Positions 1 through 19,547 of a stretch of 19,547 nucleotides of DNA are shown piece by piece. Numbering within the stretch: the first letter of the stretch is position 1; every line of letters starts with the position of its first letter. The stretch is from a virus (taxonomy: Duplodnaviria; Heunggongvirae; Uroviricota; Caudoviricetes), in the IMG/VR virus record IMGVR_UViG_2574180220_000004; one strand, given 5' to 3'. Both the position numbers and the translations under genes were made by a program. The notes under the pieces were generated by a model that did not search any database, was not told where the DNA came from, and saw only the letters and a list, made by a program, of their open reading frames with translations.

Positions 1-1236
1 CTACGATAACCGCGCATTCAACATGGCTATCTGTTCGTCGTTCATGTCATCAATCCACATACCGTAAATTTCATACACCATCTGCGCAGTTTCATGCCCC
101 ATTTGGCTGGCTATAAATGCCGGGTTCGCTCCTGCCGTCAACAGCCAGCAGGCAAAAGTATGCCGCGTATGGTACGGATTACGACGGCGAATACCAGCAC
201 GTTTTACTGCTGCATTCCACCTTGCCCCCAAACTGCTTACCGAGTAATAAGGTTTTTGTTTTCCGTTACACACCCTGGGCATGAAAACAAAATGCAGTTT
301 TTGCTTTTCGGTTCTGCCGTACTCCCGATGATAAAAGGTGATTTCGCTTTTGCGATGATGCCCGGTCAGTTTGTATTGCTCCTTCAGTGTTTCAAGAGCA
401 GGCTGCAGTAGTGTTACTGTCCGGATCCCGGCATTTGTTTTTGGGGGACCGAACATATCAAGTATCGTCAGGTTTCTTCTGACATTCACTATTCCCTTTT
501 CGAGATCCACATCCTCCCACGCCAGAGCTGCCAGTTCCCCGTGACGAAGTCCTGAGTAAACGGCAAATTTCCACAAGTTCTGGCTCTGTCCTTTTTCACT
601 TTCCATTAATGCATTGAATTCTGTTTTAGATAACGGATCAGGCTTTATTCTGTTTCGCTGTAATTTTTTTACTCCTTCAAATGGTTTGGTTGATATAAAT
701 CCCGACTGATACGCAAAACGCAACAGCGAACAGAGCAGGGCGATATAGTTATCAACTGTGCGCACGGTTCTTCCTTTTTTGTTGGATCTTGGATTATCCA
801 GGTAAAGCGTTTCTCCATGCAGCAGTTCATTCCGGTAGTTTAAGATATCGCTATAACGAATATGTGATATCGGGGTACTTTCACAAATTATTATTCTGAG
901 TGTTTTTAATTGTGATTTTGTTTTCTTCATTGTGTTTGTTGTTAACTCTGTCTCTTTAATTTTTGTCCAGATATCACAAAGCTCTCCGAACGTTTTTATG
1001 ACTCTCGTTGTCACCATTTTTGCCCCAGTGCTGGACTGGGGAAAACGTCTTAAATACTCAAATTCACCGGAGTTTATTTCATGAACTATCAGCGCTCTTA
1101 AATTTCCGGCCTTTTTAATATTACTGTTTGTAATCTCCCAGCCTTTTAATGTTTCCCGACATCGTTTTCCTCGAAACATGAACCAGATGCGAATGTATCT
1201 ACCTCTAATCTCGACACCTGTTGGTAATTTAGACAT
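1..1236 (-). CDS. intR: Prophage integrase (tyrosine recombinase, lambda-Int family)
   Basis: 411-aa ORF; ATG at 1236..1234 and TAG at 3..1 read directly. The translation matches my recollection of Rac IntR, with a C-terminal HTRHTF...YEIYG catalytic-region pattern. First gene of an int-xis-recombination operon. Confidence 0.93.
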   Translation of the reverse strand: MSKLPTGVEIRGRYIRIWFMFRGKRCRETLKGWEITNSNIKKAGNLRALIVHEINSGEFEYLRRFPQSSTGAKMVTTRVIKTFGELCDIWTKIKETELTTNTMKKTKSQLKTLRIIICESTPISHIRYSDILNYRNELLHGETLYLDNPRSNKKGRTVRTVDNYIALLCSLLRFAYQSGFISTKPFEGVKKLQRNRIKPDPLSKTEFNALMESEKGQSQNLWKFAVYSGLRHGELAALAWEDVDLEKGIVNVRRNLTILDMFGPPKTNAGIRTVTLLQPALETLKEQYKLTGHHRKSEITFYHREYGRTEKQKLHFVFMPRVCNGKQKPYYSVSSLGARWNAAVKRAGIRRRNPYHTRHTFACWLLTAGANPAFIASQMGHETAQMVYEIYGMWIDDMNDEQIAMLNARLS

Positions 1237-1237
1237 A

Positions 1238-1453
1238 TCATGAGTCTTTGATAAACTGATTTATCTTTGGATAGTTGTACCAGATAATCCCTCGTTTGCT
1301 GTCTGGCTTACCTAAAGGAGATACTCGTTTGAAGTGGAAGCCCTCCACCCAACAGTTCTGGCGGTATGCTTCAATTTGTCTGGCCCCCAGACCAGTGCGA
1401 AGCATCAGGCCGTATTCAACCATCCACTCTTCATTAAAGATTACTTGTGCCAT
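1238..1453 (-). CDS. xisR: Excisionase-like protein (YdaQ/XisR-like), 71 aa
   Basis: Start taken at the internal ATG (1453..1451) preceded by GAGGTGA; the track ORF begins at an upstream TTG. Lies immediately upstream of int with near-abutting stop and start. Sequence [10 protein letters not shown]... recalled as Rac YdaQ. Confidence 0.8.
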
Positions 1454-1531
1454 CGCATCACCTCTGGCAGGCGCCAATGTTAGACTGAAATTGACGCCCG
1501 ATGTTGATTATTAATAATCAGCTATGAAGTT

Positions 1532-1741
1532 TTAATTTGAATACAATGCAATTCTCGAGGACTGAAGTTTCTCGCAATTAAAATTTATCAGTTTTACTTT
1601 CTGCTCTCTGGAAACGCCTGCTTCTTTTTTACCTGAGAGCATTTTTTCGCATTCTGATTTCGTTAGTTTAGATTTTGAATATCTTGTCCAGTTAGTAGGA
1701 GTGCCACCTTCCTTTTCAATAGTGGCGGTAATTTTATACAT
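1532..1741 (-). CDS. ydaC: Small Rac-prophage protein, YdaC-like (69 aa)
   Basis: ORF 1532..1813 trimmed to the ATG at 1741..1739 (MYKITATIEKEGG...). Its 5' end overlaps the 3' end of ralR by 8 nt. Confidence 0.7.
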   Translation of the reverse strand: MYKITATIEKEGGTPTNWTRYSKSKLTKSECEKMLSGKKEAGVSREQKVKLINFNCEKLQSSRIALYSN

Positions 1742-1928
1742 GAACACCTCCATTATTATTTCCAGTGGTTCGTTTATTCCGTCTTTCGAGTGCTTCTTTT
1801 TCACTTCCACCATAACCGGTTCGGGATTCGCATCCGTTACACTTCGCTCGGTAATATCCTGAAATGGCTTTCACCGTTACTGATGGACAACCACAAAATG
1901 GACATGGTTTAACATTGTCATATCTCAT
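1734..1928 (-). CDS. ralR: RalR (Lar), small Cys-rich protein; type I toxin / restriction alleviation, 64 aa
   Basis: ORF 1734..1967 trimmed to ATG at 1928..1926 (MRYDNVKPCPFCGCPS...CNGCES...). Cys4-type motif; position upstream of recT as in Rac. Confidence 0.82.
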   Translation of the reverse strand: MRYDNVKPCPFCGCPSVTVKAISGYYRAKCNGCESRTGYGGSEKEALERRNKRTTGNNNGGVHV

Positions 1929-1984
1929 AATTTTTCTCATAAAAAATATTTCAAGTTGGCGGTGCATTACACCGCCAGGCTGAA

Positions 1985-2794
1985 TTATTCCTCTGAATTA
2001 TCGATTACACTGTATTCCCCGGTTAATACAGAGGAATCTGCAGGATCGATTGTCAGTGGTTCCTTTTCATCCATTGATACTGCACGCTGGATCTCAATTG
2101 ATACGGGCAGATATTTGAACAGGCGACGAATAGCCGTTTTCTTTGCCATTTCTTCCCAGTGAGTTACCCACGGCCCGTTATTACCAGCTTTACTCAGGCT
2201 GCGCACCAGCTCAATCTGTTTGCGCGTCATAACTTCAAACTGAGTACCTCCGTCTTTCAGTCTTGCGACAGCATAGACGTGGGTAACCGGGGCATCTTCG
2301 TTTTCTCCCGGGCGGTGTATTAACTTTTCATCAAGGCCAAATTCGAAGCTAAACTCGTCACCTTCACGGACAACACGGGCTGACAGGCTGGCGATTTGAC
2401 CAGAACGGCGAGCCAGATCAATCATGCCGCGATAGCCAATGATTAGCTGAACGTTCTTTTTACCGCTCTTTTCGTTTTTATTACCAAAAGGCAGTAAATA
2501 TGCATGACCGAGGGCGCTACCTGGCTCAAGTCCGAGCTGTGAACACTGTACGATCGCACTGACAAAACTCATAGTGTCACAGTTTCCTAACGCCGGAACT
2601 TTACGAATTTCTGTGGTGGCGATACGGATCATACGTTCAGCCGTCATATGGCGTGGAAGAGCTGCTGCCAGTTGCTCTTTCATTGATGGCTGGTTAATAA
2701 AACTAATCACGTCGCTATTTTTAACTGCTGCTGGTGCACGGTTTCCCTGAGTTTTTTGCAGATCGGCTTTTGCGATTGGTGGTTGCTTAGTCAT
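1985..2794 (-). CDS. recT: RecT single-strand annealing recombinase, 269 aa
   Basis: ORF trimmed to ATG 2794..2792 ([13 protein letters not shown]...), matching recalled RecT. Its start overlaps the recE stop (2787..2789). Confidence 0.93.
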
Positions 2795-5387
2795 TTGCAT
2801 ATTCCTTAGCCCAGCGGGGCAGTGATAATGTCTTAATAGCTGGCCATTCATCGGTATTCAGGCAGTCAGACAGGGTTCGCAGATTGCGGTGATATTCCTG
2901 TTGACCTGTCAGTTTTGCTTCTTCGCCCATCATGAAAATTTCAACCGGATAACGTCCGCATTCAATAGTTGTGCTGGCAACCAGAAAAACGAAAGTTGGC
3001 TGCACTCCAAACTGTGCTTCATAACCGTCACTGTAGAATGCATCCTGAACGTGATAGCGGTAGTCGTAATAAGCGGTTTTGAATCGTTGAATATCCGCCG
3101 TAGTTTTCACGTCCATGATCCAGTGAAATTCAGGGATAATTTTGTCCGGACGGCACCGACACAAAATTCCTGTTTCAGGATCTTCCCAGTAAATTGATGA
3201 TTCAGCGTGTCCGGCGCTTTCAACAAGCCATTGCCCCAGCGGCAAAGCCATAACGCTTTGATACATGAGTTCAATTTTCCGGCCTTCTTCCGCAGTGATA
3301 ACCGTTTTTCCTGTGCTTGCGCATTCCATCAGAAACGCCTTCTCTTCTTCTTTTCCGGCGTTTGTACGGCGGTTAAATTCAGGTGCTACGATAAAGCGGT
3401 TACTGAATTCCTCCGGTTCAAGTACCCGGCAGTGGAAAGCGGTTCCTAAATCGAGCGTTTTTGTCTTTGTGGTGTCCACGGGGGCATTTTTACGCCACAA
3501 ATATAGTGCCGGAGTATCAGCAATGTCATCGAGCTGAGACTTACTGACACCGGGACCCGCATGGTAATTCTCATTCGAAATTCCGTAATAAATACCTGGC
3601 TCTATGTCTTCTACGATTACGGGATCTGCGACTTCGCCAGTTTCATCACTGCAATCGCGATGCGGATCGCTGCCAGCATTCTCATTGTGCGGATGTTCAG
3701 CGCCTTCCATTTCCTCCGGATCATTTTCCTTAGCTTCAACCTGACTCTCTTCATCGAATGTTTCCTGGTATGTTGCGTCGCCCATCACCGCACCACAGTC
3801 AGGGCAGTTACCCCCGCCAGTCTGGCCGCAGGCATTGCAGGCTATTTCCGGTTCCTGTTGCACTACTGGCTCAGGTTGATTCATATCCGGGCTGGTTTTT
3901 TCCGTTTCTGGCTGGTTCTGGTACACACAATCGCGAGTCTGGATCCCATTTACCCATTTCGGATCGTTCGGGTCGCTAATTCCGTCAACAAATTCACCAC
4001 GTGATGCAGCAAGCAATTTATCGGCATCGACAGGATTTTTTGATGGAATGTTTTTCCGGGCTTCATGGAGTTCTGCCCGCAGTTCCTGATATTTCGCATC
4101 AACAGAATTTACCTGTGACTGAGCATCCAGCGGCTGCGTGTCCTGATGATGTTCAGTTGCGTCCGGTTCCATTGTTTCAGCCTCTCCCTGTTCAACTGCC
4201 GTTGTTCCAGATGGTTGCGGTTTTTCTTCATCATCCTGTTTTCCTTCTTCTGTTACTCGCTGCGGCATCGGGGCAGAGGAGCGACCGCAGGCAATATCCA
4301 CGATTTCCGGATCAGGGTTGGCATGATCGGTTTCAGTCAGTACTTTGTTCAGATATTCAGTGACGTGCGCGGGGATGACCTCGATCCCAATTGGTGCTTC
4401 TTTTACGGACGCAACCACGATGGCGCGGGAATAATCCAGCCCGCCAGGCATGGTGATGAATTTGTCGCGGAAAACAGAAAAGGGCGGTTTATTTTCAGCG
4501 ATAATTTCCTCAATGCGTTTAGCGTGTGCCGGATGAAGGTTATAGATGTCCAGATCCATTGAACGGGCCAGTACGCCAGTGGCTACGTCGCGCGCCAGTG
4601 ACGTCAGATCGTGTACGAAACCTTCGCCGCGATCGGTGAGGTTTCCGCCGCCAGCATTAGCACCGGAAGCCGTGCGAGTGATGTGTGAAACACGATTACC
4701 CTTCATCCACTCTTTTGTCAGCAGTCCTCGATCGGTGTAGTCAGCGTTCAGGTATGCTTCGAAAAAAGCAGTTATCAGTCCCAGGTTTGAATTACCAGGA
4801 TTAGGGAAAACTTTGTCAGTGTCACGAACCAGTTTGTGGAGTTCGCGAATTTCCAGCGGGTCGAGCAGGCTGGTTTTGTGGGAAACAGCCAGGGCAGTAA
4901 CAGCCGGTAGTTCTTCAGCCCGAGCAATGTGTAATGCCTGGAGTCCGTCGCGTGAAACGTGCGTTACCGGTTTTTCGCTGCCGTGTTGAGCAAGCCAACG
5001 AATGGGCAGTTCCTGGCCAGAAATTGGGAGTAGCATATTCTCCTCAATCTCAGTCATGTCTTCGCCGTTGACGTTGGTATTGCCTTGATAGTGAGCGTTG
5101 TCTGGTGCTGCTCCCGGTTTTAGTTCCCATGTCATGGAGTCTTTGCTGAGTTGATAGCGTTCACTCCAGGTAAAATCGATCTCACCTTCAGCGGGCAGGT
5201 CATTAACGACAGGAAAATTCGTGGCAACAGCTTTAAAATAGCTGCTCAGTTTTTTACCTGACTTAACGATCAGGTAGTCCAGAGTGGCACAGGTCGATTC
5301 AAAATCGTTGCTTGCCCACAGGACGACGTCAGGTTCACCGGATGATTTTTTCGCTTTCCGTAACAGGAAGAGTGGTTTTGTGCTCAT
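2787..5387 (-). CDS. recE: RecE exonuclease VIII, 866 aa
   Basis: 866-aa ORF with ATG at 5387..5385; acidic low-complexity central region and C-terminal nuclease domain as recalled for RecE; coupled to recT. Confidence 0.93.
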
Positions 5388-5488
5388 TGTTTTTTAACCT
5401 CAACTCAGATTAAAATTCGTTTTGTTCAGTGAATGATCTTGCCGGATACACACTGTTCATAGCCTGCGCCATACGCAGGCTATTTCTT

Positions 5489-5764
5489 TCAGATTTCACC
5501 TTTTAATTTCATTGCAATTAGAGTTGCCAGAAATTCGGCTTTATTTTCTGCGGGCAGATTCTTTCCGATATGCACCAGGCACATTTTTTTGACACCTTCA
5601 TCAAGTGTTTTTACGTTGCCTGATGGACCATCGATATCAACCACAGTGAATGGGGTTTCTTTATTTTCTGTTTTAATTACGTAGCCAATGCGCTTTCCTT
5701 CCAGATTCACCTCGTGAACAATGTCATCGGTAGTTACAACAGTGGCTTCATAATTGGTAATCAT
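5489..5764 (-). CDS. racC: RacC-like small protein, 91 aa
   Basis: ORF 5489..5812 trimmed to ATG at 5764..5762 (MITNYEATVVTTDD...). Confidence 0.8.
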   Translation of the reverse strand: MITNYEATVVTTDDIVHEVNLEGKRIGYVIKTENKETPFTVVDIDGPSGNVKTLDEGVKKMCLVHIGKNLPAENKAEFLATLIAMKLKGEI

Positions 5765-5838
5765 GTTTTTCTCCTTAATTAAGGTTGAGCGAATACCTGC
5801 CATTTCTGGCATAAATTCAGTTTCGAATAGTCAATTAA

Positions 5839-6009
5839 TTAAAGTTCATGTGCCATCTGGTCTTTTTCGGCACAAGCTTCACTGCAATATTTTCTCGGTT
5901 CGTCTTTTGATAAAATCCCGTGCATAAAGTGAAGCATTCTTTCAATAGCTTTGCTTTCTTCAACGTCTTTTTTGCAAAGGTGGTAAGCACATTTTATTTT
6001 CTTAGTCAT
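5839..6009 (-). CDS. ydaE: YdaE-like Cys/His-rich small protein, 56 aa
   Basis: Not in the ORF track (under 60 aa); translated by hand as [56 protein letters not shown]. Its ATG (6009..6007) overlaps the kilR stop by 1 nt (TGATG). Confidence 0.7.
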   Translation of the reverse strand: MTKKIKCAYHLCKKDVEESKAIERMLHFMHGILSKDEPRKYCSEACAEKDQMAHEL

Positions 6010-6230
6010 CACCATGACTCCGCCTTTACAGGTAAACCATCACGACCGAGGAAGACTTTAATCATGCGGTCAGTAATGCATGTTTTTGTGGTCAGGTTAC
6101 GAATATATAGTTTTCGCTTTTTAATATTGTTTGCCGAGGCAATATATGTCCGGCCTTCATGAAGAACATAGTCACCAGGAGTCACACACTGACGTGGTAT
6201 TTCATCAGTTCCGAAGTGATGTGCAATCAT
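6009..6230 (-). CDS. kilR: KilR-like killing/division-inhibitor protein, 73 aa
   Basis: ORF 6009..6242 trimmed to ATG 6230..6228 ([15 protein letters not shown]...) preceded by GGAG. Position in the early-left operon between racC/ydaE and the immunity side. Confidence 0.82.
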
Positions 6231-6401
6231 AATTATCTCCATTTTTACAAATGAACTTTGTTGATGCGGTGCCTGGTGCCTCCAGGTGACTGCAACCAGT
6301 TAACAATTACAGTCGGCTTCCCCACCCAAACCAATAAGGACTAACATGACTTTTAACTGTGCCGCGTGCGCTTAGCTGCATTCATCGCATCACAAAATTC
6401 A

Positions 6402-6452
6402 CTTTAAAAAGGGCGGACATCAGTCGAACTTCAAGAAAAAACTGATGCCGCC
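6402..6452 (-). terminator. Candidate intrinsic terminator (minus strand): 11-bp stem with one bulged A, 18-nt loop, then CTTTTT
   Basis: Arms at 6412-6423 and 6442-6452. On the minus-strand transcript the hairpin is followed directly by a U-tract (plus-strand AAAAAG at 6405-6410). Confidence 0.4.
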
Positions 6453-6650
6453 AAGACTACACACAGCAGTGTTGTTATTCACAACCGGAGGCGCACTCCC
6501 ACCATTTAAATTTAACAGACAAGACCGACTCTTTATGGATATCGGAAATGCGCCTTCGTGTTGTGCCCGGTTTTATTTCACCACCTCCGGGCTTTGGTGG
6601 TTTCTGCTATACCCCTACAGCGAGAATATTGAATTAATCCAAATAATGGA

Positions 6651-6803
6651 TTAGCAAGTATTTCTGGCAAGCCAGCGACGTGCGCCTGTTTCTGTTTTAA
6701 ATGTTTTGCTTTTGGTATACGTCATAGCAGTGAACGTTCCATCTTGGTTGGGGAACACGCCGCACACCATGGATTCGTTATTGCCGAGGTCGATTTTTTG
6801 CAT
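6651..6803 (-). CDS. Small hypothetical protein (50 aa) at the head of the early-left transcription unit
   Basis: ATG at 6803..6801 preceded by GAGGTG, the internal Met of track ORF 6651..6929 (MQKIDLGNNESMVCGVFPNQDG...). Family not recognised with confidence; the upstream extension is probably not translated. Confidence 0.45.
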   Translation of the reverse strand: MQKIDLGNNESMVCGVFPNQDGTFTAMTYTKSKTFKTETGARRWLARNTC

Positions 6804-7021
6804 TTTTCGCACCTCACATCTTGTTGTTGCGGATACGGGAGCTGGAAAAATTCCGCCAGCAGGGTTTTTCACCTGAGCAGGTGATTCGACACAGCATCGC
6901 CAATGAATACCAGGGCTTGTTCGCGCCAAAAGGTGTTCGACCTGAGACGTTACTCCGACAGGTTAACACCGTCTCGTTACCGGATAGTGCGATCCCGCCA
7001 GGCTTCAGGGGGTAACTGACC

Positions 7022-7768
7022 ATGAAAAATATTGCGGCAGGCGGCATTCTTGAACGTATCCGCAGACTGGCCCCGCCACATGTAACCGCCCCATTCAAAA
7101 CGGTAGCGGAGTGGCGCGAGTGGCAACTTTCCGAAGGCCAGAAACGTTGTGAGGAGATCAACCGTCAGAATCGTCAGTTGCGGGTGGAAAAAATTCTGAA
7201 TCGCTCTGGCATCCAGCCATTGCACCGCAAATGCTCGTTTGCGAATTACCAGGTGCAGAACGACGGTCAGCGATACGCGTTGAACCAGGCGAAATCTATC
7301 GCTGATGAACTGATGACCGGGTGTACAAATTTTGCGTTCAGCGGAAAACCTGGTACCGGAAAAAACCATCTGGCGGCGGCTATCGGGAATCGCCTGCTGA
7401 AAGATGGCCAGACAGTGATTGTGGTTACCGTGGCTGATGTCATGAGTGCTCTACACGCCAGCTATGACGACGGGCAATCAGGCGAAAAATTTTTGCGGGA
7501 ACTGTGCCAAGTGGATCTGCTGGTTCTTGATGAAATTGGCATTCAGCGCGAGACAAAAAACGAGCAGGTGGTGCTGCACCAGATTGTTGATCGCCGGACA
7601 GCGTCGATGCGCAGCGTGGGGATGCTGACAAACCTGAACTATGAGGCGATGAAAACATTGCTCGGCGAGCGGATTATGGATCGCATGACCATGAACGGCG
7701 GACGCTGGGGGAATTTTAACTGGGAGAGCTGGCGTCCGAATGTCGTCCTGCCAGGAATTGCGAAGTGA
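7022..7768 (+). CDS. ydaV: DnaC-like replication protein (AAA+ helicase loader), 248 aa
   Basis: Walker [18 protein letters not shown] and Walker B LLVLDEIG read directly in the translation; matches recalled Rac YdaV. Confidence 0.9.
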
Positions 7769-7790
7769 TTTTTACCGGGAGGAAATTTTA

Positions 7791-8552
7791 ATGGAGACTG
7801 TTTTTGACGCACTGAAAGCAATGGGAAAAGCCACGTCGGTAGAACTGGCTGCGCGACTTGATATCAGTCGTGAAGAGGTACTGAACGAGCTGTGGGAACT
7901 GAAAAAGGCTGGTTTCGTTGATAAAAGCGTATACATCTGGCGTGTGGCTGATAACAACGTTCAGCAGGAACAGCCAGAGCAGGCAGAACTGCCGGAAGAA
8001 ACCACCACGGCAACAGTCGCAAAAATTTCGGAGTGCGATTTAACTGCGACGATTGAACAACGTGGCCCACAAACGGCGGATGAACTGGCTACGTTTTTCG
8101 GCATCACATCACGCAAAGTGGCTTCAACGCTGGCAATGGCAATCAGTAAAGGTCGTCTGATTCGCGTTAATCAGAACGGTAAATTTCGTTACTGCATGCC
8201 GGGCGATAATTTACCAGCAGAGCCGAAAGCTGCATCGGTAGCGGAAACTGATGGTAAAGCCTTTCCTCAGCCAGCCGGTGTTGCGTTACCAGCACAGGAA
8301 GCGGCAACACAGGAAGAAATTAAAACAGATACTATGGGGGACATTGTGCAGTCACTACCATCGTTCACTGAAACGCGAGCCAATGACCTGATTTTACCAT
8401 CGCTGCATATGGCAAACCGCGAACTGCGCCGGGCGAAAAGTCATGTCCAGAAGTGGGAGCGAGTCTGCGCCGCGCTGCGTGAGTTGAACAAGCACAGGGA
8501 TATTGTACGACAGATTACTGATTCTTCCCGCCATGTTGCATCGGAAAAGTGA
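7791..8552 (+). CDS. Hypothetical protein with two winged-helix-like DNA-binding segments (YdaW-like), 253 aa
   Basis: Start taken at ATG 7791 preceded by GGGAGG; track ORF begins upstream at 7740, overlapping ydaV. Two HTH-like stretches ([21 protein letters not shown] and [19 protein letters not shown]). N-terminus resembles the truncated Rac ydaW product as I recall it. Confidence 0.65.
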
Positions 8553-8567
8553 TTGCCGGAGGCACCT

Positions 8568-8990
8568 ATGGCAAAAGCATTTACACCAGAAGAGCGGGAA
8601 AAAATTAAAGGGCAGGTTGTTGAACTTGTACGTCTGAGCGGTCGCGAGACGTTACGGCAACTGGAAGCCAAGACAGGTGCGACAAGATGTCTGATGAGTG
8701 TTCTCGCCAGTGAGCTGGTTGCCAGTGGCGATGTATACAACTCTGGTTACGGGTTATTCCCGTCTGAACAGGCGCGTAAAGACTGGCAAAACGCCCGCAA
8801 AAAACTATCGAGGGCAAAGGTGAAGAAACCTGCTGTAGTTGATCCGGACCTTATCTGGTCATTACCAGACGGAGAAATACGCCGCTATGACAGGCGTCTG
8901 AATATAATCTGTCGCGAGTGCCGGAAGAGCGAAGTCATGCAGCGTGTACTGGCGTTCTATCAGGGTAATTTTCAGGATGTGCTGTTGTGA
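8568..8990 (+). CDS. Hypothetical phage protein, 140 aa
   Basis: ATG at 8568 with GGAGG 6 nt upstream; track ORF begins at a TTG at 8553. No confidently recognised domain. Same operon as the preceding gene. Confidence 0.6.
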   Translation: MAKAFTPEEREKIKGQVVELVRLSGRETLRQLEAKTGATRCLMSVLASELVASGDVYNSGYGLFPSEQARKDWQNARKKLSRAKVKKPAVVDPDLIWSLPDGEIRRYDRRLNIICRECRKSEVMQRVLAFYQGNFQDVLL

Positions 8991-9150
8991 GCCAAATTAA
9001 CAATCAGGGAACTGCGTGAACTGAAAGAGAAATCATAATCCAAATCTGAATAATTAAATTTAGCACTGTAAATAAAATTTAATCCTTAACCGGAGGGGGG
9101 GCTGCACCCTCAAAATATTAGGAGGCGGCCCGAAAGGGCGGTAATGAAAA

Positions 9151-9654
9151 ATGACTGAATTAACCAAAAAGCAATTAATCGAAGAAGCTAAATTAAAAAT
9201 AGCGATTGAGAAATGCCACCCCAATTCAGGGATGGCACGGGTAGAGGGCGAATTATTCAAAATTGCTCTGGCATCGCTGGAAGCAGAGCCAGTTGGTGAT
9301 TTTTATGAATACAAACCGGATGACTGGTATCAGCGTTCGGCTGGAGATAAAGCGCCAAAATGGACGCCACCCTATGCCGTTTTTCCAGCGCCCGTAGTGC
9401 CGGAAGAAATGGATTTGCTTACATGCCATCTCGATGGTGTAACTGAAACATATGCTGAGGGATGGAACGCTTGCCGCGCTGCCCTGCTTCAGGGCAAAGG
9501 GGAGCCCGGGAAACAAGTTCGCGAATTGACAATGCTGGTTAAACAATTGGTTAGTCAACTGAAGAAAGCGAAACCGGGCTGCAAATTGCCGGATAAAGTG
9601 ATGGACTACCTGGAGCGAAGCGGACTTATAAGCGTGGAGGATGTTTTACGATGA
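9151..9654 (+). CDS. Hypothetical phage protein, 167 aa
   Basis: Clean ORF with ATG at 9151; a GCCC-GAAA-GGGC tetraloop hairpin sits in its 5' leader (~9127-9138). No recognised domain. Confidence 0.6.
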   Translation: MTELTKKQLIEEAKLKIAIEKCHPNSGMARVEGELFKIALASLEAEPVGDFYEYKPDDWYQRSAGDKAPKWTPPYAVFPAPVVPEEMDLLTCHLDGVTETYAEGWNACRAALLQGKGEPGKQVRELTMLVKQLVSQLKKAKPGCKLPDKVMDYLERSGLISVEDVLR

Positions 9655-9734
9655 CCTGGCCTGAAGCATTCACAACGGTAGGAATTGCGATGGCGGTGGC
9701 GCTGGTGGTGTATTCGATTTGCCGCTGGGGTTGA
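9651..9734 (+). CDS. Candidate 27-codon hydrophobic micro-protein (MTWPEAFTTVGIAMAVALVVYSICRWG)
   Basis: ATG overlaps the upstream stop in an ATGA arrangement (9651-9654); single predicted transmembrane-like segment; followed by a hairpin. Below the ORF-track size cut-off. Confidence 0.3.
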   Translation: MTWPEAFTTVGIAMAVALVVYSICRWG

Positions 9735-9747
9735 TAATACTAAATAA

Positions 9748-9766
9748 CCAGCCCTTATGGGGCTGG
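9748..9766. terminator. Hairpin between convergent genes (stem CCAGCCC/GGGCTGG, loop TTATG)
   Basis: Inverted repeat read directly; sits between the end of the plus-strand operon (9734) and the stop of the minus-strand KilA-N gene (9775). Flanking sequence is more U-rich for the minus-strand transcript. Confidence 0.45.
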
Positions 9767-9774
9767 CTAATCAT

Positions 9775-10548
9775 TTAGAACTGTTCATTGCCATCGAGGT
9801 TAGGTAGCATAATTTTTTCAATCAAGGCGAGAGCCTTTTTGTCCCGGTCAGCGAAGTATTTCGGGGCATATTGCGGCAACCAAATATTGTTAAAATGTTC
9901 TTTGAAATCTGCTAAATATTCATTTGGGTACAGCCTTGCAGGGTATACGCGACCATCGGGATATTCATGGTCATAGGTAGGGAATGTTTTGGGTTCTACG
10001 TTTCTATTATCTCTTAACCATTGTGAAAATACTCTTCCTTGTGAAATGTCAGGAACCATTTTTTCTGGGAGTGTGTACCCTGCTTGTTCAAGAGGTGCAA
10101 CCAAGTTGAATGTCAGTTCATTAAGAATAGAAAAGTGCGTGTGAGGAATTCTACTACGATTAACCATGTACCGTTTTAAATGTACAGGCATTTCTGCTGT
10201 AGTTCTTTCCCCTGACATCCATTCACGAACCCATCTTGAAACCTGGACTGCAAATTTGGGCGATAGCCACTGCGCTAGATTAATAGCGATGTCAGGATGC
10301 ACCCATGTCCCTTGGTTTTCAGGTCTTCCACCTTTAAATGATTGAATTAACTCCGATATGGGAATTCCCATATCGCGTGATAATTCGTCAAAAAACTCTT
10401 GAGTAGTTTTGAGTCTAGTGTAATCAGAGAGCAGTTTGCCCGCAGTTCTACACATTGATGTGGCGTTTATGTAACCATCTTTGGCACGTAAATGTATTAT
10501 TTCGCCGTCAATTTCACGAGAAATCAAAGATAATTGAAAGGATGTCAT
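9775..10548 (-). CDS. KilA-N domain protein, 257 aa, with uncharacterised C-terminal half
   Basis: N-terminal ~100 aa carry the KilA-N/APSES-type signature (DGYINATSMCRTAGKLLSDYTRLKTTQEFF...WVHPDIAINLAQW). ATG 10548..10546 with GAGGAA 7 nt upstream. Convergent with the replication operon. Confidence 0.8.
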   Translation of the reverse strand: MTSFQLSLISREIDGEIIHLRAKDGYINATSMCRTAGKLLSDYTRLKTTQEFFDELSRDMGIPISELIQSFKGGRPENQGTWVHPDIAINLAQWLSPKFAVQVSRWVREWMSGERTTAEMPVHLKRYMVNRSRIPHTHFSILNELTFNLVAPLEQAGYTLPEKMVPDISQGRVFSQWLRDNRNVEPKTFPTYDHEYPDGRVYPARLYPNEYLADFKEHFNNIWLPQYAPKYFADRDKKALALIEKIMLPNLDGNEQF

Positions 10549-11070
10549 TGAAAATTCCTCAAGTTGGAGAGTTCTGGAACATTAAGGCGAGGTGGCAGTA
10601 ATGCACCATCTGTAATCTTTTGATACTGACGTAATCGGGCCTGATGTGCAACGCCTTGCAAGTATGTAACTCATTGAAAACGATCATTTTTATCTATTGA
10701 CATCAAATGGCAAACTGTCATTGTGCGGCTATGGCAAGTGGCAAATGCTTATAAATCATATGGATATAAATGGTACAGAAAGAGTTGTTTTCTCTAGGAT
10801 ATGAGTATACGCCCAATGCTGATTGGTTGAATTTTGTTCTTGTTTTAAAGGGTAAGAGTTTAAAGTGTTGGCAGTGATGTATTGGATAGTTAGAATTGCT
10901 GTGGGTGCTTGAGGCTATCTGCCTCGGGCATGAACACCAAAGGTAGATAGAGAAAAGCCCCAGTTAACATTACGCGTCCTGCAAGACGTTTAACATTAAT
11001 CTGAGGCCATATCTATGCGACACATAGAGATTAGCCTCTTACGGACCGAAAGGTCAAGGAGAAGCAGGCT

Positions 11071-11196
11071 ATGAAGCAGCAAAAGGCGATGTTAATCGCC
11101 CTGATCGTCATCTGTTTAACCGTCATAGTGACGGCACTGGTAACGAGGAAAGACCTCTGCGAGGTACGAATCCGAACTGGCAGACGGAGGCTCTGA
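11071..11196 (+). CDS. Hok/Gef-family type I toxin homologue, 41 codons, apparently C-terminally truncated
   Basis: MKQQKAMLIALIVICLTVIVTALVTRKDLCEVRIRTG matches the conserved Hok/Gef N-terminus and transmembrane segment; AAGGAG SD 9 nt upstream. ORF stops after TGRRRL; the family-conserved GQTE is encoded in the +1 frame. Confidence 0.6.
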   Translation: MKQQKAMLIALIVICLTVIVTALVTRKDLCEVRIRTGRRRL

Positions 11197-11278
11197 TTCG
11201 TAGACTACTAATCTGAGTAAAAGACCCAGCGGGGAAAGAACCACGCCGGGACTAGTTAATAAGATATTTATAGCGTGG

Positions 11279-11644
11279 CTATTCTTTTTTTGCGGTATAG
11301 ACTTTTTCGCCTGAGAAGTCTGGAGCTACCCAAAAGTTAATATTAAACTGAGCATCATCGCTTAGTTCAACACGGTGCCAGTATTGTGGTGGGCTTGTTG
11401 CAAAAGCGCCAGCATTAATGACTACTTTTATCTCCGGTTCAGTAGCATTCTCATCAGCAAAACCATAATATGTTACAGTACCTTCCATCACGCATAACTG
11501 TCCAAAAACACCTGCTGCTGTATTATGATGTGTTAATAACGCTGAAGGTACGTTCTCTTTTGTGAAGAACGGAGTTGAGCGTTTGATTACCCAGTCTTTA
11601 GGAATTCTCTTGTGTGTCATAACCACCCCCCATAAAACATGCAT
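11279..11644 (-). CDS. Small cupin-like protein (possibly DUF1971-type), 113-121 aa
   Basis: ORF with two candidate starts (ATG 11644 or ATG 11620, both with SD-like sequence). Family assignment is from memory and uncertain. Confidence 0.6.
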   Translation of the reverse strand: MHVLWGVVMTHKRIPKDWVIKRSTPFFTKENVPSALLTHHNTAAGVFGQLCVMEGTVTYYGFADENATEPEIKVVINAGAFATSPPQYWHRVELSDDAQFNINFWVAPDFSGEKVYTAKKE

Positions 11645-11987
11645 TATAAATGCACCTTTTTGAGGGTTATGTCAAGCTGTTATGAAACACATAATTGATA
11701 TGTTGATTAGAGGAGAAGATAGAATCAATATGGTTGTTTTTCGTATAACTATTTGTTTTACTTTTAGTTTGTGCATTCTGTGTGTTAGGAATAACTTATT
11801 AAAGTTTAACTAAAAAATCTCGATATAGTCCGCATAGATTACTGTTACTGAATCTTATTGTGTGCATTAGTTGTGTTCTGAAATTTCAATTTAATTACTT
11901 ATGATATATTTTTAACGATAAATGTTTTCCGGGTGAAAGACAGTGGGGGATGAGATAAGCAATATATCATTAATCTTGATTATTTCC

Positions 11988-12049
11988 AGGATGCCTTTAC
12001 TGTGCATATAAATAAATCATATACGCATCAAATAATGTAAAGGCATCCT
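11988..12049. repeat. 13-bp perfect inverted repeat (AGGATGCCTTTAC / GTAAAGGCATCCT) with 36-nt AT-rich spacer
   Basis: Arms at 11988-12000 and 12037-12049 read directly; followed by TTTT on the plus strand. Lies inside the AT-rich ORF-free spacer. Confidence 0.55.
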
Positions 12050-12487
12050 TTTAGATATATCTTATCAAATGTTAATGATTTGAGTGGGAAACATGATTCC
12101 AGAAACTAATCATGCGGCTACTTTATAAAAATAATGCCCATATAAAACAGCCAGCGAAAAGGATTACGGATAAAAAAGGAGCGAGATGTGCATAGTTGTT
12201 ATTTTCCATGTTTAACCACCTTAAATAATTGATGATGACGGGATGTGCATCTGTAATGCTTTTGTTGAAATGTTATGATAAAAAAGAACTTTTTCATAAC
12301 ATTAAAATGTAATTTATCTAATCGTTTTTAATAATAAGTGTTGTATTTCTATCCTTGTATCAGCTATTTGATATGTAGTGTTTGTTCATGTTATGTGGAG
12401 CTTTACACCATAGCCAGTTTATTTATACTTTATTCGTCAGCCTGAACAACTGGCATCTGCTGCACTGCGCCATCGAGAGATTGAGAA

Positions 12488-13087
12488 ATGGCGCATATAC
12501 AACTGGTCAAACAAACCTCTTCTGGACTACTTCTCCCGGCGACGCCGGAGAGTTGCGATTTTTTGCATCAAATCAAAATAGGCGAGTGGATACACGCAGA
12601 CTTTAAGCGTGTGCGTAACTACGCATTCCACAAGCGTTTTTTCAAACTCCTGCAACTGGGATTCGATTACTGGACTCCGGTCGGTGGGGCGATCACGCCT
12701 CGCGAACGAAAGCTGGTTTCAGGATTCGTTGATTACCTATGTGAATCAGTAGGCCGGGAACATACGCCAGCTCTGAGCGAAGCCGCAGAGCAATATCTGA
12801 ATACAGTTGCGACACGCAGAACCCGGGATACGGCATTGCTAAAGTCGTTTGAGGCTTTTCGCGAGTGGGTAACCATTCAGGCTGGATTTTACACCGAACA
12901 TTTTTATCCGGACGGTAGCCGCGGGCGTCGGGCAAAATCTATCGCTTTTGCGAATATGGACGAAACCGAGTTTCAGCAGGTTTATAAATCTGTTCTGAAT
13001 GTGCTGTGGAACTGGATTCTGTTCCGTAAATTTTCCTCTCCGGAACAAGTCGAAAATGTGGCCGCGCAGCTGCTGGAGTTTGCGTAA
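12488..13087 (+). CDS. Conserved nin-region phage protein, 199 aa (DUF1367-like, uncertain)
   Basis: ATG at 12488; stop overlaps the next start (TAATG at 13085-13089). Position and operon structure typical of lambdoid nin genes. Confidence 0.7.
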   Translation: MAHIQLVKQTSSGLLLPATPESCDFLHQIKIGEWIHADFKRVRNYAFHKRFFKLLQLGFDYWTPVGGAITPRERKLVSGFVDYLCESVGREHTPALSEAAEQYLNTVATRRTRDTALLKSFEAFREWVTIQAGFYTEHFYPDGSRGRRAKSIAFANMDETEFQQVYKSVLNVLWNWILFRKFSSPEQVENVAAQLLEFA

Positions 13088-13377
13088 TGGTGGATTTACG
13101 TAAAGCGGCGCGGGGGCGGATGTGCACCGTCAGAATTCTTGGCTACTGCAATCACGATCCGGAAACGTCTGTGCTGGCGCATTACCGACTGGCGGGAACG
13201 TGCGGAACAGCGACAAAACCACACGATATGCAGGCGGCGATTGCCTGTAGCTCATGCCACGATTTAATCGACGGGCGGGTAAAAACAAGCGATTACACCA
13301 AAGAAGATTTACGCCTGATGCATGCAGAAGGTGTTTTTCGCACGCAAGAAATCTGGAGAAAGGAAGGTTATTTATGA
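13087..13377 (+). CDS. YbcO-like Cys-rich nin-region protein (DUF1364-type putative nuclease), 96 aa
   Basis: MVDLRKAARGRMCTVRILGYCNHDPETSVLAH...CSSCHD with Cys cluster; resembles recalled DLP12 YbcO. Coupled to both neighbours. Confidence 0.75.
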   Translation: MVDLRKAARGRMCTVRILGYCNHDPETSVLAHYRLAGTCGTATKPHDMQAAIACSSCHDLIDGRVKTSDYTKEDLRLMHAEGVFRTQEIWRKEGYL

Positions 13378-13916
13378 TTTACCCAACAAATACAGGCAAA
13401 AGCGGGGAACACCTTCGTCTCACCACGCTGGAAAGTGTCTGGATTCAGGGAAAACTGCGCATGTGGGGGCGCTGGTCGTATATTGGCGGCGGTAAGACGG
13501 GGAATATGTTCAACCAGTTGTTGGCCTCTAAAAAGCTGACAAAAACGGCAATTAACGAGGCGCTCCGGAGGATGAAAAAAGCAGGTCTGAACAAGTCTGA
13601 ACTTGAGGCTTTTTTGCGGGATATGATTAACGGTAAGCAAAAGAGCTGGCTGGCGCATTGTACTGATGCAGAGGCGTTATGTATTGATCGGGTCATAAGT
13701 GAGGTGCTGGTAGAGCATCCAGGATTGATTAGCGTCCTTCGGCAACGGTATGAGGGGCGGGGGATGACCAAACGCAAAATGGCTGAATTGCTAAATGATG
13801 CACACCCAGAGTGGTGTTTTAGCACATGCGAAAAGCGAATTGCTAATTGGTTGGCCGTTGCTGAGTATGCGCTATACATTCCCATGCGAGAATCATTCGC
13901 TCAAAAAACGGCTTGA
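13374..13916 (+). CDS. Putative late-gene antiterminator Q-like protein, 180 aa
   Basis: Start at ATG 13374 (ATGA overlap with the upstream stop). Last gene before a terminator, the tRNA genes and the lysis cassette. W-G-x-W-rich N-terminal region resembles Q-family proteins as recalled; weak. Confidence 0.5.
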   Translation: MIYPTNTGKSGEHLRLTTLESVWIQGKLRMWGRWSYIGGGKTGNMFNQLLASKKLTKTAINEALRRMKKAGLNKSELEAFLRDMINGKQKSWLAHCTDAEALCIDRVISEVLVEHPGLISVLRQRYEGRGMTKRKMAELLNDAHPEWCFSTCEKRIANWLAVAEYALYIPMRESFAQKTA

Positions 13917-14003
13917 TTTTTTACGCATAAACTGCTTCAATTTTGCTACGCTTCGCAAAGCTGTATCGCGAGGCGAATCAAGCGCAATTAAACTTTAATA
14001 GAA

Positions 14004-14029
14004 CCCGCCATCAAGCGGGTTTTGTTGTT
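14004..14029 (+). terminator. Intrinsic terminator (CCCGC-CATCAA-GCGGG then TTTTGTTGTT)
   Basis: Read directly; about 90 nt downstream of the Q-like stop, compatible with a tR'-like element. Confidence 0.6.
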
Positions 14030-14039
14030 ATTGTGGTGT

Positions 14040-14200
14040 GATATAAGAAACGACATTTAATATTGCCTTCAAAATAAATTTGTTTATATATTGTCGCGTA
14101 TATTTTAAGTGAAGGTGAAATGTTCACATAAAATAAAAATACATAAATAAATTTACATAGCTTGACGCAAAGTGTTGTTGCGATTGGAATATTAAATTGT
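14040..14200 (+). promoter_or_regulatory. AT-rich UP-like region with a TTGACG -35-like hexamer (14162-14167) upstream of the tRNA genes
   Basis: Very AT-rich tract followed by TTGACG; no convincing -10 at canonical spacing could be assigned by eye. Confidence 0.3.
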
Positions 14201-14268
14201 ATCATCGAAAACGGTTCTGAGGGGGAACTCTTCTTTGCTCGGTGATATCGCTCCCCTGAAGAACCAAT

Positions 14269-14344
<76 letters not shown>

Positions 14345-14347
14345 TAT

Positions 14348-14423
<76 letters not shown>

Positions 14424-14428
14424 TTAGA

Positions 14429-14554
14429 GTCTTTCAGTCTGCGATGATGGGAAATCCCGGAGTGACTGAAAGACGTTTAAGTTATGAATGATCGCTTTTT
14501 TTTGCAAAATTGCTGTGCAGAAATACTAACCTTCGGGCAGGCGATCATTCATAA
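14429..14554 (+). repeat. Two perfect inverted repeats with large loops in the tRNA trailer (11 bp at 14429-14439/14464-14474; 14 bp at 14482-14495/14541-14554)
   Basis: Arms read directly and reverse-complemented by hand; loops of 24 and 45 nt. No ORF over 15 codons in this stretch. Confidence 0.55.
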
Positions 14555-14629
14555 GCACTCTGCTTTTATTCCGATTAACTGTGGGTGGTTTGTTGGATAG
14601 AGTGCTTTCCTTACTGTATATATTGTTTC

Positions 14630-14654
14630 GCCCGCTTTTGCGGGCTTTTCTTTT
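14630..14654 (+). terminator. Strong intrinsic terminator (GCCCGC-TTTT-GCGGGC then TTTTCTTTT)
   Basis: Perfect 6-bp GC stem, 4-nt loop and U-tract; about 60 nt upstream of the holin RBS. Confidence 0.8.
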
Positions 14655-14714
14655 CAAATCCCTTTCATTTCTCAGTGTAAAACTAAGCCATCCGTTATTT
14701 GCGGAGGTGAGGCT

Positions 14715-14930
14715 ATGAAATCCATGGACAAAATTTCAACGGGCATTGCCTATGGCACCTCCGCAGGCAGTGCTGGCTACTGGTTTTTACAGTGGCTTGA
14801 TCAGGTCAGTCCGTCACAGTGGGCTGCGATTGGTGTGCTGGGGAGTCTGGTTCTGGGCTTCCTGACTTATCTGACAAATCTGTACTTCAAAATCAGAGAA
14901 GACAAGCGTAAGGCTGCACGGGGAGAGTAA
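14715..14930 (+). CDS. Class II pinholin, phage-21 S type, 71 aa with dual start
   Basis: [28 protein letters not shown]... matches recalled S21; two in-frame starts (ATG 14715 and ATG 14724); GGAGGTGA SD; two transmembrane segments. Confidence 0.9.
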
Positions 14931-14934
14931 TTCA

Positions 14935-15285
14935 ATGACTCAAAACTATGAACTGATTGTGAAAGGGATCCGCAATTTTGAGAATAAAGTTACGGTAACT
15001 TTAGCGTTACGGGACAAAAAACGCTTTGACGGTGAAATTTTTGACCTGGACATCTCGCTGGACCGTGTTGAAGGTGCCGCGCTGGAGTTTTATGAGGCAG
15101 CAGCCAGAATGAGCATCAGACAGGTCTTCCTGGATGTTGCTGCCGGGTTATGTGAAGGGGATGAGCAGTCGCCGGAAAAGCGCCCCGTAATTTTAGAGGC
15201 GCAGAATGTATGGATAACCTACAAAGGAAAGCTACCGGGAAGAATTACTGGTTCTCTGAAGACTCCTCCGGAATCACAACCTTAA
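14935..15285 (+). CDS. Small protein between holin and endolysin (YdfR/DUF1327-like), 116 aa
   Basis: ATG 14935 with GGGAGAG SD immediately after the holin stop. Resembles the Qin-prophage ydfR position and sequence as recalled. Confidence 0.65.
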   Translation: MTQNYELIVKGIRNFENKVTVTLALRDKKRFDGEIFDLDISLDRVEGAALEFYEAAARMSIRQVFLDVAAGLCEGDEQSPEKRPVILEAQNVWITYKGKLPGRITGSLKTPPESQP

Positions 15286-15348
15286 GTCACTGACCGGAAC
15301 AGATAAACCTGTCCGTGGGCAGAAACCGATAAATCCTGATAAATATCC

Positions 15349-15882
15349 ATGAACGCAAAAATCAGATACGGCCTGTCGGCTGCCGTTCTGGCACTGATTG
15401 CCGTCGGTGCGCCCGCGCCTGATATTCTCGACCAGTTTCTGGATGAAAAAGAAGGTAACCACACAACGGCATACCGCGATGGGTCCGGCATCTGGACCAT
15501 CTGTCGGGGTGCCACGATGGTGGATGGAAAACCCGTTTTTCCCGGTATGAAACTGTCGAAGGAAAAATGCGACCAGGTCAACGCCATTGAGCGTGATAAG
15601 GCGCTGGCATGGGTGGAGCGCAATATTAAAGTACCACTGACCGAGCCACAAAAAGCGGGTATAGCGTCATTCTGTCCCTATAACATTGGCCCCGGTAAGT
15701 GTTTCCCGTCGACGTTTTATAAGCGGCTGAATGCCGGTGATCGTAAGGGCGCATGCGAGGCGATTCGCTGGTGGATAAAAGATGGTGGGCGCGATTGCCG
15801 CATACGTTCAAATAACTGCTATGGACAGGTTATTCGTCGTGACCAGGAAAGCGCATTAGCCTGTTGGGGGATAGAGCAGTGA
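15349..15882 (+). CDS. SAR endolysin (T4-lysozyme-like muramidase, R21 type), 177 aa
   Basis: N-terminal signal-anchor-release segment ([16 protein letters not shown]) followed by the E...D...T catalytic region ([23 protein letters not shown]). Confidence 0.9.
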
Positions 15883-16343
15883 GCAGAGTCGCCGCGATTA
15901 TTTATGCTTTGGTTATCTGCATCATCGTCTGCCTGTCGTGGACGGTCAATCATTACCGTGATAACGCCACCGCCTACAAAGAGCAGCGCGACAAAAATGC
16001 CAGAGAACTGAAGCTGGCGAACGCGGCAATTACTGACATGCAGATGCGTCAGCGTGATGTTGCTGCGCTCGATGCAAAATACACGAAGGAGTTAGCTGAT
16101 GCGAAAGCTGAAAATGATGCTCTGCGTGATGATGTTGCCGCTGGTCGTCGTCGGTTGCACATCAAAGCAGTCTGTCAGTCAGTGCGTGAAGCCACCACCG
16201 CCTCCGGCGTGGATAATGCAGCCTCCCCCCGACTGGCAGACACCGCTGAACGGGATTATTTCACCCTCCGGGAACGACTGGTAATGATGCAGGCCCAACT
16301 TGAAGGTGCTCAGCAATACATAACCGAACAGTGTTTAAAGTAA
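15879..16343 (+). CDS. Rz i-spanin, ~154 aa
   Basis: Start assigned to GTG 15879 overlapping the endolysin stop (GTGA); N-terminal transmembrane segment and coiled-coil-rich periplasmic domain; matches recalled Rz-like sequences. Confidence 0.85.
16099..16284 (+). CDS. Rz1 o-spanin lipoprotein embedded in the +1 frame of Rz, 61 aa
   Basis: Signal peptide with lipobox LVVVGC; proline-rich mature part ([15 protein letters not shown]); AAGGAG SD 7 nt upstream. Confidence 0.82.
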
Positions 16344-16429
16344 AATCTTAACTACAATATGATTCATTTTGATGATTGTTTCATAAGGAACAGTGAAGTA
16401 AGATCTAAGAGGAGTTAAATTTTATACAG

Positions 16430-16435
16430 TATAAT
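16430..16435 (+). promoter_or_regulatory. Consensus -10 hexamer TATAAT upstream of trkG
   Basis: Perfect TATAAT followed by AAGGTGG SD (16450-16456); no good -35 found by eye. Confidence 0.25.
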
Positions 16436-16480
16436 CATAATATTGCAGCAAGGTGGTTATAATTGAAAGAATATTTAGAT

Positions 16481-17937
16481 ATGAATACATCTCATGTAAG
16501 AGTTGTTACTCATATGTGTGGGTTCCTGGTTTGGCTCTATAGTCTTTCAATGTTGCCACCAATGGTTGTAGCATTGTTTTATAAAGAAAAAAGCCTGTTC
16601 GTTTTCTTTATAACTTTCGTTATATTTTTTGTATTGGTGGCGGAGCGTGGTATACAACTAAGAAATCTGGCATTCAATTACGTACCCGTGATGGGTTTAT
16701 TATAATTGTAATGTTTTGGATTTTGTTTTCTGTTATTAGTGCATTCCCTTTATGGATTGACTCAGAACTTAATTTAACGTTCATTGATGCTCTGTTTGAA
16801 GGGGTTTCTGGAATAACAACAACAGGAGCAACTGTAATTGATGATGTTAGTTCATTACCTCGGGCATATTTGTACTATCGGTCACAGTTAAATTTTATAG
16901 GTGGTTTAGGAGTTATTGTTCTGGCGGTTGCTGTATTGCCATTATTGGGTATTGGTGGTGCAAAGCTTTATCAGTCAGAAATGCCGGGGCCATTTAAGGA
17001 TGACAAACTCACTCCCCGCCTGGCCGATACGTCACGGACACTGTGGATAACTTATTCTTTATTAGGTATTGCTTGTATTGTCTGTTATAGACTTGCAGGA
17101 ATGCCTTTGTTTGATGCTATTTGTCACGGGATTTCCACAGTTTCGCTTGGTGGTTTCTCAACTCATAGCGAGAGTATCGGATATTTTAATAACTATTTGG
17201 TTGAGCTGGTGGCTGGTTCTTTTTCCCTGCTATCGGCTTTCAACTTCACTCTTTGGTATATTGTTATTAGCAGGAAAACGATAAAACCTTTAATCAGAGA
17301 TATTGAACTTCGTTTCTTTCTGTTAATAGCCTTAGGGGTGATCATTGTTACCTCTTTCCAGGTCTGGCATATAGGTATGTATGACTTGCATGGAAGTTTT
17401 ATTCATTCGTTTTTTCTTGCCAGCTCCATGCTCACTGATAATGGTTTAGCTACGCAGGATTATGCAAGCTGGCCCACGCACACGATAGTGTTTTTGCTGT
17501 TGTCAAGTTTCTTTGGGGGATGTATAGGTTCAACTTGTGGTGGAATTAAGTCACTTCGATTTCTTATACTTTTCAAACAAAGCAAACACGAGATAAATCA
17601 GCTTTCTCATCCCAGAGCGTTGTTGAGTGTAAATGTAGGAGGGAAGATAGTTACAGATCGTGTAATGAGGTCTGTATGGAGTTTCTTTTTTCTTTATACT
17701 CTCTTCACGGTGTTTTTTATACTGGTGTTAAATGGTATGGGATATGATTTTCTTACATCATTTGCAACAGTGGCTGCATGTATTAATAATATGGGATTAG
17801 GTTTTGGGGCTACTGCATCGTCATTCGGAGTGCTTAATGACATTGCAAAATATTTAATGTGCATAGCTATGATTCTTGGTCGCCTTGAAATTTATCCTGT
17901 TATTATATTGTTTTCAGGTTTTTTTTGGCGCTCCTAA
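16481..17937 (+). pseudogene. trkG: TrkG-type potassium transporter subunit, reading frame broken by an apparent 1-nt loss in a T-run (16625-16630)
   Basis: The N-terminal 49 residues (MNTSHVRVVTHMCGFLVWLYSL...) are in one frame that stops at 16705; the rest (from about 16630: ...RTRDGFIIIVMFWILFSVIS...GITTTGATV...) continues in the +1 frame as track ORF 16711..17937. Confidence 0.75.
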
Positions 17938-18074
17938 TATATGGCTGATTTATAATTGTGAGTTTAATATTATGTTGACTCACTCATTGATCCAATACCT
18001 AACTTTACCAGCAACACCTCCGCCCCCAGTAGCACTGGCTGCTGGGGTGCGTTTTATTCATAAAGCAAGGATGT

Positions 18075-19547
18075 ATGAGCGAGAAATTAAAGATAGTCTA
18101 TTCTACGTATTCTTCAGGCGCACCACGCTTACAGGTTTCCAAATCTGGTTTGTGGGGTTGTCATAATGGCACTGGCTGGTTGCCATTAGCTGTTGGGCAA
18201 GGAGGTACAGGTGCGACAACAGTAGAAGATGCGCGAAACAACTTAAGTCTTGGCGAAAGTAGCGCAGTTAAATTTAAAAACCTTACTTTAACCGAAGCGC
18301 TCGACACGACATTAGGACTGCTTACAAAAACAGGACGAGACTGGAACACGCAGCATACTGATAACATTAATAAATTTATACCAATTGCAGGCAGTACAAA
18401 CGGCCCGGCAGGTTCTATGGTTCTTGGCGGCATTCATGTTCAATTTAGTAAAAATTATGCTGTGCAGTTCGGAGGCCGCAATTCCGGTTTTTGGGGAAGA
18501 ACAGTTGAAAACGGAACGACGCAGGAATGGAAGAAATTACTAACAGTAGACGATCTAAATTCATCCACCGATCTTGCTGTCAGGTCATTAACCACATCTA
18601 ACCCGTTAAAATCTGGCGGAGGGCGGATTGATGTCCTTGGAAGCACGTCAGATTATAGCAAAATGGATTGCTTTGTACGTGGGTTTGATAGCACCGGTAA
18701 TTCTCTCGCGTGGGCGTTGGGTTCATCAGTCGGCGTAAGTAAGATGCTGTCGCTAAAAAATTTCTTTAGCGGAGCTGAGATACTGCTAAATGGTAATGAC
18801 GGCGCGGTTCAACTCAAAACAGGTGCTGTTAACGGGGCTAAAGCACAGGCGCTCACTATCAACAAGGATGAGGTTAACTCAACTGTTGATTTAACCCTTA
18901 CAAAGCAAACAGGGACTGGCAATCGTTTTGTTTTACAGAACTCAGGTAATGCAGAACTACCGTTTTCTGTCAGGGTGTGGGGTTCCAGTACTCGACAAAA
19001 CGTTTTTGAGGTTGGCACGTCTGCTGCGTATCTGTTTTATGCGCAAAAAACAACAGACGGGCAAAACCTTACTGTAAACGGAAGTGTTAACTGCACCACA
19101 CTGAATCAGTCATCAGACCGCAGACTGAAAGAAAATATCGAGATTATCGATAACGCGACTGACGCAATCCGCAAAATTAATGGATACACGTACACGCTCA
19201 AGGAGAATGGGGCACATTGCGCCGGGGTTATAGCCCAGGAAGTTGAAGAGGCCATCCCGGAGGCCGTTGGTTCATTCATCCATTACGGTGAAGAGTTGCA
19301 AGGCCCGACCGTTGACGGCAACGAGCTACGCGAAGAAACGCGCTATCTTAATGTTGACTACGCCGCCGTGACGGGTTTACTTGTTCAGGTCGCCCGTGAA
19401 ACAGATGATCGCGTTACCGCGCTGGAAGAGGAAAACACAACGCTACGTGAAAATCTGGCAACAGCAGACACCCGGATCAGCACTCTGGAAAATCAGGTAA
19501 GCGAACTGGTTGCACTTGTCCGGCAGTTAACAGGAAGCGAACATTGA
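18075..19547 (+). CDS. Tail-fibre/tail-spike-like protein with C-terminal intramolecular chaperone (peptidase S74-like) domain, 490 aa
   Basis: GGTGATT...ARNNLSLG fibre-type motif near the N-terminus; C-terminal SDRRLKENIEIIDNA...GYTYTLKENGAHCAGVIAQEVEE followed by a coiled coil, typical of auto-cleaving chaperone domains. Stop codon is the last triplet of the window. Confidence 0.75.
   Translation: MSEKLKIVYSTYSSGAPRLQVSKSGLWGCHNGTGWLPLAVGQGGTGATTVEDARNNLSLGESSAVKFKNLTLTEALDTTLGLLTKTGRDWNTQHTDNINKFIPIAGSTNGPAGSMVLGGIHVQFSKNYAVQFGGRNSGFWGRTVENGTTQEWKKLLTVDDLNSSTDLAVRSLTTSNPLKSGGGRIDVLGSTSDYSKMDCFVRGFDSTGNSLAWALGSSVGVSKMLSLKNFFSGAEILLNGNDGAVQLKTGAVNGAKAQALTINKDEVNSTVDLTLTKQTGTGNRFVLQNSGNAELPFSVRVWGSSTRQNVFEVGTSAAYLFYAQKTTDGQNLTVNGSVNCTTLNQSSDRRLKENIEIIDNATDAIRKINGYTYTLKENGAHCAGVIAQEVEEAIPEAVGSFIHYGEELQGPTVDGNELREETRYLNVDYAAVTGLLVQVARETDDRVTALEEENTTLRENLATADTRISTLENQVSELVALVRQLTGSEH

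Follow-up and report, generated by a model that had tools for sequence, protein, structure and literature searches.

A probable single deletion of the immunity switch and initiator domain in an Escherichia coli Rac-type prophage

The interval between kilR and ydaV, at positions 6231-7021 of the 19,547-nt stretch of DNA analysed here (the window), is very probably the scar of one deletion (we would put the probability at roughly 0.92), which arose by illegitimate recombination at the tetranucleotide GATA and left the 3' end of ydaG fused to ydaU at codon 226. Every base of the interval was explained by homology (the kilR leader with KilS, the sieB-less joint, ydaF, the tail of ydaG and the tail of ydaU), with the following features in the interval and at its borders:

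6009-6230, minus strand: kilR, encoding the FtsZ-inhibiting Kil protein; intact, 73 aa, no internal stops, one amino acid difference from K-12 KilR; the K-12 annotation lies at the same coordinates; left boundary of the interval
about 6406-6502, minus strand: gene for the DicF-like KilS sRNA, in the 5' leader of kilR; ortholog of the K-12 ncRNA gene kilS (b4833)
6405-6452, minus strand: intrinsic terminator of KilS (hairpin and U-tract), with a 13-pair stem at 6412-6452 followed by CUUUUU; 3' end of KilS
6626-6671, no strand: 46-bp segment replacing a 554-bp sieB segment of K-12 Rac; a common sieB-less allele
6651-6803, minus strand: ydaF, intact; Pfam DUF1391, E 3e-28
6814-6835, minus strand: 3' remnant of ydaG, the last six codons (IRNNKM) and the stop codon
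6832-6835, no strand: deletion junction, 4-bp microhomology GATA, present in both parents
6836-7015, plus strand: 3' remnant of ydaU (O-like replication initiator), codons 226-285 and the stop codon; DUF1376 domain gone
7022-7768, plus strand: ydaV, intact, encoding a DnaC/IstB-like helicase-loader ATPase; Pfam IstB_IS21, E 7e-20

Judged from its sequence, the window is a Rac-type lambdoid cryptic prophage of E. coli. Rac of K-12 MG1655 aligned with positions 1-6625 at 99.5% identity with one single-base gap, the window starting at the stop codon of intR, and the order of the left arm (intR-xisR-ralR/ralA-recT-recE-racC-ydaE-kilR) matches that of K-12 Rac. All nine of the protein genes compared in this arm (intR, xisR, rcbA, ralR, recT, recE, racC, ydaE and kilR) are intact, with 0-5 amino acid differences from K-12, and the RalA sRNA, which goes with ralR, scored 225 bits in Rfam. 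The best relative over the whole window among 5426 complete E. coli genomes was UPEC85, whose prophage aligned with positions 6832-18101 at 98.8% identity and adjoins ttcA, which there lies beside intR. On either side of the gap described below, the flanking genes have the same order and orientation as in the intact Rac prophages of K-12, UPEC85 and NWU_3, at 98-99.5% identity; YdaF is identical to its NWU_3 counterpart (100%) and 90% identical to that of K-12, and YdaV is 96% identical to K-12 YdaV.

The right arm of the window holds a 7.7-kb block (8240-15906) that is present in UPEC85 but not in K-12 Rac, and because this block was kept, the right arm is less eroded here than in K-12 Rac. 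Its genes comprise the 3' end of a DUF1627 gene, DUF977, KilA-N, hok/sok, DUF1971, DUF1367, YbcO, a Q-like DUF1133 gene, tRNA-Thr(tgt) at 14269-14344, tRNA-Gly(tcc) at 14348-14422, DUF1327, lysozyme and Rz. The KilA-N domain protein (257 aa; 9775-10548, minus strand), for whose source contig a BstA_C match is recorded, may be the product of a BstA-type abortive-infection defence gene. A type I toxin-antitoxin locus of the hok/sok kind, absent from K-12 Rac, lies at 10903-11196 (Rfam sok, 101.5 bits); a 41-aa Hok/Gef gene was called there in the source contig. Further downstream, trkG (16481-17937) carries a 1-bp deletion in a T-run at about 16624 (six T versus seven in K-12), which puts the reading frame out of register beyond about codon 49 and leaves two ORFs (16463-16705 and 16711-17937); this may reflect a genuine pseudogene or a sequencing error in the homopolymer. 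K-12 and UPEC85 are homologous to the window only as far as 18101, and a long ORF that starts at 18075 and continues past the window end (19547) contains a Peptidase_S74 domain (endosialidase chaperone, tail-fibre type).

An earlier, sequence-only reading of the interval had suspected a deletion of the immunity and initiator genes, and alignment with intact Rac and Rac-like prophages bears this out: 2259 bp (relative to NWU_3) or 2449 bp (relative to K-12) are missing, corresponding to ydaG'-racR-ydaS-ydaT-'ydaU, with both endpoints at the GATA of 6832-6835. Base-by-base comparison with NWU_3, K-12 and Combat13F7 showed agreement with the left parent as far as 6835 and with the right parent from 6832 onwards. 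Relative to NWU_3, which is itself sieB-less, homology on the left ends at window position 6835 (position 5037 of the NWU_3 locus, L002), inside a 44-codon ydaG-type gene, and restarts at window position 6832 (L002 7297), inside ydaU; one single-base gap was found in the left flank, within the kilR-ydaF interval. In terms of the K-12 Rac locus (L003), position 7344 is joined to position 9794, and 7345-9793 are missing, a stretch that in K-12 contains codons 1-38 of ydaG, the ydaG-racR spacer, racR, the racR-ydaS intergenic region, ydaS, ydaT and codons 1-225 of ydaU. The same break was seen against UPEC85 and Combat13F7, and the junction carries no inserted sequence. It is uncertain which immunity type the lost region had, the left flank matching the NWU_3 type and the right flank being mosaic.

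Both broken genes could be recognised by their remaining ends. The ydaG remnant was identified by translation against a 44-aa NWU_3 protein (encoded at L002 5016-5150). The plus-strand ORF at 6821-7015, which stops 6 nt short of the ATG of ydaV (7022) and had been taken for the 3' tail of a lost upstream gene, is exactly that: its residues 5-64 are residues 226-285 of YdaU (60 of 60 identical, i.e., 100%; intact YdaU has 285 aa). PHROG matches of this remnant were confined to the C-terminal ends of replication-initiator and primosomal families. The DUF1376 domain occupies residues 22-104 of intact YdaU and lies outside the part that was kept; in the remnant no Pfam match, and hence no N-terminal DUF1376 domain, was found.

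The junction itself was matched nowhere in the collections searched. The exact 40-nt junction gave no match in species-representative genomes or metagenome contigs, and a 181-nt junction query had no contiguous match in the 5426 complete E. coli genomes; as far as those collections go, the allele is thus confined to its source assembly. That assembly is a draft (GCA_000627835.1), the 163-kb contig JJME01000026.1 of which matches the window exactly over the stretch compared (5400-9000), and the junction was seen in this one draft assembly only, the same contig being on record for two samples. One might thus ask whether the source genome is intact and the draft has collapsed or skipped about 2.3 kb, as the draft (WGS) origin, the absence of the junction 40-mer from complete E. 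coli genomes, species-representative genomes and metagenome contigs, and the trkG homopolymer indel (if it is a sequencing error) would allow. We regard this as very unlikely: the junction lies in the middle of the contig, the flanks share only 4 bp, which is far too little for a collapse by the assembler, no repeat flanks the missing segment, and the contig is recorded for both samples.

In keeping with a real deletion, neither a repressor, nor a Cro protein, nor an O-like initiator is encoded in the 19.5-kb window, which is what the sequence-only reading had noticed where the immunity region should be. The whole window was searched by tblastn (E up to 10) with SieB, YdaG, RacR, YdaS and YdaT of K-12 and with the 139-aa HTH repressor, the Cro-like protein and YdaT of NWU_3, and with both known Rac immunity types nothing significant was obtained (no repressor, Cro, CII or N-terminus of an initiator); the racR-ydaS-ydaT immunity module was found in neither of its two types. 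Ten small ORFs (at least 28 aa) of the region 6231-7161 were also scanned against Pfam (E up to 1) and PHROGs (E up to 0.1). Only YdaF, the 50-codon gene noticed at the outset, and the C-terminus of YdaU were recovered, with no match to an HTH family and no HTH repressor gene divergent from a cro-like gene in that region. A sensitive search for an intact repressor or initiator by Pfam, PHROGs and tblastn thus left the deletion standing.

The control sites disappeared together with the genes. RacR recognises the operator consensus (T/A)TAGGC-n3-GCCTA(T/A), and three such operators lie in the racR-ydaS intergenic region, where ydaS has a strong promoter (TTGACA/TAATAT) (PMC9638921). When the core consensus TAGGC-n3-GCCTA was scanned with at most one mismatch, five sites were found in K-12 Rac (0.36 expected by chance), namely the known OR sites at L003 8272, 8297 and 8323 and two further sites at 7631 and 7656. 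All five, and both early promoters, are located inside the deleted interval, and not a single site was found in the window with up to one mismatch. The two further sites overlap an 11/12-match sigma-70 promoter in the ydaG-racR spacer (TTGACA-17-TATAGT; minus strand, L003 7655-7627), and the region concerned (L003 7627-7674) repeats the ydaS promoter region as an inverted copy of 35 nt. From the promoter match, the operator sites and the inverted copy together we infer a candidate PL/OL-like leftward promoter upstream of ydaG with two RacR operators, of which we found no description in the Rac literature cited here. The 40- to 70-fold rise of ydaG, ydaF, kilR, ydaE and racC on RacR perturbation (PMC11014345) fits a leftward promoter under RacR control.

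The part of the interval next to kilR had been described as about 400 bp without a credible ORF. This description holds as far as proteins are concerned, since no ORF with a Pfam or PHROG match was found in the 408 bp between kilR and ydaF (6243-6650), but the segment is not empty, as it contains KilS. The seemingly empty spacer is thus shown to hold a known sRNA, and the terminator-like minus-strand hairpin recorded there (6402-6452) is real, being the intrinsic terminator of KilS. The K-12 gene (L003 6406-6503, minus strand) corresponds to about 6406-6502 of the window. KilS was predicted from RIL-seq data, verified by northern analysis and classed as a 5'-UTR sRNA of kilR that can use its own promoter, and its 3' end in K-12 was mapped within the U-tract (PMC8175672). 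Relative to K-12, NWU_3 and UPEC85, the window has the orthologous position in the kilR leader, a conserved terminator (predicted at -19.5 kcal/mol, z-score -3.2 for the 115-nt context) and conserved sequence upstream of the mapped 5' end. KilS-homologous segments occur in about 4000 of the 5426 E. coli genomes, with a median of two copies.

KilS is a relative of DicF that falls below the threshold for curated members: in a permissive scan, the Rfam DicF model (RF00039) matched over its full length (1-52) with 42.8 bits (E 1e-8) against a gathering score of 48. It shares with DicF of the Qin prophage the same type of terminator stem-loop and the flanking UUGGCGG.AUCAGUUUU ... ACUGAU...CCGCCC and, as in the dicF-dicB arrangement of Qin, it lies directly upstream of a prophage gene for a cell-division inhibitor (here kilR). 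Its 5' part differs from that of DicF, and yncL, a RIL-seq target of KilS, is not a DicF target.

The presence of this sRNA bears on the proposal, also made in the sequence-only reading, of a non-canonical control scheme, in which a regulatory RNA (KilS) or an antirepressor-type protein in or near the interval has taken over the function of the repressor. The interval does hold a real DicF-like sRNA gene with its own terminator, and the KilA-N/BstA-type protein is encoded 2.7 kb downstream; nevertheless, we consider such a scheme highly improbable. KilS, which was left untouched by the deletion, has the same location in three prophages with a repressor (those of K-12, NWU_3 and UPEC85); it thus belongs to the ordinary make-up of Rac and does not stand in for the repressor. 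The KilA-N gene, in turn, is present in the intact UPEC85 prophage too, the junction brought in no additional sequence, and the very promoters and operators that would have to be controlled are themselves deleted.

Two further differences from K-12 Rac lie outside the junction. The gene sieB is absent, K-12 positions L003 6627-7180 being replaced by the 46 bp at 6626-6671, so that homology to K-12 and UPEC85 stops at 6625 and restarts at 6672. No additional gap appears at this joint when the window is aligned with NWU_3, E2865 and many other genomes; the loss of sieB is therefore a common natural allele, separate from the immunity deletion. The second difference is a cluster of nine transitions at 6320-6480 that are absent from K-12, NWU_3 and UPEC85 (5.6% divergence versus a background of about 0.4%). 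Decay after the deletion was considered for these transitions and rejected, since Rac-like prophages of O26/O103 strains, e.g., E2865, carry the same allele (98.3% identity) and retain the repressor; the segment is a patch of mosaic recombination. That an unrecognised immunity module was swapped in by the same kind of lambdoid mosaic exchange is scarcely credible, for although Rac-like prophages are highly mosaic (with two immunity types and sieB+ and sieB- alleles) and O26/O103 prophages share the mosaic patch that forms the KilS segment of the window, known Rac segments account for all of 6231-7021, leaving no novel sequence to encode a module, and none of the ORFs in the interval matches an HTH family.

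If the interval is the scar of one deletion, as we favour, that deletion removed most of ydaG, the PL-like promoter with its two RacR operators, racR, the promoters of racR and ydaS together with the three OR operators, both regulator genes (the Cro-like ydaS and the CII-like ydaT) and the first 225 residues of the O-like initiator YdaU. The repressor would no longer be needed, because both divergent early promoters would have been lost with it. The leftward operon (ydaF, kilR, ydaE, racC, recE and recT) and the rightward operon (ydaV and the genes downstream) would both be stripped of their regulated promoters, and ydaV would be left with neither an initiator partner nor a promoter. The KilS terminator would further insulate kilR, read-through from the KilS promoter probably being the remaining input. 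Since the DUF1376 domain of YdaU is deleted, the element would presumably be unable to start its own replication, and the Rac element of the source strain should be non-inducible and non-replicating, though its integrase and excisionase genes are intact.

The cell would be expected to escape the lethality of racR loss because one event took ydaS and ydaT as well. In K-12, racR can be deleted only if ydaS and the intergenic region, or ydaS-ydaT, go with it, and cells with an engineered deletion from sieB to ydaU survive although kilR is intact (PMC5700373). [quoted passage not shown]

Taking these points together, we infer from the sequence that the locus is a silenced scar with both operons silent. 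Some transcription toward kilR could still come from the KilS promoter and from a weak promoter-like sequence downstream of ydaF (9/12 match; minus strand, 6670-6643). A promoter and terminator scan of 5900-7900 returned sites no more numerous than in shuffled sequence, and the long-loop KilS terminator was missed by it.

It is tempting to see in the deletion a selected "disarming" event, in which the lethal RacR-YdaS/YdaT switch and both early promoters were lost in one step. In that case the host would have fixed a Rac element that is no longer inducible or able to kill, while keeping as cargo recET, kilR with the DicF-like KilS, hok/sok and the KilA-N/BstA-type defence gene, and KilS would be the sole remaining regulator acting on kilR or cell division. 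We think this unlikely. The allele is private to the assembly, and the kind of event is ordinary prophage decay, which has already been described; its importance extends little beyond annotation. What the deletion adds is a natural, base-resolved case of the published rule that the Rac repressor is lost only together with ydaS/ydaT.

The intact Rac switch (racR/ydaS/ydaT/ydaU-ydaV, as in K-12, UPEC85 and NWU_3) is a functional analogue of lambda cI/cro/cII/O-P with OL and OR. Compared with it, the window lacks the repressor, the five operator sites, the PL-like and PR-like promoters, the Cro-like and CII-like regulators and the DUF1376 initiator domain. The K-12 deletions engineered by Krishnamurthi et al. 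in 2017 (sieB-to-ydaU, and the minimal racR-IGR-ydaS; PMC5700373) likewise removed the repressor, the operators/promoters and ydaS/ydaT together and left kilR intact, whereas the deletion in the window is natural and ends inside ydaG and ydaU at a 4-bp microhomology. [quoted passage not shown] This sieB-less variant keeps the nin region, the Q-like gene and the lysis cassette, which K-12 Rac no longer has. The replication/immunity block has been inactivated independently in E2865, where an IS3 is inserted in ydaU, and in Combat13F7, with fused and truncated ydaS/ydaU pseudogenes; both of these prophages retain the repressor gene, whereas the window appears to have lost the repressor and both early promoters in one event.

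Follow-up and report, generated by a model that had tools for sequence, protein, structure and literature searches.

A probable mosaic cargo slot with a BstA-family gene, a damaged hok/sok cassette and a DUF1971 cupin gene in a Rac-like Escherichia coli prophage

The region at positions 9775-11644 of the window (i.e., the whole 19,547-nt stretch of viral DNA analyzed in this work) is probably a mosaic cargo slot of a Rac-like lambdoid prophage, composed of three independent units, the first of which belongs to the BstA family. The window is 99.9% identical to the induced or predicted phages vB_EcoS-666R9/673R7/613R10 and to a Rac-like prophage of E. coli 50579417. As the original prediction had proposed, three genes in opposed orientations are localized here between a terminator-like hairpin (9745-9769) and an AT-rich spacer (11645-12487); the open reading frames found were 9775-10548 (minus strand, 257 aa), 11071-11196 (plus strand, 41 aa), and 11279-11644 (minus strand, 121 aa). 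Both boundaries are real: the 10-pair stem, running from 9769 to 9745 on the minus strand, has a T-rich tail and lies immediately downstream of the KilA-N gene, and the G+C content of the spacer is 29-33%, compared with 45-53% in the flanks. Profile searches gave all three genes family matches far beyond chance, i.e., KilA-N (E = 4e-27), HOK_GEF (E = 3e-16), and DUF1971 (E = 3.5e-26). The genes were also expected to have their own signals, and a 10/12 promoter was indeed recognized before hok, while only a weak 9/12 promoter-like site was found upstream of the KilA-N gene. The anticipated defence or toxin cargo is present, in the form of a BstA-family protein and hok, but the slot is not the uncharacterized module that had been suspected, as all three genes represent described families and the DUF1971 protein has a very similar solved structure (PDB 3DL3, E = 4e-59). 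The following features were distinguished:

9745-9769, minus strand: terminator-like hairpin (stem of 10 pairs, six of them G-C; loop of 5; tail TTTAGTATTA) between the bstA-like gene and the convergent early-operon ORFs
9775-10548, minus strand: bstA-like gene, 257 aa, with an N-terminal KilA-N and a C-terminal BstA_C domain
9796-10194, minus strand: BstA_C domain (residues about 119-251)
10213-10509, minus strand: KilA-N (APSES-type) DNA-binding domain (residues 14-112)
10354-10375, no strand: perfect 22-bp palindrome CGATATGGGAATTCCCATATCG within codons 58-65 (RDMGIPIS) of the KilA-N domain; sole copy in the window
10686-10713, minus strand: weak promoter-like site upstream of the bstA-like gene (9/12 match; putative function)
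10868-10896, plus strand: promoter of the hok mRNA, TTGGCA-17-TAGAAT (10/12, sigma-70-like), positioned as in hokW and other aligned hok loci
10903-11073, plus strand: hok mRNA leader with the Sok target (Rfam 'sok' RF01794, full model length, 101.5 bits against a gathering score of 59, E = 2e-22)
10953-11021, minus strand: putative Sok antisense RNA, placed by coordinate transfer from the annotated sokW of 933W
11057-11030, minus strand: Sok promoter-like TTGACC-16-GCTAAT, read from the sequence
11015-11074, plus strand: mok-like leader ORF of 19 codons, likewise read from the sequence; its TGA stop overlaps the hok ATG (ATGA)
11071-11196, plus strand: truncated hok allele, 41 aa (HOK_GEF, E = 3.2e-16, residues 6-39)
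11279-11620, minus strand: DUF1971 (YeaR/TehB-N-terminal-like cupin) gene, 113 aa, RefSeq start; ORF open to 11644
11645-12487, no strand: AT-rich spacer

The KilA-N domain had been regarded as the only recognizable part of the 257-aa protein, with about 150 C-terminal residues left unassigned; the former is readily detected, whereas the latter correspond to a BstA_C domain. The PADLOC BstA model matched residues 119-238 (E = 3e-21), i.e., the C-terminal domain only, and the BLASTP alignment with BstA of phage BTP1 (32% identity over 142 aa, E = 3e-16) was confined to the same domain. A comparison of both proteins with hhalign gave a probability of 98% and was colinear over residues 45-235, while PHROG 6287 ('BstA abortive infection') matched the whole protein (E = 2.7e-89). 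Moreover, PF26567 (BstA_C) and PF04383 are precomputed on homologues of this protein, and PF26567 also on the 100%-identical database protein P0001 and on every homologue listed. Judged from these profiles and alignments, the protein is built like the members of the BstA abortive-infection family and represents a distant clade of this family. With the BstA proteins of BTP1, E. coli NCTC10963, and Klebsiella pneumoniae 52.145 (Owen et al. 2021, PMC8585504) it shares the two-domain plan, a similar size, and the prophage location, but it is shorter (257 aa compared with 298-310 aa), its PADLOC score is one fifth of those of canonical members (74 bits against 350-412 bits), and its N-terminal domain is a canonical Pfam KilA-N, of the DNA-binding type also found in APSES/KilA-N proteins such as yeast Mbp1 and PCG2 (Iyer et al. 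2002), in contrast to the divergent type in BstA. For the BstA_C domain, no solved structural relative was found, and its fold gave no functional clue.

The location of bstA genes directly downstream of a cI-type repressor was described as frequent in the family, although not universal (PMC8585504). The gene analyzed here departs from this usual cI-N slot: some 4 kb separate it from the repressor, and it is inserted after the replication genes and before the nin genes, in the reverse orientation and with its own terminator. Its close relatives, however, do occupy the slot: an 86%-identical homologue in phage PhiR5_2 and an allele of 77% nucleotide identity in E. coli G6/7 are both placed immediately downstream of a cI/LexA-type repressor, and this placement was counted in favor of BstA membership. 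Compared with RSHH22 and 933W, in which a small ORF runs straight into hok, the window contains an extra 1.16 kb comprising the hairpin, the gene, and its upstream region, and, as read from its layout, the segment 9731-10890 is a promoter-gene-terminator 'moron'. It is also worth mentioning that a cluster of (A/G)TGGCAA repeats (10704-10745) overlaps the weak promoter-like site.

The protein might alternatively be a phage regulator, i.e., an antirepressor or a transcription factor acting on the phage's own development, with no role in defence. Its KilA-N domain belongs to a DNA-binding type that regulators and P1 KilA also contain, and it is matched by PHROG 129 ('transcriptional regulator', E = 9e-25). 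Furthermore, the palindrome embedded in this domain recurs in KilA-N genes whose C-terminal parts are unrelated, and might therefore act as an operator in autoregulation. On the other hand, the two-domain architecture and the C-terminal homology are common to proven BstA defence proteins, close relatives are found in the cI-N slot typical of defence genes expressed in lysogens, and the gene considered here forms a stand-alone, oppositely oriented, moron-like unit. Satellites and prophages carry distant homologues as cargo, and in one case an Abi_C gene is located two genes away. In view of these data we consider a purely regulatory role rather unlikely.

Under the preferred assignment to a BstA-type defence, we infer, by analogy with the BstA proteins of BTP1, E. 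coli, and Klebsiella, that the lysogen would produce the protein. The KilA-N/APSES domain would then engage the DNA of an infecting, replicating phage, and the BstA_C domain would block replication of that DNA, so that infection ends in death of the cell with no progeny released. Self-protection of the prophage would depend on a cognate DNA element located in the bstA-like gene or close to it. For the BstA family, a cognate immunity element consisting of DNA and placed within the gene locus was described (PMC8585504). In BTP1 this element, aba, has 63 bp with terminal direct repeats and overlaps the 5' end of bstA (PMC8585504). No such terminal direct repeats were found around the start codon of the bstA-like gene, and its 5' region is not conserved with PhiR5_2; as aba elements are homologue-specific, the missing similarity proves nothing. 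Our literature search returned no mechanistic follow-up of BstA.

The candidate for a KilA-N binding or self-immunity site suggested by the sequence comparisons is the 22-bp palindrome. Canonical bstA genes, as well as the Q-T-G-L-P clade of the BstA family, do not contain this covarying element. In about 50 homologues from many phyla its symmetry is maintained through compensatory substitutions, even though these change the protein sequence, which indicates selection on the palindrome itself. The codon choice also favors the palindrome, with 553 complementary pairs found in these homologues compared with 417±8 expected, and its central synonymous pair is complementary in 35 of 50 genes, against an expectation of 12.2±3.0. 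The arms encode KilA-N residues 59-60 and 64-65; therefore, if the palindrome is the recognized site, site and protein would be forced to co-vary. We are aware of no phage KilA-N protein with a known binding site. In the literature search, neither a phage paper containing the palindrome nor a description of such a palindrome inside the coding sequence of a KilA-N domain itself was found.

The identical 22-mer was also identified as a stand-alone sequence in 674 genomes (approximately 12% of E. coli), about 12 bp upstream of the -35 element of the hok promoter. It is placed exactly at the junction of modules (small ORF/palindrome/hok cassette), with unrelated sequences on both sides. Such a placement would result if a recombinogenic palindrome had served twice as a breakpoint. 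Junction resolvases, e.g., RusA, which was observed in neighboring nin regions, are encoded by lambdoid phages and may link the palindrome to recombination. The palindrome may be a recombination hot spot, with the stand-alone copies as its scars, or else an RNA or single-stranded DNA hairpin, as its 10-bp stem could form in the mRNA; in neither case would it be a protein-binding or self-immunity site. The symmetry preserved across phyla at the cost of amino-acid changes speaks against a hot spot, and the complementarity of the central pair, which would form the loop, against a hairpin. In addition, G·T mismatches (25) are as common as A·C mismatches (24), i.e., there is no tolerance of wobble pairs on one strand, which also argues against a hairpin. 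We regard these two explanations, taken together, as possible but doubtful. The most specific form of the binding-site reading, in which the palindrome is recognized by the encoded KilA-N domain and serves as an aba-type 'self' element silencing the defence on the phage's own replicating DNA, the stand-alone 22-mers being decoy immunity sites or targets, is a speculative and, in our opinion, improbable proposal built on these comparisons.

The second unit occupies a common position, as hok cassettes between the replication and nin genes are usual in lambdoid prophages. On the Rfam and profile matches, it is a genuine hok/sok cassette: the promoter, leader, Sok target, and first 36 Hok codons are 90-97% identical to those of hokD/relF and of hokW-mokW-sokW of 933W. 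The assumed hok-like gene was correctly recognized, but it is not intact. Compared with intact alleles in otherwise 96-97% identical modules, hok is frameshifted and has lost its 3' end. A 1-nt deletion after codon 36 replaces ...RTGQTEVAVF... (51 aa) with ...RTG-RRRL* (41 aa), and the resulting peptide reaches only 34.8 bits with the NCBIfam Hok model, i.e., less than its 73-bit cut-off. The mok-like ORF has a 2-nt deletion relative to 933W and strain 'numer 3', and is cut to 19 codons. Intact hok loci contain ...GCACCCGC... downstream of hok (the 3' fold-back element, fbi, complementary to the 5' end of the mRNA). No fbi complement was found before the DUF1971 gene in the window; homology with hok loci stops near 11190-11235, and the 3' fold-back/terminator segment has been replaced, so that, unlike in hokW/hokD-type loci, both fbi and the native terminator are missing. 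The damage probably arose on joining of the next block, which contains the DUF1971 gene. The truncated hok matches the decayed chromosomal hok loci known in E. coli K-12, and from the sequence of the allele the cassette is probably attenuated or dead. The literature on Hok toxicity is divided between the periplasmic tail and the membrane helix (PMC8509063).

The third independent unit of the slot is the DUF1971 cupin gene with its AT-rich upstream region. In this case the predicted cupin-like family was correct, with solved relatives (3DL3 and 3BB6), but the gene coordinates required revision: based on the RefSeq call and the start of the 3DL3 alignment, translation most likely begins at 11620, giving 113 aa, and not at 11644 (121 aa). 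The protein covers 80 of the 80 profile positions of PF09313 (E = 3.5e-26), and such a full-length match is shared by YeaR (3BB6), the 'tellurite resistance protein B' chain 3DL3, and the N-terminal domain of TehB; its alignment with 3DL3 extends over 112 residues, and that with YeaR has an E value of 6e-25. The TehB methyltransferase was considered and rejected, as only positions 11-106 of the 289-position model were matched, with 48 bits against a 303-bit cut-off. In contrast to TehB, the protein thus has no methyltransferase domain, and its gene is prophage-borne and preceded by an 840-bp AT-rich region. The spacer, the DUF1971 gene, and the downstream DUF1367 gene travel as one block. Within the spacer (11645-12487), no Rfam match was obtained even at E<=1, and no credible ORF was recognized; its 43-aa ORF (11682-11813) had no PHROG match. 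The spacer contains only short inverted repeats, and shows a 56-bp indel relative to NCTC9112.

Among 5,426 E. coli genomes, 147 contain the KilA-N gene, 457 contain DUF1971, and about 4,800 contain hok, whereas about 100 have all three. The genes, which had been viewed as a unit, are consequently distributed largely independently and are not one module. A single cooperative module, e.g., a toxin with two accessory proteins, would be consistent with their contiguity between the hairpin and the AT-rich spacer, and with the fact that the KilA-N allele (at least 95% identity) adjoins hok in 117/117 genomes carrying it. These 117 copies, however, are at least 98.7% identical, and are therefore copies of one recent module rather than independent evidence. 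In about 350 genomes DUF1971 and the spacer are present but the other two genes are not, this KilA-N allele is also combined with an intact hok where DUF1971 is missing, and neither hok nor DUF1971 accompanies the 77%-identical allele behind cI or the distant homologues. Moreover, the arrangement with all three genes is precisely the one in which hok is damaged. A cooperative module is largely refuted by these distributions and has to be considered most improbable.

As an accessory island, the region is ordinary, i.e., it contains one more prophage BstA-type defence gene, a decayed hok/sok cassette, and a cupin moron. The clade with the KilA-N + BstA_C architecture, in turn, is very large (2,652 database clusters at E<=1e-3) and unusually conserved, with 52-60% identity maintained from Enterobacteria to Verrucomicrobiota, Bacteroidota, Planctomycetota, and candidate-phyla bacteria. 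It is also likely under-counted, as the PADLOC BstA model covers less than half of the length of the clade protein and the clade may be missed in defence-system surveys. The co-varying palindrome offers a concrete candidate both for the question of how BstA distinguishes self from non-self and for the DNA target of phage KilA-N proteins. The presence of its stand-alone copies in STEC prophages suggests a possible interplay between prophages; if the proposed role is true, the 22-mers would let other lambdoid prophages escape, or be sensed by, the BstA-like defence.

The window is a Rac-like lambdoid prophage of E. coli, and its 3-kb segment 9600-12600 shows 99.9% identity to the phage records vB_EcoS-666R9, -673R7, and -613R10, as well as to a prophage of E. 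coli strain 50579417. The region of interest is preceded by recET, kilR, sieB, repressor/cro, ydaT, replication genes, DUF1627, DUF977, and a 167-aa ORF, and it is followed by DUF1367, YbcO/DUF1364, a Q-like DUF1133 protein gene, two tRNAs, and lysis genes.

Features distinguished in the window (position, strand, description)
1557-1735 (+), full-length RalA sRNA (Rfam RF02694, 225 bits)
9652-9735 (+), unannotated 27-codon hydrophobic ORF, MTWPEAFTTVGIAMAVALVVYSICRWG, its start codon overlapping the 167-aa ORF's stop codon (ATGA)
9769-9745 (-), terminator-like hairpin with a 10-pair stem, just past the KilA-N gene stop codon
9775-10548 (-), KilA-N/BstA_C gene, 257 aa
10704-10745, cluster of three (A/G)TGGCAA repeats, 155-195 bp ahead of the start codon of this bstA-like gene
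11071-11196 (+), hok, 41 aa
11279-11644 (-), DUF1971 gene
11645-12487, AT-rich spacer, G+C 29-33%
11988-12049, perfect 13-bp inverted repeat within the spacer, AGGATGCCTTTAC / GTAAAGGCATCCT, with a 36-nt loop
14269-14341 and 14348-14419 (+), two tRNA genes, following the gene of the Q-like antiterminator

The 27-codon ORF, which marks the left edge of the variable slot, is ~91% conserved in prophages whether or not they carry the KilA-N gene; in O157 prophages, its place is taken by another membrane ORF, of 34 aa. RalA is the antitoxin of the Rac RalR/RalA toxin-antitoxin system, so that, counting hok/sok, two systems of type I are represented in the window. The tRNA pair after the Q-like gene has the same layout in many Stx-type and lambdoid prophages, and in a related prophage this site is occupied by tRNA-Thr and tRNA-Gly.

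In the original prediction, 9775-11644 was presented as an accessory island set off by a hairpin and an AT-rich spacer, and our analysis confirmed all three ORFs, their orientations, and family matches, and bore out both borders. The expectation of defence and toxin cargo was also right in kind (a BstA-family gene and hok/sok). The proposal of an uncharacterised three-gene module is unsupported, as the genes represent known families and their counts differ from that of the whole arrangement.

Occurrence among 5,426 complete E. coli genomes
KilA-N gene, any allele: 147
KilA-N gene, at least 95% identity: 117
KilA-N-hok junction: 117
DUF1971: 457
hok cassettes: about 4,700-4,800
whole 3-kb arrangement: 100

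Moreover, this check of co-occurrence found KilA-N adjacent to hok only in near-identical copies, and not in the divergent allele or in other genera. The three genes are not one module; the island is pieced together from cargo of known kinds, namely a BstA-family gene, a decayed hok/sok, and a DUF1971 cupin gene, and the first of these, a predicted defence gene, represents an untried clade in an unusual position.

The hok-like toxin gene proved to be a frameshifted allele of hok. The Rfam sok model matched in full length at 10903-11073 (101.5 bits), with a 10/12 promoter ahead of it, and Hok codons 1-36 do not differ from those of hokW/hokD-type alleles. In strains 'numer 3' and D217-5, the KilA-N-hok module is present at 96-97% identity, and its hokD is intact, with 51 codons; in comparison with it, the window allele has a 1-nt deletion after codon 36, giving RRRL-stop and a 41-aa product, and further indels beyond it. 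Furthermore, mok is shortened to 19 codons, with its stop on the hok ATG, and homology to the hok cassette fades out at ~11190-11235, therefore the window lacks the 3' segment that in intact loci pairs with the 5' end of the mRNA. Judged by its sequence, this is a decayed cassette. The number of genomes matching at least 99% across the truncated-hok/DUF1971 stretch (~103) equals that with a DUF1971 allele of at least 99% identity, and DUF1971 is absent from both intact-hok examples examined; the truncated allele appears to be linked to the point where the DUF1971 block joins.

The predicted cupin-like gene is present as well, as a DUF1971 gene, but its start is probably at 11620. Its product matches PF09313 end to end, aligns closely with PDB 3DL3 over 112 residues (E 4e-59), and shows a clear relationship to YeaR of E. 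coli (3BB6); unlike TehB, it has no methyltransferase domain. NCTC9112 and ~350 other genomes carry the DUF1971 gene, AT-rich spacer, and DUF1367 as a single block (~91-95% identity) in which KilA-N and hok are lacking. Functional features were sought in the spacer 11645-12487, and none were found. A 56-bp segment (~11911-11966) is missing in the NCTC9112 spacer, which is otherwise ~95% identical.

The C-terminal half of the KilA-N protein, previously left unassigned, was recognized as a BstA_C domain. KilA-N (Pfam) spans residues 14-112 of the 257-aa protein, residues 119-238 match the PADLOC BstA model (E 3.2e-21), and the entire length matches phrog_6287 of PHROGs, 'BstA abortive infection system, replication inhibitor' (E 2.7e-89). 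Its database homologues carry the precomputed Pfam pair PF04383 and PF26567 (BstA_C). With BstA of Salmonella phage BTP1, BLASTP aligned the C-terminal domain only (32% over 142 residues, E 3e-16), and hhalign, using a 41-homologue profile, gave a colinear alignment over residues 45-235 (98%). On sequence grounds, the protein is a BstA-family member, and its low PADLOC score (74 bits versus 350-412 for canonical BstAs) points to a distant clade, in which a canonical KilA-N replaces the divergent BstA N-domain. The KilA-N and BstA_C family, 52-60% identical to the E. coli protein, extends across distant phyla (database loci L016-L095), i.e., Verrucomicrobiota, Bacteroidota, Planctomycetota, Myxococcota, Nitrospirota, Armatimonadota, and candidate phyla (Gracilibacteria, Peribacteria). 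Such identity is unusually high for mobile defence cargo, which implies wide horizontal spread.

BstA is produced in lysogens, colocalises with replicating phage DNA, blocks its replication, and aborts the infection; the prophage is spared by aba, a BstA-specific 63-bp DNA element over the bstA start, and bstA usually lies immediately downstream of the prophage repressor (Owen et al., PMC8585504). This slot, between a cI/LexA-type repressor and N, is occupied by a homologue in phage PhiR5_2 (86% identity) and by an allele in E. coli G6/7 (77% nucleotide identity), whereas the window copy is localized past the replication genes and on the other strand. In prophages such as RSHH22 and 933W, hok comes straight after a small hydrophobic ORF, whereas the window has 1.16 kb more at this point (9731-10890), consisting of the hairpin, the gene, and its upstream region and forming a classic moron. 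In Limnobaculum, Paraburkholderia, and Rhizobium, distant homologues are carried as cargo by P4-like satellites and prophages: in Limnobaculum locus L012, the gene (6926-7921) is followed by a P63C-domain gene within a P4-like satellite (AlpA, primase), and its counterpart in Paraburkholderia locus L013 has an Abi_C gene two genes upstream. A search for an aba-like element at the 5' end of the window's bstA-like gene found none. The (A/G)TGGCAA repeats could be an operator; they overlap the sole promoter-like site on this gene's strand.

A BLAST self-match drew attention to a perfect 22-bp palindrome, CGATATGGGAATTCCCATATCG, at 10354-10375, the sole copy on the window, which spans codons 58-65 (RDMGIPIS). 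The same codons were extracted from 80 homologous genes of species-representative genomes of many phyla. In 55 sequences with Ile at position 5 of the nine-residue peptide (then Pro, Ser or Asn), a mean of 10.05 of the 12 symmetric positions were complementary, versus 3.6/12, about chance level, in the other 30, mostly with a Q-T-G-L-P-E motif. Canonical bstA genes were checked for the palindrome, and none was there. More than 20 distinct palindromic arms occur, e.g., CCGAAACGGGAATTCCCGTTTCGG (ETGIPVS), CCGATATCGGAATTCCGATATCGG (DIGIPIS), CCGATGCCGGAATTCCGGCATCGG (DAGIPAS), GGTCTATGGGAATTCCCATAGACC (SMGIPID), CCGTTATGGGAATTCCCATAACGG (VMGIPIT), and TCGATATCGGTATACCGATATCGG, therefore the symmetry is kept by paired, amino-acid-altering changes. 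The covariation score in an 83-sequence alignment, which takes in the non-palindromic clade too, was 0.300 versus 0.148±0.012 after shuffling (reached in 0/500), and 0.08-0.11 with a shifted pairing register. With peptides fixed and codons redrawn according to each gene's own usage, the palindromic clade had 553 complementary pairs against 416.6±8.0 expected (maximum 448 in 5,000 draws). A structural hairpin is disfavoured as the explanation, since the central synonymous pair (Gly third base x Ile third base) is complementary in 35/50 sequences versus 12.2±3.0 (maximum 24 in 20,000) and mismatches G·T (25) and A·C (24) are equally frequent, which argues for a twofold-symmetric dsDNA site and not an RNA hairpin.

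Scanning viral contigs for CGANNNGGGAATTCCCNNNTCG revealed at least 120 loci.

Matches listed for CGANNNGGGAATTCCCNNNTCG (loci; unspecified triplets complementary)
inside KilA-N ORFs, same position: 17; 16/17
non-coding, exact E. coli 22-mer adjoining hok: 68; 68/68
elsewhere: 35; 21/35 (chance 1 in 64)

Among the matches listed, BstA_C was detectable by tblastn in 11 of the 17 KilA-N ORFs; the others checked have T5orf172/MUG113 or C-termini without an assigned domain, therefore the site goes with KilA-N and not with BstA_C. As for the copies adjoining hok, 66 of the 68 listed lie exactly 35 nt before the hok cassette start, which puts them ~12 nt ahead of the -35 element. Among complete E. 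coli genomes, 674 contain this stand-alone junction (1,477 places), notably those of O157:H7 and other STEC, in the same prophage slot as the window's KilA-N gene (after DUF1627-DUF977-DUF551 and a small membrane ORF, before hokD and nin genes). Gene and stand-alone copies have the palindrome alone in common, their flanks being unrelated; as an alternative reading, it could be a hot spot of recombination that left the stand-alone copies behind as scars. Both can coexist on one element, as viral contig L096 carries a stand-alone palindrome (10622-10647) and, 5.6 kb apart, a KilA-N homologue (4645-4989) 90% identical to the window N-domain. No paper with the palindrome sequence in a phage context was found in the literature.

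As the KilA-N DNA-binding domain is the sole factor common to the gene-embedded copies, the palindrome is most simply read as a putative binding site of the KilA-N domain encoded around it; an autoregulatory operator is another alternative. A DNA site embedded in the gene of a BstA-type protein is also what aba predicts, which makes the palindrome a candidate for a self-immunity element; copies standing alone might then serve as decoys or targets, although we consider this self-immunity reading rather unlikely to hold. It is the co-varying embedded palindrome, together with its stand-alone copies, that constitutes the part of the island of real interest.

What the first reader, a model, noticed from the sequence alone, without database searches (positions are those of the whole stretch)
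11015..11196. hok-family ORF ends early, with an upstream mini-ORF coupled by ATGA
The first 37 codons give a canonical Hok/Gef N-terminus and membrane segment, but the frame stops after TGRRRL. The family-conserved GQTE is encoded in the +1 frame starting at 11181, as if one C were lost from GGCCAG. A 19-codon uORF (11015-11074, GAGG SD) terminates overlapping the hok ATG, reminiscent of mok-hok coupling. Either a decayed toxin or a shortened variant.
Basis: partly seen in the sequence, partly recalled or inferred. Interest (0 to 1): 0.45.

Follow-up and report, generated by a model that had tools for sequence, protein, structure and literature searches.

The report
Decayed prophage hok/sok toxin–antitoxin locus
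This is a broken copy of a well-known phage-borne "host-killing" toxin/antisense-RNA module in an E. coli Rac-type prophage: the regulatory front half is intact, but the toxin's tail and the mRNA's 3' control element are lost, so it is an ordinary pseudogene that databases still list as a protein.

Summary
A 41-codon Hok/Gef ORF lies at 11071-11196. A 19-codon uORF (11015-11074) ends in ATGA on the hok start, and QTE is readable in the +1 frame from 11181.

[quoted passage not shown] These parts look intact:
- the hok promoter;
- the 5' leader (Rfam RF01794, 101.5 bits);
- mok;
- the antisense Sok gene.

The 3' third is wrecked:
- one C is lost from GGCCAG;
- a second 2-nt shift follows;
- the ancestral frame carries a TAA;
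- 3 more nt are deleted;
- the hok 3' UTR, with the fbi element and the terminator, is replaced by the flank of a convergent DUF1971 gene.

A rare 48-aa sister allele has GGCCAG intact but is otherwise near-identical (two copies differ at a few leader positions). This confirms the single-C loss. It also shows that restoring the C does not restore a canonical Hok. One viral contig has a further 93-nt deletion.

The ATGA-coupled uORF is not a decay feature. It is the normal mok of hundreds of intact hokD loci.

The exact allele is one sequence, found in about 104 of the complete-genome E. coli records searched (5426 genomes). Verdict: decayed toxin gene, known kind, low interest. Toxicity was not tested.

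The parts
10868..10896 (+). hok promoter (TTGGCA, 17 nt, TAGAAT); inferred transcript start at about 10903
   Evidence: 10 of 12 consensus matches, the only promoter-like site in 10750-11400. The -10 TAGAAT is conserved in all relatives. The Rfam leader model begins at 10903.
10903..11073 (+). hok mRNA 5' leader (tac/ucb region, Sok target, mok), full length
   Evidence: Rfam RF01794 'sok', 101.5 bits (gathering 59), model positions 1-157 of 157. The same model hits intact relatives at 106-118 bits and does not hit K-12 hokD. The model lies on the hok-sense strand.
11015..11074 (+). mok homologue: 19-codon leader ORF with SD GAGG at 11003-11006; its stop overlaps the hok ATG (ATGA)
   Evidence: It is positionally homologous to mokC (K-12) and mokW (933W). 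The same 56-nt spacing is found in intact hokD loci L012 and L013 and in 765 records at >=99% identity.
10947..11023 (-). Sok antisense RNA gene (about 71-77 nt). 5' tail complementary to the mok start and SD, then a long hairpin and a U-rich 3' end. Promoter: -35 TTGACC (11057-11052), -10 TAATCT (11033-11028).
   Evidence: Placed by homology to annotated sokC and sokW; sequence comparison. Predicted fold -28.7 kcal/mol, z -4.0. Ends and promoter are inferred, not mapped.
11071..11196 (+). Truncated hok ORF (41 codons; SD AAGGAG at 11056-11061). Codons 1-37 equal HokD, followed by an out-of-frame RRRL and a stop.
11179..11183 (+). Frameshift site: GGCAG where relatives have GGCCAG or GGTCAG (loss of one base)
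   Evidence: Alignments. The sister 48-aa allele has GGCCAG and is otherwise near-identical.
11184..11220 (+). Degenerate remnant of the Hok C-terminal codons: second (-2) shift (TCGCTGTC to CTCTGA), hokW-like TTCGTAGACTAC, GAA to TAA, -3 deletion, original TAA stop
   Evidence: Alignments.
11223..11252 (-). Hairpin at the junction. It is a better terminator for the convergent DUF1971 gene than a hok post-stop hairpin. Homology to the hok 3' UTR ends here.
   Evidence: Minus strand -17.5 kcal/mol, z -4.5, followed by UCUUUUAC; plus strand -13. Window 11222-11310 is collinear with the DUF1971 flank in the hok-less prophage L008.
11279..11644 (-). Convergent DUF1971 (TehB-like) gene whose 3' flank replaces the hok 3' UTR (fbi plus terminator)
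   Evidence: Pfam PF09313, 91.5 bits. The gene is present in 458 genomes, about 350 of them without this hok junction.

Best explanation
[quoted passage not shown] It lies between the replication genes and the late antiterminator.

The 5' two-thirds is a normal hok/sok module. A sigma-70 promoter drives a structured leader. A 19-codon mok ORF must be translated for ribosomes to reach the hok start, here by termination-reinitiation at ATGA. A convergent about 75-nt Sok antisense RNA covers the mok ribosome-binding site.

The 3' third is destroyed. The periplasmic C-terminal 14 residues of Hok are replaced by RRRL after loss of one C. Further indels and a stop follow. The mRNA 3' UTR that carries the fold-back-inhibition (fbi) element and terminator is replaced by the terminator and flank of a convergent DUF1971 gene.

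Predicted consequences (inferred, not tested):
- The locus probably still makes Sok and a hok transcript.
- The transcript cannot form the 5'-3' closed, stable, translationally inert reservoir that post-segregational killing needs.
- Any peptide made lacks the conserved C-terminal tail and is most likely non-toxic.

The module is therefore a pseudogene riding on a successful prophage.

Inferred order of events: intact 51-aa locus; then a 48-aa allele with the DUF1971 junction; then the 41-aa allele (loss of one C; this window); then, in one contig, a 93-nt deletion removing the Sok promoter, mok and the hok start.
For: Shown by tool results:
- Hok family membership and canonical residues 1-37.
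- Full-length leader match to Rfam RF01794.
- hok promoter.
- Sok region and promoter collinear with annotated sokC and sokW, with a Sok-like fold.
- Lesions -1, -2, TAA and -3 relative to five intact relatives.
- 5'-3' (tac-fbi) duplex: -27 to -32.4 kcal/mol in intact loci (0-15 of 300 shuffles as good). It is at chance level in the window (-21.9; 101 of 300) and in the 48-aa allele (-18.3; 234 of 300).
- The downstream sequence is collinear with the DUF1971 flank of a hok-less prophage.
- The 48-aa sister allele shows the single-C loss directly.
- A further-decayed 93-nt-deletion copy exists.
- There are no intermediate or variant short alleles. About 104 records are >=99% identical; the next full-length hit is 88%.
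- Other independent junk-tailed HokD variants exist.

From the literature:
- Only mok translation up to the hok SD is needed (PMC9841398).
- In R1 hok, 18 of 20 possible premature stops, Y48N, M46I and stop-loss extensions abolish toxicity (PMC9841398).
- The tac/fbi stem keeps the full-length mRNA closed and stable (PMC9841398).
- The C-terminal periplasmic part was proposed as the toxic domain (PMC8509063, citing Poulsen 1991).
- The conserved Tyr codon in the lost tail is edited to Cys in hokC, hokD and hokE, and a Cys29-Cys46 disulfide is essential for HokB toxicity (bioRxiv 10.1101/2025.08.07.668861).
Against: - Toxicity of the 41-aa peptide has not been measured. It keeps the whole transmembrane helix and Cys30. 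[quoted passage not shown]
- Ala substitutions of conserved C-terminal Glu residues (E41A, E49A) left over-expressed R1 Hok toxic (bioRxiv 10.1101/2025.08.07.668861).
- The first 110 nt of the CDS, both promoters, the leader and Sok carry essentially no damage. This is not what uniform neutral decay would give. It could instead reflect the allele's youth or selection on Sok and the leader.
- RefSeq annotates the ORF as a protein (WP_001445775.1), not a pseudogene.
- The allele is common (at least 1000 contigs).
- No expression data were available.
Confidence: 0.85

Rival explanations
1. Functional short variant: the 41-aa peptide (transmembrane helix plus TRKDLCEVRIRTG-RRRL) is still a membrane-active toxin or an attenuated one (for example growth arrest or persistence). 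It would be expressed through mok coupling and held in check by Sok.
For: - The ORF, its SD, mok coupling and both promoters are intact.
- The transmembrane segment and Cys30 are retained.
- The allele is frequent and annotated as a protein.
- HokC toxicity maps in part to the transmembrane region (PMC8509063).
Against: - The tail is out-of-frame junk produced by nested frameshifts, not a conserved short form.
- There is only one allele, with no sequence diversity.
- A derivative has lost the start of the gene.
- fbi is missing, so classical regulation cannot operate.
- R1 data show that late stops, Y48N and M46I abolish toxicity at native expression (PMC9841398).
Confidence: 0.08
2. Orphan antitoxin retained for use: the toxin is dead, but the locus is kept because its Sok RNA silences hok mRNAs with the same leader. 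These would come from incoming phages, plasmids or co-resident prophages (anti-addiction or immunity).
For: - The Sok gene, its promoter and the target region are undamaged while the toxin end is wrecked.
- The mok/Sok-target segment is >=99% identical in 765 records, most with intact hokD.
- Genomes carrying the allele hold 2-5 hok-like places.
Against: - One copy has lost the Sok promoter by a 93-nt deletion.
- The intact 5' part may simply reflect the allele's youth.
- Endogenous chromosomal Sok RNAs did not repress R1 hok in K-12 (PMC9841398), so cross-talk needs near-identity.
- There is no expression or functional evidence.
Confidence: 0.1
3. Artefact or recoding: the missing C is a sequencing or assembly error, or the frame is restored in vivo by +1 ribosomal frameshifting at the rare Arg codons AGA CGG AGG.
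For: - The deleted base lies next to a short C/G run.
- Three consecutive rare Arg codons follow the site.
Against: - The sequence is identical in about 100 independently finished genomes, 3 prophage records and 7 metagenomic viral contigs.
- The +1 frame yields QTEALIRRLLI, not the conserved QTEVAVF.AYE tail. Recoding would therefore not rebuild a Hok.
Confidence: 0.01

Closest known systems
hokD (relF) of E. coli K-12 cryptic prophage Qin
   Same: Residues 1-37 are identical, with one synonymous nucleotide difference in that stretch. It belongs to the same Hok subfamily and also sits in a prophage.
   Different: K-12 hokD is the mirror-image wreck. It keeps the full 51-aa ORF, the fbi element and the terminator. 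It has lost the leader, mok and Sok: relE abuts it and there is no RF01794 hit. The window keeps the 5' part and has lost the 3' part.
hokW-mokW-sokW of Stx phages 933W / VT2-Sakai (Sp5)
   Same: 91.8% nucleotide identity over leader and CDS. The remnant C-terminal codons (TTCGTAGACTAC = FVDY) are of the hokW type. The location is lambdoid-phage-borne. The annotated sokW overlaps the mokW start as inferred here. hokW-sokW was shown experimentally to be a working TA (PMC8621323).
   Different: hokW is an intact 51-aa ORF. mokW is an in-frame 70-aa extension (57-nt spacing) rather than a 19-codon ORF ending at ATGA (56 nt). fbi is present, with a -32.4 kcal/mol duplex.
Intact hokD loci with the same leader (e.g. 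E. coli AST240 L012; 08-00022 L013)
   Same: The leader, the 19-codon ATGA-coupled mok, the Sok region and hok codons 1-37 are identical or nearly identical.
   Different: These loci have the full 51-aa Hok, the 9-bp post-stop hairpin, fbi and an intrinsic terminator. The window has none of these.
hok/sok of plasmid R1 (paradigm)
   Same: Same architecture: hok, mok starting about 19 codons upstream, antisense Sok over the mok translation-initiation region, and a structured leader (PMC9841398).
   Different: R1 mok runs 70 codons in another frame over hok. R1 has the tac-fbi end pairing and 3' processing that underlie post-segregational killing. Here the 3' partner is absent.
hokC (gef) of K-12 and a plasmid hokD copy (L007) disrupted by IS186/IS421 just after the stop codon
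   Same: These are precedents for natural loss of the 3' UTR/fbi by a DNA rearrangement immediately downstream of hok. Their 5'-3' duplexes are also weak (-23.4 and -19.3).
   Different: In those loci the Hok ORF itself is intact and the disrupting element is an IS. Here the junction is with a DUF1971 gene flank and the ORF is also frameshifted.

Membership tests
[quoted passage not shown] | Hok/Gef toxin ORF (PF01848) of about 50 aa: N-terminal transmembrane helix plus conserved periplasmic C-terminal tail (..GxxEVAxFxAYE..) | tested here: inconclusive
   Pfam HOK_GEF scores 59.1 bits (cutoff 22) but covers only profile positions 1-34 of 42. The transmembrane helix and Cys30 are present. The C-terminal tail is replaced by RRRL. 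The ORF is homologous by descent but incomplete.
[quoted passage not shown] | mok leader ORF starting about 19 codons upstream, with its own SD, whose translation reaches the hok initiation region | tested here: met
   ATG 11015, SD GAGG 11003-11006, 19 codons, stop overlapping the hok ATG. It is positionally homologous to mokC and mokW. The same form occurs in intact loci. The literature shows translation beyond the hok start is dispensable (PMC9841398).
[quoted passage not shown] | Structured hok mRNA 5' leader (tac, ucb, Sok target) | tested here: met
   RF01794 full-length hit, 101.5 bits against a gathering score of 59. Intact relatives score 106-118 bits.
[quoted passage not shown] | Convergent Sok antisense RNA with its own promoter, complementary to the mok translation-initiation region | tested here: met
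   At sequence level only. The region is collinear with annotated sokC and sokW. -35 TTGACC and a TAATCT -10 are conserved. The predicted RNA has a 5' tail, a hairpin and a U-rich end. Transcription was not tested.
[quoted passage not shown] | 3' fbi element pairing with the 5' tac element, plus post-stop hairpin and terminator of the full-length mRNA | tested here: not met
   The best 5'-3' duplex is -21.9 kcal/mol and is matched by 101 of 300 shuffles. Intact loci give -27 to -32.4 with 0-15 of 300. Homology to the hok 3' UTR stops at about 11250, after which the sequence follows the DUF1971 flank.
[quoted passage not shown] | Toxicity of Hok; repression by Sok; post-segregational killing | not testable with these tools
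   Needs expression and plasmid- or prophage-loss assays.
HokD subfamily (NCBI 'type I toxin-antitoxin system toxin HokD') | 51-aa sequence MKQQKAMLIALIVICLTVIVTALVTRKDLCEVRIRTGQTEVAVFTAYEPEE or a close variant | tested here: not met
   Residues 1-37 are identical and residues 38-51 are absent. RefSeq names it only 'Hok/Gef family protein'.

The most novel reading that the evidence does not exclude
The toxin is dead, but the undamaged Sok gene is what is retained. A prophage-borne orphan Sok would act as an anti-addiction or immunity RNA. It would neutralise hokD-type modules with the same leader (>=99% identical in about 660 records, most annotated as intact hokD) carried by competing phages, plasmids or co-resident prophages. 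A weaker variant of the idea: the 41-aa transmembrane-only Hok is an attenuated membrane peptide with a non-lethal role.
Probability: 0.1. Interest if true: 0.5.

Novelty: already known. Interest (0 to 1): 0.15.

Why it matters
The practical value is mainly annotation hygiene. WP_001445775.1 ('Hok/Gef family protein', present on at least 1000 contigs) is best treated as a pseudogene product. Surveys that keep Hok CDSs of 40 aa or more would count it as a toxin.

The locus also gives a tidy natural decay series for a type I TA: 51 aa with fbi, then 48 aa without fbi, then 41 aa, then a 93-nt deletion. It is the mirror image of K-12 hokD, which lost the 5' half.

The comparison shows that among close relatives mok occurs in all three reading frames relative to hok: an in-frame 70-aa fusion, a long +1 overlap, and a 19-codon ORF ending at ATGA. 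This fits published evidence that only translation up to the hok start matters.

None of this changes current understanding of hok/sok.

Tried and rejected
- **Sequencing error.** Rejected: the sequence is identical in about 100 finished genomes, 3 prophage records and 7 IMG/VR contigs.
- **Programmed +1 frameshift at AGA CGG AGG.** Rejected: the +1 frame gives QTEALIRRLLI, not a Hok tail.
- **A family of short Hok variants.** Rejected: only one allele was found, and the next full-length match is 88% identical. Other short or junk-tailed HokD proteins in the database have unrelated tails, or are contig-end partials.
- **The uORF as a sign of decay or a novel coupling device.** Rejected: the same uORF occurs in intact hokD loci.
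- **An fbi-like partner elsewhere downstream.** None found above the shuffle background. The terminator scan found no plus-strand intrinsic terminator in 10750-11400.
- **Exact-pattern scan of GTDB species-representative genomes for the junction.** Zero hits, so taxonomic spread beyond the source names was not established.
- **The three 'phage' records as evidence of an active virus.** They are PHASTER-predicted prophages, not isolates.
- **Supplementary table of PMC9841398** (positions of loss-of-function stops). Not held. The argument that late stops are loss-of-function therefore rests on the paper's counts (18 of 20) plus the named Y48N, M46I and stop-loss mutants.
- **PADLOC.** It has no model that hits the Hok ORF or the DUF1971 protein.
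- Script one search failed on a file-name assumption and was rerun. A 'downstream identical' flag was wrong because of an offset slip and was recomputed.

Full report
**1. What is in the sequence**

- ATG 11071 to TGA 11194-11196 encodes MKQQKAMLIALIVICLTVIVTALVTRKDLCEVRIRTGRRRL (41 aa).
- A 19-codon ORF (ATG 11015 to TGA 11072-11074) has a GAGG 8 nt upstream of its start. It ends in the tetranucleotide ATGA on the hok start.
- CAG ACG GAG (QTE) sits in the +1 frame from 11181.
- Pfam HOK_GEF matches at 59.1 bits but covers only profile positions 1-34 of 42.

The window is a Rac-type lambdoid prophage of E. coli.
- It carries intR, the RalR/RalA pair, recET, kilR, sieB and ydaSTUVW-like genes, and trkG.
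- The hok locus lies between a KilA-N/BstA-like gene and a convergent DUF1971 gene. This is upstream of the DUF1367/DUF1364/DUF1133 block, the last of which one record annotates as antitermination protein Q.

**2. It is a hok/sok locus, and its 5' part is complete**

- Rfam RF01794 ('sok') matches 10903-11073 over the whole model at 101.5 bits, against a gathering score of 59.
- The same model hits K-12 hokC and four other relatives on the hok-sense strand at 106-118 bits. It gives no hit at K-12 hokD. The model therefore marks the hok mRNA leader; Sok itself is encoded opposite.
- A promoter TTGGCA-17-TAGAAT lies at 10868-10896. It is the only promoter-like site in the region and places the transcript start at about 10903.
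- On the minus strand, the sequence is collinear with annotated sokC (K-12) and sokW (phage 933W). This places a Sok gene at roughly 11023/11021 down to about 10950.
- The Sok promoter is -35 TTGACC (11057-11052) and -10 TAATCT (11033-11028).
- The predicted Sok RNA has a single-stranded 5' tail complementary to the mok start codon and SD. A long hairpin and a U-rich end follow (-28.7 kcal/mol, z -4.0).
- These Sok coordinates are inferred by homology and have not been mapped.

**3. The uORF is mok, in a common configuration**

Among close relatives, the distance from the mok ATG to the hok ATG takes three values.
- 57 nt: in frame, giving the 70-aa 'Mok-Hok' proteins that dominate the protein database. 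Examples are hokC, hokW/O157, PEC178 and P15-385.
- 58 nt: a long +1 overlap, as in R1; seen in a plasmid copy.
- 56 nt: the window, with a stop at ATGA.

The 56-nt form is not linked to decay.
- The 106-nt segment 10975-11080 is >=99% identical in 765 records. Most of these are annotated as intact hokD.
- Two of them that I read (L012, L013) have the same 19-codon uORF together with a 51-aa Hok, fbi and a terminator.
- Published mutagenesis of R1 shows that mok must be translated up to the hok SD. Translation beyond the hok start is unnecessary (PMC9841398).
- Termination at ATGA should therefore support coupling. This is an inference.

**4. The 3' part is wrecked in several ways**

Lesions in the CDS, found by alignment to K-12 hokD and hokC, an O157 hokW-type locus, and L005, L006, L012 and L013:
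- Codons 1-37 are identical to HokD.
- GG(C/T)CAG has become GGCAG (-1).
- TCGCTGTC has become CTCTGA (-2, with substitutions).
- The hokW-type codons TTC GTA GAC TAC follow, but the next codon GAA is TAA.
- A further 3 nt are missing before the original stop.

Loss of the 3' UTR:
- After GACCCAGCGGGG..., homology to the hok 3' UTR ends.
- From about 11222 the window is collinear with the 3' flank of the DUF1971 gene in a prophage that has no hok (L008).
- The hairpin at 11223-11252 folds better on the minus strand (-17.5 kcal/mol, z -4.5, followed by UCUUUUAC) than on the plus strand (-13).
- The 9-bp post-stop hairpin of intact hokD (-19.7) is gone.

Loss of the fbi element:
- In intact relatives the element CAGGCATCCTCAA(C/T)GCACCCGC lies about 190 nt after the ATG. 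It pairs with the 5' end GCGGGTGCTTGAGG at -27 to -32.4 kcal/mol (0-15 of 300 shuffles as good).
- In the window the best partner scores -21.9 and lies inside the CDS (101 of 300 shuffles as good).
- In the 48-aa sister allele it scores -18.3 (234 of 300).
- The tac-fbi end pairing that keeps full-length hok mRNA closed and stable (PMC9841398) therefore cannot form.

**5. Population picture and order of events**

The exact 41-aa allele:
- It occurs in about 104 of the complete-genome E. coli records searched (5426 genomes). The next full-length match is only 88% identical, so there are no diverged short variants.
- The exact protein is on at least 1000 contigs in the large collection. One source names it for E. 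marmotae, and another labels it 'MULTISPECIES'.
- It is also in three GenBank 'phage' records. These are PHASTER-predicted prophages of carbapenemase-producing clinical isolates, not isolated viruses (bioRxiv 10.1101/2022.06.29.498070).
- Seven IMG/VR contigs carry it. No GTDB species-representative genome has it.

The 48-aa sister allele:
- A 48-aa protein, MKQQ...RTGQTEALIRRLLI (P0002), is encoded in three contigs.
- Its DNA carries the same downstream lesions and the same DUF1971 junction as the window. It differs from the window by GGCCAG, plus a synonymous T/C in the adjacent codon or a few leader substitutions.
It also shows that the 'repaired' gene is already non-canonical.
- The three 48-aa copies differ from one another in leader and upstream sequence. 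All 41-aa copies that I read are identical. This fits the 41-aa allele being derived and recently spread.

Further decay:
- One IMG/VR contig (L021) carries the 41-aa allele with an additional 93-nt deletion. The deletion removes part of Sok, its promoter, mok, the hok SD and the first hok codons.
- Other HokD variants with unrelated junk tails after RTG or RTGQ also exist.
- Inactivation of chromosomal and prophage hok genes is a long-known pattern. In K-12, hokC has IS186 just after the stop. K-12 hokD lacks the whole leader, mok and Sok.

**6. Function**

Shown: all sequence elements needed to transcribe Sok and a mok-hok mRNA are present, and the fbi partner and the Hok C-terminal tail are absent.

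Inferred:
- The transcript would fold directly into the open, Sok-accessible form. It would be turned over, and no stable reservoir would exist for post-segregational killing.
- The peptide is probably inactive.

Literature support for an inactive peptide:
- At native expression of R1 hok, 18 of the 20 codons convertible to stops by one substitution were recovered as loss-of-function.
- Y48N and M46I were also loss-of-function, the latter with normal protein level. So were stop-loss extensions and a C-terminal FLAG tag (PMC9841398).
- The equivalent Tyr (HokD Y47) lies in the lost tail.
- The preprint 10.1101/2025.08.07.668861 reports A-to-I editing of that codon to Cys in hokC, hokD and hokE. 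It also reports an essential Cys29-Cys46 disulfide in HokB.
- Earlier work proposed the periplasmic C-terminus as the toxic domain (cited in PMC8509063).

Counter-evidence:
- The same HokC study found determinants of toxicity in the transmembrane region.
- E41A and E49A R1 Hok remained toxic when over-expressed.
- Toxicity of the 41-aa peptide therefore cannot be excluded without an experiment.

**7. Comparison and verdict**

The locus works like, and descends from, the hokD/hokW group of hok/sok modules. The nearest characterised relative is hokW-sokW of 933W/Sp5, at 91.8% identity. That module was shown experimentally to be a TA (PMC8621323).

The locus fails two defining features: a complete Hok and the fbi/3' UTR. 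It is best filed as a degenerate member, that is, a pseudogene with a possibly still-expressed orphan Sok.

This kind of object is already known. The allele itself is catalogued in RefSeq, mis-labelled as a protein rather than a pseudogene. Interest is low.

The most novel reading not excluded is that the intact Sok is retained as an anti-addiction or immunity RNA against hokD modules with the same leader. I put its probability at about 0.1.

Noticed in passing
window 1532-1813 (- ORF) and 1557-1735 (+): A second type I TA in the same prophage: the RalA antitoxin sRNA (Rfam RF02694, 225 bits) lies opposite a 93-aa ORF (RalR-like). This is as expected for Rac.
   Followed up: no
window 9775-10548 (-): The 257-aa protein next to the hok locus (upstream, on the opposite strand) has a KilA-N domain (94.5 bits) and matches the PADLOC BstA model (73.8 bits, C-terminal half). 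A homologue is tagged PF26567 BstA_C. It may be a prophage-encoded abortive-infection defence gene next to the dead TA.
   Followed up: partly
window 11279-11644 (-): A convergent DUF1971/TehB-like gene with its own minus-strand terminator. It occurs in 458 E. coli genomes, about 350 of them at 95-96% identity in Rac-like prophages without the hok junction. Its function is unknown. Its flank is what replaced the hok 3' UTR.
   Followed up: partly
window 14269-14422 (+): Two adjacent tRNA genes, tRNA-Thr(TGT) and tRNA-Gly(TCC), lie just upstream of the lysis cassette. They are absent from the otherwise similar prophage of strain 7/2 (L001), which shows that the late region is mosaic.
   Followed up: no
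Rfam RF01794 hits: window 10903-11073 (+); L003 602-754 (-): The Rfam family called 'sok antitoxin' matches the hok-sense strand and ends at the hok ATG. In K-12 the hit is on the hokC strand, while annotated sokC is on the other strand. A hit therefore marks the hok mRNA leader, not the orientation of Sok.
   Followed up: yes
L021 (IMGVR_UViG_3300007747_000074), region homologous to window 10976-11068: A derivative of the same 41-aa allele carries a 93-nt deletion. The deletion removes part of the Sok hairpin, the Sok promoter, mok, the hok SD and the first hok codons. This is a further step of decay.
   Followed up: yes
proteins P0001, P0003, P0009, P0018, P0113: Several independent HokD variants are canonical up to RIRTG or RIRTGQ and then carry unrelated tails. 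One tail (ASSMHPHLTRFGGFFVAL) closely matches my by-eye translation of the hok 3' UTR (one residue differs), which implies an internal deletion. The codon 37-38 region may be a recurrent breakpoint.
   Followed up: no
L007 (plasmid pEC20-4B-2-1) 1442-2787; L003 (K-12 hokC): A plasmid hokD copy has an IS421 (IS4-like) element inserted right after the stop codon. The post-stop sequence is near-identical to that in K-12 hokC, which abuts IS186. This suggests recurrent IS insertion at the GC-rich post-stop hairpin, removing fbi.
   Followed up: partly
relatives L004, L005, L006, L007, L012, L013 versus window 11015-11073: Among close relatives, mok occupies all three frames relative to hok: 57 nt in-frame (70-aa fusion), 58 nt (long +1 overlap) and 56 nt (19 codons ending at ATGA). 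This suggests that only the act of translating the leader is conserved.
   Followed up: yes

Follow-up and report, generated by a model that had tools for sequence, protein, structure and literature searches.

The window, by which we mean the whole stretch of 19,547 nucleotides that was analysed, holds a lambdoid, Rac-like prophage of E. coli, in which Rfam models locate RalA (1557-1735) and sok (10903-11073). The region considered here lies between the antiterminator gene Q and the lysis genes (Table 1). Directly 3' of Q, a short leader and a first terminator form a probable pR'-tR' unit; this stretch is kept together with the same Q type at loci L066 and L099, and it gives a weak match to STnc370 in Rfam (30.4 bits; the gathering score is 54). 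The first terminator is separated by an A/T-rich spacer, which contains a promoter-like site, from the tRNA genes. These genes are preceded by a leader hairpin (-20.4 kcal/mol, z = -2.5) whose stem ends are retained in L014 around a different loop. Behind tRNA-Thr and tRNA-Gly come the structured stretch that we call the trailer, an intrinsic terminator and the holin gene S, with DUF1327, lysozyme and Rz genes farther downstream. The TrkH-family and tail-fibre genes that follow Rz indicate that the prophage is defective, yet the block from Q to the lysis genes has been kept.

Table 1. Features of the window from the antiterminator gene Q to the first gene of the lysis cassette.
Feature	Position	Strand	Evidence
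Antiterminator Q, DUF1133 / Phage_antitermQ	13254-13916	+	Pfam PF06576 E = 2.5e-107; PF06530 26.7 bits
Short leader and first terminator (13996-14027), directly 3' of Q	13936-14031	+	Terminator scan
Candidate sigma-70 promoter of the tRNA operon, TTGCGA-16-TATCAT	14178-14205	+	9/12 consensus matches
5' leader hairpin before tRNA-Thr	14213-14265	+	Inverted repeat I2, 14-nt arms, 79% complementary
tRNA-Thr (UGU)	14269-14344	+	ARAGORN; Rfam tRNA model 73.8 bits
tRNA-Gly (UCC), CCA encoded	14348-14422	+	ARAGORN; Rfam tRNA model 63.4 bits
A/U-rich linker GUUAGA, from CCA end to P1	14423-14428	+	Homologue comparison
P1: 11-bp stem, internal loop UGCGAUGAU / GGAGU, inner helix GGG/CCC	14429-14474	+	
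P2: 14-bp outer stem, closes three-way junction	14482-14554	+	
P2a: UUUUUGCA/UGCAGAAA, apical loop AAAUUGCUG, A/U-rich hairpin	14499-14523		
P2b: small hairpin CC-UUCG-GG	14530-14537		
P3: 8-bp stem GCACUCUG/UAGAGUGC, inner helices UCCGAU/GUUGGA and AACU/GGUU	14555-14605	+	
A/U-rich spacer, non-conserved	14606-14629	+	Unalignable between lineages
Intrinsic terminator GCCCGC-UUUU-GCGGGC (14630-14645), then TTTTCTTTTC	14630-14655	+	Terminator scan
Holin S, P21 type, first lysis-cassette gene	14715-14930	+	Pfam PF04971 E = 1.4e-35

A first-pass annotation of this DNA had described two perfect inverted repeats between the tRNA genes and the lysis cassette. Both are present, one base off the positions that it implied: the arms of the first (14429-14439, GTCTTTCAGTC; 14464-14474, GACTGAAAGAC) are 11 nt long, 100% complementary and separated by 24 nt, and those of the second (14482-14495, TTATGAATGATCGC; 14541-14554, GCGATCATTCATAA) are 14 nt long, 100% complementary and separated by 45 nt. 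A third perfect repeat, with 9-nt arms (14553-14561 and 14599-14607), was absent from that annotation. Its judgement that repeats of such length are unlikely by chance was upheld by 2000 dinucleotide-preserving shuffles of 14423-14654, each scored for its longest perfect inverted repeat with a loop of at most 60 nt: a perfect repeat of at least 11 nt arose in 2 of the 2000, one of 14 nt in none (0/2000), and three repeats of at least 9 nt likewise in none (0/2000). The terminator, claimed at 14630-14654, was also found, as GCCCGC-TTTT-GCGGGC followed by a U-rich tail; its hairpin has 6 G-C pairs and a 4-nt loop (-13.7 kcal/mol). Folded as a plus-strand RNA, the whole trailer reaches -83.1 kcal/mol (z = -5.9 against shuffles), as opposed to -65 kcal/mol for the minus strand, and its three hairpin modules, P1, P2 and P3, have z values of -4.5 to -4.7 when folded singly (-22.5 kcal/mol and z = -4.5 for P1, -26.3 and -4.7 for P2, -20.2 and -4.5 for P3). 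What had been taken for unusually large loops proved to be further conserved helices, namely P1a, P2a, P2b and the inner helices of P3.

P1 starts 6 nt after the CCA end of tRNA-Gly in the window, and 6-7 nt after that end in nearly all copies; in every copy seen, an intact tRNA or a 3' remnant of tRNA-Gly stands at this distance from P1, the linker being A/U-rich in the homologues as well (GUUAGA, GUUUAA, GUAAAA, GUCAGA). Covariation was found at 7 of the 13 stem pairs of P1, and of 21 non-redundant sequences 20-21 have the same bases in its internal loop; the apical loop of P1a is small and differs between copies (AAAU, GUC, UUC, GAAG). In P2, both partners have changed at 8/15 pairs of the outer stem and at 2/8 pairs of P2a, a stem that is rebuilt in L185 as UUUUUAU/AUAAAAA. 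The same is true of 4/8 outer pairs of P3, which has an asymmetric internal loop below its inner helices and a conserved, G/U-rich apex, GGGUGGUUUGUUGG. Three unpaired regions, namely the internal loop of P1, the apical loop of P2a and the apex of P3, are nearly invariant, though the copies are only ~77% identical overall and their flanks cannot be aligned. These conserved unpaired bases point to sequence-specific recognition. Readings of P1 as a kink-turn, a box C/D motif, a hammerhead or a boxB hairpin were rejected by inspection, its sequences lying off the consensus geometry. A promoter within P2 (TTGCAA or an extended -10) was likewise rejected, since the putative -10 bases vary as the pairing of P2a predicts; a promoter scan found none within P2.

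The earlier description of the trailer as a structured non-coding element was borne out by covariation among its homologues. In a first alignment of 21 sequences less than 97% identical, made with MAFFT without regard to structure, the RNAalifold consensus recovered P1, P2, P2a and P3, with 60 pairs. In this alignment, 96.9% of the cells were paired, versus 38-47% when the 3' partner was slid by 1-3 columns, double changes occurred at 12/60 pairs, and the covariation score was matched by 0 of 500 shuffles. A second alignment was made with the covariance model R1 and held 97 matches, 61 of them distinct; being fitted to the model, it leans to structure. Among the 61 distinct sequences, 97.7% of the cells were paired and both sides had changed at 21/60 pairs. 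Much of the covariation signal comes from a few deep lineages (the window, HK639 and L010 types), so that there are fewer independent events than the cell counts suggest. Outlying copies rebuild helices in other ways, P2a in L185 and the stems of P3 in L132, L162 and L167. The compensatory changes, together with the level of pairing, show selection on structure. Moreover, the plus strand has 167 G·U cells and only 15 A·C cells, which marks the selected molecule as a plus-strand RNA in the sense of the late operon, and neither duplex DNA nor a minus-strand transcript. Judged by its homologues, the trailer is a selected structured RNA, a conclusion that is far more secure than the trans-acting part of the reading proposed below.

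By BLAST, the trailer is found in 536 of 5426 complete E. coli genomes (~10%), always on the chromosome and with a median of one copy per genome; no copy in these genomes was plasmid-borne or dispersed. Among the carriers is E. coli 042, whose copy is 99.7% identical. It was annotated in none of 60 sampled E. coli chromosome records, and two phage records carry a hypothetical-protein call over it. The element is present in the phages HK639, phi467, PhiR47_1, vB_EcoS-689R5 and vB_EcoM-606R7 and, in part, in the Salmonella prophage Fels-1, and pattern scans of IMG/VR yielded more than 130 loci. In a scan of species-representative genomes, true matches came only from the Enterobacteriaceae (Escherichia, Shigella, including Shigella flexneri, Enterobacter, Citrobacter, Yokenella, and Phytobacter) and from one Enterobacterales MAG, matches outside the Enterobacteriaceae being mostly chance 18-mers. 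A 14-mer scan with the P3 loop likewise gave mostly chance matches, only 9 loci being real. The element is absent upstream of essD in the DLP12 prophage of K-12.

Among 140 loci, the next recognisable gene downstream, wherever one was recognised, is a plus-strand holin or lysin gene, with at least five holin types represented, and Q lies upstream wherever it is recognisable; the element co-occurs with unrelated Q and holin types and is sometimes far from Q. A tRNA ends within 15 nt upstream in 69 of 93 distinct contexts (74%), and it is almost always tRNA-Gly(UCC). In many related tRNA arrays a good promoter with a GC-rich discriminator, TTGCAT-N17-TATCAT-CTCGCTCCC, stands directly before the first tRNA, which makes the arrays look like autonomous, moron-type transcription units. 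On the downstream side, a clear terminator stands 10-42 nt after P3 in 39 of 56 distinct downstream regions and a weakened one in about 10 more. Different lineages have terminators of unrelated sequence, which speaks for selection on ending transcription right after P3. No terminator follows P3 in L007, L040/L061, L110 and L170/L185.

To judge from the combinations in which they occur, the three hairpin modules are independently mobile. P2-P3 is found without P1 directly 3' of tRNA-Gly (L020, L025, L027, L040) or after protein-coding morons (L007, L029, L039, L170, L185), P1-P2 is found without P3 (L005, L058), and P3 with different stems is found alone (L132, L162, L167), downstream of the first late terminator in L132 and L167 and after Rz in L162. 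In Fels-1, the moron gene STM0906.1n sits between P1 and P2. Remnants of tRNA 3' ends occur in Fels-1 as well as at L003, L005, L256 and L264. The late leader of HK639 consists, in order, of an isrJ-like RNA, tRNA-Asn, a tRNA-Gly remnant, P1-P3 with a terminator, STnc100 with a terminator, a further terminator and the holin gene, the isrJ-like RNA scoring just under its Rfam threshold and STnc100 above its own. On this order, the HK639 element is a member of a series of small-RNA genes with terminators. The first-pass remark that Stx-type cargo sits at this position in related phages is therefore apt: the slot of the trailer is bounded by Q and the lysis genes, and in HK639 it also contains STnc100 and the isrJ-like RNA.

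The Rfam search that the first-pass annotation had recommended scored the flanking tRNAs, and no family reached its gathering score on the element itself: on 14423-14610, Rfam 15 gave no match at gathering thresholds, nor at E values up to 10. The families covered include STnc100, IsrJ, IsrK, AgvB, AsxR, GOLLD, ROOL, RtT, GcvB, and Y-RNA-like RNAs. No gathering score was reached over the HK639 homologue of the element either, although the tRNA and STnc100 that flank it did score; there the part from P3 to the terminator gave sub-threshold scores for istR (26 vs. 45 bits), isrB (22.5 vs. 35 bits) and rsmX (21.7 vs. 56 bits). A literature search with the invariant strings returned only two chance primer matches, and no description of the element was found in the searchable literature on prophage tRNA-trailer sRNAs and on HK639. 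Late-leader small RNAs and tRNA-trailer RNAs are a known kind; this RNA family, like the three-module architecture that it has, seems to be new.

The nearest comparisons by position are small RNAs of the late leader. Lambda 6S RNA, which is 194 nt long, and StxS are expressed in lysogens and associated with Hfq, and StxS acts under lysogenic conditions (bioRxiv 10.1101/2024.10.31.621285); PasD and PasA adjoin Q or the holin gene (bioRxiv 10.64898/2026.05.13.724894). Like the trailer, lambda 6S, StxS, PasD and IsrJ are encoded in the late sense in the slot that separates Q from the lysis genes, and each stops at an intrinsic terminator which polymerase modified by Q has to pass. However, these RNAs start at pR', whereas the trailer lies behind the first terminator and behind tRNA genes with an apparent promoter of their own; it starts ~500 nt after Q, past this second promoter-like site, and not at pR'. 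Neither in sequence nor by Rfam model does it resemble them, and it exceeds the 74-nt StxS in length and, by far, in structure. That it might be PasA or PasD was rejected, as their partial sequences (PMC8550237 supplement) do not match. STnc100 (RF02076), a prophage sRNA of ~200 nt, resembles the trailer in size, in slot and in having its own terminator, and it stands immediately downstream of the element homologue in HK639; its model, however, has no match on the window or on P1-P3 of HK639, and its architecture is unlike that of the trailer.

Other likenesses lie with RNAs derived from or adjoining stable-RNA genes. The sponge 3'ETS-leuZ is reportedly an sRNA cut from the 3' external transcribed spacer of a tRNA operon. 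As proposed here for the trailer RNA, it begins after the last tRNA, is freed by processing and ends at the operon terminator, and the trailer does start directly after the last tRNA and end at an intrinsic terminator. In contrast, 3'ETS-leuZ is a chromosomal, plain base-pairing sponge of ~50 nt, whereas the trailer RNA would be prophage-borne, ~230 nt long and built of three structured modules. GOLLD and ROOL are said to be large structured RNAs located beside prophage tRNA genes in Firmicutes and other bacteria. They resemble the trailer as conserved, ornate non-coding RNAs beside phage tRNA arrays, but they are 3-4 times larger, belong to other phyla, and their Rfam models have no match here. 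The sRNAs rrA, rrB and rrF lie between the dual terminators of rrn operons (PMC8144298) and, like the trailer, are the tail of a stable-RNA operon, but they are made when polymerase reads through the first terminator, an origin that we do not propose for the trailer, and they are chromosomal and unrelated in sequence.

We favour, with moderate confidence and as a call that could go either way, the reading that 14423-14655 is the trailer of an autonomous prophage tRNA operon and gives rise to a stable, trans-acting RNA of ~230 nt. Of the roles that the first-pass annotation had listed, an RNA processed from the tRNA transcript fits best, given the start of P1 6-7 nt after the CCA end and the terminator that usually follows P3. 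The operon would comprise, in order, the promoter, the leader hairpin, tRNA-Thr, tRNA-Gly, the trailer and the terminator, and occupies the cargo slot that separates Q from the lysis genes. In the lysogen it would be transcribed from its own promoter, and during lytic growth Q-modified polymerase coming from pR' would read it as well. RNase P and RNase E would excise the tRNAs, and the pathway of tRNA 3' maturation in E. coli is the general basis for placing a putative RNase E cut in the A/U-rich 6-nt linker after the CCA end. The terminator would fix the 3' end, and the resulting discrete RNA of ~230 nt would be shielded at its 5' end by P1, which would be almost flush with it, and at its 3' end by the terminator hairpin. 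Such an RNA may act in trans through its conserved loops, by binding a protein, by base pairing or as a sponge, in the manner of the other terminated small RNAs of this slot (lambda 6S, StxS, PasD, STnc100). The same terminator would block read-through into holin S unless the polymerase carries Q, and it would be the last barrier before the holin.

Several observations count against this reading. The conserved parts of the trailer are mostly structured, whereas classical Hfq sRNAs have open seed regions. Some lineages have no terminator after P3, modules also occur in longer mRNA, and the candidate promoter matches the consensus at only 9/12 positions. Antisense targets of the three conserved loops were sought within the 19.5-kb window, where the best duplex energies were no better than those of shuffled loops.

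The trailer might also act in cis, as a processing or stability element of the late transcript that is made of RNase III or RNase E signals or of protective structures and has no role in trans; its hairpins would set the lysis mRNA apart from the cargo, be it tRNAs or morons, and would shield the 5' end downstream and the 3' end upstream. We regard this, the main alternative, as possible, if rather unlikely. The element does lie in the late leader, co-oriented with the lysis genes whatever the type of holin or Q, P1 would form the very 5' end that remains after excision of the tRNA, and the irregular helices of P1 and P3 are ~20 bp long, as is, at ~23 bp, P2 stacked on P2a; helices of ~20 bp suit RNase III. 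Furthermore, P2-P3 stands between protein-coding genes without a terminator in L007, L170, L185 and L040, and P3 alone lies past the first terminator in L132 and L167, where the modules are parts of a longer mRNA. However, a purely protective hairpin has no need of invariant apical and internal loops, and the unrelated terminators kept right after P3 in most lineages suggest a defined short RNA. These loops, conserved in copies only 77% identical whose flanks are unalignable, also speak against real stems of no specific function, that is, generic barriers to transcription or exonucleases that come with a terminator, or a linker kept by recombination. The independent shuffling of the modules, the tRNA 3' remnants that mark recombination joints and the moron gene inserted between P1 and P2 in Fels-1 would all be in line with such stems, but the compensatory changes at 21/60 pairs and the 97.7% pairing across 61 distinct sequences make this reading improbable.

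Three further readings, two of which the first-pass annotation had raised, fare worse. A Q-utilisation, nut-like or put-like antitermination element, through which the terminator would be read, would suit the place of the trailer, just before a terminator and with Q on one side and the lysis genes on the other, and nut (boxA/boxB) and put RNAs resemble it in being structured and in preceding terminators within a phage operon. HK639 has a homologue of the element and is reportedly a phage in whose early operons RNA-based put antiterminators have been described. Yet nut and put sites belong to early operons, and their defining features are missing from the trailer: a boxA resembling CGCUCUUUA and a boxB with a GNRA-like pentaloop were not found in it, the sole boxA-like string being the tRNA acceptor end, and the apical loop of P1 is too variable for a boxB. 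Q proteins engage at the late promoter, and the leader and terminator that track the Q type lie upstream, directly behind Q (leader at about 13936-14031), whereas the element is accompanied by Q proteins of unrelated families or lies far from Q, and P3 is found even after Rz in L162. No alternative pairing with the three unrelated terminator types is conserved. We therefore disfavour antitermination as very unlikely. A riboswitch or attenuator was rejected by inspection on similar grounds, with three unrelated terminators after P3, a non-conserved spacer and no shared anti-terminator. As for a site that works in DNA, be it a protein-binding palindrome, a cruciform, an attachment site or a miniature transposable element, perfect inverted repeats are indeed present, and tRNA 3' ends are common integration targets. 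Nevertheless, G·U is tolerated on the plus strand only (167 cells, against 15 with A·C), the 24-45 nt between the arms are filled by further covarying helices, and the element is confined to the late leader, at a median of one copy per genome with none plasmid-borne or dispersed; a DNA-level role is disfavoured as highly improbable. The same distribution, with a median of one site per genome, every site in a prophage late leader and no plasmid carrying it, led us to reject a miniature inverted-repeat transposable element in particular. Finally, a small protein encoded by the 38-codon ATG ORF that spans P2-P3 in the window (14484-14600), or by a TTG-started frame within P2-P3, is barely conceivable. 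Near-identical copies differ in the length of the T-tract within this ORF (T6 to T9), in HK639 the frame meets a stop after 21 codons, the homologous bases are in other frames in other lineages (e.g., the L010 type), no Shine-Dalgarno sequence precedes the ORF, and substitutions in the stems are compensatory and not synonymous. The first-pass statement that the stretch has no ORF was thus essentially right, the frame not being conserved, although an ATG ORF of this length does exist.

A more novel reading would replace base pairing by binding: the modules would be sequence-specific ligands of a protein or an enzyme that travel with the phage tRNA cargo, and not a base-pairing sRNA. Such ligands might serve, alongside the phage tRNAs, as a decoy or cofactor against a host defence that targets tRNAs or against an RNA-processing enzyme; another possibility is a new class of structured regulatory RNA that controls the switch to lysis. 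We consider this reading improbable. The invariant loops on drifting stems, the separate mobility of the modules, the locking of P1 to tRNA-Gly and the restriction of the family to tRNA-bearing late leaders fit with it.

The late-leader slot is a source of regulators of host physiology and virulence, such as StxS, PasD, AgvB and STnc100, and the trailer adds a well-supported structured family to it. A covariance model is now available with which the element can be annotated, and its invariant loops offer direct targets for mutagenesis. More generally, the trailer is a clear case of a long, conserved 3' extension to a tRNA operon in a phage, which suggests that phage tRNA cargo may bring RNA accessories with it.

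In two phage records (ON470583.1 and ON470580.1, hits H101 and H104) a "hypothetical protein" is annotated across the structured trailer RNA between tRNA-Gly and the holin S gene. Since the reading frame is not conserved, the annotated ORF is probably spurious.

Two related loci show other occupants of the stretch between the antiterminator gene Q and the lysis genes (see table). The HK639 phage record has no annotation for either the isrJ-like RNA or STnc100. In the Salmonella prophage Fels-1, two of the trailer's hairpin modules, P1 and P2, flank STM0906.1n, a secreted-protein moron, an arrangement suggesting insertion of this gene into the RNA element; the third module, P3, is absent from this copy.

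Features located in the window and in two related loci
Feature	Locus	Coordinates	Remarks
RalA (antitoxin sRNA of RalR)	window	1557-1735	225 bits
sok	window	10903-11073	101.5 bits
Short leader with terminator	window	13936-14031	immediately 3' of Q; terminator 13996-14027
Hairpin, 14-nt arms	window	14213-14265	between promoter-like site and tRNA-Thr
TrkH-family gene	window	16711-17937	directly 3' of Rz; resembles trkG of Rac
Tail-fibre ORF, Peptidase_S74 domain	window	18075-19547	beyond TrkH-family gene, in the 15864-19547 stretch after Rz
isrJ-like RNA	HK639 (L002)	2319-2391	right after Q; 34.6 bits (gathering score 37)
STnc100	HK639 (L002)	2818-3023	directly 3' of P1-P3 homologue; 52.6 bits (gathering score 47)
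tRNA 3' remnant and P1	Fels-1 (L250)	1371-1511	upstream of STM0906.1n
P2	Fels-1 (L250)	2001-2075	downstream of STM0906.1n

Variation among copies of the trailer was followed in the window and in five homologues (L001, L011, L013, L018, and L030). At the junction of P2 and its A/U-rich arm P2a (window 14496-14503), copies that are almost identical elsewhere differ in the length of the T-tract, which ranges from T6 to T9. In the window-type terminator (14630-14655), the stem decays from GCGGGC through GCGGTT to GCGTTT as the T-run grows, an erosion by which the terminator may have been weakened in many E. coli copies. Chi sequences (GCTGGTGG) lie near tRNA arrays or hairpin modules/P3 in L001, L020, L099, and L162.

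The leader and terminator directly after Q are co-conserved with the window's Q type in two related loci (L066 and L099), and probably represent the true pR'-tR' short transcript, in a StxS/IsrJ-like slot. The STnc370 match here is weak (30.4 bits vs. a gathering score of 54).

The window prophage contains two RNA-antitoxin systems, RalA and sok, a pair that fits a Rac-like element. It lacks head and tail genes and is therefore defective; despite this, Q, the tRNAs, the trailer, and the lysis block are intact.

The hairpin ahead of tRNA-Thr, of which L014 retains the stem ends with a different loop, is a possible structured 5' leader for the tRNA operon. The tRNAs found between Q and the lysis genes (14269-14422 in the window, and in related loci) comprise Thr-UGU, Gly-UCC, Met, Lys-UUU, Arg-UCU, Asn-GUU, plus atypical or suppressor-like tRNAs; these sets overlap with the reported target tRNAs of anticodon-nuclease defences. 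A TTGCAT-N17-TATCAT promoter followed by a GC-rich discriminator (CTCGCTCCC) is conserved ahead of related arrays, as seen in the 150 nt 5' of the first tRNA in L010, L023, L066, L082, L089, L110, L179, and L217. By its sequence, it resembles a stable-RNA promoter under stringent control, and given this resemblance, the prophage tRNA clusters of these loci seem to be morons with their own transcription.
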